From IMG/VR virus record IMGVR_UViG_3300027811_000003, positions 49,290 to 113,289 of that record: a stretch of DNA of 64,000 bases. The stretch is one strand, 5' to 3'. Below are positions 1 through 64,000 of this stretch, piece by piece (within the stretch, counting starts at the first letter, position 1; each line of letters starts with the position of its first letter). The notes under the pieces were generated by a model that was not told the DNA's origin, ran no database searches, and saw only the letters and a list, made by a program, of their open reading frames with translations. Position numbers and translations under genes: made by a program. Origin of the DNA: a virus.

Positions 1-242
1 GCATAAATTTCGCATGTCTTTCGATGAATTTTTAGATCTGGATTCGTGCCAGCGAACCCAAAGAATTCAGAGCCGCATCTGCAAACGTGTTGATTTATAC
101 AACTTTCGTAATGCGTTCGCTCATTTCTGATAGAACATCCACACCATCTGCAAGAGACGCTACTTCTAGATCTCTTGCCATTATCTCTGAGATCGGAAGC
201 ATTTCTCCCGTCGTCGTTCTGAATTTGTGGTTCGGTGTGCAT
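1..242 (-). CDS. Cys/His-rich (zinc-finger-like) ORF overlapping the 3' end of dnaE-N, runs off the window; possible homing endonuclease
   Basis: My translation of a different minus frame: ATG at 242 preceded by GGGAG (9-nt spacer), MHTEPQ...SVSCRWCGCSIRNERTHYESCINQHVCRCGSEFF...HRKTCEIY, open to the window edge; absent from the ORF track because it has no stop. Confidence 0.55.
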   Translation of the reverse strand, partial: MHTEPQIQNDDGRNASDLRDNGKRSRSSVSCRWCGCSIRNERTHYESCINQHVCRCGSEFFGFAGTNPDLKIHRKTCEIY

Positions 243-445
243 CTTACTACGCTCCCGTCGTCAAACGTAAATTCTATAAGCTCGAGTTCACCATGATCAT
301 GCAAAGCTGTCACAGGCTCGAGGAAGATCTTACCACTGAATTCGTCGCGGGAAAATAGGAGATCACCAGGTTTGATATCTTTTATTTCTTTCCGTGCAAC
401 TATTTCATTTTCAAAAACGTTAATGGTTTCATTGGCTTGCAAACT
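95..445 (-). mobile_element. Split intein N-fragment (116 aa, Ser1)
   Basis: After YGFNK: SLQANETI (block A), IKDIKPGD, FDDGSVVRCTPNHKF (block B TxxH); TAA stop with no block F/G or HN terminus. Confidence 0.85.
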
Positions 446-2923
446 TTTATTAAAACCGTACGACCCCCATCCGAGGAGATTTTTCCAAAGCTTGTCTGCT
501 TTGCTTTTTTCAAGTCCATTCTCTTCACATCCGCTCAAGAATATTGCCGTAAGTCTATCACGTTCAGATTTTACGAACTCTGGCGTTTTGCTCTTGTCCT
601 TCTTGAGGAGAATTTTCCGTACGGCGTTCACGTCTTTCCAGCTCATTTTGCCAAGAACGTTACAAATCTTCATAAGTTGTTCCTGAAAAATAAGACAAGA
701 TCTCGTTGGTTTCAAGATCTCTTCGAGCAACGGATGATCATACGTTATGTCTTCGGGATGATGTTTGTTGTGAGCGTACAGCTTGTCAAATCCGCCCGAA
801 AGAGGCCCTGGACGATATATCGAACAAATCGCAGACACGTCAACAAACGTGTCAGGCTCTACTTGTTTCGCCAGTCTGCGAATTCCAGAATTCGTGAATT
901 GAAATATCCCAGCAAAATTGCCATCGTGGAAAACATGCTTCAAAACTTTCTGATCGTTCAAATCCATGTTTTTAGAGCGAATCGTCTCTCTAAGCTCAGC
1001 AAAAGTCTTGCCAGTGTTTTTCGCGATCAGGTCCAAACAAAAGTGAATGATCTTCAAAGTCGCGATCGACAGAACGTCAATTTTACAGAATCCCATAGAC
1101 GAAACGTTTTTGTTGACGATGCCCTCAGTGAACGCAGCCTGCGTGATGTATTGACCGTAAGTCGGGCTGTCCTTCTTAGTGTCCTTCACTCTGAGCAACG
1201 CAGTTTCTGCGGGAAGGTTGTCGCCAACGATAGTTCCAGCAGCGTGCCTTCCCATCTGTCTTATACGTCCGTACAGCGACGGGAAGTGCGTCATCATCTC
1301 AGGTCTGTCTGAAACGAGTTTGTTGAACGTGGGACTCACTCTCTTGATATCGTCGAGAGTGATCACGAGAGTGCTCTTGTCGTTGTCGATATAGAGAACT
1401 TTCAACTCTTTCTCTATTTTTCTGTTCAAGAGATTTATCTCGTTGTGATCGACGTCGTAGATGCGTCCAAGATCTTTCAGCAGACCCTTGACTTGAAACG
1501 TGCCGTACGTCGACAGACACGCGACGTTGTCTTCGCCGTACATCTTTCGAAGCAACTCTTTCGTCTCGTTCACGTCTTCGAAGTCTACATCGATGTCTGG
1601 AAGTTCTGAGCGATTTGGATCGAGGAATCTCTCGAACATCAGATCATATTTGATCGAGTCCAAGTCTGTTATACCGAGGCAATAGCAAGCGAGAGACCCG
1701 CAGCTCGAGCCTCGCCCTTCGCCCACGAGCATTGTCTTCTTCGCTTCTTCTATGATTCGCTGAACCATCAAGAAGTAATTCTGAAATCCCTTGTCCTTGA
1801 TCACTTTGAGTTCACTGAGTAACCTCGCCTTGTACTTCTCGTCATGGGCAAGTCCAAGCTTCTTGAGTCCGTCTATCGACCTCTTCATGAGCTCCATCAC
1901 TGGATCTTCGTATGGAAGAGACGGCAGTCGTTGATGAGTGTCTGGTTCAAAATTCTCCACCAACGAATCGATCAACAACGTGTTTTCCATCGCTTCAATA
2001 GCAACCTTCGGCTCTAGCGTTCCGCCAAATTTCAAGAACGATTGCCACATCTCTTCTGGAGACTTGATGTACAGTTGTCTGACTCTGAAGTCCCAGTCAG
2101 GGCCTCGAGTGGCCAACGTGACCTTCTTTCGTAGCATGTACAAGATCTCTTGTGCTTGCCACTCCTCAGGCTTCGTGTAATGACTGTCAGTCGTCACAGT
2201 TAAAGGAATTCCCGTGACATCGTGAACTTTGACTAGCCAGTCGTTCAACACTCGTTGGTCGTCTGCTTCGTTGAGTTGCAGCTCCAAGAAGAACCTTCCC
2301 TTGCCGAAGATCCTCTCAAAGTCTTGCGCCTGTGCGACGACGTCTTGAAACGTTCCATTCCCTGAAATCATGTCCCAAACCTTGAGAGCTATGATCCCAC
2401 CCATGCACGCAGAAGTAGCGATCAGTCCCTTCGAATGCTCTGACAGCATCTTCTTGTCCATACGAGGCTTAGAATAGAAGCCGTACTTGTACGACTTGTA
2501 AACGAGTTGGTTGAGATTCGCGAGTCCTTCCAAACTAGACGCGAGAATGACCATATGACCTTTGCGATACAAGCTCTTAGCATCAGACTTCACTTTAGAG
2601 TTAGTGTCACGATCAGCGTCGTCGTCGCTTCCTTCTCCGTCATCATCTTCGTCGTTTGTCTTGTTCTTCGCTCGCTCTTTCGCTATCCTCCACTCGTCAA
2701 GCGAATCGATGACATAAGCCTCCACGCCGAAAATCGTCCTGACTCCGTGCTTCTTGCCAAACAGAAAAAAGTCCGCGTGACACGAATTGCCGCCGTGGTC
2801 AGTTATCGCGATAGAACGAAGACCCTTGGCCTTCGCCGTCTTGATCATCTCTTCTGGCATAGCTAGAGAGTCTGCTATGGAAAATTGCGAATGGTTGTGC
2901 AGACTCGCGAAATCTTTTATCAA
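95..2923 (-). CDS. dnaE: DNA polymerase III alpha subunit, N-terminal half fused to a split-intein N fragment
   Basis: PHP motifs (LHNHSQFS, ITDHG), GRGS, RSELPDIDVDF catalytic motif, GRHAAG, GIFQF, YRPGPL, FQEQLM, YGFNK followed by an intein. Confidence 0.95.
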   Translation of the reverse strand: MIKDFASLHNHSQFSIADSLAMPEEMIKTAKAKGLRSIAITDHGGNSCHADFFLFGKKHGVRTIFGVEAYVIDSLDEWRIAKERAKNKTNDEDDDGEGSDDDADRDTNSKVKSDAKSLYRKGHMVILASSLEGLANLNQLVYKSYKYGFYSKPRMDKKMLSEHSKGLIATSACMGGIIALKVWDMISGNGTFQDVVAQAQDFERIFGKGRFFLELQLNEADDQRVLNDWLVKVHDVTGIPLTVTTDSHYTKPEEWQAQEILYMLRKKVTLATRGPDWDFRVRQLYIKSPEEMWQSFLKFGGTLEPKVAIEAMENTLLIDSLVENFEPDTHQRLPSLPYEDPVMELMKRSIDGLKKLGLAHDEKYKARLLSELKVIKDKGFQNYFLMVQRIIEEAKKTMLVGEGRGSSCGSLACYCLGITDLDSIKYDLMFERFLDPNRSELPDIDVDFEDVNETKELLRKMYGEDNVACLSTYGTFQVKGLLKDLGRIYDVDHNEINLLNRKIEKELKVLYIDNDKSTLVITLDDIKRVSPTFNKLVSDRPEMMTHFPSLYGRIRQMGRHAAGTIVGDNLPAETALLRVKDTKKDSPTYGQYITQAAFTEGIVNKNVSSMGFCKIDVLSIATLKIIHFCLDLIAKNTGKTFAELRETIRSKNMDLNDQKVLKHVFHDGNFAGIFQFTNSGIRRLAKQVEPDTFVDVSAICSIYRPGPLSGGFDKLYAHNKHHPEDITYDHPLLEEILKPTRSCLIFQEQLMKICNVLGKMSWKDVNAVRKILLKKDKSKTPEFVKSERDRLTAIFLSGCEENGLEKSKADKLWKNLLGWGSYGFNKSLQANETINVFENEIVARKEIKDIKPGDLLFSRDEFSGKIFLEPVTALHDHGELELIEFTFDDGSVVRCTPNHKFRTTTGEMLPISEIMARDLEVASLADGVDVLSEMSERITKVV

Positions 2924-3825
2924 GTAGTTTTTCCGATCAATCGCAATTTGAACATCGTCGCAGTCGCGTTTCCAATAGCCTTTCGATTAGACTTCGTATC
3001 TTCAACCTCGCCAGCTCCCTCGCGTAACACATCTTCCATCATTGCATCGATGAGCTCAGGGATGTCAGACGGACTCAAATCTCTCTGCAACTTTCCCTTG
3101 AGATGATCTACAACGTGATGAAGTCTCATCAATGTCACGAACTCGTCAGCCACAGCTTTCGCAGACGCCAGAACAAGTGCCTTGTCGCCATTCGACTCGG
3201 TGTCTTTTTTAGACTTTCGTTCGCTGAAGTCATCGCGCTTGTGCTTCGCTATGATCCTGCTTCCGTTTGGATAGTTCAACTCGATAACGGGACGAATCAC
3301 GATTCCTTCTGCTGGCTTGAACGTGTAATCAGTGATATCACCGTCACGTTGAGCGTTGAGAATTCCGATCCTGGACGGTAAATCGCGTTCGCAATCGAGA
3401 GATTCCTGAGTGCATTCAACGAGGTTGAACGCGACAAAGTCCAGTCCCAGACCTTCGACCAATCTCTTCGCGTGTTCTACCTGCAGCCAGTGATCGTTTA
3501 TCATGACGTCGAACGCTACGAAGCGAGCTTTCTTGCCGTAAGTCTCAGACATACCTTGCATCTTGCCGCCGTATGCTTCTCCGTAAACTGTGACCTTCGC
3601 TGGAGACTCTGGAAATGCTTCGTTGAATCGTCTAGCGAGATCTTCTTGATCGAAAACCTTGACGAACGTCTCGTATCTTTCGCCGCCAGAAAAGAACTTG
3701 ATGCTCCCAGACTCAAAACTGACGTGTGCGCTTGTTCCGTGTACTTTCTCCAACGCATAAACTCTCTTGAACAAGTCAAGAATCGAATGGTCTTTAGACA
3801 GATTTGAAATGTGCAAGTAGCCCAT
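2920..3825 (-). CDS. RNA ligase, Rnl2 family
   Basis: Nucleotidyltransferase motifs EKVHGT (I), GEAYGG (III), FDV (IIIa), EGIVIRP (IV), AKHK (V). Confidence 0.85.
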   Translation of the reverse strand: MGYLHISNLSKDHSILDLFKRVYALEKVHGTSAHVSFESGSIKFFSGGERYETFVKVFDQEDLARRFNEAFPESPAKVTVYGEAYGGKMQGMSETYGKKARFVAFDVMINDHWLQVEHAKRLVEGLGLDFVAFNLVECTQESLDCERDLPSRIGILNAQRDGDITDYTFKPAEGIVIRPVIELNYPNGSRIIAKHKRDDFSERKSKKDTESNGDKALVLASAKAVADEFVTLMRLHHVVDHLKGKLQRDLSPSDIPELIDAMMEDVLREGAGEVEDTKSNRKAIGNATATMFKLRLIGKTT

Positions 3826-3838
3826 GTTAGTCTCCTCC

Positions 3839-4012
3839 TTAAGACAATTTTCTGACGTACGTCGCCTTCGCCTTGTTTCCTTTTCTGTCGTAAGACTTGA
3901 AAACGTATCCCTCAGGAGACATGTTGATTACTAAAAGAGCGATGCTCGTGTACGGATCTACGTCGAATGTCAAAATTTTCTCATCAGGATTTTTCTTTTG
4001 CTTTTTGCTCAT
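3839..4012 (-). CDS. Small hypothetical protein (likely start MSKKQKK at 4012)
   Basis: ATGA overlap with the upstream gene stop; fills the gap. Confidence 0.5.
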   Translation of the reverse strand: MSKKQKKNPDEKILTFDVDPYTSIALLVINMSPEGYVFKSYDRKGNKAKATYVRKLS

Positions 4013-4587
4013 GTCGTCTTTCTCTTCAACCACGCGATGAACGATCTGTTCGTCGGCTTCGGACCGTTGACTTTGTAAACGACCTTGTCGATTATAACAC
4101 AACATTTCTCTAAATCATACGCGCCGTCGAAAGCAGCTCTCTCTTCTTGAACATGATATCTCATCACGTCGCCGTCGTTTAACGCGAGTTCAGATCCGTT
4201 TGGACCGCAACGCCAACCCTCGATCATGTCAGCTATCCACGCGTTCTCGCACGCTGAAAAAACGTTCTTCAACCAAAGAGCGGGATCTTTCGCGCACATG
4301 AACACAGCGTTCGCCCAATACAGATCGAACTTCTTCTCCGTCAAAGGAACGTTATCTAGATTCCATTGATTCTTGTCGAACGACTCAATGTTCGCAGAAG
4401 GAAACATCGTCTTCAATATATCGAGTTCAACGTTAGTCGGCGAAGACGCCGCTATATTTTTTATGTCTCCTATGCTGTGTGCCCAGACAGGCAACGTCCT
4501 CATCATGACGTCAGCGTCTATTTGTCTCACGTTTTTCTCCTTTGTACCCCCGGCACGATTCGAACATGCGATTTTGATCCAATTCAC
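4009..4587 (-). CDS. Hypothetical protein, possibly class I SAM methyltransferase-like
   Basis: KFDLYWANAVFMCAKDPALWLKNVF resembles the MTase FD-x-I...H...D segment; no clear GxGxG motif. Confidence 0.35.
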   Translation of the reverse strand: MNWIKIACSNRAGGTKEKNVRQIDADVMMRTLPVWAHSIGDIKNIAASSPTNVELDILKTMFPSANIESFDKNQWNLDNVPLTEKKFDLYWANAVFMCAKDPALWLKNVFSACENAWIADMIEGWRCGPNGSELALNDGDVMRYHVQEERAAFDGAYDLEKCCVIIDKVVYKVNGPKPTNRSFIAWLKRKTT

Positions 4588-4653
4588 CTCGTGTTTCGCT
4601 CAGCTCTAGATCCAAGCTAACCGTCAGTGTTCAGGGGCAAAAACTTCAGTTAT

Positions 4654-4956
4654 TCAATAAATCGTGCACTTAAAGAAACCATGAGAATGATCTGCGTGAA
4701 CGCAACTATCTGGATGCTGGCACGCGTCAAGAGTATTATACCCCAGACACTGATGCGTCAGCGACTCTCTAACAAAGGCACACTCAGTGTGTACGCTTCC
4801 GTGCCCAAGATTTTCAATGACCTGATAGCAACCAGTCGTGTGCTGCTTGACTTTGATGTACTGCTTGTCAAGCATCGCTCTGAGAACAGCTTCCTCTTCG
4901 CTCTCAGCTTCTACTTCTTGAAACTCTCCACGCATTTCAACGATATACTTTTTCAT
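4654..4956 (-). CDS. Hypothetical protein with Cys/His-rich C-terminus (likely start MKKYIV)
   Basis: ATGA overlap with the DUF550 gene stop. Confidence 0.45.
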   Translation of the reverse strand: MKKYIVEMRGEFQEVEAESEEEAVLRAMLDKQYIKVKQHTTGCYQVIENLGHGSVHTECAFVRESLTHQCLGYNTLDACQHPDSCVHADHSHGFFKCTIY

Positions 4957-5282
4957 TCGTTTTCCTTCACTTGTCTGATGTGCTCTATCGGTTCTCCAAG
5001 CTTCGCTTTTCTCCAGTCTGGCCAAAGTCGAAGCTCGTTCTTTATCTGCTTCTTTCTGAGCATGTCTGCGATCTGTTCTGCCGTGTGACCGCTCCTCCAG
5101 GCGCCGTCAAGAGCGAGTATCACGACGTCGATCCACTCTTCTAAATCAAGCGTGTTTTCTTCTATTTCATCCAATTCCTTCTTAATATGAGCGATGATTC
5201 CAGCTGCGCGTTCACCTGGTCCAAACGTGCTTTCTGAAAACTTTCGCTGTCGTTCCAAGTGCTCAACGAGATCGAACGTCAT
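4953..5282 (-). CDS. DUF550-like dATP/dGTP pyrophosphohydrolase (MazG-like)
   Basis: HLERQRKFSESTFGP...GIIAHIKKELDEIE...EEWIDVVILALDGAWR...KNELRLWPDWR family pattern. Confidence 0.85.
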   Translation of the reverse strand: MTFDLVEHLERQRKFSESTFGPGERAAGIIAHIKKELDEIEENTLDLEEWIDVVILALDGAWRSGHTAEQIADMLRKKQIKNELRLWPDWRKAKLGEPIEHIRQVKENE

Positions 5283-5512
5283 TTATAAGCTCCGTCGCTT
5301 GGAAGACATGTTCCGACGACATTACCGCGTTGCTTCACGACGTTCTTGCTCTTCAATTTCCTATTCGCAGATTTCTTGCTGTTCTTGAAACCCTTCAAAT
5401 ACCCGTTAGCGTACGTTACAGCTAACGAATCAAATTTATGCGCTTCAAAATTTAATCTTTTTGCTATAGACAGTCCTCTGCACCAAATTTCCCAATCACT
5501 TTTAGTTTTCAT
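5279..5512 (-). CDS. Small basic hypothetical protein
   Basis: Likely start MKTKS by ATGA overlap; resembles the neighbouring gene. Confidence 0.5.
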   Translation of the reverse strand: MKTKSDWEIWCRGLSIAKRLNFEAHKFDSLAVTYANGYLKGFKNSKKSANRKLKSKNVVKQRGNVVGTCLPSDGAYK

Positions 5513-5763
5513 TTCGTCACAGTCTTTGTCCTTGTATACGCGCAGAAGTCGCATTCACAACCTTCGAGGATCACACTAACATCTTGTTTAACGACTTTAT
5601 TCTTTCTAGCCATCGATCGCTTGACTGCAATCTTTCCCGCGATAAAGCCGTAAGCATACGCATAAGCGTAAGTCAGGCCGCATCCGCGCTTCATTTCTCT
5701 CGCCACGATCTTGTCAAATTCTTCGTAAAACTTTGATTTCCTTTTCACGTCTTTTCCTTTCAA
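5509..5763 (-). CDS. Small basic hypothetical protein
   Basis: Tightly packed in the operon. Confidence 0.5.
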   Translation of the reverse strand: MKGKDVKRKSKFYEEFDKIVAREMKRGCGLTYAYAYAYGFIAGKIAVKRSMARKNKVVKQDVSVILEGCECDFCAYTRTKTVTK

Positions 5764-6110
5764 AAGTCATCGTTAATGTCGTTCAACTCGCGAGCGACTT
5801 CCTGCAGCGACTCTATTTCGTTCTTGACGCAGTTCAACGTCTTCAAAACATTCAACTTCCATCTAGTTTCATCGACAAGTTCACTCGTAAGCACGATCTC
5901 TCTGTGACAACTGTCGTTGACGAACATTCTGCCAAACGCTCTCAAGCTTCCTGCGTTTCTATTTGTGTCAACATCTTCGAAGTAAAGCTTCGTGTCGCTA
6001 ACTTCGTCGACGATGAACAAACGAACAAACCCAATCGGATTGTTTGAGTTCATCTCGTTGAACACCATCATTTTCGTTATGTCGTTTTCGTTCATTCTGT
6101 CAGTACTCAT
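5760..6110 (-). CDS. Hypothetical protein
   Basis: Tightly packed ORF. Confidence 0.55.
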   Translation of the reverse strand: MSTDRMNENDITKMMVFNEMNSNNPIGFVRLFIVDEVSDTKLYFEDVDTNRNAGSLRAFGRMFVNDSCHREIVLTSELVDETRWKLNVLKTLNCVKNEIESLQEVARELNDINDDF

Positions 6111-6528
6111 TCAATATCGAATGATCAACTTCCATCAACGTCCACTTCAGCGCATTGATCAAAATGTCGATTTCGATCGGCGGATCAAACACGTAGCCTA
6201 TTCTCTTCTCTCTCAAACGTTCGATTTCCTTCAAGATCGCTTCACGAGAACGCATTCTTTCTTTCTTCTTTCCCTGCGACTTGAACTTGCGTTCGCATGC
6301 GTCACAAGGATTGCCATCGTTGCAACACGGCTCACGTGTTCCTTTGTACTTGTCAGCGTTAGAACAACGTTTGATCTTGACGGGTTTGCACGAATGATCT
6401 TTGCAATAGCAATTGTCTGGACAAGGACAGACATTTGGCATCTCGTTAGCGTGTTCGCAGTACATCGCGCTAAGCTTCTTCATGTTCGCTTCCTTCCGTG
6501 AACAACTCCACGTCGTTCTTGATCTCAT
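6100..6528 (-). CDS. Cys-rich hypothetical protein (true start probably MKKLSAM near 6483)
   Basis: CPCPDNCYC, CC, CDAC clusters. Confidence 0.5.
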   Translation of the reverse strand: MRSRTTWSCSRKEANMKKLSAMYCEHANEMPNVCPCPDNCYCKDHSCKPVKIKRCSNADKYKGTREPCCNDGNPCDACERKFKSQGKKKERMRSREAILKEIERLREKRIGYVFDPPIEIDILINALKWTLMEVDHSILNEY

Positions 6529-7060
6529 TTCCCCAACAATCCCAGCCGGGAACGTTCTTCCTGGCGAACAGTTCCACGAACGGTCCGTGTCCGATCAGTT
6601 CAACTCTTCGTCTCATCTCCTCTGGCTTCTCTGAATGGGCACCTCGAGGAGCTTCGACGACTGATCTGACTTGAACTCTCTTGCCGAGATCATCGAGCTT
6701 GTAACCCGGCGACCCTCTGACGCCGAACAAGCAAATCTCGTGGTCTCCTCGAATATACTGTCCGATCCCGTATCCAGTCGTCTTGCGCCACACGAGGTTG
6801 TTGACGTAACGAAAATTCCACGCTGTCATCACGTTTAGTCCTTCAGCGAGGAATCCGTTCACCACCCACAGAAACAAGCATGAATCGTCCTTTGCTATGC
6901 TCGCCACTGGAAGAGCTGTTATGTCATTGACGCTCATCAAAGAATAGTGAGCTGACGGCGAAACTGTCTTGCTCCACCCGCTCTTCCCGTTCTTTCCGCC
7001 AGACACGGGCCATGGAGGATCCACGTAGAGTGTTCCGTACCTCTTAGTTTCAATATCCAC
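6470..7060 (-). CDS. MT-A70 family N6-adenine methyltransferase
   Basis: YVDPPW, HYSLMS, LFLWV, HEICLFG, HSEKP, ELFAR, GWDCWGNE. Confidence 0.9.
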   Translation of the reverse strand: MDIETKRYGTLYVDPPWPVSGGKNGKSGWSKTVSPSAHYSLMSVNDITALPVASIAKDDSCLFLWVVNGFLAEGLNVMTAWNFRYVNNLVWRKTTGYGIGQYIRGDHEICLFGVRGSPGYKLDDLGKRVQVRSVVEAPRGAHSEKPEEMRRRVELIGHGPFVELFARKNVPGWDCWGNEIKNDVELFTEGSEHEEA

Positions 7061-7415
7061 TCTTCAACCTTTCGAAAACGATCTTGTTCTTCTTGCAGTA
7101 TTCTTCATAAAGTTGTTCTGCATCGATTCCAGACAAGATACAAAGTTCGACGAAATACGCGAACGCATCTCCGATCTCTTCTTTGTAATGATCAATGTCA
7201 AGAGCAGTGTCGTCTGTTGACCGATGAATCTTATTTCGTAAAGTGAAGCTCGCCTCACAAAGTTCTTCTATCACGTTGAACACAGTTTCCTTCGCGAGAC
7301 GTTGTCCAAACTTTGTCTGCAAAGGAACTGGAAATTCAGGTAGCTTGTCATCTGCAACGAGCTCATTCATGAAACATTTCTGCTTGAAGAACATGTCTTC
7401 TAACTTGTCTGTCAC
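7050..7415 (-). CDS. All-alpha (dimeric dUTPase/dCTPase/MazG-like) NTP pyrophosphatase
   Basis: EELCE...KEEIGD acidic motifs and C-terminal KNKIVFERLKSGY; GTG start overlaps the upstream stop. Confidence 0.75.
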   Translation of the reverse strand: MTDKLEDMFFKQKCFMNELVADDKLPEFPVPLQTKFGQRLAKETVFNVIEELCEASFTLRNKIHRSTDDTALDIDHYKEEIGDAFAYFVELCILSGIDAEQLYEEYCKKNKIVFERLKSGY

Positions 7416-8386
7416 TTTTTCTTCTCCTCTTTGTCTCTCTTGCTTCTGTGATCGTTGAGCTGCTTGATTATCCATTTGGCTGCCCCCTTGAAGTTCATCG
7501 ATGTCGTGTGGTGAACCAAACCCTCACGGAGGCCTGATTCTATATCTAGCAAGTCTCTGATATCCCAGGCGTCGCTGAGAGGTTGCATCGTTCCCGTTGA
7601 ACAATGGCCCTCAAAAGAACTATCCAATTCTTCAACGACTTTCTTAGCTGTCTTCCAATCTCGTTCGTACAGATGCATCGACCCAGCCGAATGATGATAT
7701 TCGCCGAGCTTAAGATTTATCATGCCGCTTAGCTGAAGAGTCTTGAGCATCATTTCCTGTAAGAGAGTGAAACTGAAAACATCGTAAGGCAGCCCCCACC
7801 ACACGTCGTTTGAACGCATAGTAACATGCAAATGAAGTTTGCTTTTTCTTATGAAGAATTGCAAAGACAAAGTGCAAGGGACGTCTTTCGATTGTCGTAA
7901 CGACGCGTAAACGACATCTTTAGGCTGATTGATTGTGATCACGGCTCTACGTGAATCGTTGTCGTCAAGAAGCGTGTTCGTCACAGCGTCCCATTGCGTG
8001 ACAGGATTCGATATTCCTTCGCTTGGATGATAAAAATTTTCAGTTAGCATCCTGTGACCGTAAGCTGAATTGAGTGTCTCTCCGTCGTCTGAGAAATCCT
8101 TCATGCGTTTGTTGTAGTACAACATCGTTTCCAAATCGTTTCTACCTGCAGCATACCACAGAAATTCTCCACAAGCGAATCCGTAGTTCACTTTGCGTAC
8201 TTTAGAAGTTACAAGTCTAGCTCGAGGATTTGACAACGTGATGTCGAAGAACAGATTCTCCTTTATTTTCATGTCACGAGGGCTGCACGTAAATTCGCTG
8301 TGCTTAAGAAGCTCACGCAACACGTCATGATACACTTCGTTCATCGTGTCGCAAACAAGATTAGTTCCCAAACATTCAAATGCCAT
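7412..8386 (-). CDS. Thymidylate-synthase-family enzyme, dCMP (hydroxy)methylase-type
   Basis: DSRRA, DVPCT catalytic Cys, MRSNDVWWGLPYD, GSMHLY. Confidence 0.85.
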   Translation of the reverse strand: MAFECLGTNLVCDTMNEVYHDVLRELLKHSEFTCSPRDMKIKENLFFDITLSNPRARLVTSKVRKVNYGFACGEFLWYAAGRNDLETMLYYNKRMKDFSDDGETLNSAYGHRMLTENFYHPSEGISNPVTQWDAVTNTLLDDNDSRRAVITINQPKDVVYASLRQSKDVPCTLSLQFFIRKSKLHLHVTMRSNDVWWGLPYDVFSFTLLQEMMLKTLQLSGMINLKLGEYHHSAGSMHLYERDWKTAKKVVEELDSSFEGHCSTGTMQPLSDAWDIRDLLDIESGLREGLVHHTTSMNFKGAAKWIIKQLNDHRSKRDKEEKKK

Positions 8387-9293
8387 GTATGTCCTCTATC
8401 AATCTTTCTAGTATGTCTGAACTTATAGAATGACCTGCCGCTCTCTTATGCCCGCCGCCGCCGAACAGTTGCGCGAGCTTGGACACGTCGTAATCTCTTG
8501 ACCTAAAGCTTACACTTCCTTTCTCAACGTTTATCTGACATGCTACGTCCAAATCCTTTCTTCTAGCAAGAAGTCTGTTAAGCAACGGAGAAGTGTTGTT
8601 ATCTGACGACACGATGTACCCAACGCTTATTTCGCTTCCGTCTATCGTGAGTTGCTTTTCGCGCACTTTTCCGATCAAATCTTCTATTATTCGTTCTTTC
8701 CTGTCTCCGATCATCGACACAATTTCTTTTTCGTCTACGTCGAATATGCTTTCTCTGTACACATTTCTACCGTAACGAAATCTATCTACGAAGTTGTCGC
8801 TTCCGACGAAAGCATGAAACGCAGACAAGTCATCCGACTCTGGAATTTTCTTTGTCCAGAGATCGTCATCCTGAATAATACGAGAAAGCTTGTACGAATA
8901 GTCATCTGACAATTCGAGATAAAGCCTAAGCAATTCTGTGCCACATTTTTCTTGATCTATCAAGCACCAGCTTTCGTTTGTCAAGTGAGAAGCCGTGTTG
9001 TGATGGTCAAGAAGAACGCAGTTGCCTCTTTTTTCAAGCAACTTGTGGTCGTCGTGGTCCTTTGCAAACCCGACATCTGCAAAAATCAAAAACTTGTCAT
9101 TTAAATCATGAAGATTTCTGTTTATGAACCTTCCAACTTCGCCAGCGTTTACTTCGTAGATGCTGCTTTTATCACCGCCAGCGCGCAAGAACATGATCTT
9201 CGCGCCGCTGCCGTCAAGACAATTCTTGTGAGTCACAAGCACTGCGTCTTCTATGTTTTGAAAACGAGGTAACGATTTTATTGAAGCCATCAT
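8376..9293 (-). CDS. DHH/DHHA1 phosphoesterase
   Basis: HxxCLDG, AD, LDHH, SFRS, GGGGHKRAAG. Confidence 0.9.
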   Translation of the reverse strand: MMASIKSLPRFQNIEDAVLVTHKNCLDGSGAKIMFLRAGGDKSSIYEVNAGEVGRFINRNLHDLNDKFLIFADVGFAKDHDDHKLLEKRGNCVLLDHHNTASHLTNESWCLIDQEKCGTELLRLYLELSDDYSYKLSRIIQDDDLWTKKIPESDDLSAFHAFVGSDNFVDRFRYGRNVYRESIFDVDEKEIVSMIGDRKERIIEDLIGKVREKQLTIDGSEISVGYIVSSDNNTSPLLNRLLARRKDLDVACQINVEKGSVSFRSRDYDVSKLAQLFGGGGHKRAAGHSISSDILERLIEDIHGI

Positions 9294-12010
9294 AACACAG
9301 CTTTCTGCGGAAGGTCACAAACTCCGTTCCTACAGTTGTCGTTGCTCAAAGCTCCAGCTGACTCTGAGTCTATGTGTTTCATTGCTTCCTCAAGAGACAT
9401 CGGAGTTATCGGTTGTTCTTCTCTGCTGCCCTCTGGATAAACTGTCAACCCCTTGACATCTGGCAAATATTCCATGACAAGGTTTGACAGCTCACTTTCA
9501 GAAGTTCCCTGCGGAACGTTCACAGTCTTCGATATAGCGTTGTCTACGTGTCTTTGACAAACTCTCTGCATGTCGAAATGATTTCGCATTGACAACTCGT
9601 GAGCACTCTGGAAGTGCGAAACGTCTCTTCCTTCTCTCACGAATTTCTTGAACAACGGGTGGATGATAGTCTCAGACTTGAGTTCGTCTCCGACTCTGAA
9701 TTTCCTTGTCCATCCAGGACCGAACGACGGTTCGATCGCGCTGTCGACGTCGCACACTATCGACGTCGTTCCAGTGGGAGCAGTTGTCAAGATCGCGCAG
9801 TTGCGTATGCCATGTTTTCTGATAGACGAACGAATCGACGGCTTGAGAGTCTTGACGAATCCTCCCTTCAAAAACTGATCTGCATCAAACTTTTGGAAAG
9901 GACCTTTTTCTTCTGCGAGTTTCACGCTTGCTTCGTAAGCTCTGTTCTTGACGTGTTCCATAAGTTTGTCTGTGAATTCAAGCGCTTCGTCAGACCCGTA
10001 TTTCATTCCCAGCAACAGCAACAAGCTAGACAATCCCATCACGCCCATTCCTATGCGTCTCTCTCCCAAGCTCACCTCTTTGATCTCTGGCAATGGATGA
10101 TTGTTGACAGTAATAATATCATCCAAAAATCTTACGGCTAAATCAACAGTTGAATCGATAAGTTTCCAATCAATGTGAAATTTGTCTCCGCTGTTCTTCA
10201 CAAAACGAGGAAGCACAAGAGAACCTAAGCAACACGAAAAATATGCAGGTCCCCACACTTCTCCACAATTTTTAACACAAATTCCAGAAGACACTATCGC
10301 TTTTTCATCTTGTTTGCTAGTAACAACATGATAGTTATGATTATCGTCTACTGTTATGTTGTAAACATCTTCGTAGCAATCAAATTCTACTTTCAAAACT
10401 TTATGATTTTGAGATACTTGATTTTTGAAATTAGTCCAAGAACCAAATCTAAATTCGTTCGACAAAAAAATTGGCATTCCACATTCTTTTGCTCGTTTTG
10501 ACCATAAGCTTTTCGAAATTCTGCCGTTTTCTATGAAAAGCTTTCTTCCTTCATCGAGAATTTGTTCATTTGTAAAATTTGAATATCTTGGATTGGACAT
10601 TCCAGGATGAGACGAGGATACAAATCTCCACTTGAATTTCAATTCATCTGACATTCTGTGATATGGATTTAATTTTCCTCTCATGTTCTTTGCGTGAAGT
10701 TCTCTATGCTCTTCATGCGACATTACTTTAAGATTTTCAAATCTGTCATCTGTGCAATCACAATTAACATGATGTATTGCAAATTCCTTCGCGTCAACTG
10801 GTACACTGTTAAATTCATGAATAAGACGATACTGACGTCTATTTCTTCTGAAATTTCCTTGAATCTCTCCTGAATTGCAAATTTGTCTATAGGAGTTCGA
10901 ATCAAAAGAATTAAACGGAAAAATGCTATCATTCTCTTTCAAGGACTGTAACTCACGATATTCTAAATTCCTCAAAAGAATTTTATGATCGGGAGTAGCT
11001 CTGACAACTGAGCCATCGTCAAGAGTAAGTTTCCAAACTTCTTTTTTGACACCAGTAATTCTAGGATGTCTTCCCATTTTTATTTCAACTTTTCCAGTCT
11101 CAAGATTAGTTGAGTAAACGGGAACGTCCTTACATTCATCTGAAAGTTGTTTTATCGAAACGGCGTTCCTGCCATCTGCTGTAGCTATCAGAGTATCTCC
11201 CGTGACACAGGGATTCGTGGTTATAAGAGGGTAAAGATATGAAACGTTTGACATCTTGTTAGCAAGATAGCTGTTCAAGATACCCGGTTCACCGCACTTA
11301 AGCGCGTTCAGAATCACCTTTTTCCACAAAGCTTTCGCGCTTAACGTGTTTATCGTCCTGCCGTTGAACACCAAGTTGAACTGCTCGTCTTTACGCACCT
11401 TTTCGAAGAACGCTTCTGGATCGGTAGCGAAGTTTATCGAAACGTTGGCGTTATTGAGTTGCTTGAGATCAAGCTTCTTGTCAAGAAATTCTTCTATGTC
11501 GCCGTGGTCGTGATTCAAGCTGAACATCAGCGCAGTTCGTCTACCTCCTCCAGCTTTGATCACTTCGCCGGCAGAGTTCAATATCTCAAACAAGCTGACA
11601 GCACCCGTCGCTTTGCCACCAGAGCCATTTATGAAAGTCCCTCTAGGTCTTATCGGAGAGCCGTTCAGCCCAACTCCTCCACCAGTGCCAGCTATTACTA
11701 TCATGTCGTATGCTGTCGTTCCCCATCCTTCTCTGCTGTCGACTGTTGGAATTCCGAAACAATTTGACAACTGACCCTTTGGTCTTCCGGCTCCATACCA
11801 AATTCTGCCAGCTGGCATGAACGTGTTCGCACACAGAAAATCTTTGAATGTCTTTCTGTAAAGAGGAATGTTGTCGCCTTCTTCGGCGTAAGCGACGTGT
11901 TCTGCGAGTCTGCAACATGCGTCAAGCCACGTCTCTTTTTCGTGCAAGGTGTATCTCTTCTGAAAAATGTCAAGAGCAAAACCTGTGGGCTCGTATAACG
12001 TGCTAAACAT
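9290..12010 (-). CDS. nrdJ: Class II (adenosylcobalamin) ribonucleotide reductase with intein
   Basis: PAGR, SNCF, GGGVG, GGGRRTA, TNP[C]GE, CCLGS, RRIGMG, APTGTTS, ISKTVN, KGLTVY. Confidence 0.9.
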   Translation of the reverse strand: MFSTLYEPTGFALDIFQKRYTLHEKETWLDACCRLAEHVAYAEEGDNIPLYRKTFKDFLCANTFMPAGRIWYGAGRPKGQLSNCFGIPTVDSREGWGTTAYDMIVIAGTGGGVGLNGSPIRPRGTFINGSGGKATGAVSLFEILNSAGEVIKAGGGRRTALMFSLNHDHGDIEEFLDKKLDLKQLNNANVSINFATDPEAFFEKVRKDEQFNLVFNGRTINTLSAKALWKKVILNALKCGEPGILNSYLANKMSNVSYLYPLITTNPCVTGDTLIATADGRNAVSIKQLSDECKDVPVYSTNLETGKVEIKMGRHPRITGVKKEVWKLTLDDGSVVRATPDHKILLRNLEYRELQSLKENDSIFPFNSFDSNSYRQICNSGEIQGNFRRNRRQYRLIHEFNSVPVDAKEFAIHHVNCDCTDDRFENLKVMSHEEHRELHAKNMRGKLNPYHRMSDELKFKWRFVSSSHPGMSNPRYSNFTNEQILDEGRKLFIENGRISKSLWSKRAKECGMPIFLSNEFRFGSWTNFKNQVSQNHKVLKVEFDCYEDVYNITVDDNHNYHVVTSKQDEKAIVSSGICVKNCGEVWGPAYFSCCLGSLVLPRFVKNSGDKFHIDWKLIDSTVDLAVRFLDDIITVNNHPLPEIKEVSLGERRIGMGVMGLSSLLLLLGMKYGSDEALEFTDKLMEHVKNRAYEASVKLAEEKGPFQKFDADQFLKGGFVKTLKPSIRSSIRKHGIRNCAILTTAPTGTTSIVCDVDSAIEPSFGPGWTRKFRVGDELKSETIIHPLFKKFVREGRDVSHFQSAHELSMRNHFDMQRVCQRHVDNAISKTVNVPQGTSESELSNLVMEYLPDVKGLTVYPEGSREEQPITPMSLEEAMKHIDSESAGALSNDNCRNGVCDLPQKAVL
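10268..11209 (-). mobile_element. Intein with HNH homing endonuclease (314 aa) in the RNR active-site NPCGE motif
   Basis: TNP|CVTGDT...ATPDH...IHHVNCDCTDDRFENL...VYNITVDDNHNY...CVKN|CGE; AT-rich relative to the flanks. Confidence 0.92.
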
Positions 12011-13394
12011 TTTGACTATCTCCGGCCTTAGAATGTGAGAAAAGAGAGTTGTATCTTTCAGCCATTACTTTCTGCCTATTCTGACTGTTGTCCATGAACA
12101 ACGCGACTGGGTCATCTCCTTGTTCTAAAATCTTTACTTTGACTGTAGCTGTCTTCAGAGTGAAAGGATAAACCATGCCGTCCTGTCCCAACCTTGACTT
12201 AGCTACGAGCATTCTGCCAGAGTTGGTTTGCTTGTCTTCAGTCTTCCTAGACACAGTCAAAATGACGTCGCACACTTGCGCTTTGCCGTAACTCTCACCT
12301 ATTTGACTGACAGTGACAATCTCTGATTCAAGACCCGACCTGTTTGTCTGGTCTGCAGTTATTACGACAATGTTGAGCTCCTGAGCAAGCGCTCTCAAGT
12401 CTTCGTACGTTCCTTCCAACTCGAATCTCTTGTCTTTGGTGGCTCCAGATCCGCGAAGCAAGTCTGCGTAATCAACCAACAAAATGTCAGGTTTGAATTC
12501 ACGAGTGGCAGCTAAGCGCTGCAAATAAGCTCTGATAGTCTGAACGCTGGCTTGTTTAGTCGGCCATTCTTTGATGAACAAACGACCTTTAACCGTGTCG
12601 TTGATGACGTTTTGAACTTTGTCCTGATTGTTAGAAACTTCGTTGATCTCGACTCCAGAGTAATATGAATCGAAACGAATGCCGATCTTCCAGTCAGCCA
12701 TTTCCAAAGTGACGTAAACGACGTTGAGACCTTGTTCAAGAGCGGCCGCGCCGCAGTTGACCAAGAACATCGACTTTCCAGCTCCAGTTGGAGCGATAAA
12801 CGTGCTTAAAGTTTGCCTTTCCCAGCCGCCGTTGAATGCCTTGTCAAGCACTTGCCATCCAGTAGAGATTGGATGTCTGACTGACTTCTTTCCTCTCTGA
12901 GACAAGCATTCCTTGTACTCATGTCCGAGGTCTCTAGCAACGCCTTTGTTGAGAGAGTCATTGATGATCGTTCTGATCGAATCGTAGTTTCCGCTCTCCA
13001 TCTGGTCAATGGCTTTGATCAAACCTTCCTTCAGACTTTGCTTTCGTGCAAACTCTAGAAAAGTGTCTTGGATGTATCTCATGTCACCGTTTAAGTGAGT
13101 CACCTTTACTTTTTCGAGATACTCTTTTACCTGTGTTTTGACCAAGTCATCTTCGTCAGAGTTGTTCACAGTTATCGTCTCGAGAACGTCAAGCGACGGA
13201 TAAGTCTTGTATTTCTGTTTGAAATCGAAATACTTCTCAGCGACATGCTGCAAGTATCTCAGCTCGAAAAAATCGGGCTTGATGATGTCAGAAATTTGTT
13301 CTGCGAAAAGCGTGTCTTGTATAAACGCGTGACACGCCTTCTCTTGAAACGTTCTACCAAACTTTGCCAGACTCTCGACAGTTTCTTCGCTCAC
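12003..13394 (-). CDS. Replicative DNA helicase (DnaB/T4 gp41-like)
   Basis: APTGAGKS, YVTLEM, LVDYADLL, QTNR, KSR motifs. Confidence 0.92.
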   Translation of the reverse strand: MSEETVESLAKFGRTFQEKACHAFIQDTLFAEQISDIIKPDFFELRYLQHVAEKYFDFKQKYKTYPSLDVLETITVNNSDEDDLVKTQVKEYLEKVKVTHLNGDMRYIQDTFLEFARKQSLKEGLIKAIDQMESGNYDSIRTIINDSLNKGVARDLGHEYKECLSQRGKKSVRHPISTGWQVLDKAFNGGWERQTLSTFIAPTGAGKSMFLVNCGAAALEQGLNVVYVTLEMADWKIGIRFDSYYSGVEINEVSNNQDKVQNVINDTVKGRLFIKEWPTKQASVQTIRAYLQRLAATREFKPDILLVDYADLLRGSGATKDKRFELEGTYEDLRALAQELNIVVITADQTNRSGLESEIVTVSQIGESYGKAQVCDVILTVSRKTEDKQTNSGRMLVAKSRLGQDGMVYPFTLKTATVKVKILEQGDDPVALFMDNSQNRQKVMAERYNSLFSHSKAGDSQNV

Positions 13395-14134
13395 TCTTTT
13401 TCTCCGAGTTTCTTCATGACATCAACCCACATGGAAGCAGTCCTCTTCTTAAGCTTGTTCTTGTACTTATCTGTGAAATGCTTGTTTCCCGGTATGAGGT
13501 CCAAGACGAGTTTGAAAAAATCATCAGGTGATTTGCCTATTACTTTTAAGGCCTTGTCCTTGGATACCGTTGTTAAATAATCTTCAATTTGCGTAAGGCC
13601 TTGCTGAATTATGGCGTTTGACTCAAGAGGATCATTGAAATAATCAGCCTTCGTTGTCGAACCTGAGCGCTTCTTGTTAGTGAAATCTACAAACGCCTTT
13701 TTAGTTCCAGGAGCTCTTTCGAAGTCCATGTAGTGAACAAATTCGTGATAGAAAAGTCCGTTAGTTCTCTCCATGATCTTGGCGATGTTGCTTCCTTTTT
13801 GCAGCACTTTTCGCCATTCGTCGTCTGACATGTTCGCCGCCTTCGCAGGAACTTCGACAAACAGCACTATCTTCTTTTCTTTCTTGTTGACGTTGGTGAC
13901 AAACTTCGCGTCAGATTTCGATTTTTCGTCTTCAGCTCTCCTGACAAATTCGACAGACAAATCTTTCATAGAATCATCGTCAAGCAGATCTCCGACATTC
14001 ACGACGTTGCTTACTTTGCTTTTGTCTGTAACGAGAGCTTTGGTTATCTTGCCGTGAACGTCTATAGCTCTCTGCCTATATTTCGCGTCATCAGCTCCTT
14101 CGAAAAGCATAAAATATTCATCAAGTATTTTCAT
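13391..14134 (-). CDS. Hypothetical zincin-like protein (HExxH)
   Basis: FYHEFVHYMD and downstream YFNDPLESNA. Confidence 0.55.
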   Translation of the reverse strand: MKILDEYFMLFEGADDAKYRQRAIDVHGKITKALVTDKSKVSNVVNVGDLLDDDSMKDLSVEFVRRAEDEKSKSDAKFVTNVNKKEKKIVLFVEVPAKAANMSDDEWRKVLQKGSNIAKIMERTNGLFYHEFVHYMDFERAPGTKKAFVDFTNKKRSGSTTKADYFNDPLESNAIIQQGLTQIEDYLTTVSKDKALKVIGKSPDDFFKLVLDLIPGNKHFTDKYKNKLKKRTASMWVDVMKKLGEKE

Positions 14135-14136
14135 TT

Positions 14137-15105
14137 TCAGACCTCGTAAAGCGACTCAGATCGTATCTTGTAGCACTTGAGAACAGTGAATATGTCGTCC
14201 TGCAGCTGCAAGCCGTACAGCATCAGCTTCAATTTCGCTTCAGTGAACGAAAACGTCGGACGTTGTTCTAACGTAGATATGCGAATTGTCCTAGCTGAAC
14301 TAACGCTTATGCTAGGGTTTGACAGTTGCATCAATTTGATGTTCTCTAGCAGCTTGGGCCATTGGTCCAACACGCTTTTATACTTAGCTGACGAAGACGC
14401 ATTGAGCTCACAGTGGACGCGAATGTCTTCTAGCGTAGATTCTTTCTCAGACAAGAACGGAAAAAGCTTGACGACAGTCTTCAATCCAAAGCCGCCCAAC
14501 CCTTTTATGTTGTCAGACGAATCTCCCATCAAAGCTTTGGCGTAAATCCAGTTGTCTGGTCTGACGTTGAGATTCGTGAGCATGTCTCTGCAATTCCAGT
14601 AACATTTCTTCGATGGAGAATAAACGAGAGTGTTCTTGTCGATCAGCTGAAGCATGTCTTTGTCAGACGACACGATTATCTTTTGAACGTCGACGTATAT
14701 GTGCTTGCAGATGAGAGCTAAACCATCGTCCGCTTCTATGTCTTGAGCTTCTACTTGGATCATTCCGAGCAGCGTCAGCAGATTTTTAAGCTTCTTGAGT
14801 TGCGAAGACATGTTCGACGAAGACTCTTCGTTTGTCTCAGAGTCATCAGACCTGTTTAGTCTAACTTTGCGACCGCTCTTGTACTCTGAAAATATGCCGC
14901 GACGACGTCTAGAACCTCCTTCACCGTCCCACACCACTATCACTCTGTCTGGAGACACGTCTTCAATCAAGTTCTTGACAGATTTGAGAAATCCCGTTAT
15001 TCCACCCGACGGTTCACCGTCTGCGTTCGTGGTGGGGACAACGACGAAAGATCTTATGAAGACGTTGAGACCGTCGATCAACAACACTCGCTTCGGTGTC
15101 TTCAT
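14137..15105 (-). CDS. 5'-3' exonuclease / flap endonuclease (T4 RNase H-like)
   Basis: LIDGLN, VWDG, YKSGR, EADD, SSDKD, GDSSDNIKG. Confidence 0.93.
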   Translation of the reverse strand: MKTPKRVLLIDGLNVFIRSFVVVPTTNADGEPSGGITGFLKSVKNLIEDVSPDRVIVVWDGEGGSRRRRGIFSEYKSGRKVRLNRSDDSETNEESSSNMSSQLKKLKNLLTLLGMIQVEAQDIEADDGLALICKHIYVDVQKIIVSSDKDMLQLIDKNTLVYSPSKKCYWNCRDMLTNLNVRPDNWIYAKALMGDSSDNIKGLGGFGLKTVVKLFPFLSEKESTLEDIRVHCELNASSSAKYKSVLDQWPKLLENIKLMQLSNPSISVSSARTIRISTLEQRPTFSFTEAKLKLMLYGLQLQDDIFTVLKCYKIRSESLYEV

Positions 15106-15110
15106 CTCGT

Positions 15111-15629
15111 TCAGACCTTCTTAAACACGCCACCACTTGGACCTGCGCTAGGAGCCTTGTCTACGGCTCCCACGGACTCACTCTTGTGAAACAAAGGTTT
15201 CGCGTTATAGGTTCCACCCCTTACTTCGCTCGACTTCACCGTCGTCACTCCAGACATTCGAGACGGATCGTACGTCCTGTACGCGTCTATCTTTCTCAAG
15301 AACACCTTGACGAACTTTTGGTAGAAGCTCATCGGATTCTTTATTTCATCAAGAGGTTTCATCCTTCGCAAAATGTCGTTTACTAGCGGCAACCTGCTGT
15401 TCACAGTGCTGGAATTGAAGATAGAGTGCAGCACTTCACGTTCGGCGGCAGTCAACCGCTTGACATCGATACCGTGCAGCTTGCCGTGCCAGTTCGGATT
15501 CAAAACGAAAACTTCCTTGTAACGATCTCCAGTAGCGTCGTCAACTACTGTGTGGTTGTACGTGAAACGAAGAGTGTCTGCTGGCTTTACTCTTGCCGAC
15601 GCGAGAAGAAGATGAGTAGATTCTGTCAT
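15111..15629 (-). CDS. Possible DNA end-protector (T4 gp2-like) protein
   Basis: FTY...D...VFVL...HGIDVKRL...YRTY pattern reminiscent of gp2; from recall only. Confidence 0.4.
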   Translation of the reverse strand: MTESTHLLLASARVKPADTLRFTYNHTVVDDATGDRYKEVFVLNPNWHGKLHGIDVKRLTAAEREVLHSIFNSSTVNSRLPLVNDILRRMKPLDEIKNPMSFYQKFVKVFLRKIDAYRTYDPSRMSGVTTVKSSEVRGGTYNAKPLFHKSESVGAVDKAPSAGPSGGVFKKV

Positions 15630-16873
15630 GACTTCTGCTCTACGGCGACCTGTATCGCGCTTTCGACTTCGAGCAAGCTCTCAGTGTCAAGTTCAGCGTC
15701 CTTCGGAGCTTCGCCGTACTTCACGATCATGTTCTTTTCCAGCAGATCCAACACGAACTTTTTGACGTTTGGATCGCTCTTCACCAAGTCTGCCAGAGCA
15801 CGTTCTCTGAACTTAAGACCGCGGTCCTTTCCAGCGTACGCACCCTTCTCATCTAGCCTACCAGAAGGAAACTTCGACAAGTAACACCATCCGTCGTTCT
15901 TCTCTATTTCGCCACATTCGTGCAGTCGCTGAAACCAAGAACCTTCGTCGTCGATGCCAGACGCGAACAAGATGTCGAATTCGCATTTTCGCCACGGTGG
16001 CCCGATCCTGTTCTTGATTATTTTAGAAGACGTGTGAATGCCGTAAATGTCTCCAGCGTCTTCTCCAGTTTCAAGTCCTCCTTTCTTTTCTACCTTCTTC
16101 TTCTGACCAGCGAAAAGACGAATTCTCACAGAAGCGTGATACCCTATTGCTTTACCTCCCGGAGTAGTCATCGGGTCGCCGTACATCACGCCAATTTTGA
16201 TCTTGAGCTGATTCGTTATGACGAGAGCTATTCTTTCCTTGCCGATCATGTCAGTGATCTTTCTCATCATCTTAGACAGCAGCTTCGACTTCGCCAACTG
16301 CAAGTCCATGCTAAGATCGAAACTGCCTTCGACTTCTGCCTTCGTAGGAGACGCCGCCGCAGAATCGTAAATCACGACGACAAGCTTGTTAGGCGCTCTT
16401 GTCCTCACCATCGTGATCGTCTTCTCGATCGCCTCGCCTACCTCTTCCAGAGTGCCGGGTTGCAAATAGACGAGCTCGGAGATGTTCACTCCTACTCGTC
16501 GCAAGAAATCTGGATTCGCTGCGTTTTCGCTGTCGATGTACACGACTATTCCACCGCGCTTTTGACATTCAGCTGCGATGTGAGCACAAAGCAGAGACTT
16601 TCCTGACGCCTCTTCACCAGTGATCTCAGTGACCTTGCCGACTGGAATTCCACCGTCTCTTCTGTTTGAAATCGTGTAGTTAAGAAGAGTCGAGCCGGTT
16701 CCTATGAACTCTTTTACGTCAGTAGGACAATCGAGGTCAGACGCCAAACACCAAGCCATCTTGCCACGCTTGTCTTCATCTTTGTTGAACTCTTTGATCA
16801 ATAGTCTGCTTAGCTTGATGGAATCGACTTCTTCCTGCACTGTTTCTTCGCTCTCTTCCTTTTTCCTTGCCAT
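15626..16873 (-). CDS. recA: RecA/UvsX recombinase
   Basis: GEEASGKS, YIDSENA, DS, NQL, GDPMTTPGGKAIGYHASVRI, KNRIGPP. Confidence 0.95.
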   Translation of the reverse strand: MARKKEESEETVQEEVDSIKLSRLLIKEFNKDEDKRGKMAWCLASDLDCPTDVKEFIGTGSTLLNYTISNRRDGGIPVGKVTEITGEEASGKSLLCAHIAAECQKRGGIVVYIDSENAANPDFLRRVGVNISELVYLQPGTLEEVGEAIEKTITMVRTRAPNKLVVVIYDSAAASPTKAEVEGSFDLSMDLQLAKSKLLSKMMRKITDMIGKERIALVITNQLKIKIGVMYGDPMTTPGGKAIGYHASVRIRLFAGQKKKVEKKGGLETGEDAGDIYGIHTSSKIIKNRIGPPWRKCEFDILFASGIDDEGSWFQRLHECGEIEKNDGWCYLSKFPSGRLDEKGAYAGKDRGLKFRERALADLVKSDPNVKKFVLDLLEKNMIVKYGEAPKDAELDTESLLEVESAIQVAVEQKS

Positions 16874-16879
16874 TTCTTC

Positions 16880-17371
16880 TTACTCCCTTTGTGTTACACC
16901 TACGCGTTTACAAGATTCGTTGAGCTCGAACACGAGGTCTTCAGCCGAGCGATCTTTCCTGTTTACGATCAAATCTTTGATCTTGTCAACGTCTTCATGG
17001 AAATACTTCGCAAACAACGTCTTGTTTGTGGCAGAGTCAGATATGACGACTGACAAAACTTTGTCGTATTGAGCGCAAGCGATCGTCACAGCTTCAGTTT
17101 TTTCGTTCATCTCCCACAGCAGCTTGCCGAAAGGATTACGATGGTCGAACGCCATCGCCTCTACGTCAAGTTCATGTTTCAAAAACTCTCTCGCGATGAA
17201 CAATGAGTCTGGTGGAAAAGAAAATGACAAATGTCTGTCACCGATCACGGTGTCTCTGTCGATGACTTTGCTAACAGAAACAAGTTCTGGGATGTCATCG
17301 TTTGCTTCACCTTCGACCAACAAGCCATCGAAGCCCGCTCCTATGTCAGTTACGGAAAAGAATGTTTTCAT
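16880..17371 (-). CDS. Hypothetical protein
   Basis: ORF with GGAGA RBS. Confidence 0.6.
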   Translation of the reverse strand: MKTFFSVTDIGAGFDGLLVEGEANDDIPELVSVSKVIDRDTVIGDRHLSFSFPPDSLFIAREFLKHELDVEAMAFDHRNPFGKLLWEMNEKTEAVTIACAQYDKVLSVVISDSATNKTLFAKYFHEDVDKIKDLIVNRKDRSAEDLVFELNESCKRVGVTQRE

Positions 17372-17439
17372 TTTGTTCTCCTGCCGATGTAAATGTCATA
17401 TGTCTCTTTACGCAAATTCACTACTCTCGTGCTTGTCAT
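17368..17439 (-). pseudogene. 23-aa ORF resembling a DUF4326 N-terminus (truncated)
   Basis: GGAGA RBS then MTSTRVVNLRKETYDIYIGRRTK*; stop overlaps the next ATG. Confidence 0.5.
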
Positions 17440-17452
17440 TTCTCTCCTAGCA

Positions 17453-17495
17453 TGACGAAACTGCGGAGTCGAACCGCAGCAAACCGCTTTTCGTC
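17453..17495 (-). ncRNA. tRNA-like minihelix (acceptor-like stem plus T-arm, no anticodon arm)
   Basis: Minus strand GACGAAA-AGCGGTTTG-CTGCGG-TTCGACT-CCGCAG-TTTCGTC-A. Confidence 0.5.
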
Positions 17496-17511
17496 GTTTC
17501 AGTTATCTTGT

Positions 17512-18396
17512 TTACGCTCCGTCGACGAGGTCTTCGAAAGCTTCGTCGATAGATCGAGTTCCGGAAACCTTTGCGTTCTCTTTCGTGTTTGGCTTCGCGT
17601 CAGCCTTCTTCTCGTACTTCTCGTTGCCGGGAGCAGTGTCTGTCGTCTCGGGCTTCGCGTTTCCGACGAACTTCTGAAGCAGCTTGTCTACCTCTTCAGA
17701 CTTGACTTCAGGAAAGACCTCAGAAAGCTTCTTGACAGAAGACAAAATTCCCTGAGTGAGATCATCGTTCTTCGCGAGAAGAGACGACTTGATGCGACCC
17801 TTGATCTCGATGACAGTGAAGTTCTTCGTGTTTCCCTTTTCGTTTGGCTTCTTGAACGAGACCTGGATGTCGTATCCCTTCTTCACGTCGTAAAGGATGC
17901 GAAGCGCTTCCTTGTCGTCCTTCTGGAGGCCGAGTTCCTCGAGGCGGTCACCGTCCATGCACACGTCAAGCACCTGACCGACCTGAGCTGAAGTCATGCC
18001 CCACCACTTAGCCTTGTTACCGTCGGGCTTGCCTTCGACGCCGCGCTCGATCACTGGAGCAAAAATGCGTGGCTTCGACTGGATCTTCTTGAAAATCTCG
18101 AAGTCTGCCTTCCTTGCGTTTTCTGGTTTGTCGTTTCCGTCGGGACCCTTCCACGCCTTGAGCAAATCTGCGAAGTCGCAAATCGTGCAAGGCTTTCCGA
18201 AATTTGCCTTTGGACAAAGAATCGGGGTCATACCCGCGATCTCGTAGTGAAAGTGAAGCTCCTGAAACAGGTCTGCGCAGTACGGATTCTGCACGAATCT
18301 GACCTGATGTTCGTCCTTGGGCTTCCAAACGTTTTCGTTAGACCCTGCTTTGTTGTTAAGCTGTGTCAATCTCTCTTTGAGTTCTTTGATGTTCAT
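17512..18396 (-). CDS. Single-stranded DNA-binding protein (gp32-like)
   Basis: WKP, HFHY, CPKANFGKPCTIC zinc site, GYDI, acidic tail IDEAFEDLVD; close to recA. Confidence 0.85.
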   Translation of the reverse strand: MNIKELKERLTQLNNKAGSNENVWKPKDEHQVRFVQNPYCADLFQELHFHYEIAGMTPILCPKANFGKPCTICDFADLLKAWKGPDGNDKPENARKADFEIFKKIQSKPRIFAPVIERGVEGKPDGNKAKWWGMTSAQVGQVLDVCMDGDRLEELGLQKDDKEALRILYDVKKGYDIQVSFKKPNEKGNTKNFTVIEIKGRIKSSLLAKNDDLTQGILSSVKKLSEVFPEVKSEEVDKLLQKFVGNAKPETTDTAPGNEKYEKKADAKPNTKENAKVSGTRSIDEAFEDLVDGA

Positions 18397-18456
18397 TTAG
18401 TGTGCTTTCCTTTTCTCTTTTCCTACGTTTTACGACGTTATAAATAAGCCTTCGAA

Positions 18457-19002
18457 TCACGTCATTTTTGCAAACTTATGATGAGTAAGGCTTATCTTTT
18501 TAAATAGATAGGGATTCTTCTTGCGTAACTTTTTCTTCGCTTTCTCGTCACCGAAGTAGAACACCTCGTTGCCGCACGCCCAGTACTCTCCAACGTCTTT
18601 TCTAGAGTAACCGTCAGACATGAACTTCGCCTTTTTCGTTTTCTCCCTCACCAATCTCTCGTCTGACGTTATGTCTTCAGAGAAGTCGACGTGGTGAGCG
18701 AGTTCGTGAACGAGTATCTTCGCAGCGTTTCTCATGCCTTCTTTCGTCGTAGAGACGCGGATCACGCCGTTCAAGTACTCGCCGACGTCTTTAGTCATGC
18801 GAGTGAACGTCACTTCTCTCAAACCGCTAGAATATGCTATCGGAACCTGCGCGTCTTCCATCTCAGACATCAGTCGCGCGATGAACATGTCCTTGACTTC
18901 ACGAATCATGTTCACTTTTTTGCCAAAAGTCACAAGCGTGAGATGTCCGTTTATCAACTCAAACTTGTCATCGTCGACGAACAAAACGTTCCACGAAAAC
19001 AT
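18457..19002 (-). CDS. Zincin metallopeptidase-like protein
   Basis: LVHELAHHVD...YSRKDVGEYWA (HExxH plus downstream Glu). Confidence 0.65.
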   Translation of the reverse strand: MFSWNVLFVDDDKFELINGHLTLVTFGKKVNMIREVKDMFIARLMSEMEDAQVPIAYSSGLREVTFTRMTKDVGEYLNGVIRVSTTKEGMRNAAKILVHELAHHVDFSEDITSDERLVREKTKKAKFMSDGYSRKDVGEYWACGNEVFYFGDEKAKKKLRKKNPYLFKKISLTHHKFAKMT

Positions 19003-19014
19003 TGATGCCTCTTT

Positions 19015-19773
19015 TCACGCTTTGTTTACGACGTACTTCGCAGTTCCAAGAGAAATTCTGTTGAACGTCAGATACCTATCGATTTCGTTTTTCGTGATCA
19101 TGGCGTATCCATCGTCAGCGTTAACGAGAATCAAGCCAGCGACTTCGTCAAACGCACGTGACGGCTTGGCCAAGTTTTCCCACGCGATCTTTAGTAACAA
19201 CGAAGATTCAGGAGTCAACGTCTCAACGATCTTGTGCAAACCGATCGGGTACTTCTTGCTGCCGTAAAACGCTCCTGCAGAAAATTCTCCGATGAGAAGC
19301 GACAACTTCATCTTTTCGAGCTCGACAAGAACAAAATCGCGCTCGAAGCCAGCGTACGTTTTGCTTTCAGAAAATCTGACGTTCGTGCACGCTTCGACGA
19401 TGAAGCACCTTAGAACATCGGTAAGATGACCTATCGCTTTCTTTCCGTCCCTGCCCGACCTGACTTCGTCAGACTTTCTGCTTATCTTCTTCACTTCCCA
19501 CTTCGTTGACAAAGTCACGCCGTCATCGATCACCAAGTCAAACGTAGAAGAGTATCCACCAGTTTTTTCGTGTTTTGCTCCGAGCTCTGCGATAACCTTT
19601 TCTTCGCCGTCTCCTATCCCGCTCCTGACAGAGCTGAACGGGATCGTTTCAGACTTAGACGAAAACGGGATCCAGTAACGCGGCGGCAAAAGCAAACTTT
19701 CCTTGACTGTCATTTTTCCTCCGGAAGAGATCCAGACCCAAATATTCTCAATCTGCTTAATTGGTTTTGCCAC
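19015..19773 (-). CDS. Putative PD-(D/E)XK nuclease
   Basis: GDGE...STFDLVI...KWEVKK catalytic-like spacing. Confidence 0.5.
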   Translation of the reverse strand: MAKPIKQIENIWVWISSGGKMTVKESLLLPPRYWIPFSSKSETIPFSSVRSGIGDGEEKVIAELGAKHEKTGGYSSTFDLVIDDGVTLSTKWEVKKISRKSDEVRSGRDGKKAIGHLTDVLRCFIVEACTNVRFSESKTYAGFERDFVLVELEKMKLSLLIGEFSAGAFYGSKKYPIGLHKIVETLTPESSLLLKIAWENLAKPSRAFDEVAGLILVNADDGYAMITKNEIDRYLTFNRISLGTAKYVVNKA

Positions 19774-22700
19774 AACTCTTTTGACTTCGGATCGACGCTG
19801 TTTTTAAACGAAGAAACGGCTGAAGATCCTGCGCTTTGACCGACGTGAGCGTTGCCCAATCCAACGAACGGACCGATCTCGTTGATGACGTTCTCTACCA
19901 CTTTCTCCACCAACGCGCTGTTCCTGAGCTTGGCATATACGTCTTCGAAGTCTTCTGAGTTAGACACGAGGTGAGGGTCCATGAAACGCTTGAACGTTTG
20001 TCTGTTGTCGTACACCAAAGCTTTCTTGACTTCAGATCCCTTGACGCCGCCAACGTCTGTGTAGTTCTTCGCGTCGTTGAGCGCCACGACTGAAGCGAGC
20101 GAAGGATCTAAACCGCCGTCTTCTCGATCGAGTCTTTCCAGCTGTTGCTTCAACGTGTCTACGAGATCGATCGGAACGACGAAGTTGACAGCAGTGTCTG
20201 CTTCCACAGTCGAACTCGAGTCGTGAACAAGCTTCGACACGAACTGCGCGAACTCTTGACCTTGATCGCTCTTCTCGTGCAACTCGAACTTCGACATCAC
20301 GTCAGGCAACGACTTCTTTATCATCTCACTTTGCAAATCGAAGTCAAGCGCTGGAGCGACTGAGTCGACGATAAGCACGACTTTGTTGAACTTGGACGCG
20401 AGTCGTCTCAAAACATCTGCGTGACCTCGGTGAAATGGATTAAACGAACCTATAGTAACGGCCACCTTGTCCGCCCTAGCTTCGCAGACGACGCGCCGAA
20501 TGGTTTCGAACACATTCTTGTTCAATTCCATGGACTCAAGACGCTGCGGTAACGCACCGGGCGACTTGGTGTCTCCACCCAGGTCGACAAGCACGAGGTC
20601 TTTCCCACGTTTCATGAAGTTGTCAACGTGGACGTCTCTGTAAACTATGCTGTTGCTTTTCAGCTCTTTCATCAACTCGTCGAAGCCCAAGCTCTCTAGA
20701 TCTGCAAAATGCGTTTGTGCTTCTGCTATTTCTTCTCCTTCGACGTTTGACATCGCCTTCGCCTTTATGGCTTCCCAGCTTTGCGACCATATGTTGTCGG
20801 TGATCTTGAACTCTTTCGAATACGTTTTGTTCAGTATGAACGATATTCCCTTTGACAACTTGAACAGCTCTTGGTCTGGAAGAGGAGCAAGCTTTTCCTC
20901 GACGACGCAGTACCAATCGACTTTTTGCTGAGCTTGTTTTGGCAAGTAAAACACGTTAAACACTTTGACTATGTGTTTGAGTCTCTTGCCCTTCACGAAG
21001 TTGCTAGTCTTCGCGTCAGACAAGTCAGTGGTTAACTTCACCGCGATTCCAGGGCCAGATTCAAACACGACTCCGCTCACGCCGTGTCCCAACATCTTTC
21101 CTATCTTGATGTGTTGTCTCAGAAGTTGTTGGCCGTAATTCGTCAAGACTGGATGGACGTCGAGACGTTTTGGAATCGCAGCTTCGTCGACTCCTTTGAT
21201 AGTTCCACCTCTGACAGATGAACCGCCGAGGTCAGACAGCACAAACGTGTCACCACGTTTCATGATGTTGCCACCGTGCCAGTCGTTGTACCTTATTCCG
21301 AGAGACCTGAGATCGTTCTGAATGTCGTTGAAGTTGAACTTCTGAAGTACGTCTAAATCGTCTTCAGCATACGCTGAATTAAATTCGCCAGCCTCGCCCT
21401 CAGTGCTGTTTGGTCCTAGTTCAGAACCAGTCAGCGGAGTCAGCTTCTCCATCACGATTCCGTAAAGATCGTAGTGCTGTCCGCCGCGATACACGAACTT
21501 AAACACGTCGAACACTTTTACCATGCGTTTGAGGTTCTTGCTCTTGATTTTCAGCGCAAGCAACGCGTCAGTCTCGTCCTCTGTGACCTTTAGAACTTTG
21601 CCGCCGCCGATGTCGAACACGATCGCCCTTGTACCCTCGCCGATTTCTTTGCCGACAGTTATGCCACGTTTCTTGAGAAGTTCTTTATCTGCTTCCAACG
21701 CGTTCTTGATGTCGTCAGCGAGAACGTATTCTACCTCTTCTGCGAGATTCGTGATGACGTTCTCCATGACGCGTTCGATCACGTCGGGTTCAGGTCCTTC
21801 AGAGTCAGAAACTCCCAAGTCTATCGCCACGAACTCGTTTCCGCGTTTCATAACGTTGCCAGAGCTGAGATCCATCCAGTCTATGTGATTTTCTCTCAGC
21901 TCGTCTAGCATCTCGAACACGCTGAACTTCGACAACGTCCTCATAGCCAACTTTGCTTCTTCTTCTTTTCCAGGGTGTGCTTGCTCCCAAGCTGAAATTT
22001 GATTTTGCACGGCCTGTTCGTCGAGCGACATCCAACGGAACTCCAAGTTTTCGCCGCACCAGCCCAAAGCGTCGTCCAAATCACGTTTGTCAGACTCAGA
22101 CATGTCTGTGACAAGTTCTTGCACGACTCCGTAATAGTGTTGATCGTGTTTGCCTTGAGCTTCTGCTGGTTGCTTGAACTTGAACACGTCGAAGATCTTC
22201 GCCACGTGTCTGAGCGACTTGCCCTTGATCGCGTTGCTAGAACGAGCTTCGGTGTCGTCGACAGTGATCTTCAGGACTTTTCCGTTTCTCAGCTTGAACG
22301 CGATGCCACGGCCGCCGTGGCCCATCTCAGATGCTACGTCGTACCCGTGTTTCTTCAAAATGGCGTCGTTTTGCGCCAAGACGTTGCCTATGCCAACAGA
22401 ATGCTTTGACTTGCCAGCTTCTCTCAAGACGCCTTCTATGATCCAGTTGTCCAACGTCGTCTCTATGGGTTCTAGACGATGAACTGCGACGTCCAATCCT
22501 TTCATCATTGGCAACGTGTCCCAGGATTTCACGTACTTCAAAGTCACATGAGGAGAATAACCGTGTCTTTCGTTCGCTTCGACTCCTATCTCCTTAAGAC
22601 GCATCGTAAGCTCAGCTTGCATGTCAGACAACGTCGGACAATCTACTGAAGCGTAGATGACGTCGGTGCCTCCTGTCTCATCAGCGCTGAACCTTCCTAT

Positions 22701-23234
22701 GCCACCGAGCTTCACTTTGAATCCAAGAGCGCCGTTTTCGAACGTGCGTTCAGTGTATTTCGCGAGAAGCTCGTTCGCTATCTCGACGACTTTCTGCTTT
22801 AATTCGGCTGGAACTGACTTCAGATACGCCACAGTGACGTGCAAGTCTACGACTTCTTCTCCGTCTGGCAACGAAATCTTTTGGCCGACGTCAGCGGGTA
22901 TCTTCAAAGCGAAAAAGAACTTTTCCTTTTCTGGAGCGATCAAATCTACCAGGTTGGCTTTGGCTAAAACGTCGAGCGTCGGCGAAGGGCCAACAACGTC
23001 TCTGTTGGAATCTCTCCTGACAACGCCGATGGACGAAGCGATTGACGAAACGAGATCGTCGACAAATGACTCCATGACGCCAGGAAATCCAGCGTTGTTG
23101 GGATCTTGTGGCTCAAACTCTTCGATGTTGTTCTTCATGTCGTCGGGAAGCGGGTACCCTGGCTTTCCCTTGCCTCCACGAAACCCCATTCCGGCGCCTG
23201 AGCCGTTGCCCGATCTAACGTTGAAGCTAGCCAT
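19710..23234 (-). CDS. Multidomain polyprotein: 2H phosphoesterase + 3 protein-kinase-like domains + HxGH nucleotidyltransferase
   Basis: HVTV/HVTL pair; three GxG..K..DxxxxN..DLG units; GSFNPFHRGH. Confidence 0.85.
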   Translation of the reverse strand: MASFNVRSGNGSGAGMGFRGGKGKPGYPLPDDMKNNIEEFEPQDPNNAGFPGVMESFVDDLVSSIASSIGVVRRDSNRDVVGPSPTLDVLAKANLVDLIAPEKEKFFFALKIPADVGQKISLPDGEEVVDLHVTVAYLKSVPAELKQKVVEIANELLAKYTERTFENGALGFKVKLGGIGRFSADETGGTDVIYASVDCPTLSDMQAELTMRLKEIGVEANERHGYSPHVTLKYVKSWDTLPMMKGLDVAVHRLEPIETTLDNWIIEGVLREAGKSKHSVGIGNVLAQNDAILKKHGYDVASEMGHGGRGIAFKLRNGKVLKITVDDTEARSSNAIKGKSLRHVAKIFDVFKFKQPAEAQGKHDQHYYGVVQELVTDMSESDKRDLDDALGWCGENLEFRWMSLDEQAVQNQISAWEQAHPGKEEEAKLAMRTLSKFSVFEMLDELRENHIDWMDLSSGNVMKRGNEFVAIDLGVSDSEGPEPDVIERVMENVITNLAEEVEYVLADDIKNALEADKELLKKRGITVGKEIGEGTRAIVFDIGGGKVLKVTEDETDALLALKIKSKNLKRMVKVFDVFKFVYRGGQHYDLYGIVMEKLTPLTGSELGPNSTEGEAGEFNSAYAEDDLDVLQKFNFNDIQNDLRSLGIRYNDWHGGNIMKRGDTFVLSDLGGSSVRGGTIKGVDEAAIPKRLDVHPVLTNYGQQLLRQHIKIGKMLGHGVSGVVFESGPGIAVKLTTDLSDAKTSNFVKGKRLKHIVKVFNVFYLPKQAQQKVDWYCVVEEKLAPLPDQELFKLSKGISFILNKTYSKEFKITDNIWSQSWEAIKAKAMSNVEGEEIAEAQTHFADLESLGFDELMKELKSNSIVYRDVHVDNFMKRGKDLVLVDLGGDTKSPGALPQRLESMELNKNVFETIRRVVCEARADKVAVTIGSFNPFHRGHADVLRRLASKFNKVVLIVDSVAPALDFDLQSEMIKKSLPDVMSKFELHEKSDQGQEFAQFVSKLVHDSSSTVEADTAVNFVVPIDLVDTLKQQLERLDREDGGLDPSLASVVALNDAKNYTDVGGVKGSEVKKALVYDNRQTFKRFMDPHLVSNSEDFEDVYAKLRNSALVEKVVENVINEIGPFVGLGNAHVGQSAGSSAVSSFKNSVDPKSKELWQNQLSRLRIFGSGSLPEEK

Positions 23235-23235
23235 G

Positions 23236-23586
23236 TCAAGACCCGCTTATTATGCCGAGCAGCGCCTTGATACCGACGCCGCTGCCGCCGAGAGCTCCGC
23301 CTGCGAGCAATATCTTCGTTGCCAGCTTGAAGTAAAACTTCGCACGTTCGTTGTCAATCTCTAACGGTTTCACCTTGTCGTTGACTTCTTTCAGACTTTC
23401 TTCTAAGAGATTCGTTCTTTTCACGTGAACTTCCAAAACGTTTTCCTGCTTCACAAGAGTGCGGTCGATCGCGTCCAACCTGTCTTCGACTTTGTCGAAC
23501 CTATTCACGATCCTGTTGTCCATGTTTTCTATGCGTTGGGACAAGTTAGAAAGCAACAACGTGATATCTGAATTTGTATTCGACAT
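23236..23586 (-). CDS. Coiled-coil protein with C-terminal TM segment (XhlA-like)
   Basis: Heptad region then hydrophobic Gly-rich C-terminus. Confidence 0.5.
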   Translation of the reverse strand: MSNTNSDITLLLSNLSQRIENMDNRIVNRFDKVEDRLDAIDRTLVKQENVLEVHVKRTNLLEESLKEVNDKVKPLEIDNERAKFYFKLATKILLAGGALGGSGVGIKALLGIISGS

Positions 23587-23593
23587 ATAGTTT

Positions 23594-24130
23594 TTACCTC
23601 GTCACACGAAAAACAGTAGACATGGCTGGAATTTTCGATTCAGAGACTGACAGCATCGACTTTTCCCAGCCGTCAGGTAGTCGCGGAATTCGTTGCGCGT
23701 CTTTCGGATTCGTAATCTCGACTGTGTAGTCAGGCTTGAAATGAAGCAAGACACCCTTGTAGTCACCTACCAAGCCAGTTTCAGAAAACTCCTTGAACAA
23801 AAGTTTCTTTTCAGACTCTGGTATCGGATACTTCTCGATGCGCAAATCGATAGCTTCGAAGTGTTTGCCCGCAGCGCTGAAGTCGGCTTCAAGATGCGGC
23901 ATCTCTTCTATCGGATCGTCGTTGAACTCTTGGACGTCAAATCCCAAGTGCTTCGTTTGGTTGTCGTCTTCTCCGAATCCGTCTTCGACATTTTCGTAAA
24001 AGTCTTTTTCTTCTTTCTTGACGTGATAAGGAAGCTTGGCTCCCTTTTTCGTGTGCTTTTCCCAACGCTTAGCCATCTTGGGATCGTGGATGTGCATCCA
24101 CGCACGTTGTGCTTTGCTCACGAATGGCAT
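23594..24130 (-). CDS. Hypothetical virion-associated protein
   Basis: N-terminal MPFVSKAQRAWM...AKRWEKHT...LP motif seen in phage head-region proteins (recall). Confidence 0.55.
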   Translation of the reverse strand: MPFVSKAQRAWMHIHDPKMAKRWEKHTKKGAKLPYHVKKEEKDFYENVEDGFGEDDNQTKHLGFDVQEFNDDPIEEMPHLEADFSAAGKHFEAIDLRIEKYPIPESEKKLLFKEFSETGLVGDYKGVLLHFKPDYTVEITNPKDAQRIPRLPDGWEKSMLSVSESKIPAMSTVFRVTR

Positions 24131-24143
24131 CTACGTCTACCTC

Positions 24144-24665
24144 TCATAATTCGTTGTGCAATGCATTTCTGTAATAAAATTTTACTTGACCAGAGTTAGT
24201 TATCAAGATCTTCAACGGATCGGGACTCTCGTTGAAAGTCAAGTTGATCTCTTGCGCACCAGGCAAAATCTTGCTCTTTGGCTCAGCAGTGACCGACTGT
24301 ATAGTCTTTCCCACTATCTCTTTCGAAATCTTGCCACCAGTTACGTCTTCTATGTCTTCTTCTGATCCAGCGACATCTTTCTCAAGATCATCGTCTGCGG
24401 GTTCGTCCTTGACGGGAAGCTCTTTCTTCTTTTCGGGAGCTTTTTCAGGTGACTTCTTTGCCGGTTCATTGACGTTTTTCTTGTCTTTAGACTTCTGCTT
24501 GTCGTTTACTTTCTCGCCGTCGTCATTGACATCATGATCATTCTCGTCGCTAGCGTCTACTACAGAAACATCGCTTTTCTTTTCAGCTTCATACAGTTCC
24601 ATCGTGTGTTTAATCAGTTCTTCTCTAATCATGTTTTCTAAAACTGATTTCTTGATTTTCATCAA
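24144..24665 (-). CDS. Putative internal head protein
   Basis: N-terminal MKIKKSVLENMIREE, acidic/Lys-rich middle; TAATTA motif upstream. Confidence 0.55.
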   Translation of the reverse strand: MMKIKKSVLENMIREELIKHTMELYEAEKKSDVSVVDASDENDHDVNDDGEKVNDKQKSKDKKNVNEPAKKSPEKAPEKKKELPVKDEPADDDLEKDVAGSEEDIEDVTGGKISKEIVGKTIQSVTAEPKSKILPGAQEINLTFNESPDPLKILITNSGQVKFYYRNALHNEL

Positions 24666-24735
24666 AGTGCTCCGGCGTAAGATGTCTAACTGTAATTATG
24701 AGAGCTGCGACAAAACTACATGTTTCGTCAAGTAA

Positions 24736-25326
24736 CTACGTTCTCTCCTGCTCACACGACCAGCGGTCTGCCCAGTGAAGCAGCAAAGCTAGTTTCGACT
24801 CTTTCATCCCGTAAATTTTGTTGGCTTCTACGTATTGACCGTCTGACAACTTGAGAGCTAGGTATTCGTCTGAGTTGAGTGACACTCCAAATCTCTGAAA
24901 AATGAAAAGCGTTCTATCTTCAGTGGAATGAATCTGACATTTTTTGTTTATCTCGTACAAAAAACCTCTCTTCCTACCATACTCGTTTTCGTTGTACACG
25001 TAATACGGTTCGACACCGTCTCCCGCTTTTCCCAAGTCATGAAACAATCCGACAAAAGCGAGAGTTTGATCATCATATTCTGAACCCACGAGAGACGCTG
25101 AAATTTTCTTCAGGTTCTTAACGACGTTAAGAGAATGAAGCAGCAATCCTCCGGCAAAGCAATTGTGAAAATCTTCTCTCGACGACGCCGGCGCCAAGAA
25201 AAATTGCTCTTGCATGTTGTCCATCAGTAACTTAACGTCTTCTTGTCTTTTTTCAGACATCGAACCGATCAACGCATTGAAAATTCTTATGTTCTTTTCA
25301 AGATCTTGTTCACTCAACGTCTTCAT
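24736..25326 (-). CDS. HD-domain phosphohydrolase
   Basis: APAS..H..GGLLLHSLNV, FHDLGK, LLHWAD. Confidence 0.88.
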   Translation of the reverse strand: MKTLSEQDLEKNIRIFNALIGSMSEKRQEDVKLLMDNMQEQFFLAPASSREDFHNCFAGGLLLHSLNVVKNLKKISASLVGSEYDDQTLAFVGLFHDLGKAGDGVEPYYVYNENEYGRKRGFLYEINKKCQIHSTEDRTLFIFQRFGVSLNSDEYLALKLSDGQYVEANKIYGMKESKLALLLHWADRWSCEQERT

Positions 25327-26650
25327 AATTTTCTCCGATCTTCATCTTTGTCACGAATCCAGTAGTTTTTTCTATTTCTTTCTTTATATCCGAAGCATGT
25401 CGAATTTCTTCTGGATGCAGATCGAAAACGACTTCATCGTACACTGTGAAAATCATCTTGCTTTTGATGTCTCTAACGATTTCGTCGGCTCGAGACAGCG
25501 CTTTTCCGAACACGAAGCTGCTAAACGTTTGTGCGTAAAGTCCTATCACTTTTCCAGGGCTGAAATCATCGTCTATTTTTATTCTGTGATAGCCTGGCGT
25601 GTCTAAAAACCCGTTTTTCTTTGACTCTGCAACCAATTCATTTCTGAAACGAATTATGGGTTCAAACAATTTGTCAAGCTTAATTAGCATTTCCTTAAGC
25701 TCAAAATGTGACAGGCCAGTAGACGCGTTTAGCGTGTCCAACGCTCCTCCATAGATGTGAGCGTAAGTGATTTTCTTTATGTCGTCTCTGAGCTTCGGAG
25801 TCACTTCTCCGAACAGTGAAGCAGTTCTGGCGTGAAAATCCAGCACGCCTGCGTAAAATCTCGTCAAGTCGCTGTCGTTGACAGCTTCTACGAGACATCT
25901 GTAGTCTATGGCGTTGAAGTCGAGAGTACATATCTTGCCGTTTTCAAACCTGCTAGTCAACACGCTCCTGCAAAATCCGTGTGGAATTGACATGCATTTG
26001 AAACCACTTTCGACTCTTATTCTCCACGTCTTAGATCCTACTGGACTCATCGCAGACTTTACAAATCCGTTTTTTTCTTGACTCTTGATGCTTCTCAAAA
26101 AGTTCGTTTCATGCATGTTTAGAGACGAATCGTTTAAACCGACAGATATCTTTTCGACATCGACTTTTATCTTCGCGTCTTCCATTCGTGAAATCACTTT
26201 GAACAACGGCCAAATTCTGTTTTTGTAGTGCTTTATGTCGTGTTCAGTTACAGATCTCAAGATCTCGCGCATCGCTTCAGCCCTAAGGCTAGCACGCTTC
26301 GACAACATTCCGTTAGGCAAAAGTTCTTCCAAACAGATAGACTCGAGATCTACATTGGCGTTTAGAAGAGCGTTAGCGTGCGCAGAAAATTTCTGTTCGT
26401 GTTTCAAAAATTCGTCCTTGCACGCCAACGCGCTTTTCTCGACGAACGAAGACAGACTGCAGTCTATGTCTAGCAACATCTTCAAGTCGAAAACTATTTC
26501 GTTGCTAACAAGTTCTACGGCTTTTCTCGCGTCAAAACACACCACGAAATCGTCAGCGTCTAGTTTGACTTGTCTGAGACTTTCGTCAAACGAAAACAAT
26601 TCTATCTTGCCAGTTTTGTCTCTGAAACCGTCGATGAACGTCAGACTCAT
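25310..26650 (-). CDS. Short, divergent family A DNA polymerase
   Basis: Motif A DFNAIDYR, DFH, motif B RDDIKKITYAHIYG, motif C VYDE. Confidence 0.8.
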   Translation of the reverse strand: MSLTFIDGFRDKTGKIELFSFDESLRQVKLDADDFVVCFDARKAVELVSNEIVFDLKMLLDIDCSLSSFVEKSALACKDEFLKHEQKFSAHANALLNANVDLESICLEELLPNGMLSKRASLRAEAMREILRSVTEHDIKHYKNRIWPLFKVISRMEDAKIKVDVEKISVGLNDSSLNMHETNFLRSIKSQEKNGFVKSAMSPVGSKTWRIRVESGFKCMSIPHGFCRSVLTSRFENGKICTLDFNAIDYRCLVEAVNDSDLTRFYAGVLDFHARTASLFGEVTPKLRDDIKKITYAHIYGGALDTLNASTGLSHFELKEMLIKLDKLFEPIIRFRNELVAESKKNGFLDTPGYHRIKIDDDFSPGKVIGLYAQTFSSFVFGKALSRADEIVRDIKSKMIFTVYDEVVFDLHPEEIRHASDIKKEIEKTTGFVTKMKIGENYEDVE

Positions 26651-26681
26651 ATGCGCCTATCGTACAACGAAACAGCAAGCT

Positions 26682-28487
26682 TTAAAAATCTTTCCTGCTC
26701 TTTGTTCCAAGAGGGTCAGTGCAACTGGAGAACACTTTGTAATTCGTTACAAAGCTGCCACGTTGGATGACGTCTTCTTTCTCGTAAAGCGTGAACGGAC
26801 CGTCCCACCTGCTTATACCGAAGTCGAGCCATATCAAACCAAACGTGTCTAACACGAAGTTTCCTATCGTGATTATCTGTCCTTGAATAGTGGGAGAAAA
26901 AATCTGCTGAACAGCCGGCGCTCTGTCTTCTTTCCAAGCTGCGTCAGGAGATGTAACTTTTTCTGACCTGTTCACACTCTTGTCACCGAAGTAACGTCTC
27001 ATGAAGATGCCAGCCATCTGCTCGTCTTGTATAACTTCAAACGACGTGTCTTGCACGAATGAGTTTCCTTTGACTAAAGAAACGAACGGAACTCCCTTGT
27101 CGTTCACTGCTTTTTTTATGTCGTTCCTGCTCACTATCTCACTTGGTAGCTTCTGCGCATCGTCGGGAGAAAACTTGACGAATTCTGATTTCGTGTCAAA
27201 AATGTAGTAGTAAACTTCCATCTTGCCGCTTCTGTTTCTCCTAGACACACTCTTCATGATCAGCTCGGGTATAGATCTATTCGAATTGTTGTCTTCTCCT
27301 TTCCTGTCCCAGACGTATTCTTTCGAAAACAATCTCAAAAAAGGTTCGATGAAGTTGTACACAGTCAGTCTAGAGCCAGCCTTCATGAGATCTCTGAACA
27401 CTTTTTCGACGTCGTCTAGCGGAAAAGTGAAGTCAGATATCGGTTTGTTAGACACGTCTGCACCGGCAGAATATTTTGGAGCTGGCTTCCCCGCTCTGCC
27501 GTTCAAGCACCCGACGAACATCTCCTTGAAATCAAATCCTAAGCTCGTGAACGAGTCTTTGATCGCGTCTGCGAATATCACGTCTATGACCATCCCGAAC
27601 GGAATGTCGACAACGCCTTTCTTCTTTGACAACTTTCCAGAAGAAGACACTTCGTCGTGAAACTTGTTCAGCAGCGCTTTGACGGGCGAACCTCCGTCAG
27701 CGTACGGGTCTATTTCTACTAGTTTCCCAGCTTTCGTTATAGTCGTCGTAGCGTTGGGATCGCGTACCAAGAAAGCTTGTCTCAATCCGCTTTCTCCCAG
27801 CTCGTACGCTTGAATCGCAAAACGTATCTGCGAATCTGTCTGCAAGTTGAACTTGTAACTCGTGACGTAAAATCTTACTTGTTCTCTTCCTTGGACTGCG
27901 ATTCCTTTTGACCTGTCTACGAAGCCTTCGCCGTTAAGCAACCCGTTGCTCACTCCCGTGCTTGCAGACCAACCATACTCCAAAGCAAAAGCTTGTCCTG
28001 GAGTGATGAGTGACGACCACGAGTCTTCGTCGCCGACATGCGACCCGTCAGATCTTATGTGTTGGTCGAACACTACGTCAGGTCTGTGGACGACAAACGT
28101 GATCTCAAGCGTCCTGTACAAGATGATGCCTCTTGGATTCGCCACTTTCACGCTTATCTTTTCCAACGAAACTGGGGGCCTGTCTCTGAATCTCTCGTTG
28201 GCGCTCGACAACGACCTACCGAATTTAGGAGGCTCTACCCAAGTCATGTTCAACGGATGTCTTGGCGACCCGTCAGAGTTTGCGTGCATCGCCTTCCCAG
28301 TCGACGGGTCTATCTCCCACATGGTGACGTAAGGTACAGCTTGCGCTTTTTCAGCTGGAGTTATTCCTTCGAGGAGTTCAATCGCTTTCTGAGAGCACGC
28401 GTAAAAGGGTTTGCCGCTCGTGTCACCGTCGTTAGAAGGCGGCGCAGAGTTAGACAGCACTGCGAACTTTTGCGGTTTGTAGCTCAT
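26682..28487 (-). CDS. Putative baseplate hub protein
   Basis: Position after the LysM/wedge gene; LEYGW motif; C-terminal beta-rich hub-like segment. Confidence 0.55.
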   Translation of the reverse strand: MSYKPQKFAVLSNSAPPSNDGDTSGKPFYACSQKAIELLEGITPAEKAQAVPYVTMWEIDPSTGKAMHANSDGSPRHPLNMTWVEPPKFGRSLSSANERFRDRPPVSLEKISVKVANPRGIILYRTLEITFVVHRPDVVFDQHIRSDGSHVGDEDSWSSLITPGQAFALEYGWSASTGVSNGLLNGEGFVDRSKGIAVQGREQVRFYVTSYKFNLQTDSQIRFAIQAYELGESGLRQAFLVRDPNATTTITKAGKLVEIDPYADGGSPVKALLNKFHDEVSSSGKLSKKKGVVDIPFGMVIDVIFADAIKDSFTSLGFDFKEMFVGCLNGRAGKPAPKYSAGADVSNKPISDFTFPLDDVEKVFRDLMKAGSRLTVYNFIEPFLRLFSKEYVWDRKGEDNNSNRSIPELIMKSVSRRNRSGKMEVYYYIFDTKSEFVKFSPDDAQKLPSEIVSRNDIKKAVNDKGVPFVSLVKGNSFVQDTSFEVIQDEQMAGIFMRRYFGDKSVNRSEKVTSPDAAWKEDRAPAVQQIFSPTIQGQIITIGNFVLDTFGLIWLDFGISRWDGPFTLYEKEDVIQRGSFVTNYKVFSSCTDPLGTKSRKDF

Positions 28488-28798
28488 CTCATTATCTTGT
28501 CAAGCACATCTTGTGCGCTTGTCGGAATTTTCAACGTTTTTCCTGGAACAAGCCCGCCAGACGCGAAAGGATAAGATATGTCATTCACCAGAGCTATGAC
28601 CCACCAGTATTGATCGTCTCCGAGAAACTTCGCAGCTAGATGGTCAAGCCTGTCTCCAGCCTTGTAGTCGTAATCAAACGTCTCGACGCCTTCCAGTAAA
28701 TTCAATCTAACGTATCCCGCAGATCTCACGGGAGTTGAAAACGTCTTGTACGACTTCCCGTCAAGCAACGGAGTGTCAGAATATCTGCCTTTTGCCAC
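28484..28798 (-). CDS. Baseplate wedge / LysM-like tail X protein (gp53-like)
   Basis: GDRLDHLAAKFLGDDQYWWVIALVN...PGKTLKIP. Confidence 0.85.
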   Translation of the reverse strand: MAKGRYSDTPLLDGKSYKTFSTPVRSAGYVRLNLLEGVETFDYDYKAGDRLDHLAAKFLGDDQYWWVIALVNDISYPFASGGLVPGKTLKIPTSAQDVLDKIMR

Positions 28799-28806
28799 GT
28801 TTCACC

Positions 28807-30633
28807 TCACACGTCAGTTATCTTGTCGTAGTCAAGCTGCGAATCATCACCGAAACGTCTAAAGAACCCTTGACCGACTGGGACGACATTTTTACCGGTC
28901 ATGTTGTCGATGATCGTAGACAAATAGTTTCCCGATGCGTCGAAAGTGCCGAGACCGCCAAACTTGCCGTCTTTCCCTCTGCCGACGGGAACGTCGTGCA
29001 GCACAGTGAACGTCATAGAAACTTCTATGTTTCTTGGAAGCTTGAAGTCTTTCTTGAGTTCCCACAACGCTTCAGAATAATCGAAGTCAAGACTTTTGAT
29101 GATTCCAGGCATGCCCTTGCTTCCTTCTTGCCCGTTCGAATTGAAAACGTCTCCTATATGCAACCTGACTACTGGACCTGACGTCATCACTAGATTGTTG
29201 TCGTATTCTGGATATACCATGGAAGAGAGCCAGTGAAGCTTCTGCCATATAGTTACCACGTCTTCAGGACCAAACGCGACCAACGCGAAATCTATCGAAA
29301 TGTTCCTTGCTGTAGACTGATACGTCGCCACTGCGTCTACTCTTCCCATGTAGTTCGTTTCGTTCCACTGAGGAGACAAGCTCTCCCTCAATCCTCTTAT
29401 CAACGGTCTGAAATACACTGTCCTGTACGTGTCGCCGATCGGCCTGAGATCGGTGAAAGACAACGGCAAGTACATGTCGTCGTCGTCTATCTGGTCTCCC
29501 CGTCCTTTTCTAAACGTCGTGAACCCGAGATCGTTCTCGCCCTTCGTTCTCATCGGAATGATCCCGTCAGCGAACGCCGTGGCAGTCAATCTATCGACTG
29601 AGCCGACGCTAGATCCGTTAGCGAGAGAATTTCTGACTCCGTCGAAAGCTTTCACAAGGTCGTCAGACTTCTTCATCCTGGCCAAACGCGGCTGACCGTC
29701 CATCTTGTTCTGACCAGTGTCCATCATGCTGGTCAAAGAACCTGCGCGACCGTTCAGGACCTCGTCTACTAACGAACCGACTTGAATTTGAAACTGTGCT
29801 GTTCCTTCGGCTGGCAAGTCTAAAGCAGGCAACAAGAGATCGCCGTTTCCTGGAACCGGAGCGATCAGCGCCGGGTTCCATATGTTTCCGAAAGTGTTCA
29901 AAGCGAACAACGACTTCTGCGTCATCGCGTGAACGATCAACTTTTCAGGACCAAGTCGAGCGAGCCTCTCCAAGTGCCTCTCGTACAACACGGGATCACC
30001 AGCCAACGAACCAGGATCTGAAACTCCTATCATGGGAGAGTAAGTGTCTCCGTCTATGCTGTAGCCAGAAGTCTGTTTGAAGTCTGGAGCGACGTTTTCC
30101 TTGGAAGGCTTTGCCAACGCGACGTCTGCGGGAGGAGCCAAGAAAGACGCTTCGGGTCTGACGAACTTCGGAGGGTTTGGGACGTCGTCGTGCTTCGACA
30201 ACTCTACGTTGACGGGTTTGACGGGATCGCTCGGATGACCCTCGACGAACTTCGGAGGAAACGGAACGCTTGACTCGCTTGTTTTCTCTGGCACGAGCGG
30301 AGGAGGCAGCCTCGATGGATAAATCAGCGTCGGCGATATGACGAGCGTGTTTGTTTGCCCTGTCGCCGGCTCAAATGACAACGGAGGCGAGGAAGGAGAC
30401 GGAGTGCTCAAGACGACGTTCTGTGGTGACGACATAAGAGAGTGGATAGGTACAATGAACTCAGGAGGAAGTGGGAGCTGCGCCTTGACGGCGGGCTTCG
30501 GTGCGAGGCCTGGCATGCGTGCTATCAGCTCGATGGGGCTTTCTCTCAACGGATCGTAAGGATCTTCGGGGGTGTCTGGGCTTCGTTCCCTAGAAACCAA
30601 AAACTGTCCAATCAAGACTTCTATCTCTGACAT
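28807..30633 (-). CDS. Baseplate tube-initiator-like protein with Pro-rich N-terminus
   Basis: C-terminal W...YMGR..YQSTAR.I...L..MVYP.Y...P...L.IGD...GII.SL; follows the tape measure gene. Confidence 0.65.
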   Translation of the reverse strand: MSEIEVLIGQFLVSRERSPDTPEDPYDPLRESPIELIARMPGLAPKPAVKAQLPLPPEFIVPIHSLMSSPQNVVLSTPSPSSPPLSFEPATGQTNTLVISPTLIYPSRLPPPLVPEKTSESSVPFPPKFVEGHPSDPVKPVNVELSKHDDVPNPPKFVRPEASFLAPPADVALAKPSKENVAPDFKQTSGYSIDGDTYSPMIGVSDPGSLAGDPVLYERHLERLARLGPEKLIVHAMTQKSLFALNTFGNIWNPALIAPVPGNGDLLLPALDLPAEGTAQFQIQVGSLVDEVLNGRAGSLTSMMDTGQNKMDGQPRLARMKKSDDLVKAFDGVRNSLANGSSVGSVDRLTATAFADGIIPMRTKGENDLGFTTFRKGRGDQIDDDDMYLPLSFTDLRPIGDTYRTVYFRPLIRGLRESLSPQWNETNYMGRVDAVATYQSTARNISIDFALVAFGPEDVVTIWQKLHWLSSMVYPEYDNNLVMTSGPVVRLHIGDVFNSNGQEGSKGMPGIIKSLDFDYSEALWELKKDFKLPRNIEVSMTFTVLHDVPVGRGKDGKFGGLGTFDASGNYLSTIIDNMTGKNVVPVGQGFFRRFGDDSQLDYDKITDV

Positions 30634-30646
30634 GTGAGTCGCCTCG

Positions 30647-33496
30647 TTATTCTGACAAAGCCCGCCTCGATATGTGTCTGGCGACGTGCTGTCCGACCAA
30701 GTTTCCGTCCAAGAACACGTCGCCAGCGACTATCGTCACGTCCTTGCTATGCTTGCCAGCGTCCTTAGTCTTAGCGGCGTAGTTAACGGGACCAGAGTTT
30801 CCAGCCGGTTTTGCTACAGTCGCTGCGGGAGGGTTGACAGTCGTCGCTTGAACGACGGGAGTTTTGTTCGCGCGTTCGCCAGCGAACCTTATCGACTGCT
30901 TGTCTACTATGCTTCTGATCTCTTCTTCGTTCAGGGCGCCCTGCGAGAACTGCGACAGCAACCTCGCGTTCTTGCTAACAAGCTGAGACTGAGCGACGTC
31001 GCCTTGACCAAGTTTAGCTTTCTTCAATTGTTCGACGAGCACTTTGGCCTGCTCTTCGCCCGTGAACCCTGCTTCCTTGAGGTTCGTCGACATGTCCTTC
31101 TCGCCGAAGATCATCTTGCCGAACGTGCTGTACCTGATCGCGTCCCAGAGCTTGTCGAACAAGCTGCTCATCTTCTCGTATCCGACGACTACCCAATCGT
31201 TTATGCTCTTGCCGCCGACTTCGAGAGTTCCGACGAACTTGCCCAACTCCCATCCAGCCAAGCCAGCAGCTGCGACTAGACCCGCCTGCATCGCTCTTCC
31301 AGACATCCCTGCGGCGTTCGACAAGTTGTTCAACGAACCGAACAGCGCTCCACCCGCTGCTTGAACGCTCGCTCTCAGAGCTTGAAAAGTTCCGCCGACC
31401 CCCGGCAGTTCTTTCTTTACGTTCATGAAAGCTGTCACGCTCGCTTCGCCAGCGGTCGCGAACTTGCTAGCAGTAGACCACAGCAGCTTGCCTGAAGATT
31501 GTATCAGACCGATGAGACCTTTTTCTCCGCCTAGAAGCTTTATTGTGCTGTTGAGCCCGCCGACGACAGTCGAAACGCCCATGACGCCCTTCAGCACGCC
31601 GAAACCAACGACGATCTTGTCTATGTTGTTCGCGATGAATCCGAAGATGTCGTGCGCCATCTTGATGTGCTCGTCAGTGAAGACTTTCTTGTCGAGAGTT
31701 TCGACGAGACTCTTCAAGCCGCCGTATATCTTGCCGACGCCCGTGATCGCGTCGTCGACCCACTTCTTGAGCTCTCCGCTGTCGACGAACGTCTTCACTC
31801 TCAAGGCGAAGTCCTTGAAGTCTGTCGCCCATCCAGAGATCATCTTCATCGTCTTCGGGTCGCTGGCCATCTTGTCTATGAAGTCAGTCAACGTCTTGAA
31901 CGACGCTTTCATGACTTGACCGAACGTCATCTTCTTCCCCTTGTCGTCGACGTCGTTCATCAGACCGAACACCTTCAAGAACGGCTTGATCAAATTAGCC
32001 AAAGACACAGTCACAGTGTCCCAAGCTTGTCCGAAGTTGAACAGAGTCTCTGCGGTCTTAGACAGAGCGTCCCTGATCTTCTTTTCGTCGTTGACCTGAG
32101 CTGCACGAGCTTCCACTTGCTTCTTCTGGAATTCTTCTAGAGTCAGATTACTGTTTAGGACACCCGCAGCTTCCTCTTCTGTCAAATTCATCGTCTGCGA
32201 GAAGAACTTTCTCTCTTGACGATTCATTCCTTCCCAAGTCTTTCCCTGTTCTTTGAAAGCTTTTCTGACAGTTTCTAGACGTTTGCTGGGGTCCTGCTCG
32301 AGCATGAGCTCCATCGCGTTTATGCTAGAGCCGAAGACGGTGTTCATCTTCGCAGCAGCTTCTGCAGTAGACTGGAACGTGTCTGTCATCTCAGTGAAAC
32401 GTTGCAACGACTGTAGCGACACGCCCAACTTTTCAGCGAAGGCAGCTGAGTCGAGGAACGTCTTCTTGCCGACCTTGCCGAACGTGACCATGAAGTTCTT
32501 TGCGGCGACGATGCTCTTGCTGAACTTTGACGTTTGAACTCCAGCGTCGTTCGCGGCGTCAGAGATCATCGCCATGTTCTTGTCGACGTCAGCTGCGCCT
32601 TCGCCCAACATGTAGAACGTCCTGGAGAGCTCACCTGCGGCAGCGCTGCCTATTCCTATCGCTCTGCCCGCTAAAGTAGCCTTGGTCGCGATGTCGTCGA
32701 ACCCCTTTCCGACGAACCCCAACGCGAGCGACGTATCCTGCCACATCTGCAATCCGACGCCCAAAGCTCCGCCAGTCAACGACCTCAACGTGCCTTCAAC
32801 CTTCCACGCTTCCTTGCGAGTTTCAGACAGACCCTTCGTAGACGCGCCCATCGCCAAATTGAACTGTCCGACTGCTTTTGTTGTTCGTTCAAACAGATCG
32901 TAGACTTTCAAGAACGCGTCCTTGATCTTCTCAAAAGTGAACAGCAAAGAGTCAAAAGCTAGAACAGTCATCGACTTTCCAAGCTTGTCTACTGCAGCTA
33001 GAGCTTGGTTCGCGACGACCTTGGCGAACATTCCTGTCGCGCTGCTCAACCCTTTCACTTGGGTTTGCTGGATATCAAGATCCTTATTCAGATCTTTTAT
33101 CACTTTCCCGAAATCTACGTTGTCTTTGGTGAGACGCCTCCACTCCTTGTGCTCGTCTTTAGTCAGCTTCTTGTTCTTCAGCTGGTTGTAGCGCTTCTGC
33201 GCGGCGCTGACTTCGTTTATCTTGTCTCTGGTGTCCTTTATGGCCTTGCTCAACTGTATTTCGGCCTTGGCGCGTTCACCCAAGCTTTTCGCCAACTGAG
33301 AGTTCACGCGAGCAGCGCTTTTGATATTCTTTTCGAGTTGTTCTATCTTGTTGAGTCCAGACACTCTGACGTCGATTGGAATCACGTCGAGCTTCTGAAT
33401 CGCGACTAGCTTGGCAGACATGTCAGTTAGGAGGCTGTTGATGGCCTCCAATTCTGGTTTTACGTTCCTGGGTATCTTCGGGATGTCATTTGCCAC
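30647..33496 (-). CDS. Tail tape measure protein
   Basis: 949-aa Ala/Lys-rich helical protein after the chaperone; C-terminal VFLDGNLVG. Confidence 0.85.
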   Translation of the reverse strand: MANDIPKIPRNVKPELEAINSLLTDMSAKLVAIQKLDVIPIDVRVSGLNKIEQLEKNIKSAARVNSQLAKSLGERAKAEIQLSKAIKDTRDKINEVSAAQKRYNQLKNKKLTKDEHKEWRRLTKDNVDFGKVIKDLNKDLDIQQTQVKGLSSATGMFAKVVANQALAAVDKLGKSMTVLAFDSLLFTFEKIKDAFLKVYDLFERTTKAVGQFNLAMGASTKGLSETRKEAWKVEGTLRSLTGGALGVGLQMWQDTSLALGFVGKGFDDIATKATLAGRAIGIGSAAAGELSRTFYMLGEGAADVDKNMAMISDAANDAGVQTSKFSKSIVAAKNFMVTFGKVGKKTFLDSAAFAEKLGVSLQSLQRFTEMTDTFQSTAEAAAKMNTVFGSSINAMELMLEQDPSKRLETVRKAFKEQGKTWEGMNRQERKFFSQTMNLTEEEAAGVLNSNLTLEEFQKKQVEARAAQVNDEKKIRDALSKTAETLFNFGQAWDTVTVSLANLIKPFLKVFGLMNDVDDKGKKMTFGQVMKASFKTLTDFIDKMASDPKTMKMISGWATDFKDFALRVKTFVDSGELKKWVDDAITGVGKIYGGLKSLVETLDKKVFTDEHIKMAHDIFGFIANNIDKIVVGFGVLKGVMGVSTVVGGLNSTIKLLGGEKGLIGLIQSSGKLLWSTASKFATAGEASVTAFMNVKKELPGVGGTFQALRASVQAAGGALFGSLNNLSNAAGMSGRAMQAGLVAAAGLAGWELGKFVGTLEVGGKSINDWVVVGYEKMSSLFDKLWDAIRYSTFGKMIFGEKDMSTNLKEAGFTGEEQAKVLVEQLKKAKLGQGDVAQSQLVSKNARLLSQFSQGALNEEEIRSIVDKQSIRFAGERANKTPVVQATTVNPPAATVAKPAGNSGPVNYAAKTKDAGKHSKDVTIVAGDVFLDGNLVGQHVARHISRRALSE

Positions 33497-33668
33497 GCTT
33501 TTCGTCTCTCTGCTTCTTCTCTTCTAACTCTCTGCTCTTTCTCTTGATCCACCACTTCCTTACGACAATCGGCATAGATTTCGCTTCGTTGAATCCTATG
33601 TCGCAGTACTCCTTGAGTTGAAAAAGCTCTTCAAGAACATTCTCAGCGTCCTCAGGCCGAAGGCCAAA
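33486..33668 (-). CDS. Tail assembly chaperone frameshift extension (GT-like), +1 frame
   Basis: 60-codon open frame FGLRPEDAENVLEELFQLKEYCDIGFNEAKSMPIVVRKWWIKRK...; entered at TTC-TTT-T; stop overlaps the tape measure start. Confidence 0.75.
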   Translation of the reverse strand, partial: FGLRPEDAENVLEELFQLKEYCDIGFNEAKSMPIVVRKWWIKRKSRELEEKKQRDEKRGK

Positions 33669-34473
33669 AGAATTCAGTCGTCATCGGGACGTCCACCTCC
33701 GACTCCTCAGTACAGAAAGGACACTTGAACAGTTGTTTCATGTCGACACCGGGAGAAATCTTCTCGATGTGCTTCCTGAGTTCCTTCGAATCGCGTGCCG
33801 GGATCGACCTGACAAGCTGAGAAATCTTGCTCCTGTCTGTTTCTCCGTTTATCGACAGCAACTGATACGTCAATCTCGCTGTCACAAGACCTTCGTTTCC
33901 AAGCTTCTTGAGCTTCGACAACATCGCAGACAAGTCCTTTTCGTCTGCGCCAGTTAGAAGCTTGAAAGTGATCTGTGCTTTGCTAACTGGCAGCTGAAAA
34001 TAGAATTCGTTAGTGTTTGGGATCTTCGGCAAAACGCCGAGTCGCTTAACTGGAATCTGTGCTAGGTCGAACTCATAGTTGCTCTTCTTCCCGCAACACG
34101 GGCACTCCACTTCGATGACGTATTCTTGACCGTAGCCAGTGATGCGAATAGCAGTCAAGATCGCGTTCTTGTCTCCTGCGATCATAGTAGAAACGTCTAT
34201 GGAGCGGTCTATCAGACACGCTTTCATCAGAACGTCAAGCACTGTGCCGTTCTTCAAAAGACCCTGAGAAGTCAAGATGTCTTCCTCAAGAGCAGTCATC
34301 GCCTTGATTTCGACGAATTCTTTCCCAGCGAGCGGAGAATCTGACGGATAAATCAAACCCATGCTAGGAAGCGGAACTGACGCAGCTGGAACAACAAAAC
34401 CTTTGTCGCCTGGAGCTGGCTGGTTCTTAGAAAGCGAAACTTTTTCTTCTGACATTGATAGTCCTTTCGACAA
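33652..34473 (-). CDS. Tail assembly chaperone / T4 gp26-like hub assembly protein
   Basis: LPSMG.IY, MTALEEDIL, GDKNAIL..IR..GYG, two CxxC, terminal FFWP. Confidence 0.8.
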   Translation of the reverse strand: MSKGLSMSEEKVSLSKNQPAPGDKGFVVPAASVPLPSMGLIYPSDSPLAGKEFVEIKAMTALEEDILTSQGLLKNGTVLDVLMKACLIDRSIDVSTMIAGDKNAILTAIRITGYGQEYVIEVECPCCGKKSNYEFDLAQIPVKRLGVLPKIPNTNEFYFQLPVSKAQITFKLLTGADEKDLSAMLSKLKKLGNEGLVTARLTYQLLSINGETDRSKISQLVRSIPARDSKELRKHIEKISPGVDMKQLFKCPFCTEESEVDVPMTTEFFWPSA

Positions 34474-34526
34474 CGAAATTCTTCAATGATAAGTAGGACA
34501 TCAAATCGCTTTATTTCTGTTACACG

Positions 34527-34847
34527 TCACTCGCCTACGGCTGCGAACGTCGTTCCGAAGATGGCTCCCAACGTCGCCGTTATTGTCGCCCCAGGGTTAG
34601 AACTCGGCGAATGAACTAAACCACCGTGTTCAGTCACAGTCCACCTCTCAGGTACAGAGCTCGTCCAAGTGCACGATGTAGTTATGTTCTGAGTCGGTCC
34701 GATGTCGTACGTCCCTGTGGCAGTACACTGTCTGCTGCTGTTTGATCCCATGTGGCAAGGGCTGGGAGTGACTGCGATGGACAAAAGAACTGGAACGGGA
34801 GCGCTTGAAGCATGTTTTGGTTTGATGAGCATCAAAGAAGCGAACAT
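34527..34847 (-). CDS. Ig-like (Big_2) tail accessory protein
   Basis: LLSIAVTP...ATGTY...NIT..CTWTSS...ATITATLG; N-terminal MFASLMLIKPK. Confidence 0.75.
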   Translation of the reverse strand: MFASLMLIKPKHASSAPVPVLLSIAVTPSPCHMGSNSSRQCTATGTYDIGPTQNITTSCTWTSSVPERWTVTEHGGLVHSPSSNPGATITATLGAIFGTTFAAVGE

Positions 34848-34861
34848 GGTTTGTTATTTCT

Positions 34862-35563
34862 CTAGAAAGGATATTGTTTGCCGGCGCCTGCGTTGTATAA
34901 CTGCGTTATCTCAGTAAACGTCAGAACTCTGTTCCACAAAGCGATTTCGTCTATACAACCAGTGAATTTGTCCATCATTATGATGCTTTTTCCAATAACG
35001 ATTGGGCCGCTCGCAGTGTCAGGCGAAGCAGCTGCCGGTGTCCAAGAAACACCGTCTAGAAAACACGTTGTGTTTACACCGTCGTACGTCCAGACTACAT
35101 GATGCCACAAGCCCATGACAACTATCACTGGTCCCGTCATTATCTGGCCGCCTAAGTCTAGCACGAATGTCTCTACGACCGGTCCACCCATTTCCATGTG
35201 GTGTATGGTTGGAACCCACATTTGGCCTGGCATCGCGCCGCCGTAACCGAATATCGGCATTGCCGTGAACACACCACCAGACTTCGTGCTTTTTATCCAC
35301 ACGCTTGAAGTTCTAGGCGTTGCACCGAGAACGTTTGGAGAAACTGAAGTGACGATTTGGCTAGTCGAACCATCAAACAAGCCGCCCTGATTGATTTTGC
35401 CATACGACACGTCATATACGACATTCGTGTCAGTTCCAAAAGCGCTGCTAATCTCTTCGTATGAATTATCATCCATCTTGAAGTAAGATACCAGCCCATC
35501 GCATAAAGGATTTAATTGCGCAGCAGCTGGCTTTGGTTTCAGTAGCATCAGAGACGCGAACAT
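34862..35563 (-). CDS. LamG/concanavalin-A-like tail accessory protein
   Basis: GLVSYFKMD, GKINQG..FDG, SVWIK, WHHVVWTYDG, FTGCIDEIALWNRVLT..EI..LYN; N-terminal MFASLMLLKPK. Confidence 0.85.
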   Translation of the reverse strand: MFASLMLLKPKPAAAQLNPLCDGLVSYFKMDDNSYEEISSAFGTDTNVVYDVSYGKINQGGLFDGSTSQIVTSVSPNVLGATPRTSSVWIKSTKSGGVFTAMPIFGYGGAMPGQMWVPTIHHMEMGGPVVETFVLDLGGQIMTGPVIVVMGLWHHVVWTYDGVNTTCFLDGVSWTPAAASPDTASGPIVIGKSIIMMDKFTGCIDEIALWNRVLTFTEITQLYNAGAGKQYPF

Positions 35564-35567
35564 GGTT

Positions 35568-35885
35568 TTACTCTCCTGGAGCGAATACTCTAGTGTTAGA
35601 CACTGCTCCTAGAGAAGCAGTAGCCGTTGCGCTCAAAAAACTAAGCATGTGAGCGTTTCCTACAGTAGAGTCAAAAGCCAAGCGTGCTATGTTAGAACTC
35701 GTGAACGTGCACTGAGTCGTTATGTCAGCAGTCGAGCTGTCGTTGTACGTTCCTATGACTGTCAGCTGCTGATAATCCGGAGGTGCTTGTATGACGAGCA
35801 ACGGATAGATTGTCAACGACAGAAGAGTTGGAGCAGGAGCGCTTGAAACAGGCTTTGGCTTGATGAGCATCAATGACGCGAACAA
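35568..35885 (-). CDS. Ig-like tail accessory protein (TTG start at 35885)
   Basis: (M)FASLMLIKPKPVSSAPAPTLLSLTIYP...GTYND...DIT.QCTFTSS; paralogue of 34527-34847. Confidence 0.7.
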   Translation of the reverse strand: MFASLMLIKPKPVSSAPAPTLLSLTIYPLLVIQAPPDYQQLTVIGTYNDSSTADITTQCTFTSSNIARLAFDSTVGNAHMLSFLSATATASLGAVSNTRVFAPGE

Positions 35886-35886
35886 G

Positions 35887-37902
35887 TTATCCGCCGATGT
35901 TTTTGAGCAAGTTGCAAATCGCAGAAGTTCCATTAGACCTGACGTTGTACACGAGAGTATCAAGCGCTCCCGAAGTCGTGGTAAAAGTAACGTCAGAACC
36001 GCTAGGCACTTTCCAGAACGAATCGAGAATCAGAGTCCCAGCGTCTATGCTTATCTCGAAGATGCCAGACTGTCCAGCGACTGCGTTAGTCGGGGCCGCG
36101 AGAGTTCCAGTAGCAGCTATAGTGTACACGAAGTTGTTGTTGAGCGACAAGTCGACTGCTATCGTGCCCGCGACGTTTGTTAAAGTCGTGTAAGCCGCTC
36201 GCTGACCTCCGACGAACGTCTGAGAGCCAGAGAGATTCGCTTTGTTCGACAAATCCTGGTCGCCCGTGTTTACTCCGCTGACGTTAGACGCGCTTAAGTT
36301 TCCTGTCGCGTCGATGTAGGCCAACGTCGCGCCACCGTATGTCTTTACAGTGAGAGGGTCACCGACGACTGCAGTGTGAACTGCTTTCCCAGCAGAATCT
36401 ATGGAAAACAACGTGTAAGTTCCGCTTGAGTCTTTCACAGTCAAGTGATTTCCAGTTATCGCCTTGATCAAAAGTTCGCCTGCGCTTCCGACAGCCAAAG
36501 GCGTATACGTTTCAGTAGAATCCTTGATCGTCAAGTGATTGCCGACAAGCGCCTTGATAGTAACTCCACCAGTAGAACCAATCTTGAAGTATTGAGTCCC
36601 TCCTGGAGCTGAAAGCACTTGAATGGCGGGGTCTACGGCGTCACTCACAGTTATGTTGCTTCCCGTCGTTATCTTGCTGGCGAGAGACGAACTGATGTCT
36701 GTCTGGTCGTACAGAGAACCAGAGATAAAGCCCCAAGTCGTGCTACCTGAAATTGTGATGTTTGCAGTGCCGTCGAAAGGAACGCCGTTTATCGTTCTCG
36801 CAGTCGAAAGCTTCTCAGCTTCGCTCGAAGGAAAAACGAAGACGGTGCCTCCGCCAGTGTTAGTCACAGTCATGAGTGAACGAGTGTCAGAATCGACATC
36901 TACCCAGTTGGAAGAATCGAGCAACACGACGTTGAAGTTCGTTCCACCGACCTTTTCTCCGACGTATTCAAGCATCAAGTACGCGTCGGTTCCTTGCAAC
37001 GTGATCGTCGCTTGAGTCGAACCTCCGTACATCTGAACTGGAGAAGCGTCAATTGTCATTGCTGCAGAAGTGCCGTGGCACCCGTATAACCAAGCGCTTG
37101 AACCCTTTTCGAACAACATCGTGCTAGTGAACATGCTGTCATAAGCATAAGTTATGATAGAACCCGCTGTAGAGTCTTCTGATTCTACGAAAGGAACGGC
37201 TATCCTCAAGTCGTGTAAGTAAACTCTAGGAACGTTTGCACCAGACACGTTGCTTCCAGTTATAGTGAAAGAACCGACTGGAAAGCCAACGTCTGAGATA
37301 TTCGTGTTCCACGGTGACCCGTCTGGCGTTATCGAAAACACGCCATTAATGAAAGTCGCCCAGCTTCCTTCACCTTCAATCGCGACGTACGGTTTATCGA
37401 CAGTCACGTCTTCTGTGTACGAACCCGCAGAGACGTTTATGGTATACGGAGCAGTTGCACTTGGACTCGTGACGCTGTCTATGGCGGCCTGGATTGTCTT
37501 GAAAGGCTTGGCAACAGAACCGTTTTCTACGTACGAGTCGACTCTAAAATTGTCGACGTAGAGAGAATGACCTGCAATTTGCGACAAGTTAGCTGAGGCA
37601 CTGACGGCAGTCAACGAAGAGCTGAGATCAGTCTGACCGTACAAGTCTCCTGTTATACCGCCCCAGACGCTCGGACCAGCGGGACCGATCGAACCGCTTG
37701 GGCCCGCGGGACCCGCTGAACCGCTGGGGCCCGGAGGTCCTATCGAGCCAGTGCCGATTCCAGCACAAAACTCGTCTATGATCGACAGCGAAGACGAAAG
37801 CTGCTGATCAAGACCGACTTCGCTTGCGTAATCATTCTTGGAAACGTCGGCCCAGTCTGGAATCTCCAGATTGAGAAACGTTGTGTTTGGATAGTAGCCC
37901 AT
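35887..37902 (-). CDS. Tail fibre protein
   Basis: Collagen Gly-X-Y tract, two WG.I.G.LY.QTD repeats, GSVAKPFKTIQAAI beta-helix start, ARTINGVPFDGTANIT, C-terminal fibre-tip domain. Confidence 0.85.
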   Translation of the reverse strand: MGYYPNTTFLNLEIPDWADVSKNDYASEVGLDQQLSSSLSIIDEFCAGIGTGSIGPPGPSGSAGPAGPSGSIGPAGPSVWGGITGDLYGQTDLSSSLTAVSASANLSQIAGHSLYVDNFRVDSYVENGSVAKPFKTIQAAIDSVTSPSATAPYTINVSAGSYTEDVTVDKPYVAIEGEGSWATFINGVFSITPDGSPWNTNISDVGFPVGSFTITGSNVSGANVPRVYLHDLRIAVPFVESEDSTAGSIITYAYDSMFTSTMLFEKGSSAWLYGCHGTSAAMTIDASPVQMYGGSTQATITLQGTDAYLMLEYVGEKVGGTNFNVVLLDSSNWVDVDSDTRSLMTVTNTGGGTVFVFPSSEAEKLSTARTINGVPFDGTANITISGSTTWGFISGSLYDQTDISSSLASKITTGSNITVSDAVDPAIQVLSAPGGTQYFKIGSTGGVTIKALVGNHLTIKDSTETYTPLAVGSAGELLIKAITGNHLTVKDSSGTYTLFSIDSAGKAVHTAVVGDPLTVKTYGGATLAYIDATGNLSASNVSGVNTGDQDLSNKANLSGSQTFVGGQRAAYTTLTNVAGTIAVDLSLNNNFVYTIAATGTLAAPTNAVAGQSGIFEISIDAGTLILDSFWKVPSGSDVTFTTTSGALDTLVYNVRSNGTSAICNLLKNIGG
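37669..37755 (-). repeat. Collagen-like Gly-X-Y repeat
   Basis: GTGSIGPPGPSGSAGPAGPSGSIGPAGPS. Confidence 0.85.
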
Positions 37903-37924
37903 TCAAGTCGCCTCAGTCAGACGT

Positions 37925-38413
37925 TTAAAACGCCAGCACAGCGTTATCGAAGCGCATCTGGAAAGTGATCTCAGTCGCGTCGCTAGAAGCCATGTCAAGA
38001 TCGCCCCAGTCGATGTCCTGAGCCCAAGCTCCCTTGACGTCCCAAAGCTCGACGACGGTGCCGTAAGGATCGAGAAGCTTGAGAGAGACGTCCTTCTTGT
38101 ACATTGTGGCGTAACCCATTCGTCCAGTAGCAGCTTCGTAGTTCAGTCGCAGCCAGTCCATGATCTTCATGGCAGCAGAAGGAGCGATGGGATCGTACAT
38201 GACGACCTGCATTGGGTTCCAAGACATCTTCCCAGAGAGGTATCTCTTCGTGTTCACGTAATCGATCACTGTCTCTTCGAAAGTCGCCTTGGGACGAGCA
38301 GAAGTCTTGAGCGTGAACGCGTCGATGCCGTCTATCTGAAGCAGCCATCTAAACTTTCTTTTGGGCTCGTAAGCGTTAGCGAGCATCTGATTAACTTCGA
38401 GGATCTCGGCCAT
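37925..38413 (-). CDS. Tail tube protein (gp19-like)
   Basis: YEPKRKFRW, GKMSW, YKKD..LKLLDP.G..VE.W...GAW, LD. Confidence 0.9.
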   Translation of the reverse strand: MAEILEVNQMLANAYEPKRKFRWLLQIDGIDAFTLKTSARPKATFEETVIDYVNTKRYLSGKMSWNPMQVVMYDPIAPSAAMKIMDWLRLNYEAATGRMGYATMYKKDVSLKLLDPYGTVVELWDVKGAWAQDIDWGDLDMASSDATEITFQMRFDNAVLAF

Positions 38414-38455
38414 GTTAAATCTCCTGAATGACGTCCGCTGGACGTTCTCTCAATA

Positions 38456-38485
38456 AAATTAGCTACGAAATTAGTTTTATGTCAA
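38456..38485 (-). promoter_or_regulatory. Possible sigma70-like promoter upstream of the tail tube gene
   Basis: TTGACA-18 nt-TAATTT on the minus strand. Confidence 0.35.
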
Positions 38486-38516
38486 TCGCGAAGTTTTCTT
38501 TGCGGCAGACAAAGCT

Positions 38517-38548
38517 ACGGCGGGAAACTCGTTGGAGTCGCCCGCCGT
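38517..38548 (-). terminator. GC-rich hairpin after the tail sheath gene (weak U-tract; terminator or stabiliser)
   Basis: ACGGCGGG/CCCGCCGT stem. Confidence 0.5.
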
Positions 38549-38561
38549 GCGAAACATTCAG

Positions 38562-40880
38562 TTATTCGCCGAAAGAAACTCCAGCGTTGGTGATCGTGAA
38601 CGTGACTGCGACGAATTCTGCAGATTTCGTGGGCTGCAAGAATATCTTACCAGTCATGATGTTCTTGTCGATGAGTTCGGCGGTGTTTGTCGTCGAATCC
38701 ATGACGATCTTGAAACGCTCAACTCCTTGGTCCTGCCTGATCTGCTCGAAGATCGGGTTGACTTTCTTGGTGAACTTCTGCCACGTGGCGGCGTTGTTAC
38801 TCTCGAAGAGAAGACCGCGAGCGGCCTTGGCAACGACTTTCTTCCCGTAAATCATCAGTCTTCGAACGTTGACTCTGTCAAGCGCAGAAGCTTTGACTTG
38901 GAGAGTTTTCTGTCCGTAGATCACGATACCCTCATCAGGGAACGTGGCGATCGGGTTGATCCTGTTGTCATAGAGAAGGTTGCGATCGTCGACGTTCAAG
39001 CGATCAGCTACGTCGAACACGTCGAACTGGTTGAGTCCCCCTCGGTTGTGACCAGCGGGAGCAAACCAAGGATGACCGACGCGGTCAGAGAACGCGAGTG
39101 CGCCGAGGACAGCGACAGACGGAGCGACCCTAACGATCTTGACGCTCTTCTTGTCTTTCATCTTCAGGTCAGGATAGTAACACGAAGTGTAATTGTCGTC
39201 GATTTCTCTAGACTTGAGGAGGTCGACAGCTTCAGCGACAGAAGAACCAGTGACATCCATGACGTACAGAGTGTCTTTTCTGTTGTTGACCATCTGTCTA
39301 GCGTTGTCAGTCACCTTGATGTTGTGCACCGCTGGAATTGCGACGATGTTCATATCGACAGTGTCAGGATTAGATATGGTGTCTATAGCTCTCTTGAGAG
39401 AAACGACACCGATGTCAGTGTCGTCAGCGCTGTTCGTGATATAAGTTGGATCAGACACTCTAGCGTCAAATCCGTCGAATCCACCCTGGAACGGCATGAC
39501 AAACTTGTGCATCGACGACGAAGCATAAACTCCAGCGTATTTCAAGCTATCGGCGAGAGTGGGAACGTAATTCCAAACCTGCTTGCCGTTTCTGTAACTC
39601 GCGCTGAGGAACGAAAGCGAGAAGTCTGCGTCTGCACCAAGTACTGCTGTAATAGGATCTGCCTTCATCCTCTCTTCGACAGAGCCGCTGACGAACGAAA
39701 TTCCCCAGCAGATGTTAGTGTCGATGTTTCCGACTCTGTCTATCTGGTTAGGTGTGAGACGGAGATCGGGAACAACTGAAATGTTGCTGCCCGTGGCAAA
39801 CGACTCTTTCGCGTAGCCTCTGTGTCCCCATGGCAGAGATTCGTCGGGAGCGTCGACTGTCGTGTCCAACTCGACTCTAACGAACCTGCTGTTGTTCTCG
39901 TGGTCGCCAGAACCAACGAACTTCCTCTGAGTCGTGTCGAACACTTCCTGATGGTCGCCGATGACGCGAAGGATGTAGTTGGGAGAGTCAGGATCAAGCG
40001 TGCATCCAACGAATGTCTCCGTTGTTTCAACTCTCTGGTCTGTGTCGAAGAAGTTTCTCACTATGACGTCGAACGTTCCGTACGGAGTAGAGAGCGGAGA
40101 AGGAGAAGACTTGACGTTGGCGATTTCCACCTTCACGTCGTCGTTGGCAGAGTTACCGTGTCCGAGAGTGTGGAACCTGAAAAGATTAAACTCCTGACCA
40201 CCGACAGGCTGCGACTTGATCCAAGGAGTAGAAGCTCCAGTGAAGTTCTTCCTGTAGTCAGTCGTACTACCCGTTATCTCAGTGAGACCCCACGACGCAG
40301 AAGCAGAAGGAACTGCCCACTTGTACATCTCGTAGAGATAGTGACCATAAACATCATACTTCGTCGGGTCAGTGTTCATGACTTTCTGGATGTAATCGGG
40401 AGACGTGGGAGCGAACGACGCAGTAGTTGCGAACAGAACTCCAGCCGAACCAGTGAGCTTCACGACGAACTTGTTAGCGTCGAGAGCGACTCCAACGACA
40501 GACAAAGATTCTTTGCTTCCAGTGTGATGAACGATCGCGAGGACCTGTCCGACGTCAGCGTCGGTGATACCAGAAATCTGATCAACGAAGTATCCGTTCG
40601 TTGTCGAAGTGCCGTCGTCGTGACCGAGCACTCTGACGACGTTAAGAACGTTAGAATTCTTCAGATAGTTCTTCGCGGCATACGGCATCTGCATCGAAGT
40701 ATCGACGTCACCGAAGACTGAAGCAAAACCGTCGAAGCCATCGACAGTGACGGGAACGAACGCAGGACCTTTAGCAGTCCTGCCTATGACAGCGGCGCCA
40801 GTGCCGACAGTACCCTGAGAAAGAAAACTGACGTCGTTTTCCTCAGAGAAAACTCCAGGTGAACCATATTTTTGAGCCAT
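38562..40880 (-). CDS. Tail sheath protein (gp18-like)
   Basis: SPGVFSEE, KGPAFVP, PWFAPAG..RG, RINPI, GQKTLQ, LDRVNVRRL, IFLQP. Confidence 0.95.
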   Translation of the reverse strand: MAQKYGSPGVFSEENDVSFLSQGTVGTGAAVIGRTAKGPAFVPVTVDGFDGFASVFGDVDTSMQMPYAAKNYLKNSNVLNVVRVLGHDDGTSTTNGYFVDQISGITDADVGQVLAIVHHTGSKESLSVVGVALDANKFVVKLTGSAGVLFATTASFAPTSPDYIQKVMNTDPTKYDVYGHYLYEMYKWAVPSASASWGLTEITGSTTDYRKNFTGASTPWIKSQPVGGQEFNLFRFHTLGHGNSANDDVKVEIANVKSSPSPLSTPYGTFDVIVRNFFDTDQRVETTETFVGCTLDPDSPNYILRVIGDHQEVFDTTQRKFVGSGDHENNSRFVRVELDTTVDAPDESLPWGHRGYAKESFATGSNISVVPDLRLTPNQIDRVGNIDTNICWGISFVSGSVEERMKADPITAVLGADADFSLSFLSASYRNGKQVWNYVPTLADSLKYAGVYASSSMHKFVMPFQGGFDGFDARVSDPTYITNSADDTDIGVVSLKRAIDTISNPDTVDMNIVAIPAVHNIKVTDNARQMVNNRKDTLYVMDVTGSSVAEAVDLLKSREIDDNYTSCYYPDLKMKDKKSVKIVRVAPSVAVLGALAFSDRVGHPWFAPAGHNRGGLNQFDVFDVADRLNVDDRNLLYDNRINPIATFPDEGIVIYGQKTLQVKASALDRVNVRRLMIYGKKVVAKAARGLLFESNNAATWQKFTKKVNPIFEQIRQDQGVERFKIVMDSTTNTAELIDKNIMTGKIFLQPTKSAEFVAVTFTITNAGVSFGE

Positions 40881-40985
40881 GTTTGTTAATCTCCAAAGAA
40901 AACGTGTCGGGTCGTCAAATCATGACGACGCTTCTCGAGATTAACTATGTCGCGAAAAACTCAAAAGCGCAAAAACGCGTATTAA

Positions 40986-41822
40986 TTAGCTTCCAAAGAT
41001 CTTTTCTATTTCTTCTAAGTCATCGAGAAACACAACTTCTTCATCGACGAATCTCAGATTGAAGGCTGTTCGTTCCATTTTCACGGCTGGTTTCTCTCCC
41101 TCTGGGTCTAACTGAAGGACGGCAGGAACAGTGAACGAAGTGTTGAACGCTATTATTCTTTCTTGATCAGTAAATTCTTCCAAGTTGCCAGCGTCGTTTA
41201 TGGTCGAGTCGAAGAAACCAACGACGTAAGCCTTGCCGGGAGATTTCCTGTCTTCGAACTCGACTCCGATCTGCGGATGTTTGCCCGGGTTGTCGAACTC
41301 AGCCACGAAGGACTTTCCTATGTCTAGTTCGTTGAACATCTTCTCCAGGATCGAATTCATTTGAGATATGTACTGCGCCTGTATCTGCAACTCGTAAGTT
41401 ATCTTGTTCTTGTCTGGAAACGGAATCGAGAACACTTCATAGACGACAGGTTTGTTCAATGATCTTTGAGACAGAGGTCTAAGCTTTTCTAGATTCATCA
41501 AGTCGTTAGTTTTCTGCGAGATCCTCTTCGAGAAGACGATGTTCGCAGTTTCTGCTCCCAGCGCTCCCATGCTAGGCTCAGGATTTATGTTCGAACGTCT
41601 TATGGATATTATGGGAAGGATCAGGACGCCGTTCGAATCTCTGACACCCCTCTTAGTTCTAGAAGTGACCCATCGCTCTCCAGACGACCAATTCACAACG
41701 ACTTTCTTCCTGTCGCCGTTCGGTTGCTTCACGTGTGCGTCTACTGTCAGATCAAACCATGCCGCTACAGCCTTATCGATACTTTCGATAGTAATATTTT
41801 GATAATCAGGATATTGTTGCAT
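40986..41822 (-). CDS. Tail terminator / sheath stabiliser (gp15-like)
   Basis: IESIDKA, ERW, LILPIISIRR, YELQI..QY..QMN.ILE; located upstream of the sheath gene. Confidence 0.7.
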   Translation of the reverse strand: MQQYPDYQNITIESIDKAVAAWFDLTVDAHVKQPNGDRKKVVVNWSSGERWVTSRTKRGVRDSNGVLILPIISIRRSNINPEPSMGALGAETANIVFSKRISQKTNDLMNLEKLRPLSQRSLNKPVVYEVFSIPFPDKNKITYELQIQAQYISQMNSILEKMFNELDIGKSFVAEFDNPGKHPQIGVEFEDRKSPGKAYVVGFFDSTINDAGNLEEFTDQERIIAFNTSFTVPAVLQLDPEGEKPAVKMERTAFNLRFVDEEVVFLDDLEEIEKIFGS

Positions 41823-42669
41823 ATTTCACCAAATAACGATGTAATGTCTGTTTCGAAACATTCAACTCTGGATGAGAATCGTAAAAAGCGGATTCAGTTA
41901 AACGAGATTTTTTCCACTCTTCAACGAGCTCATTTGCTTTGTCGTCTGATATTTTTCTATGCTTGAGCGAGTTGACTCTTTTAACTTCTGGTCTTGCATT
42001 AAAAACTTTTGCAATTAAGCTCATTTTTGCTTTTGCTTCTGACAAATTTTTGATTCGCTTTTGAGTAATACTCATTTTTGCTTTTGACTTTGCAGAATGT
42101 TTTTTACCAATATGCGATAAACTCATTTTTGCTTTTACTTCTTGTTTACTAAGCGCGATCCTGGTAGAAATGCTTATCTTTTCTTTTACGTCTAAACGAT
42201 TTTGAGATATTTTTGACGCAGCACTTTTTCTTGCTTTGACATCGGGACGTTCATTGACAAGCTTCATTTTTTGTCTTGTTTCAATGGACCACTTTGTTCC
42301 TCCACTACCATCACCACCGAGAGTGCAATTCGTTAAGTCTTCTCCCCGTTTTCTCAATTCGCTTATGAACATTATCTCGTAAAGATTAACAAACTCAGAA
42401 TTATTAAATTCAGCAAGAATACTAACTTTAGGTTCAAGATTTTTGTATTTCAAGCTTTTAAGCCAATTGCCAACGTGGGCAAATTCGTGACGTTTGAAAT
42501 CAAATATTCTATTTTTGCCATTTATTGTTTTGCCGATGTAACGAATCTTTAAAGTTTCAGGATCATGATATCCGTAAATGCAGTTAGACGAAATAAAATC
42601 ATTCTTGGACACAAAAGTATAGTCTACGTCTTCTATAGTGACGTTCTGATAGTTTGGTCGAGGGTCCAT
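41806..42669 (-). mobile_element. Free-standing GIY-YIG homing endonuclease with NUMOD3 repeats
   Basis: CIYGY...RYIGKT...E...LTN...GGDG; repeated xxKAKMS and GKKHSAKSKAKMS; AT-rich. Confidence 0.9.
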
Positions 42670-42716
42670 GTATATCTCCTGGCCTTTCTAAGTAGGCCCA
42701 CTCAGACCTTCAAGCG

Positions 42717-43409
42717 TCACCGTGACAAGAATTTCTTGATCGTAGTGGCTGAAACGATGAACGCCATATGTTCGTATCCTTCGTGCGCCATAGAGACTAT
42801 TCCGACGATTCGACCGTCTTGAAACACTGGACTGCCGCTTGAACCGCCAACTACTGGCGCTGAGACGAGTTGCCTTCCTCCGACAGCGGGAACGCTGTCG
42901 TCAAAAGTGACTGTCACGAATCCAGAAGTCAGTACTGGAAATGTGACACCGTCAGGATATCCGATGTTCGTGACTTCAGATCCAGCTTCTGCGTCGCGTG
43001 ATGCGACAGCTGCGATGTTCTTGAGATCGCAATCTGTCTTGAGCAACGCCAAGTCGTTTTCTTTGTCTATCTTTTCGAGCGTCGCCTCGCACACGACAGA
43101 ACCAGAAAAATTCAAGAATTTCATTTTCACGTCATCAACGGTGACGCCTAGATCTGACAGTGATGTTGGTAAGAGCGTAGAAGCGCAATGAGCAGCAGTC
43201 AGAACGTTGTGCGTAGATATCGCCACTCCCGAACACGTCGACTTTATCTTTACGTCTTTGAACTTCTCCGCGAGCTTTCCAGTGAATTTCAGCGTCTTGA
43301 CCGTGCTCAAGAACACAGTCGACTTGATGTCTCGCTGATTTTCAGAAACGGAGACATGACAGCACGAAGAAAGAAAAAGCGTTGCGACGATCAGTGACAT
43401 CTTGTTCAT
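42717..43409 (-). CDS. Trypsin-like serine protease, putative lipoprotein
   Basis: TAAHC, DLALL, GGSSGSP triad; signal peptide with LSSC lipobox. Confidence 0.88.
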   Translation of the reverse strand: MNKMSLIVATLFLSSCCHVSVSENQRDIKSTVFLSTVKTLKFTGKLAEKFKDVKIKSTCSGVAISTHNVLTAAHCASTLLPTSLSDLGVTVDDVKMKFLNFSGSVVCEATLEKIDKENDLALLKTDCDLKNIAAVASRDAEAGSEVTNIGYPDGVTFPVLTSGFVTVTFDDSVPAVGGRQLVSAPVVGGSSGSPVFQDGRIVGIVSMAHEGYEHMAFIVSATTIKKFLSR

Positions 43410-43423
43410 TCGAATCCCTTCGT

Positions 43424-43972
43424 TTAGTGTTGCGTTTCAGCCCACTCTTTGTATCTACGCTCTTCGCAGCTACAGCACTCGCAATTTCTCGGGTGAGAGT
43501 TGTCTATACCTTCTGAGTTTCTGCCTCCCGCGGTGAACTGTCCCTCGCGAGCAGGAACGCAAACGCACTTGACTTGCAGACGTTCGTTCAATTGTCCGAA
43601 CACTATCTGAGGAGTCGTCGCTGACGTGATCTCTGAGTACACGCCGCCAATTTCGAGGAAGTCGCCTTCCTTCGGAGAAACGTTGCGCTCGTCCAACTCG
43701 TTCTTGTGGAAGTAAACTTCTGTCGGGTATTTCGAATCGACGCCAAACTTCGTCGTAGTCGACTGCGTGTTGTCCCACAAGATACGCGCGTTGATCTTGA
43801 CGGGAGGTTCCCACACTTTCTCTATCGCTTCTTCGTAGAGAGAGTGCACGCTGCTCTTCTCTAGAGAGATAGCGTAGTACGTAACTTCTTCGCCAGTGAC
43901 GCTTTGAACTAGCTCTCTATCGATTGAATCGATGAAGTCAAGCTCAGCGTGAGTTACGAACTTACGAGACAA
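43424..43972 (-). CDS. Neck / head-closure protein (gp14-like)
   Basis: LYEEA..K, PKEGDF; adjacent to the gp13-like gene. Confidence 0.7.
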   Translation of the reverse strand: MSRKFVTHAELDFIDSIDRELVQSVTGEEVTYYAISLEKSSVHSLYEEAIEKVWEPPVKINARILWDNTQSTTTKFGVDSKYPTEVYFHKNELDERNVSPKEGDFLEIGGVYSEITSATTPQIVFGQLNERLQVKCVCVPAREGQFTAGGRNSEGIDNSHPRNCECCSCEERRYKEWAETQH

Positions 43973-45185
43973 TCGTCGCTCCGTGTTTGTTCAACATATC
44001 AAGCAAAAATTGTCCAATAATTATAACAGGTATGGCCCCGATGTAGATTCCGAGAGGGACGTTCTTGATCACTTCAGCCAACGCAGTAGCTTTCTCAGCT
44101 TCTATGGTAGCTAGTTTGTCGTACGTCATGCTGTCAAGCATCGCCTTCAAGTCTTCGCGAAGTCTGTCTTGCGTCGTTCTAGCGTCAGCTATGAGCTCAG
44201 GACCGTTCAACGTCAGATCGCCGTTAGGAATTGGTATGGTCGCCATCTTCGACCTGATCTGTCCTTCTATCTCTTTCGCGTAAGCGAACGTCATGTTTCT
44301 TATCCACGTCTTCGAAATAGAATTCAAGTTCGAATATACTATGTTTCCAAACGGGATGTTAGACAAGTTAGAGACGCCGCTGTAACGCGGGTTTTCCACT
44401 GTTGACCCAGAGACAGAGCTGATCACTGTCGGTTTAGTCGGGTCAGAAGGGTAGCACCACTCTATCCACAACGGGATGTTGTTAGTCGGAGGAGGGTACA
44501 GAGTCAACACGTTGTTATTGATTTCATAGCTATAGTTCGATCGTCTGACGTTGTTAGACGACTTGAACTGCATCCCGCGGAGGATGTCTTCCCAAATAGG
44601 CAAGAGGTAGAATATCGTCTCTGGCGTGTACGACTCGAAGCCAAACTGATTGTTCAAGTAGTTTAGACCCGACGTCGTTCCAAAGAACCTGTAAGCAGAC
44701 ACTGGAGAGAAGTGGAACACTTTCTTAATTACTATTCTTCCTGAACCTGACGAATGTGTGGTGAGCAACGCATCCAAATCGTACTTCTGTTGGCCTATGG
44801 ACAAGTCTATCGACGCGCTGTACATCTTCGTAGAAGTGTTCACGGTGAACGGACCAGCGTCGCCATACGGCTCTGCCATCTGGTTTTCAAATTCCAAGTT
44901 CTGGATGACGTACTTGTTCTCTGACCCTTGCAACGACCCCGTCGGCGCGCCCAAGAACGTCGTTAGCACTGACTTCGCCTGATACGAGTTGACTATCGCG
45001 CTGTATTCGAGAGACGCTTCTTCGAACGACGCGTACACTTGGTTCTCGTATATGTGAGCCTTCATCACGGGAGCGCCCAACTTACGACGGACGAAGTCCA
45101 CCATGGCATCAGCGTCGTGTTGAAACTGGACGTCAGCGTCGAACACTCCGAATGGCGTCGGCGTCTTCATCGGATCAAACGGCAT
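43962..45185 (-). CDS. Neck / head-tail adaptor protein (gp13-like)
   Basis: RRKLGAP, FEEA, GQQKYDL, WIR..T.A.AKE..G.IRSK...IP....TLNG. Confidence 0.8.
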   Translation of the reverse strand: MPFDPMKTPTPFGVFDADVQFQHDADAMVDFVRRKLGAPVMKAHIYENQVYASFEEASLEYSAIVNSYQAKSVLTTFLGAPTGSLQGSENKYVIQNLEFENQMAEPYGDAGPFTVNTSTKMYSASIDLSIGQQKYDLDALLTTHSSGSGRIVIKKVFHFSPVSAYRFFGTTSGLNYLNNQFGFESYTPETIFYLLPIWEDILRGMQFKSSNNVRRSNYSYEINNNVLTLYPPPTNNIPLWIEWCYPSDPTKPTVISSVSGSTVENPRYSGVSNLSNIPFGNIVYSNLNSISKTWIRNMTFAYAKEIEGQIRSKMATIPIPNGDLTLNGPELIADARTTQDRLREDLKAMLDSMTYDKLATIEAEKATALAEVIKNVPLGIYIGAIPVIIIGQFLLDMLNKHGATIVS

Positions 45186-45199
45186 AGTTATACCACTCC

Positions 45200-45880
45200 T
45201 TATCTGTAGAAGCTCTTAGAGGTCGGAGCGGCCCTCGGATCAATCGCCAGGCCACCGTCAACATTGTCGAGGAATTCAGCTATCTTCTTCTCCATTCCGC
45301 GCTGAACCCAACGTCTTGTCTTGATCTCGACTGACTCAGACTCGGGAGAAAAGTCATCCCACTTCTTGAAGCCTGCACGTTCAGCAGCAGCGCAGAAAGC
45401 GTCTCTCACTTTGTCGTCAGGAAACGCGAGAGTCGTTGGCTCACCACGCTGAGAGTTGTTCTTGAGCGTGGAAACGATCTCGTTAGACCTACGCTCTCCG
45501 ACAGCTTCCTTGGCGAGCGACCGAGGAGTTGCTGGTTTCGTGTCGTCGCCAGTCAATGGAGAAGACATGAAGTTTCGATTTGCTCTGACGTAGCCCTTCT
45601 CTTTCTGCATGAAGTCTCCTACAGCCTTGGCAAATCCTCGACTGACGAAGTGCTGAGTGTCGATGTCGACGACGTCTTGCTCTTCGCCTTGTTCGAAGTC
45701 CTTGTCTGGAACGAAGCCAGCCTTCTTGGCAGCGACCATGAAGTTGGAAGCTGACTCGTCGTCAGGAAAAACGAGAGAAATCTTCTCGCGCTTGTTCGCA
45801 GCGTCCTTGAGAGCGAAAACGATCTCGCCAGGTTGTCTGGCGTCTTCGCGGATCACAAAGACGTGGCGAATCGAGATCAC
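45200..45880 (-). CDS. Putative internal head protein with tandem duplicated domain
   Basis: Two L.FPDD...F..AA..AGF...DF repeats. Confidence 0.6.
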   Translation of the reverse strand: MISIRHVFVIREDARQPGEIVFALKDAANKREKISLVFPDDESASNFMVAAKKAGFVPDKDFEQGEEQDVVDIDTQHFVSRGFAKAVGDFMQKEKGYVRANRNFMSSPLTGDDTKPATPRSLAKEAVGERRSNEIVSTLKNNSQRGEPTTLAFPDDKVRDAFCAAAERAGFKKWDDFSPESESVEIKTRRWVQRGMEKKIAEFLDNVDGGLAIDPRAAPTSKSFYR

Positions 45881-45883
45881 GTG

Positions 45884-46219
45884 TTACGCCTCGATTTCGC
45901 TCGGACTCTCACCCTCTGCGCTTTCGATCTGAACAGAGAACTCGCGGAGGACGTCCTTGATACGTTCAAGCGCTTTGGGATCAACTCCTTTGATACCGGC
46001 CTTCATCGTGAGAACTTTCGCGTAATCGTCGACGATCTTCTCAAGCTTAGGATCAAGCTTCGGAGCAGCTTCGTCGATGTCATGTTCAGCCTCAGGACCG
46101 ACGACGTCGATATGAGCGTCCTTGGCCTTGACTTCGATGTCGTTCTCTTCCTTGTTTCCACCTTCAGCGCACGTGCGCGCCTCTTTAATCAAAAACACTT
46201 TAGAAAGTTTCGGGGTCAT
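45884..46219 (-). CDS. Putative internal head protein
   Basis: Acidic, FLIKEA near the N-terminus; RBS and TAATTA upstream. Confidence 0.55.
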   Translation of the reverse strand: MTPKLSKVFLIKEARTCAEGGNKEENDIEVKAKDAHIDVVGPEAEHDIDEAAPKLDPKLEKIVDDYAKVLTMKAGIKGVDPKALERIKDVLREFSVQIESAEGESPSEIEA

Positions 46220-46320
46220 TTAGTTCTCTCCTTTAAGGGAACAATCCTACGTTTAATTAGAAGAGACGAGAAGATGGTGGAACGACGTCAACACTTTTCA
46301 CGATGTTGCTATAGCACGCA

Positions 46321-46350
46321 AAAAGCAAAAGGGACCAAGAGATTGGTCCC
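46321..46350 (-). terminator. Rho-independent terminator after the major capsid gene
   Basis: Minus strand GGGACCAA-TCTC-TTGGTCCC-TTTTGCTTTT. Confidence 0.85.
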
Positions 46351-46386
46351 AGTTGCTTTATAGGAATTTAAACCTATTGATTTTGT

Positions 46387-48072
46387 TTAGATGACGCTCA
46401 TGTCGTGGACGGTGATAGTGCCGTAGAAGTCAGAGCGAACCATCTTCTTGGCGTACCGAGTCATCACACCCTTGCGAGGCGAGAAATCTTCGGGAGCGTA
46501 GATTGTGGGAGTCACGATGAGAGGCACATACGGAGCGTACACGAACCCAGTCTCGAGGAACGTGCTGCCCTTGTACCCGACGAGGATCTTGTTCCGCGGG
46601 AAGTACGGATCCTTGTACACGGTGAACCTGCTGTTAAGCGTGCCGACCTTCTCAGTGCCGATGGTGAACATCGTCTCCTGCGGGTCGAGCGAAACAACCG
46701 GCTTGTAAAGCGAGCAAGCTTCGAGGATGGAGCAAACGTCAGGGCTCGTCACGATGAAGTTAGCAGCTCCACGCAGCGTCTTGCGATGGATGGTGTTCGC
46801 GAGAGTGATGACAGTTTCCATCAGTGTCTCGTACCATTCACGAACAGTACCGGTGAAGGAAGCGCCAGTCGCAGTCTCGCCAGTCTCGTAGTCAAGGAAG
46901 TTGCCAGGCTTACGCGACCAGTGATAAGCACCACCCGTCCCACCGTAGAGGAGCTCGCCGAGGATTTCGCGGTCAATTTCAAGCGCGAGAGCCTCAGAAA
47001 GGATCTGAGTGAGCTCGACTTCAGCGTCGAGGTTCTGATAAGCGGCGAGGTCCTGCGCGAGCTCAGGAGTCCACTTGGCGCGCAGCTTTCGGCCGCTAGC
47101 CGTGACAGCCTGACTCTCGATGCGGAAGTCAATCTCAGGGATGACAGGCATCGGCGACGTGCCCAGGTCAGTCTCCCACTCGGGAAGAGTGAGGGTACCC
47201 GAAGTTCCGCCGTGCAGCTGCGAACCGACGATGTACGAGACCTTGACACCAGTGTTGGTCTCTGGAGTAGCGCCACCGACGTCAGAAGTGTCGAGGACGA
47301 ACTTGAGGTTGTTGCCGCTTCTGACAGTGTGTCTACGAACAACGGTGACGCCCGTGATCTGTGAAGGAACGCCGTCAGTCGAAGAGCTCTGAGAAGTCGA
47401 AGACCCAGAACAAACGACCCACTGTTTCATGTCAGATGTGCTTGTCTGAGCGTCAGGAGCACCGGCGATAGCGACATAAGCGCCGTAGACAGTCATCGTC
47501 TTGACGGTGCCGTTGACGATCGAAGCCGAAAGAGCAGGGTCGTAACCGATGTCGACGAGCGAAGCAGTCGCGATCGAAGCCGAGAACGAAGCGGTGGTGA
47601 TCTTCTCTCTCTGTGAATACGCAGTGGCGAGGTTGTAGAACGAACCTTCACCCTTCGAATCGGCGAGCGAGTTGCGGTCACCGAAGAGCGATCCGCCAGC
47701 GGCGAAATCCTTCGACTTATCACCTGCCTTCACAGTGTCATACCGGTAATCAAGCCAGAAGATCAGGCCAGACGGCAGCGACATGGGCTGCACGGAAACG
47801 AGCTCGTTGGCGATCAGGCCAGCGAACACTCGACGAACGATGGGGAAAGCCACGTTCTGGAAGCCGGAGATATCGGCGACCTGTGAGCTCTCCTTGATGA
47901 GCTGTTTGGTCTGGTTCTCAAGCATCCAAGCCATGTTGCTCTTTCGCTTGTCGTTGGGCTTGTCGACAAGACCCTTGAGGAGGCCCGTCTTGTTCCACTT
48001 GGTGACGAGTCTCTTCGTCTCCTGGAGCACGTTGGGCCCAGCAATTCCTTCACTAAGCAGTTGCAAATCCAT
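46387..48072 (-). CDS. Major capsid protein (gp23-like)
   Basis: LENQ, PIVRRV, VQPMSLPSGLIF, RKLRAKWTPELAQDL, EIDREI, YAPYVPL, PRKGVMTRY. Confidence 0.97.
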   Translation of the reverse strand: MDLQLLSEGIAGPNVLQETKRLVTKWNKTGLLKGLVDKPNDKRKSNMAWMLENQTKQLIKESSQVADISGFQNVAFPIVRRVFAGLIANELVSVQPMSLPSGLIFWLDYRYDTVKAGDKSKDFAAGGSLFGDRNSLADSKGEGSFYNLATAYSQREKITTASFSASIATASLVDIGYDPALSASIVNGTVKTMTVYGAYVAIAGAPDAQTSTSDMKQWVVCSGSSTSQSSSTDGVPSQITGVTVVRRHTVRSGNNLKFVLDTSDVGGATPETNTGVKVSYIVGSQLHGGTSGTLTLPEWETDLGTSPMPVIPEIDFRIESQAVTASGRKLRAKWTPELAQDLAAYQNLDAEVELTQILSEALALEIDREILGELLYGGTGGAYHWSRKPGNFLDYETGETATGASFTGTVREWYETLMETVITLANTIHRKTLRGAANFIVTSPDVCSILEACSLYKPVVSLDPQETMFTIGTEKVGTLNSRFTVYKDPYFPRNKILVGYKGSTFLETGFVYAPYVPLIVTPTIYAPEDFSPRKGVMTRYAKKMVRSDFYGTITVHDMSVI

Positions 48073-48099
48073 TGTATGTTCTCCTTTATCTTTCAGTTA

Positions 48100-49173
48100 T
48101 TACTTGACAAGACCAGCGAGTTCGTTGATTCTGTTGAACCCGTTGTCTCCTTTGTTCTTGTCCACAGATTCGCTGAGGACTTTCTGATCCGGCGTTCCAG
48201 TCGAGCGCTTGCCCTGGGCGTTAGCCTTGGGTCGACGCGACTCGGTGAGCGAAGCGGAAGTCTTGATCGAGCGAGTGAGCGCCTCGTAAACCATCTTGAC
48301 TTCGCGAATCGTCTGAGCTGCGTCGATCGACTCCATGACAACTTTTTTCTGCTCTGCAGTGAGGTGACCCGCCTGCAACGCACGGTTGACATGCATGACC
48401 TTCGCGTTGAAAAGGTTGACCTCGTGAAGCTTGCTTCCAAGCGTCTTGATCATCCCGTAAGCCTTCTTGAGATTCTCACGAAGCGCCTTGTTCTCGGCGA
48501 GACCACGCTTGACCATTTCCTTCACGGTGAAATCCTGCTTCGCAGCGGGCTCTTCCTTGTCCCACTCGTGCTCACCCTTCTTCTCAGGGTTGAGACCCTT
48601 GCCAGCGTCCTTGACGACAGCGTCAAGCTCACCGTTGGGAGTCATTTCACTGAAGCCCTTCTTGACCTGAACCTCAGTCTGGAGAGCAGACTCAAACACC
48701 TTTCGAAGCTCGCTCTCAGAGATCTCGATCTCCTCGTCGCAAGGCTCCTTCTCTTCGCCTTCCTCGTCGGCCTTTTTCTTGCCTTCGTCAACTTCAGGCT
48801 CTTCAGCCTCACCGAGAGCAGGGATAGCAGCCTCAAGCTCAGGCTCCTCAGTCACGGTGGGGAAAAAACTCGCAAGAGACTCGAGGTCGAGTTCCTTGTC
48901 ATCCTTCTTCTCTGGTGCGTCCATCTGTTGTTCTCCTTCTTTCTTTCCTTCTTCGAAACCCGTGTGACTCTCACCGGGCCAATTGTCATCGATCCCTCTA
49001 CGGATCCTGTCGGTATCCTCATTATTGAGAGCACCATGTATACTCTTCTCCAAGAGTTTCTTCAAACCTGGAGTCAACGACTCGATGAGCTTGTTCTGAG
49101 CTGCAGTGAGAGCAGCCTCTTTCAAAGCCTTCGCGTCGTTGACAGCTTCAGTGATCAAGTCTCGTTCTTTCAT
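48100..49173 (-). CDS. Prohead core / scaffolding protein
   Basis: Acidic, directly upstream of the major capsid gene; EVNLFNAK; terminal RINELAGL. Confidence 0.8.
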   Translation of the reverse strand: MKERDLITEAVNDAKALKEAALTAAQNKLIESLTPGLKKLLEKSIHGALNNEDTDRIRRGIDDNWPGESHTGFEEGKKEGEQQMDAPEKKDDKELDLESLASFFPTVTEEPELEAAIPALGEAEEPEVDEGKKKADEEGEEKEPCDEEIEISESELRKVFESALQTEVQVKKGFSEMTPNGELDAVVKDAGKGLNPEKKGEHEWDKEEPAAKQDFTVKEMVKRGLAENKALRENLKKAYGMIKTLGSKLHEVNLFNAKVMHVNRALQAGHLTAEQKKVVMESIDAAQTIREVKMVYEALTRSIKTSASLTESRRPKANAQGKRSTGTPDQKVLSESVDKNKGDNGFNRINELAGLVK

Positions 49174-49244
49174 CGCGTTGTTCTCCCGACAAATCTAACT
49201 TTAATTAATTGAAATGTAAATTTTTGGCAGGAACAATCAAAAAT

Positions 49245-49439
49245 TCACTGTTTTCCATTCATTCTGACAGCTTTGTTGTGTTTGTTCCTTTTCTTGATGG
49301 ACGGCTTTTCGAAGTTCGCGCGGTCCATGAGCTCCTGCATGATCCCGCTGTTCTTGAACTTCTTTGTGAAAAGTCTTATCGACTTCTCGACGTCTTTCGA
49401 AACGTTCACTACCAAAGAATCTCTGTTATCTTCCTTCAC
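49245..49439 (-). CDS. rpsU: Ribosomal protein bS21
   Basis: DVEKSIRLFTKKFKNSGIMQELMDRANFEKPSIKKR matches the bS21 pattern (xExALRxFKK...G...E...R..YEKPS). Confidence 0.85.
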   Translation of the reverse strand: MKEDNRDSLVVNVSKDVEKSIRLFTKKFKNSGIMQELMDRANFEKPSIKKRNKHNKAVRMNGKQ

Positions 49440-50209
49440 TTCGTTTCACCTTTCTTTCTTACTGTCACGCCTATCTTCTTCGGATCCCACTTCGGTTTTA
49501 CTGGTTGCTTTTCTGGTTCAGTCGTGCCCGCTTTCCTGATAACAGGTCCCACAGATTTGTTTGGAGGCTCAGATTCAGTTCCAGGCTTGAATTCTCTCGG
49601 ATTTACTCCAGTCGGATACGTGACAAAACCCTTTCTCTTGAACTCTCCAGTGTCATGATCGACGTAACCTTTTGGATCCTTTTTCCATAGACCCTTGTCG
49701 CTCTTCTGCGAACGTCCTATGGCAGCTGCGGTAGACAAGGCAGTAGGAAAAGCTTTCAACACGTCCTGAATCGCAGCAGACTGCGTCTTCATCTTATTCT
49801 GAAGATCTCTGTTCTGAGCTGGATTAACGCTACGAAGTGTTCTATTAGCCTTGAACAACACGTCGTGAGCTCTCGACAACACTGCGGGTATTTGATCTGC
49901 TGGAAGGTCAGAAGCGCTCTTCAACTGAGCAGCGACTCTCTTCATCTCTGGAGTGCCGTCTTTGTCGAGACCCACTGCCATCCAATCGACGACTTTCTTC
50001 AGCTCTTCACGTTTCTTAACCAACGCGGGATGCATCTGTGTTGGATCGTAGTCGATGAACTCGTCTCTCTCGTCAGAGCTAGGGTCGCCGACAGCTTCGA
50101 TCACTGCGCGCCAAACGACAGACTCAACTAAAGAATCGTCTTCTTTCTCTTCGACGAACAAAGATTCAAGCAACTCCCAAGAATTTTTCATGTTACTTTT
50201 TCCCAGCAA
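49436..50209 (-). CDS. Putative internal head protein
   Basis: Head gene cluster; LLES/LVES/VIEA sites near the N-terminus. Confidence 0.55.
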   Translation of the reverse strand: MLGKSNMKNSWELLESLFVEEKEDDSLVESVVWRAVIEAVGDPSSDERDEFIDYDPTQMHPALVKKREELKKVVDWMAVGLDKDGTPEMKRVAAQLKSASDLPADQIPAVLSRAHDVLFKANRTLRSVNPAQNRDLQNKMKTQSAAIQDVLKAFPTALSTAAAIGRSQKSDKGLWKKDPKGYVDHDTGEFKRKGFVTYPTGVNPREFKPGTESEPPNKSVGPVIRKAGTTEPEKQPVKPKWDPKKIGVTVRKKGETK

Positions 50210-50630
50210 TCACGCTAGCAGCTTGCCACGGGTTGTCATGAACGAAGCTCTCTGCGAGCTCGAGCCACACCGAAGGATTTCTGTCGACTTCTTCCATCAC
50301 AGACTCTTTGACGACGTCTCTCAATGTCTTGTCAGTAGGCTCAACGTCGACGTCGTTGCCGTCTTCTCCAGGAATCCTCTGTCCAACGCCAGTGTGAGGA
50401 CCCCAGTTGACTTGACCCTGTCTACGATACAAGTTGAGATTGTCAAGAGGCTTAGAGAAGTCGAACACTTCAGCGTACTTGTAACCCTCGCCTTCCTCGT
50501 TGCTGGGTTCGACTTCCCTGTCGCTGCCCAGAGGCTCGTTTGGAATCTTCTTTTTCTTCTTCGCCTCGCTCAGAACGTCGTCGACGAAGCTCTTAATCTC
50601 GTTTATCATGTCGTAGTTCATGTCATTCAC
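50193..50630 (-). CDS. Putative internal head protein
   Basis: VLSEAKKKKK, VKES, LAES. Confidence 0.55.
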   Translation of the reverse strand: MNDMNYDMINEIKSFVDDVLSEAKKKKKIPNEPLGSDREVEPSNEEGEGYKYAEVFDFSKPLDNLNLYRRQGQVNWGPHTGVGQRIPGEDGNDVDVEPTDKTLRDVVKESVMEEVDRNPSVWLELAESFVHDNPWQAASVIAGKK

Positions 50631-50639
50631 CTCTCGTAA

Positions 50640-51371
50640 TTATGCTCGTTCTTCAGAATCGTCTTTTTTGAGAGACAACCCTCTCATCCTGTCCCATGCA
50701 GATTCTTTCGGCATGAGACCGTAAAGACCTCTAGAAGTCATTCTGTTGTTGAAAGCTCCCCAAGGGTCAGGTCCTATGACGTGAGCGTCTGGCTTTCCAA
50801 ACGCCTCTGGGTCGACCAAATCAATTTCACCGCCGCTTGGTCTGTCAATTGGATCCAGTGATCTCAAGAAGTCTCTGTACGATTCTTCGTGACCGTCGTC
50901 TATCCCTGGAACTATGACTTCGAAGTCTTCGTCGACATCTCCTTCATGTCCGTAGTCTATGTCGCCGTCGTCTTCGTCCCAATCCTTGGGAGGGTCCACT
51001 GCCCAGCCGCCAGCAGCTCCAGGAACAGAAGATCCTCTCTGACTAGAAGTCCCCCTAGACATGTTTATAGGTGACCCAGATATTTCATCTATCTCGTCGT
51101 CTTCTATTCCAAGAGTCCTGAGAGAAAAATGTCTGTCGTCTTTTGGAATCAGATTGCCGTCAAGCGGACCAGAAGCGTTTGAACCTCTGTCGTACGCTGT
51201 CGGCTTGCCGTAGAACACGTCTCTATCGTACGGATAATTTCCGCCCCTTCCTCTTGGACGTCTATCTGCGCCGTTGAATCTTACACCAGAGTCGTCGTAT
51301 CGTCCAGCGAATCCGAGACGATCACCACCTTCGTATTCTTTGAGCAGTTCTAAGAATCTTCCAACTTTCAT
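50640..51371 (-). CDS. Acidic Gly/Asp-rich putative internal head protein
   Basis: LLKEY, IDEI; low complexity. Confidence 0.55.
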   Translation of the reverse strand: MKVGRFLELLKEYEGGDRLGFAGRYDDSGVRFNGADRRPRGRGGNYPYDRDVFYGKPTAYDRGSNASGPLDGNLIPKDDRHFSLRTLGIEDDEIDEISGSPINMSRGTSSQRGSSVPGAAGGWAVDPPKDWDEDDGDIDYGHEGDVDEDFEVIVPGIDDGHEESYRDFLRSLDPIDRPSGGEIDLVDPEAFGKPDAHVIGPDPWGAFNNRMTSRGLYGLMPKESAWDRMRGLSLKKDDSEERA

Positions 51372-51952
51372 TAAGTTGCCTTGACGTCGAGACGTCTTCG
51401 ACGAGCTTCTAACTCTTTCATCCTAGCTTCGACTGCGGCGTCGAGAGCTGGATCTGCTTTCATCTGAGGAGGCACAGATGACATCACTTTCTCGTTTACT
51501 CTGTCTATTATGTCTTGCATCCTTGAGAAATCAAGACCACCGTTTTTGTTGCTGCGATGTTCATCGCGAACTTCGTCGTTAGAAGAATCGTCTATCGGGT
51601 TAACTCCCTCGAGCACAAACGCGAGCGGTCCAAGGTCTTCAGCAAGCTTTCTGACGCCTTTTCCCTTGTTCTCCTTCACCAACACGCCGATGCCAGGATC
51701 GTAAATCCCTTCGTCGCTGTTGCGCAACGGAGCAGGAATTTCTTCCTCTTCTCTTGGGTCTTCCTTGAACGACAGCAACTCAGCTAGACCGCCAGTCTTC
51801 GCGACAGAAGCTACTGGCTTTCTAATTGTCTCTGCCATGAGCTTTCTGACGTAATTCTCAGCCAACTCCTTCTTGACCATCTCAGGGATAATTCTCCTAA
51901 GCTCCTCATTGACTATCAAGCGAACTGCCTTGACGAAATCTTCCTTCTTCAT
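51371..51952 (-). CDS. Putative internal head protein
   Basis: MKKEDFVKAVRLIVNEEL N-terminus. Confidence 0.55.
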   Translation of the reverse strand: MKKEDFVKAVRLIVNEELRRIIPEMVKKELAENYVRKLMAETIRKPVASVAKTGGLAELLSFKEDPREEEEIPAPLRNSDEGIYDPGIGVLVKENKGKGVRKLAEDLGPLAFVLEGVNPIDDSSNDEVRDEHRSNKNGGLDFSRMQDIIDRVNEKVMSSVPPQMKADPALDAAVEARMKELEARRRRLDVKAT

Positions 51953-51959
51953 GCTACGC

Positions 51960-52562
51960 TCACTTTCCTCTCAGAACTGCGTTAAGCGCTCTGTAGATTC
52001 TGTCCGTCTTCGAAAATATCCTGTTCTCATCTATCTGGTATTTCTTGCTCTCTCCAAACAAATAAGCTCCCGGTGTGCTAGGTTCAGACACTATGTCAAA
52101 CGAAATCAGCTGAAAGTCAGACTGAACTTCGTCTATGCCTTCGTTAGTCTTCTCTGTGGAGCCGACTCCTCTGCTCGAAATTCCGATCATCACGCCGTCG
52201 TGAAGCAAATTTTCGAGAATCTTGCCCATCGGAGTACTGAGAACTTGAACTTTTCCGTGTACCGTGTCTCCGTCCCACCACATCTCACGAACTATGTGAG
52301 AAGCTTTCTGAAGAGAAACCGAGCTGCTCTCGGGATGATCGAGTTCACCCACAGCTCTACTTTCTCTCACTGCCTTTTGGTAATTCTCTACTTCTCTGTC
52401 AAGTATCTCACGTGGATAGACTCGTTTGTTCTGGTTTTTGATTCCTGCCCTCTGTAAAACGCCGCTTAGAATGATCTTCCCGTCGTTCTTCGCCTGCGAT
52501 TCCTTGATCAAAGCGGGAGTGTAATCGAGCTTGATCCATTCTCTGAGAAGTGATTTAGCCAT
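51960..52562 (-). CDS. Prohead protease (T4 gp21-like)
   Basis: NQNKRVYP, GELDHP, SH, GISSRGVGS, FDIVSEPSTPGA. Confidence 0.95.
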   Translation of the reverse strand: MAKSLLREWIKLDYTPALIKESQAKNDGKIILSGVLQRAGIKNQNKRVYPREILDREVENYQKAVRESRAVGELDHPESSSVSLQKASHIVREMWWDGDTVHGKVQVLSTPMGKILENLLHDGVMIGISSRGVGSTEKTNEGIDEVQSDFQLISFDIVSEPSTPGAYLFGESKKYQIDENRIFSKTDRIYRALNAVLRGK

Positions 52563-52563
52563 G

Positions 52564-53892
52564 TTAAATCTTCCTGTATTTCGCGACGAGAAGTCGTTTG
52601 AGCAACGAAATCTGCAGCGGAGTCAGTCCAGCGACGTAAACGTCGACGTCAGCCTCCATCTTTTCAAGATACTTGTCCCTAGACTGAATAGACTTCGCCA
52701 AGTCGTCCATCTCGTCGAGTATCCCTTCCTGCACTTGCACCAGCTCAGCTCTGAACATCTTGGCGTCGTGAGGATCGATCTTCGTCAAAGCCGCCTTCGC
52801 TGACCCGTCGAGATGAATCTTCGGCACGCCACCGTCGATATAGATGTATATCGGTTCTACTGCGACGTTGTCGAACGATGCAGAAAACGCCAAGTACGTC
52901 TGACCAGTCTGCTGGTCGTGTTTAAGACCGAAACTCTTAAGCTTGACGCTCTTGCCGACAGCTTTTCGAATCGTGTTGAACGCGTCGTCGAGGATCGACT
53001 CAGTCTTCTTCGATATGTTGCTGTGCAGCTTTTGAAACTTCGGATCGTTGGCGAGAGTCTGCTTCGACAACTTCGAGATGTAATCGTCCCACTCGCTCTC
53101 TGTCTTCTCTTCTCTGAACAACGATTCGACGAGCGACTTCGAAACGATCTTCGACAAGATTGTCCTGTCCATGAACTCGACTCGTCGTTCTGCTGCTTCT
53201 GAAGCGACTTGCTTCGCAGCTGACGGTGCGACTGTCGGCTCAGGACGATGAACTCTGAACTTAGCCGGGTGCGTTGCGTCTATCCCAGCATTCTGCTTGC
53301 TGTTCATGAAGTCAGTCATCTGTTTGAACAACACGGAACCTTGAGGATGAGCCTTCAACGACTTCAAAAAGTCAGCGTTATGCATGTGCGAAGTGACATA
53401 CTTGCCTCTGTCTGGTCCCGTACGAGGAAGGGCCTTCAAACCAGACATGAAGTCGTTCACGTTGTTGTGCGTCTTCGTTGGGACAGTCTCCTTCACTCCA
53501 GAAGTGGCTGACATGCCAGGACTCTGAAGACCGACTCCTCCTTGAGCAGGATTCATGACACTTTCGTTCTTGTGACTCTTCTTTGCTTTAATGACGTTAG
53601 CACGCAGACGAGCAAGTTTAGACGGGTCTTTCGGAGGAAAACGAGACAATTCAGCCTGCTTCGCGCCGGCCATCGTCGGGAAAGTTCCAACAGACTTTGG
53701 CTTATCTTTCTTTCCCTTGTTAGGAGAATACAACACGTACCCGCCGCCGCCCGGCTTCTTGCGAACGACTTCTTTCACTCTCTGTCTCACGAGTTCTCTG
53801 ACGGCGTTCATCCTGTCTTCGTCAGTCAAAGGAGCTTGAAATCCAGCGACTGCGCCGCATCCCATCTCGTCAACGTTTTCTTTGTCACTCAT
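52564..53892 (-). CDS. Hypothetical head-cluster protein
   Basis: VKEVVRKKPGGGGYVLYS...GTFPT..GA; several hydrophobic-x-E sites. Confidence 0.55.
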   Translation of the reverse strand: MSDKENVDEMGCGAVAGFQAPLTDEDRMNAVRELVRQRVKEVVRKKPGGGGYVLYSPNKGKKDKPKSVGTFPTMAGAKQAELSRFPPKDPSKLARLRANVIKAKKSHKNESVMNPAQGGVGLQSPGMSATSGVKETVPTKTHNNVNDFMSGLKALPRTGPDRGKYVTSHMHNADFLKSLKAHPQGSVLFKQMTDFMNSKQNAGIDATHPAKFRVHRPEPTVAPSAAKQVASEAAERRVEFMDRTILSKIVSKSLVESLFREEKTESEWDDYISKLSKQTLANDPKFQKLHSNISKKTESILDDAFNTIRKAVGKSVKLKSFGLKHDQQTGQTYLAFSASFDNVAVEPIYIYIDGGVPKIHLDGSAKAALTKIDPHDAKMFRAELVQVQEGILDEMDDLAKSIQSRDKYLEKMEADVDVYVAGLTPLQISLLKRLLVAKYRKI

Positions 53893-54745
53893 CGCTCTTT
53901 ATCTCCTCTGCGAGCTTCTGGAACAGCAGAACGTCCTTGACGGATCTCTCTGCTGTCACATCGGAGATGCCCTCGAGTGTTCGCAGAGCCTCCTTAAACT
54001 TGCCAGCCATTATCTTATCATCCTTGAAGCAAGCGAGACCCTCAGACGAGCGTAGTGATTCTAGCAGATGCGTCTTCTCTTCTCTCATCTCTCTCGTGAA
54101 CTGTTCCTTGTTGCCAGTCATCGAGAAGTTCATGAAGCACCGCAGCGTCTTCTTCTGCGACTCGTTGAGCGCGCCTGAGTACTTGTCCTCGAATTTCTTC
54201 ATGGCGATCTGAGCGACGAGTCCGTCGACCTTCTCGCCAGCGTTGCGCTCGATGCTTTCGTTCACTGGCGTCATCATAAACTTGACCAAAGCTTCTTCGA
54301 GTTGAACTCTCTTGACTCCCTCGGATATTTCATTTTTCTTGTTCTTGAACTGCTCGACTAACATGTGCACGGACGCGAACAACCTATACTCTGGAACGCG
54401 ATGCACGTCGAAGAAATCTTTTCCGAACGCATGGTGTATCTCTCTTATCAGACAAGACTTCTTGGCTTCTATACTAGCCGCGTCTAACGACTTGACGTAC
54501 GACTTCACTTCGTCAAGAACATGACGAGCAGCAGTCTCAGTCATTCCCCTAGACTCAACGACAGTGTCGAAAACTTCTCTTTCTTTGGCGAGCGGCTGAC
54601 CTTCAGAATAATATCTCTTGATTATCCCGAGAGTCTTCCTGTATGACTGTAAGTCGTTTTCGACTAGAGTCTTGCCCAAGCGTCTCACGAGAAATTCTAA
54701 CGTAAGACCTGAATTTCTCTTTTTATTGTGATTGAAAGAAGACAT
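53885..54745 (-). CDS. Conserved hypothetical protein downstream of the portal gene
   Basis: HNKKRNSGL.LEFLVR N-terminus. Confidence 0.6.
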   Translation of the reverse strand: MSSFNHNKKRNSGLTLEFLVRRLGKTLVENDLQSYRKTLGIIKRYYSEGQPLAKEREVFDTVVESRGMTETAARHVLDEVKSYVKSLDAASIEAKKSCLIREIHHAFGKDFFDVHRVPEYRLFASVHMLVEQFKNKKNEISEGVKRVQLEEALVKFMMTPVNESIERNAGEKVDGLVAQIAMKKFEDKYSGALNESQKKTLRCFMNFSMTGNKEQFTREMREEKTHLLESLRSSEGLACFKDDKIMAGKFKEALRTLEGISDVTAERSVKDVLLFQKLAEEIKSDE

Positions 54746-54809
54746 ATCGCATGACTCCGCTTTTGTACCTAATCGTAACTAGGTAACAGTCGTCTATATC
54801 TGCAGCTTT

Positions 54810-57800
54810 TCAGACTTTCTCCAAGTCGTTCAACATCGATTCAGCTTCTTTCAGCGCGTCTTCGATGTCTTCTATCTCCGTGTCTTCGGAAAAAGGTCTA
54901 GTTACAAGCCTTCGCGACGCTCTCGTGTCATACGGATCAGACGCAGTCTGCTTATCTGTACCAAAAGCAAGTTCGTATTGATCTTCGCCAGTAGAAAACA
55001 GGTTCTTACCTTTGTCGACTGCTATGGTGGAATCGTTTCCCTCGCTACCCTTGTTCCTCTTCTCGACGATGCTTCTCTTGAACAACTTCTTCTTTTTTTC
55101 GTTTATCACTGGTCTGTGAATAACTTTTCCTTCGGGCTTCACTGGCTCTTCGGCTGGTGCCTCGGGCTTTTCTTCACCAGTCTCACCTCCAAGTGTGGTT
55201 GGAAGTTCCTCTTCGCCTGGCAGATTTTCTTCTCCTGATGGTTCTTCTCCGGGAGCTTGCATGTTCTCTAAAGTCAGATCTTCAAGTTTGTCAAACTTCT
55301 TTCCTTCTCTGACTTTCTCTATCTCGTCGTCAGACATGCTGAAGATCGTCCTGTAAATCGTTTCTCTGTCGAGGACTCCCTCAGTGGCTTGAGCAGCTAT
55401 CTCGAATCTCTGCCTCCACAATTCGAGTTTCTGTTGCTCTGCCACAGTAGAAGCAGTAGCAAGTTTGAGCTCGAAGTCAGCGAGAGCGTCTCCATCGAAT
55501 CCCATCAAAAACAAATGGATAATCGCTATTTTGCTCAGCTCTGCTACGACTATCTTCTGCACTCGTTCTACGCTGCGAGCGAACCTAACGTCCTGCTGCG
55601 CGAGAGTAGCCTTTGAACCTATGTCGCCCTCGTACCCCAAATACGCTTTTGGAACCTGAAGCGCTGCAAACATCTTGTTCTGTATGTATTGTACGTCGTC
55701 TATGTCTCCGGTAAACTGACCACCGGGAAGAGTCTCGATCTTGGACGACTTGTCTCCACGAATGGGAATAAAGTAATCTTCGTCAACAGAGTTCTTTAAT
55801 AAAATAAATGACTTACAAATTTCATGTGAACCGTTTCCGATAACACTGAAGTTATGTCTATCTTCTTCATTGAATGGACCGACAACAGTCATACAATAAA
55901 CATCGTCAGAAACATTCTCAAGAATTTCAACCTTAGCTACCTGATGATTAAGCGGAGCAGAATGCGTTAACATGTAATTTTTGAAAGATGAAAATCCTAC
56001 GTGCTCAGGACGATCTTCGTTGTCCCATTTTCTCTTATACACATCCCGTGCTACCATAACATGAGTAGATGTTTGTGTGCCATCTGGTTCGATGATTCTT
56101 TCGTATCCTTTGTTGTTCAGATCGCGATATAACGACAAAAGGCTGTCACCACTTCGCAGTTCATCTGCTCTCTTGCTGCTGCCGTCTCTCATGACGAACG
56201 GATGTTCTGGAGCTGTGTCGACATACGAACCGTCGTCAAGCCACACTCTGTGAAGTTTGTCACACGTGTAATTCTTGCCACACCACTTCACTTTGCCAGG
56301 GACCAATCGTTTCGTTTCGTCCTGAATCGAATAAACCCAATTCTCTTTTCCTGCTTCGTATTCTTCAGCGAGTTGTTTGATCGTCAAGTTTCTTCCGTCA
56401 AGCAACGGAACACAAGTGTTCGATCTTATCGGAAGCGGATTATAGCGAAGGTCAACTCTCCCGCTCGTTGGGTCGACTATCTGATTCCTACGCAGCTTGT
56501 TCTTGATCTTCTCCATGAACTGATCCGCGTCTTTCGGAGCAGTGTTACCGACGTCTATGTAAAACACGCGTCGTTCAGGCGATCTGACGATCCTGTACAC
56601 CATCATCGCGTCTTCGATCAATATCAATTGCCGCCATATGCGTCGAGCTGGTTCGATGATACTCTGACCGTACGGCAAGAAGTTGTCATTACCGAGCAAC
56701 CTGAAGTGTATGACCTGCCAATTTTGTAGTATCCTATTTCCTTGCGTCGTCCACCTGAAACGAACAGCGAAAGGATCGTTCTTGTCAAACCCTTCTTCGC
56801 GTTCTATCTCGTTGATCGGTATGGGCAACAGATTCAATATACCGGTAGATTCGCTAGCGTCTACAAACAAGAGAAAATCGCCGTATTTTACCAAGTTGCG
56901 GACCCAACTCCACAAATTGAATTCGATGTTGAGAACATCGAAAAAGAGAGTCTCAAGAATCTGTTTGATCTCTGCGTTCTTGCTCACAACTTCGAGCATG
57001 TGATTCTTTTCGTTGTGCGTCGTCGTCTCGTCAGACCATATGTTTAATGCCGATGCAATCTCGGGTGTATTATGAGATATGACGCTATCTAAACAAAAAT
57101 TCTTAAAGCCTTCTACTGACAAATCATAAAGATCTACATTTCCAAAATCTTCTATGCGATCGATTGCAACTCCACCATCTGCAATTAGCATCTCTTTGTT
57201 CGAATCATATGCGAATACAAATTGTTCCCAACTTGAAAATCCCCAGCAGGAAATAGTAAATTCTATTTCTTCTATGGTAGTTTTCAGATGCTCGCAAATT
57301 TTGAATAGTTCGAATCCAATATCTTCAGCAAGGCAAAGCAAAAGTGCAAATTTATGGCGTTGAAGATCTGAAAACTCATGAGGGGCATCAGATTCTTCAG
57401 CATCTTGACATTTTGGTGACATCAAAACATCATCTTTTTTCAGACAACATGCTTTTCTGTACGAACCATCGTTAAGCATCAATCTATGTTCACTGGATAC
57501 TATGATATTTTTGCCGTTGCAAAGAATGATGTTGAGAGCATTGTCGTTTCTTGTAAAATGTGGATTTGAAGCTTTGGTTTTAACAAATTTTCTAGTTGAG
57601 TGATCCCACGAAATGATGTTAAACGATTTATTTTCTCTTTTAGACAATTCTTCTATAGTCACAAATGTATTTTCATCGGGTAAAAAGACCAATGATTGTC
57701 CATGGATGCAGAATTCCATCTCAGAATAATCTGAATATCGAGAGTTGTGAACTATTATCGTGTCTGTAGCAAAATTCTCGTAACCGTCAACAGTTAAGTC

Positions 57801-59027
57801 ACCGACTTCTATGATTCCATTGCGTTCTACTGAGACAACTTTATGATTACGAACTTCTCTATATTGTTTTGTTTTATGAAGACGATCTTCTGCTGAACGA
57901 TGCTTTCCTTTCCAGTAAGATGCGAATGAAGAACGATCTGGTTTTGGAAGTTCTATATTGAATTTTTGTTTAACGAATTCGTTCCATGAATTTCCGACAT
58001 CGAATCCTTTTCCTCGTATTCTGCGCATCAAAGCTTGCATGCCACAATTCAAATCAGAAAGAACTAGCTTCACATCGTGATTGTTTCTGATCGACGAATT
58101 ACAAATTGCGTCAAATGTCACGTCAGAACGAGTCTTAAATTTTGTGTTGCTTTCAGCGATGATAGCTCTTCTTGAGCCATCGTCATTGTCCCAAGCACGT
58201 TGAATGCTTTCACATGTCTTTTTTCTTATGTCAGGGTTATTCCACTGTTCTTTTGCTTGTTTACCGTGTTCTGAGAGATGCTTCTTAGCATCAATTATTT
58301 CAAGATTACTTGGATCATTATTTTCAGGATTATGATCTTTGTGATGCACGTGTTCGATACTCTTCTGCACGTCTCTGCCGTTAAACCATTCTGTGATAAG
58401 TCTATGCTCTGGTTCCCATCCTTTCCAAGATTTCTGTTTTTCCATAGTGTAAATCGACGAGTAACCACTGAATTTCTTTCCGTCTTCTGCCACGCCGTTG
58501 AATTGACGACGATAAAATGGCATCATCGATTGACCAGGTTCCAACTTTTCAGCGTCTAGATAAGTTCCATCACGAAGCATGCATGGATGATCGGGAGTAC
58601 AAACAAGAGAAGATCCGTCATTGAATGTAACTTTGACAGTTTCCTTGAATCCAGAAGAACGAGGATGATGTGCCCACGCAGGAACGATCTTCTTCTTTTT
58701 GTGATCGTAAGCGTAAACAAGAAATTTTTCACCATTGGGATATTTCTTTGCCGCCTCGTACAAAGAAATATATCTTTCAACGCCTGGAACAGCTATGCCT
58801 TTGTAATCAAAGGACAAACACATCCTCTCGTATTGTCCATAGCTCGCGAGAGCGTGCACGTACAAATGCGACAACTCTTTCTTGTATGCGCTTGCCGTTC
58901 CTTGCGGTTCTTGGAACTTTTCGCCTGACGCTATCTTGTGCCTGACGACTGGACCGCTACGGAAAAGTCTAGTGAGACGCTTCCACACCGATTCTCTGCT
59001 TCTTCTGTCGATCAACTCGTCTGTCAT
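54810..59027 (-). CDS. Portal protein (gp20-like) with three inteins; spliced length about 618 aa
   Basis: PEIASAL, KYGD, LIEDAMMVYRIVRSPERRVFYIDVGN, EDYFIP, IETLPGG, LQVPK, DVRFAR. Confidence 0.95.
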   Translation of the reverse strand: MTDELIDRRSRESVWKRLTRLFRSGPVVRHKIASGEKFQEPQGTASAYKKELSHLYVHALASYGQYERMCLSFDYKGIAVPGVERYISLYEAAKKYPNGEKFLVYAYDHKKKKIVPAWAHHPRSSGFKETVKVTFNDGSSLVCTPDHPCMLRDGTYLDAEKLEPGQSMMPFYRRQFNGVAEDGKKFSGYSSIYTMEKQKSWKGWEPEHRLITEWFNGRDVQKSIEHVHHKDHNPENNDPSNLEIIDAKKHLSEHGKQAKEQWNNPDIRKKTCESIQRAWDNDDGSRRAIIAESNTKFKTRSDVTFDAICNSSIRNNHDVKLVLSDLNCGMQALMRRIRGKGFDVGNSWNEFVKQKFNIELPKPDRSSFASYWKGKHRSAEDRLHKTKQYREVRNHKVVSVERNGIIEVGDLTVDGYENFATDTIIVHNSRYSDYSEMEFCIHGQSLVFLPDENTFVTIEELSKRENKSFNIISWDHSTRKFVKTKASNPHFTRNDNALNIILCNGKNIIVSSEHRLMLNDGSYRKACCLKKDDVLMSPKCQDAEESDAPHEFSDLQRHKFALLLCLAEDIGFELFKICEHLKTTIEEIEFTISCWGFSSWEQFVFAYDSNKEMLIADGGVAIDRIEDFGNVDLYDLSVEGFKNFCLDSVISHNTPEIASALNIWSDETTTHNEKNHMLEVVSKNAEIKQILETLFFDVLNIEFNLWSWVRNLVKYGDFLLFVDASESTGILNLLPIPINEIEREEGFDKNDPFAVRFRWTTQGNRILQNWQVIHFRLLGNDNFLPYGQSIIEPARRIWRQLILIEDAMMVYRIVRSPERRVFYIDVGNTAPKDADQFMEKIKNKLRRNQIVDPTSGRVDLRYNPLPIRSNTCVPLLDGRNLTIKQLAEEYEAGKENWVYSIQDETKRLVPGKVKWCGKNYTCDKLHRVWLDDGSYVDTAPEHPFVMRDGSSKRADELRSGDSLLSLYRDLNNKGYERIIEPDGTQTSTHVMVARDVYKRKWDNEDRPEHVGFSSFKNYMLTHSAPLNHQVAKVEILENVSDDVYCMTVVGPFNEEDRHNFSVIGNGSHEICKSFILLKNSVDEDYFIPIRGDKSSKIETLPGGQFTGDIDDVQYIQNKMFAALQVPKAYLGYEGDIGSKATLAQQDVRFARSVERVQKIVVAELSKIAIIHLFLMGFDGDALADFELKLATASTVAEQQKLELWRQRFEIAAQATEGVLDRETIYRTIFSMSDDEIEKVREGKKFDKLEDLTLENMQAPGEEPSGEENLPGEEELPTTLGGETGEEKPEAPAEEPVKPEGKVIHRPVINEKKKKLFKRSIVEKRNKGSEGNDSTIAVDKGKNLFSTGEDQYELAFGTDKQTASDPYDTRASRRLVTRPFSEDTEIEDIEDALKEAESMLNDLEKV
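55791..56432 (-). mobile_element. Portal intein 3 (214 aa), Pro1, class-3-like
   Basis: RYNPL|PIRSNT...DTAPEHPF...VYCMTV...RHNF...LLKN|SVDEDYF. Confidence 0.85.
57069..57710 (-). mobile_element. Portal intein 2 (214 aa), no recognisable intact endonuclease
   Basis: EMEF|CIHGQS...SSEHR...LYDLSVEGFKNF...ISHN|TPEI. Confidence 0.9.
57744..58820 (-). mobile_element. Portal intein 1 (359 aa) with HNH endonuclease
   Basis: YERM|CLSFD...CTPDHP...HVHHKDHNPENNDPSNL...GDLTVDGYENF...IVHN|SRY. Confidence 0.92.
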
Positions 59028-59031
59028 TTCG

Positions 59032-60702
59032 TCACCCGCTAGATATTAACCACGCGAAGTCTATCTCTTTGCCAAACGGCAACCTCATCTTGAGATGTCT
59101 AGTCGAAGGATCCACACCAAACACGCTTCCAACTGGAGAATTAGTTGGATTTTTGGACGCCCCTTCTATCTGCGTGTTGTACGTCCTGTTCATTCCTATA
59201 CCGTCAAGCATCGACTTTTTCATCTCTACGTTAGCAAAGTTTGTTGTCAAGAACGTGTCTCTCAACCAGATTCCTATAGCAGCTGCCATAACTAGGTCGT
59301 CATTTTTCGTCTTCATCGCCTCTGGCCGACCGTTGTTCCAAATGAATGTTCTAAGCTCTTCGACGAGACGTTTCGAATAAAAGTAAATGTTTCTGTTTCT
59401 GATGTACTCTTCTAATTTCGAAATCATCAAAGACCTGTTCTTTTGCGAAGTCGTGAAACCCGGGACGAGATCGTCTTCGGTCGTTCCCCAGTACGTGTTC
59501 ACGACATCGCCAGGTCTCTGGTCTCCTCTCCTCGAGTAGTACACATTTTCGTACGCCTTGATCTTGATATGTTCTAGGCAAGCCATTCCTATGGCTGTGT
59601 TTTCGACGGCTAGGATCGCTGTTCCGTACTCGTGGCCAGTGTCGCACAACAACGCTGCGAATTCTTCTAAAGGTGTCTTTCCGTAATACTCTGCGACCTG
59701 AGTCATGCTAGCTATATCAAACACATGAAATGCAGAGTTGTCTTTTCCGTCTCCTCTAGCGACGTCTGCTGATATCAAGTACTTTGCGTTATCACGAGGT
59801 TGCTGAAACACATGCAAGTTTCTGTCCCAGTTCTTCATCTCTTGCGGGATCGTCGTGCAACTTTCCATCCATCTCAGATACTGAGGAGCGACGACAGTGT
59901 CGCCAGACGCGTTGAAGTTGCATTCCAATTCTTGAGCCACGTCCCTAGGAGACATGTTAGCAGCTGCGATTTCGTTTTTGAACCATGGAGAAGTCTTAAA
60001 CCCAGGTCTTTCTACGTCATCTTGTATACCCACTGCTCTGTCAGGATGCAACCACCACATGAATCTGTGAAATTTGAATTCGTTTCTGCTTTCTTCTGCG
60101 TCGGAGCAAATCTCGTGAAACTTGTTGCCAACGCCGTTAGGAGTAGACAACACGGCGGCGCTACCACCAGCGGCCACAGTTGAATACAACCCAGTCCACA
60201 GTTCATCGAAACGAGGAACGAACGCAGCTTCGTCTATTATCAGAAAAGAAACAGCTTCAGAACGGCCAGCGTCTTCAGACGTGGCTATCGCAGCTATGCG
60301 AGAACCGTTGCTAAGTTCAACTGACAGCTTGTTGTCAGTCACGACGTCAGCTAAAAGCAGCCATTTCGGCAATTTCTTGAACGACGTGATGACTTTTCGA
60401 ATTATGTTCTTGGCAGTCTCTAACTTAGACGCCATGACGATGATGTTCTTTTCTTTGTGAAACAACATCAACCAACAAGCGTAAGCAGCAGTAACTTCAG
60501 ATATGCCTAGCTGTCTTGCTTTCAATATTACGTTGAAACGATTTTCCTTGTAGTCTCTTATGAGTTGTTCCTGGTAATCGAACAACTTGAACGGTATCAA
60601 TCCCCTGACTGGATGCTTTATCTTGACGTAGGTACGAACAAAGTAGACCGGATCACGGCCGCACTTTATGATCTCGTTGCGTAATGAATTTTTGTTGTCC
60701 AA
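59032..60702 (-). CDS. terL: Terminase large subunit (gp17-like)
   Basis: DYQ, KARQLG, IIDEAAF, STPNG, QELEC, ADVARG, DDLVMA. Confidence 0.96.
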   Translation of the reverse strand: MDNKNSLRNEIIKCGRDPVYFVRTYVKIKHPVRGLIPFKLFDYQEQLIRDYKENRFNVILKARQLGISEVTAAYACWLMLFHKEKNIIVMASKLETAKNIIRKVITSFKKLPKWLLLADVVTDNKLSVELSNGSRIAAIATSEDAGRSEAVSFLIIDEAAFVPRFDELWTGLYSTVAAGGSAAVLSTPNGVGNKFHEICSDAEESRNEFKFHRFMWWLHPDRAVGIQDDVERPGFKTSPWFKNEIAAANMSPRDVAQELECNFNASGDTVVAPQYLRWMESCTTIPQEMKNWDRNLHVFQQPRDNAKYLISADVARGDGKDNSAFHVFDIASMTQVAEYYGKTPLEEFAALLCDTGHEYGTAILAVENTAIGMACLEHIKIKAYENVYYSRRGDQRPGDVVNTYWGTTEDDLVPGFTTSQKNRSLMISKLEEYIRNRNIYFYSKRLVEELRTFIWNNGRPEAMKTKNDDLVMAAAIGIWLRDTFLTTNFANVEMKKSMLDGIGMNRTYNTQIEGASKNPTNSPVGSVFGVDPSTRHLKMRLPFGKEIDFAWLISSG

Positions 60703-60703
60703 G

Positions 60704-61126
60704 TCACTCTTCTGTAACTACTTCAAAATTTTTGACTTCAAACACACGCCAACTCGTGTACATGTACCGTTCGTTAAGCGAAACCTTGTGAACTGCAAAA
60801 TCAGCCATTGACTTGTCCTCAACTATGTCAAGTGCTTCGTGAACTCTAGACTTGAATTCTTTCTTCAAGTTTTTAACAGTTTCGTTGAGTAGACGCTTCG
60901 CCATTTCGTCTATGTCTTTCTTACGACCTGGATAATTGAATTCATACGAGACATAGACTAACCTCATCTTGTTTCCTGTGAATCTAACGGAAAATTGATA
61001 AGAAGGAAAATTTTTGTTCTGATCTCTGATGATCTCTTGAAGAACGCCCAATATACGTGCAGGTATCTCATGCTCTACACCGTATTCGGTGATCTCAAAA
61101 CTACCGACTTCGTTATCTTTTTTCAT
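60704..61126 (-). CDS. Hypothetical protein
   Basis: RBS GGAG and TATTTA motif upstream. Confidence 0.6.
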   Translation of the reverse strand: MKKDNEVGSFEITEYGVEHEIPARILGVLQEIIRDQNKNFPSYQFSVRFTGNKMRLVYVSYEFNYPGRKKDIDEMAKRLLNETVKNLKKEFKSRVHEALDIVEDKSMADFAVHKVSLNERYMYTSWRVFEVKNFEVVTEE

Positions 61127-61166
61127 GCGACATCTCCAGTGTATTCAGCATAAATAGCGACAAACA

Positions 61167-61412
61167 TCATTTCTTCAAAGACTCAACGTAATCTGACAAT
61201 TCTTGTCCTGACGGGCGCCAGCCGTTACGCCATCTTTCTTCTCTGCCTTCGACGAATTGGATGGCGCAGCTCACACAAACTCCGCAATCGTAAAAAGTAT
61301 TTGTCGATTTTCCCTTCATAAGCATCCCGCACAACGGACAAAACGTTGGAACCCTAAACTCATTATTGCTAAGCATCGATCGTCTCCACTCAGTTATGGT
61401 TTTATGACCCAA
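61167..61412 (-). CDS. Small zinc-finger protein
   Basis: CPLC...CVSC...VEGREERWRNGWRP. Confidence 0.6.
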   Translation of the reverse strand: MGHKTITEWRRSMLSNNEFRVPTFCPLCGMLMKGKSTNTFYDCGVCVSCAIQFVEGREERWRNGWRPSGQELSDYVESLKK

Positions 61413-61684
61413 AATATTAGTCTAAACTCTTCGTCTTTTACCCTGACTAGCACAGACGAAACGCCATCTGCTACATCGTTGTCTATCATGAACTTGCAGT
61501 TGATTTTTCGTCCCCACACCTCGTAGCTGAATTTCATTTGCTTGCCATCTGAATCGACAATCGTAACTTCAGAGTTTCTTGCATTTTTAAAGAAAAACCC
61601 GTTTAGGACAATCTTGAATTCAAATTCTCCAAGCTGCGGATACACGTCTTGAAGATTGTAGACTACGTATTTTTCATTTTTCAT
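61394..61684 (-). CDS. Hypothetical protein
   Basis: Packed ORF. Confidence 0.5.
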   Translation of the reverse strand: MKNEKYVVYNLQDVYPQLGEFEFKIVLNGFFFKNARNSEVTIVDSDGKQMKFSYEVWGRKINCKFMIDNDVADGVSSVLVRVKDEEFRLIFWVIKP

Positions 61685-61687
61685 GTG

Positions 61688-62488
61688 TTATCTTGCCCAC
61701 GGATGCCAAGTGGCAGCAGCGCCATAGAACGGATGAACGCCGTTGTCGCCTATGGTGAGCCACACCTTGGGTCCTATATCCACATTAGCCAACAACAGCG
61801 ACACGCCGACGCCACCCAAGAAACCGTTTGAACTGACGCCTAAATCGATGCTGGCTCCAAGCCTCTCATACCACTTCTTGTCAAACATCTTCGGGTTCAC
61901 TGCAGCCAAAGATATGTCTACGTCGACATTTTCTTCAGAAGAAGTAACTCTGCTGTTCCAGGATCCGTCTTCTTTTTGTCCAACTGTCACAGACACCTTC
62001 AACGGTCTCATTTGTTCAACCTTTACGTACGCTTCTGGCGGATTAGTGATCGTGTAACCCGACGCTCGAATGTAACTCCATTCTTTCGCAAATTCAACCT
62101 TGTCTCTCTGCAAACCACCCTGCTGACTATTCGGAAGAGGCGTTTGTGTCGCGTTGGCGAGTCCTTCGTACGCTTTCTTCCACTTGAAAGACATCGTGTT
62201 GGCAGTGAGCAACTCTTCTCCGCTGTTCTTCAGATCTTTCAACAGCATCTTTATTTGAACATCGCGTTGATCTAACTTGTTCTTAAGATCATCTGTCTCT
62301 ATGGAAAGCTTCTCATAGACACCTTTGTGAATTTCTATAGTTTTGTCTTTACTAGCTAAGCTGTTTTGAAGTTCAGTTATCTGCTTGTCATACGACCACT
62401 TTTTTATGCCACCGAAGATCAACAGCGAAACTATCAAAAAAAACAACACTGCAGCAGTGTATTTCAAAACTTTGTCAGATATTTCCAT
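61688..62488 (-). CDS. Membrane-anchored coiled-coil protein, spanin-like
   Basis: N-terminal TM, heptad region, C-terminal Gly/aromatic beta-strands. Confidence 0.45.
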   Translation of the reverse strand: MEISDKVLKYTAAVLFFLIVSLLIFGGIKKWSYDKQITELQNSLASKDKTIEIHKGVYEKLSIETDDLKNKLDQRDVQIKMLLKDLKNSGEELLTANTMSFKWKKAYEGLANATQTPLPNSQQGGLQRDKVEFAKEWSYIRASGYTITNPPEAYVKVEQMRPLKVSVTVGQKEDGSWNSRVTSSEENVDVDISLAAVNPKMFDKKWYERLGASIDLGVSSNGFLGGVGVSLLLANVDIGPKVWLTIGDNGVHPFYGAAATWHPWAR

Positions 62489-62491
62489 GTG

Positions 62492-62737
62492 TCACTCTTT
62501 GCTTTCTTCATTTTCAAACTTTTTGTCAGTCCATCTCCTGCTGACATAAGCAGTGAACGTCGGCGCAAGAATAGCTCCTATCGTAGCAGCGTCGATCGTT
62601 CCTACAGCGATCTCTCTGCCAGCCACGTTCATCACGAATCCAGCAAACAACACTTTGATCATCACGACGATGAAACCGATGAACGTCATTGTCAGCACTG
62701 CATCTGGACTGCCTTTTGAATTTTTAAACCAAGTCAT
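62492..62737 (-). CDS. Holin-like two-TM protein
   Basis: 81 aa, two hydrophobic segments, charged C-terminus. Confidence 0.5.
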   Translation of the reverse strand: MTWFKNSKGSPDAVLTMTFIGFIVVMIKVLFAGFVMNVAGREIAVGTIDAATIGAILAPTFTAYVSRRWTDKKFENEESKE

Positions 62738-63999
62738 TATTCGTCTCCAACTGATACGTGTGCGTAGCCTTCTTCGTCTGAAACTATTTCTATGAAGTTG
62801 TCCACGACGTCTTTCATCGTGTCAAGATGACTGATGACTATCACGTGTTCGAACACCGTCTTTAAATAGTCAAACATCTTGAGCACATTCTCTAAATTTT
62901 TGGGATCTAACTTTCCAAAGCCTTCGTCTATCATGAAGATGTTTGACTTCGGTAAAACAGATATACTTAGCAAGGCACATCTTATAGCCATAGAAGCTAT
63001 GAATTTTTCAGCGCCGCCGCCGAGTTCAAGAAGTCTGCTTTTGTAATTACCGTATTGAATAAAAAATCTTATAGACTGCTCTTCTTCATCATGTTCTAGA
63101 AACACGCCGAAGTCTGCCACGCTTGACAATATCTTGTTGATTTCGTCATTGATCAAAGGCAACTTCTGCGCGAGTATCCTATGCGGTATGCCGTCTTTTC
63201 CCATGGCGCGATGAAACAATTCATAAGCCTGGCAAGCGTTTTTAAGCTCAACTGTCAATGAAAGTTGTTCGTTAAGCTTCTTTAGTATTCCTTGGTCTGA
63301 CCCCAATTTTTTGCTGATGTCCAGCGTCTTAGCTTGAAGCAAACGAATCTTATTTTCTATCTCTTTCTTTTCATTTTGCAACTCGTGAACAGCTTGCTCT
63401 ATTTCGAGATTTTCTCTTATGTCAGATTCCATTTTTTCAAAACGAAGTTTATCGTTTAGCATCGCGTCTTTTTCGTTGTTCAAGTTGTCTAACTGCAAAC
63501 GTGTGTTGTCGAGATGCAAAATCAAGCTAGATTGTTTTGACTCTAAATCTTTCTTTTTTTCCATGAACAATTCGAATTCGCTGAATTTCAAGACAAAATG
63601 TTCCAACGATTTTTTTTCTTCTTCGAGCGCAGCTGCTATTTTATCAACATCAGTTATTTTGTCAGACAACTGTTTTACGTTGTCTCTAGACCTAAACGCG
63701 TTTGAAAGAAACTTGCATGTTTTGAATGTGTCGCCGCATGGAACTTCGTCTAACAAAATCGCGTTTTTCTTGTTCGCTGCAAGATCTTTTTCGAGATCTC
63801 TCAGCAAACCGTTAAGAGAAACGATTTCATTGCAGACATCGTCGTGCCTTTGTTTCTTTTGTTCGTGAAGCTTTTTGTCGAATTTGTTTTTTATCGCGTT
63901 GAGCTTGAACAAGACGCTCTCTACTTCAGCTATCTGCTTCTGTAGATCGAGTAACTCTGAATTTTTGTCTTGTGCTTTTTGATCAAGTTCTTCTATGCA
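62737..63999 (-). CDS. SbcC/Rad50/gp46-like recombination ATPase (C-terminal part; begins outside the window)
   Basis: Coiled coil, signature LGGGAEK, Walker B MIDEGFGKLD, ISH; frame stays open to the window edge. Confidence 0.9.
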   Translation of the reverse strand, partial: CIEELDQKAQDKNSELLDLQKQIAEVESVLFKLNAIKNKFDKKLHEQKKQRHDDVCNEIVSLNGLLRDLEKDLAANKKNAILLDEVPCGDTFKTCKFLSNAFRSRDNVKQLSDKITDVDKIAAALEEEKKSLEHFVLKFSEFELFMEKKKDLESKQSSLILHLDNTRLQLDNLNNEKDAMLNDKLRFEKMESDIRENLEIEQAVHELQNEKKEIENKIRLLQAKTLDISKKLGSDQGILKKLNEQLSLTVELKNACQAYELFHRAMGKDGIPHRILAQKLPLINDEINKILSSVADFGVFLEHDEEEQSIRFFIQYGNYKSRLLELGGGAEKFIASMAIRCALLSISVLPKSNIFMIDEGFGKLDPKNLENVLKMFDYLKTVFEHVIVISHLDTMKDVVDNFIEIVSDEEGYAHVSVGDE

Positions 64000-64000
64000 A

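Follow-up and report, generated by a model that had tools for sequence, protein, structure and literature searches.

The window, a 64,000-nt stretch of the genome of an uncultured T4-like soil phage, carries at 19710..23234 one long open reading frame (P0001), which the ORF list and its translation give as 1174 aa. The frame is real, as the sequence-only reading had claimed, with the correction that it lies on the minus strand, as do all features located below. Identical or near-identical copies with zero indels were present in contigs from three studies. The gene lies inside a replication/recombination block, and its position is syntenic among relatives, with a split DNA polymerase/HD hydrolase on one side and SSB/UvsX on the other. 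Only 1 nt separates it from the preceding ORF, and no promoter of its own was seen, the element TATAAATA occurring a single time in the window, on the opposite strand. Given this position within the block, 1 nt behind its neighbor, the description of P0001 as a late gene is not supported. The protein begins with a conserved Gly/Pro-rich segment (aa 1-60, 23055..23234) with the motif G-x-PGYP(V/L)P, which a custom HMM and alignment found in many relatives.

The first catalytic module is a 2H phosphoesterase (aa ~103-266, 22437..22928), in which both HxT motifs are kept (HVTV at 132-135 and HVTL at 229-232). It matched PF13563 at aa 128-262 with 34.9 bits (cut-off 27), LigT_PEase with 23.9 bits, and the PHROG 'RNA ligase' (2H) family with E 3e-11. 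The 2H domain thus stands and is LigT-like, while its proposed likeness to Acb1 is not supported, since the nearest solved sequence is the LigT-type RNA 2',3'-cyclic phosphodiesterase 5h7e (E 0.007). Among deposited phages, its closest relatives are found in Arthrobacter phages, next to genes for portal and MuF proteins, a neighborhood that may link related 2H domains to the capsid.

Three kinase repeats follow: K1 (aa 279-490, 21765..22400; GHGGRG, VLK, DLSSGN, DLG), K2 (aa 506-687, 21174..21719; GEGTRA, VLK, DWHGGN, DLG) and K3 (aa 690-903, 20526..21167; GHGVSG, AVK, DVHVDN, DLG). In the alignment, all three keep GxGxxG, the beta3 Lys, DxxxxN and DLG, and a helical insert, shortest in K2, lies between the hinge and the catalytic loop. 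By BLASTP the repeats, also delimited more narrowly as aa 282-488, 509-685 and 693-901, match one another at ~30% identity (K1 against K2, E 2e-28; K3 against K1, 1e-24, and against K2, 8e-26). The best relative of K1 is the repeat at aa 574 of P0002 (42% identity), that of K2 the repeat at aa 775 of P0003 (41%), and that of K3 a repeat in locus L002 (39%). Since the repeats are 39-42% identical to those of other phages and 30-33% identical to their paralogues, K1, K2 and K3 are old, separately conserved paralogues. The AF2 model of K1 (pLDDT 90.3, pTM 0.86) gave at least 500 kinase matches in Foldseek at E<=1e-3 and kinase fold matches with VIA Z up to 9.9, and its structural alignments to kinases end shortly past DLG, at model residue ~201. 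With motifs intact and the kinase fold ending just after DLG, the three paralogous kinases with a minimal C-lobe are borne out.

RIO1/2 and T7-type phage kinases were among the fold matches, and NleH1 and YopO gave weak profile matches. The repeats share with NleH/OspG, RIO and T7 gp0.7-type kinases a small PKL fold with a reduced C-lobe; they differ in the helical insert and the tandem arrangement, and the sequence relation is at superfamily level only. Their catalytic loop, D-x-H-x-G-N, weakly matched APH and ABC1/UbiB in Pfam, so a substrate other than protein is possible. TkArkI, a small PKL enzyme and tRNA 2'-kinase, was also among the structural matches of K1 (Z 8.4).

The last catalytic module (aa 913-1107, 19914..20498) is a divergent HIGH-superfamily (HxGH) adenylyltransferase. 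PF01467 matched aa 927-957 with 28.2 bits (cut-off 21), the family profile matched the NadM/archaeal NMNAT structures 2qjt at 1.7e-10 and 1f9a at 6e-10, with which it shares the HxGH Rossmann-like fold, and the family is also nearest to phage NadM/NadR genes. An AF2 model (pLDDT 77) matched PPAT, NaMNAT and NadM in Foldseek. These matches confirm the claimed nucleotidyltransferase of an NMNAT-like family, but not the restoration of NAD by the copy in the window. The family consensus is GRFQPFHxGH ... NPFS..R, whereas this copy reads GSFNPFHRGH and carries VKGSEVK where the family has ISGTxxR; R930, the NPF..R motif and the Arg of ISGTxxR are missing, so that three conserved Arg are gone together with the NPF motif. 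Unlike NadM/NadR systems, it has no Nudix or P-loop kinase partner that we could find, and NadV had no match in the 113-kb record.

Behind this domain, a linker helix (LVEKV...) and the conserved tail 'AGSSxxS ... DP..ELWQNQL' (aa 1108-1174, 19713..19913) align to the end-of-kinase linker and tail of relatives, which suggests that the kinase normally placed after the nucleotidyltransferase has been lost. A 232-aa ORF (19015..19713) comes next, translationally coupled to P0001, with its ATG overlapping the TGA stop (ATGA) and GGAGGA 4 nt upstream. It corresponds to a C-terminal module of the family that is detached here: P0076 carries a homologue fused to its C-terminus (aa 2039-2310, E 2e-16), and so do P0061, P0065, P0042 and P0055. 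An atlas feature lead pointed to R.HinP1I/SmaI-like proteins (0.89-0.91), so this ORF is possibly restriction-endonuclease-like. The occurrence of one module as a separate coupled ORF here and fused in relatives is newly recognized and speaks for autonomy of the modules, as do stand-alone versions of the kinase.

The relatives of P0001 are proteins of 1,000-2,500 aa. A plan of Rnl1-like ligase or 2H, one to five kinases, nucleotidyltransferase and a further kinase is shared by 20 relatives of nearly the same length and 10 viral loci, and the kinase tandem can reach five or six repeats per protein. In most relatives a ligase with KxDG (RNA_lig_T4_1, E 7e-7) stands where the 2H domain would be; the two are mostly alternatives, and P0015 has both. 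P0001 has no ligase domain, so readings of the family that build on the ligase do not apply to it. Relatives also add InPase (8 of 27, E 1e-37), ART-PolyVal (6e-5) or, in two cases, SLT (4e-27 and 8e-27). The viral loci show a fixed position with variable content. P0001 is a reduced member of a large, syntenic, domain-shuffling and uncharacterized family. Could it be what is left of a larger polyvalent gene that is decaying and, taken as a whole, has lost its function? The ligase and the post-nucleotidyltransferase kinase are gone while the linker and tail of that kinase are kept, 9 of 31 family-conserved nucleotidyltransferase positions are lost (22 are retained), and one module has split off. 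Decay is nevertheless very improbable, because the 3.5-kb frame is open and identical or almost so in contigs of the three studies, the catalytic residues of the 2H and kinase domains are all intact, the split-off ORF comes with an SD of its own and a coupled ATG, and other relatives also stop directly after the tail.

The conserved downstream neighbor, P0022 (18457..19002, 181 aa), is a zincin whose HExxH motif reads HELAHH. It matched Pfam ATLF at E 8e-6, just below the cut-off (26.1 against 27.4 bits), with weak M91 and M90 matches. We think it improbable that this zincin, instead of the head protease, processes or otherwise serves the polyprotein. A zincin gene does come behind the large multi-enzyme gene at L002-L008 and L010, P0022 weakly resembles anthrax-LF/M34 and M91 effector peptidases and Pro-Pro endopeptidase, a zincin is fused in P0015, and peptidases are proposed as releasing agents of polyvalent proteins by Iyer et al. 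(PMC5512222). However, the PDB match has E 0.45, the zincin fused at the N-terminus of P0015 is a different one that resembles window 13391-14134 and not clearly P0022 (E 0.04), the Pro-Pro of many relatives' linkers is absent from the window linkers, and P0022 could equally be a separate effector.

We interpret P0001 as a polyvalent-type multi-enzyme phage effector, with a probability of about 0.65. That it joins a 2H domain, three kinases and a nucleotidyltransferase in one polypeptide, as the sequence-only reading had claimed, is borne out, and the domains, intact catalytic motifs, folds, family, synteny and module shuffling are established. The polyvalent proteins that phages and conjugative elements encode, as Iyer, Burroughs, Anand, de Souza and Aravind (2017, PMC5512222) describe them, likewise carry many unrelated enzymatic effector domains per polypeptide and shuffle rapidly, and a kinase without C-lobe is among the domain types listed there for injected proteins. 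Common to both are 2H, polyvalent-type InPase, ART-PolyVal, SLT, zincin and such a kinase; the InPase, ART-PolyVal, SLT and zincin of the relatives are hallmarks of injected effectors and so fit this class, and the capsid link of related 2H domains was counted in the same direction. P0001 would then be a string of autonomous catalytic modules, kept at a fixed locus and reshuffled by a clade of distant T4-like phages. The LigT-like 2H domain may hydrolyze 2',3'-cyclic-phosphate or 2'-5' linkages, be it at RNA ends or within nucleotide signals, the minimal kinases would transfer phosphate from ATP, with host proteins as the likelier acceptors and RNA ends or small molecules as the less likely ones, and the divergent NadM-like adenylyltransferase would be the third module type; a putative nuclease-like module is encoded apart yet coupled, with the zincin peptidase gene next. 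Early in infection, the modules may target the host or its defences, in take-over or counter-defence.

Several results speak against an effector. The gene is in the replication/recombination block, away from head genes, no MuF or portal fusion was seen among the family members scanned, the nucleotidyltransferase lacks motifs conserved in its family and in NMNATs, and the catalytic loop weakly resembles APH and ABC1/UbiB. The kinases resemble PF18762 (Kinase-PolyVal) as minimal kinases of multidomain phage proteins that keep ATP-binding and phosphotransfer residues without a C-lobe, but none of 17 repeats matches it at E<=1, and even the best-scoring relatives stay at 17 bits, where the cut-off is 27. 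In that paper (PMC5512222), PF18762 is described chiefly from (pro)phages of Verrucomicrobia/Chlamydia and Bacteroidetes, in contrast to the uncultured T4-like phages here. The family core of tandem kinases, NadM-like HIGH nucleotidyltransferase and Rnl1-like ligase or 2H also differs from polyvalent proteins; a term search of the 2017 paper (PMC5512222) found no mention of a HIGH nucleotidyltransferase, and 2H is stated there never to accompany RNA ligases, unlike in P0015.

Whether such an effector would be packaged in the capsid and injected, or ordinarily expressed with the replication genes, stands at about even odds. The specific proposal that a late-made protein enters the prohead, is cut at hydrophobic-x-Glu by the gp21-type protease (51960-52562) into five enzymes and is injected with DNA is unlikely. 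The protease is 34% identical to T4 gp21 (E 7e-31), the gp23-like capsid protein has I-K-E near the site matching the T4 gp23 cut after L-T-E65, Glu is the cut site of related proteases (PMC5694885), and T4 Alt and internal proteins are packaged and trimmed (PMC9958956). The phage shares with T4 a lineage with gp20/21/23-type head genes and the concept of enzymes injected with DNA, a conserved P-x-[VI]-L-E ends every kinase repeat in the family, and SLT in two relatives is most easily explained by passage through the cell envelope. However, the listed linker sites, although all present, are not above chance: P0001 has 14 L/I-x-E sites against 12.6 expected from composition, half of them inside folded domains, and 32 hydrophobic-x-E against 27.5. 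The K2-K3 and K3-nucleotidyltransferase linkers have V-x-E only. The repeat-end motif is modeled in K1 as a beta-bridge and helix start (pLDDT ~90) and so appears to be part of the kinase fold; with the chance-level motifs, this leaves cleavage by the gp21-type protease not supported. The replication-block position, the 1-nt spacing and the lack of a visible promoter also weigh against late packaging, the N- and C-terminal motifs of P0001 are absent from all other ORFs in the 113-kb record, and no likeness to the capsid-targeting sequence of T4 Alt or internal proteins was found in P0001. In T4, IPI-III and Alt lose only short N-terminal peptides to gp21, whereas gp22, gp67 and gp68 are broken down by it to small peptides (PMC9958956), and cutting of a polyprotein into separate enzymes is not reported for gp21.

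Alternatively, P0001 might not be packaged at all and might be a cytoplasmic multi-enzyme made with the replication genes, which sustains the RNA and nucleotide pools while the host attacks; we regard this as possible but somewhat doubtful. The 2H domain would heal ends, the kinases would act on 5'-OH RNA ends or nucleosides, and the NMNAT-like domain would supply NAD, by a logic like that of Trl1 or of Pnkp together with Rnl1. The conserved genomic spot, the KxDG ligase in most relatives, the nearness of the nucleotidyltransferase family to NadM and NadR, the TkArkI match and the APH/ABC1-type loop are in line with this, and the family joins ligase, kinases and 2H as do fungal and plant Trl1 (ligase-kinase-2H CPDase) and T4 Pnkp/Rnl1, its ligase being of the covalent nucleotidyltransferase type. 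Yet the kinases are of the protein-kinase-like and not of the P-loop type, ligase and 2H mostly swap instead of co-occurring, and the window copy has no ligase. A P-loop polynucleotide kinase, 3'-phosphatase and Tpt1 were looked for and none was found, Z scores fail to separate ArkI from ordinary protein kinases, and the SLT and ART-PolyVal of relatives are ill-suited to a repair hub.

As to novelty, which the sequence-only reading had also suggested, the class has been described (Iyer et al. 2017, PMC5512222), whereas we found no description in the literature of the exact architecture, of the core of tandem kinases plus nucleotidyltransferase or of the kinase family. The kinase repeat had zero matches in 50,697 deposited phage genomes; in metagenomes it forms ~3,300 clusters, and stand-alone versions of 217-320 aa also exist.

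The large gene P0001 (19710..23234, minus strand) is an ORF of 1174 aa. Comparison of the 18900-23400 stretch with other environmental assemblies revealed an identical copy in a soil contig, a copy with two base differences and no indels in a sediment contig of another study, and identical fragments in a third study, while a fourth soil study yielded short fragments only, one of them ~90% alike. Since contigs of three studies are identical or two bases apart, without indels, the reading frame is no assembly artefact. The source phage is environmental, from soil or sediment, and none of the public runs listed for the stretch was an RNA run. The sequence-only reading had placed a 2H phosphoesterase, three kinases and an HxGH nucleotidyltransferase (NTase) in this single ORF, and this was borne out by Pfam, by self-matching of the repeats and by fold searches. 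The 2H domain lies at aa 128-262 (Pfam PF13563, 34.9 bits, cut-off 27) and an HxGH cytidylyltransferase-like segment at aa 927-957 (PF01467, 28.2 bits, cut-off 21), with three kinase-like repeats (K1, K2 and K3; aa 282-488, 509-685 and 693-901) between the 2H domain and the NTase. PHROGs concurred with the Pfam domain placement.

No Pfam model detected any of the three kinase repeats in a scan of the window protein; the repeats matched one another at E values of 1e-25 to 2e-28 with ~30% identity. In an alignment of 17 repeats, drawn from the window and from six related loci, G27, G29, K44, D177, N182, D194 and G196 were invariant in 17/17. The invariant elements comprise G-x-G, the beta3 Lys (VLK), the catalytic D-x-x-x-x-N and D-L-G, and two Glu residues, one in the first helix and one in the hinge, are almost fully conserved, so that the motif set of the protein kinase-like superfamily (Gly-rich loop, beta3 Lys, Asp...Asn loop, DxG) is present. 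The AF2 model of K1 built on this alignment reached a pLDDT of 90.3 and a pTM of 0.86, and Foldseek matched it to at least 500 kinase chains of the PDB at E<=1e-3, with CK1, CK2, CMGC kinases and APH(2'') at the top among the matches listed (E ~1e-6 for CK1, CK2 and APH(2'')). An independent VIA search against structural representatives gave Z scores of 8-9.9 over model residues 2-201, with BRAF, ULK4, PINK1, Wee1, PKR, RIO1/2 and TkArkI among the matches; TkArkI, which we take to be a tRNA 2'-kinase, is a small protein of 216 residues. None of the structural alignments extended beyond residue ~201 of the model, which lies a few residues past DLG. The K1 model thus predicts a bilobal kinase fold whose C-lobe is truncated after DLG, and the minimal C-lobe proposed from sequence was correct.

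As for the type of kinase, the Z scores of K1 do not discriminate protein kinases from atypical kinases. The catalytic-loop consensus D-x-H-x-G-N gave only weak Pfam matches to APH and ABC1/UbiB, and there were single sub-threshold matches to Pkinase and Kinase-PolyVal. With Kinase-PolyVal itself (PF18762, gathering threshold 27 bits), 0/17 repeats matched at E<=1, and the best scores among relatives were 17.1 and 16.7 bits. Between each window repeat and its nearest repeat in another phage, identity is 39-42% (140-169 bits), higher than the 30-33% (84-93 bits) shared by the window paralogues. The three are old lineages, maintained separately, and not the product of recent tandem duplication. 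HMMER, run on the full set of 1.84 billion representatives, returned 3,328 clusters at E<=1e-3, 248 of them at E<=1e-30, among which stand-alone proteins of 217-320 aa occur. A tblastn search of 50,697 deposited phage genomes with K1 (E<=0.01) gave no match. The models closest to it in the viral structure library were those of small, uncharacterised proteins from uncultured phages of marine origin, with T7-type kinases ranking lower.

The 2H domain contains HVTV at aa 132-135 and HVTL at aa 229-232 and scored 23.9 bits against Pfam PF02834 LigT_PEase (cut-off 23.3). These two H-x-T/S motifs and the above-threshold profile place it, as a predicted LigT-like member, in the 2H phosphoesterase superfamily. 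In a phmmer search of all PDB sequences, the closest solved sequence was the LigT-type RNA 2',3'-cyclic phosphodiesterase 5h7e (E 0.007), and the matches at E<=10 comprised 5h7e, PH0099, ASCC1 and an unrelated dynein light chain. Acb1, the phage anti-CBASS 2H nuclease brought up by the sequence-only reading, was not among these matches, a comparison made at the level of sequence. Megablast of the whole gene found no match in deposited phages, in which relatives were found for the 2H part only; those 2H-containing genes belong to Arthrobacter phages, where they adjoin the portal and MuF genes.

The NTase, with FHRGH at aa 934-938, is a HIGH-superfamily nucleotidyltransferase with the HxGH motif in a Rossmann-like fold; its AF2 model (pLDDT 77) matched PPAT, NaMNAT and NadM folds by Foldseek at E 2e-6. 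When seven NTase domains of the family were combined into a profile, its first matches were NadM/archaeal NMN adenylyltransferases (2qjt, 1.7e-10; 1f9a, 6e-10) over a span including GRFQPFHxGH and NPFS..R, with PPATs next, and a typical family domain is 25-31% identical to phage NadM/NadR genes. The motifs of NadM/archaeal-type NMNATs, GRFQPFHxGH, NPF(S/T)xxxR and ISxTxxR, are present in the relatives, whereas the window copy departs from them. It retains 22/31 positions that are >=85% conserved in the family, but carries the substitutions R930 to S, Q932 to N, R968 to Q and R1070 to K, has no NPF motif and reads VKGSEVK where the family has ISGTxxR. The earlier suggestion that the enzyme restores NAD is a fair lead for the family, with its NMNAT-like profile, and a weak one for the window copy, in which several of these motif positions are lost. 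Neither NadV (PF04095) nor Tpt1 (PF01885) was found in the 113-kb record (55% complete) or in three related fragments (all 22-55% complete).

To delimit the common plan of the family, we used purpose-built HMMs on 20 near-length relatives and ten viral-contig loci. The plan starts with a conserved Gly/Pro-rich N-terminus, G-x-PGYPVP, which is followed by an Rnl1-like ligase domain, a 2H domain or, in the relative P0015, both. Between one and five kinase repeats come next, then the NTase, then another single kinase, and the protein ends in a conserved tail, AGSSxWS...DP..LWQ. The ligase domain is present in most relatives (P0002, P0003, P0005 etc.), where it occupies the position of the window's 2H domain. 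It carries the KxDG motif 'EKVDGS', EGxV and KxVDK and resembles T4 Rnl1 only weakly, with Pfam RNA_lig_T4_1 matches down to 7e-7. It is a covalent nucleotidyltransferase/ligase domain of ~460 aa with the motifs EKVDGS, EGLVF and TKLVDK, encoded for instance at L002:8519-9922 (plus strand). Further domains are scattered among the members: an InPase of the polyvalent type in 8/27 (E 1e-37), SLT in two (4e-27 and 8e-27), ART-PolyVal in one (6e-5) and a zincin in one. Relative to this plan the window protein is reduced: 2H takes the place of the ligase, and the kinase after the NTase is missing, although the linker helix and tail of that kinase are retained. Two segments called by eye, a ParB-like one in the relative P0010 and an ART-like one in P0019, were dropped, as neither was confirmed by Pfam or PDB sequence searches; the ART-PolyVal match given above comes from a different member.

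On this basis the window protein belongs to the class of polyvalent proteins as set out in Iyer et al. 2017 (PMC5512222), which describes 2H, InPase, ART, peptidoglycan hydrolases, peptidases and a C-lobe-less kinase in large phage proteins and proposes that these are packaged and injected. Several unrelated effector-type domains (2H, three kinases and the NTase) share one polypeptide here, and the relatives add InPase, ART-PolyVal, SLT and zincin domains of the same repertoire. Compared with the set in that paper, the family differs in its kinase repeats, which fall below the Kinase-PolyVal threshold, in its core of a NadM-like NTase and an Rnl1-like ligase, and in its location in a replication block. 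According to the paper, its 2H domains never accompany RNA ligases, whereas P0015 joins the two. The linkage of polyvalent proteins to head, MuF or portal genes was not seen either: scans of 27 and of 21 members detected no MuF or portal family, and the big gene is syntenic in the replication block. In two later surveys by the Iyer group, the passages brought up by term searches do not describe this architecture, and a further literature search yielded no other candidate paper. Trl1-type RNA repair, which combines a covalent KxDG ligase, a kinase and a CPDase, does not describe the window protein, whose kinases are not of the P-loop type; no domain of the family's ligase type was found anywhere in the 113-kb record.

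The neighbourhood of the big gene is alike in 10/10 related loci. Upstream, the six loci reaching that far contain a DNA polymerase in split form together with an HD hydrolase and small ORFs; downstream, the nine loci reaching there contain an SSB-like protein and then UvsX, with a 181-aa protein ahead of the SSB-like protein in 8/9. The locus is a replication/recombination block. In the window, the 181-aa protein (18457-19002, minus strand) is an HExxH zincin (HELAHH), which directly follows the polyvalent gene in L002-L008 and L010. It scored 26.1 bits against Pfam ATLF (cut-off 27.4), with near-threshold likeness to anthrax-LF/M34 and M91 effector peptidases, and matched Pro-Pro-endopeptidase weakly. 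The apparently split DNA polymerase occupies adjacent minus-strand ORFs of 601 aa (26682-28487) and 446 aa (25310-26650); PHROG polymerase matches came from the second ORF only, and both ORFs keep the same order in related loci. Where related loci extend far enough, the 196-aa HD-domain phosphohydrolase (24736-25326, minus strand) is conserved at a distance of three to four genes on the upstream side of the polyvalent gene.

The sequence-only reading held that the big gene is a late gene whose product is packaged, cut by a gp21-type protease into five enzymes and injected. The assignment as late is unsupported, because of the replication-block synteny, because the gene begins 1 nt after the preceding ORF, and because no T4-type late promoter was found: the window has a single copy of the T4 late-promoter motif TATAAATA, which is chance level and lies on the plus strand, and the intergenic regions inspected contained no usable promoter motif. 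The phage itself is a distant T4 relative, with gp23-, gp21-, gp20- and gp17-like genes at 46-61 kb and a capsid protein 35-50% identical to counterparts in Rhodothermus RM378, Flavobacterium 'immuto' phages and uncultured phages. The 1405-aa portal ORF (54810-59027, minus strand) has an HNH endonuclease segment (aa ~186-297) before its gp20-like portal parts (aa 653-868 and 1092-1293), an arrangement that may reflect fusion or an intein-like insertion.

In T4, 65 residues are removed from gp23 (PMC9958956). The head protease of the window is 34% identical to T4 gp21, and the capsid protein has I-K-E near the site equivalent to the gp23 cut after L-T-E65, so that T4-like cutting after Glu is plausible for this phage (PMC5694885). 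In the big protein, L/I-x-E occurs at 14 sites, against 12.6 expected, with 7/14 inside domains, and hydrophobic-x-E at 32, against 27.5 expected; at 2/5 domain junctions V-x-E is the sole form of the site. The linker Glu sites taken as a protease signal are thus neither enriched nor confined to exposed linkers. The motif that is truly conserved is P-x-[VI]-L-E, which ends every kinase repeat. We rejected it as a pure linker on the AF2 model of K1, in which it runs from a beta-bridge into the start of the linker helix at a pLDDT of ~90 and looks like part of the modelled kinase fold. The chance-level sites and the folded repeat-end motif remove the main argument for cleavage, and we consider processing of the protein into five enzymes unlikely. 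For packaging of the protein in the capsid, the odds are about even.

A reading that joins these elements, to which we give a probability of roughly 0.15, is that the family is capsid cargo of distant T4-like phages, loaded through its conserved G-x-PGYPVP N-terminus, cut at the repeat-end Glu and injected as free enzymes that form an RNA/NAD repair kit. The cutter would be the head protease or the neighbouring zincin. Alongside the NMNAT module and the ligase or 2H, the minimal kinases would act on substrates other than proteins, for instance by phosphorylating RNA ends or metabolites of the NAD pathway.

The minimal-kinase family is large and unstudied, with ~3,300 clusters counted at 50% identity and none in deposited phage genomes. 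Its repeats are used in tandem by uncultured T4-like phages of soil, sediment and other environments, and are linked, at a single hypervariable locus, to modules of the NMNAT-like, RNA-ligase-like and 2H kinds. Should these be counter-defence enzymes, the locus would serve as a natural catalogue both of anti-defence activities and of the host defences that the phages meet; if the protein is injected, the paradigm of T4 Alt and internal proteins would extend to megadalton-scale enzyme cargo. The stand-alone kinases of 220 aa are easy first targets for biochemistry.

Modules of the family were also found detached, as separate genes of the window. The ATG of the downstream ORF overlaps the TGA of the big gene (ATGA at 19713-19710), with GGAGGA 4 nt upstream, and its 232-aa product is homologous to a fused C-terminal module of relatives (P0076 aa 2039-2310, E 2e-16; also P0061, P0065, P0042 and P0055). 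By this homology and overlap, the ORF is a detached module of the family, coupled to the big gene in translation; a language-model look-up weakly suggests that it is restriction-endonuclease-like. A second zincin of the replication block (13391-14134, minus strand; 247 aa), with HEFVHYMDF followed by an NDPLESNA motif, is homologous (E 1e-11) to a zincin-like domain fused in the N-terminal part of P0015. Upstream, a 178-aa ORF (23594-24130, minus strand) has an N-terminus, MPFVSKAQRAWMHIH..., that shares 55% identity with residues 1-40 of P0015 (2054 aa), so that the upstream neighbour in the window is a fused module elsewhere. Neighbour genes and protein modules evidently exchange in this family.
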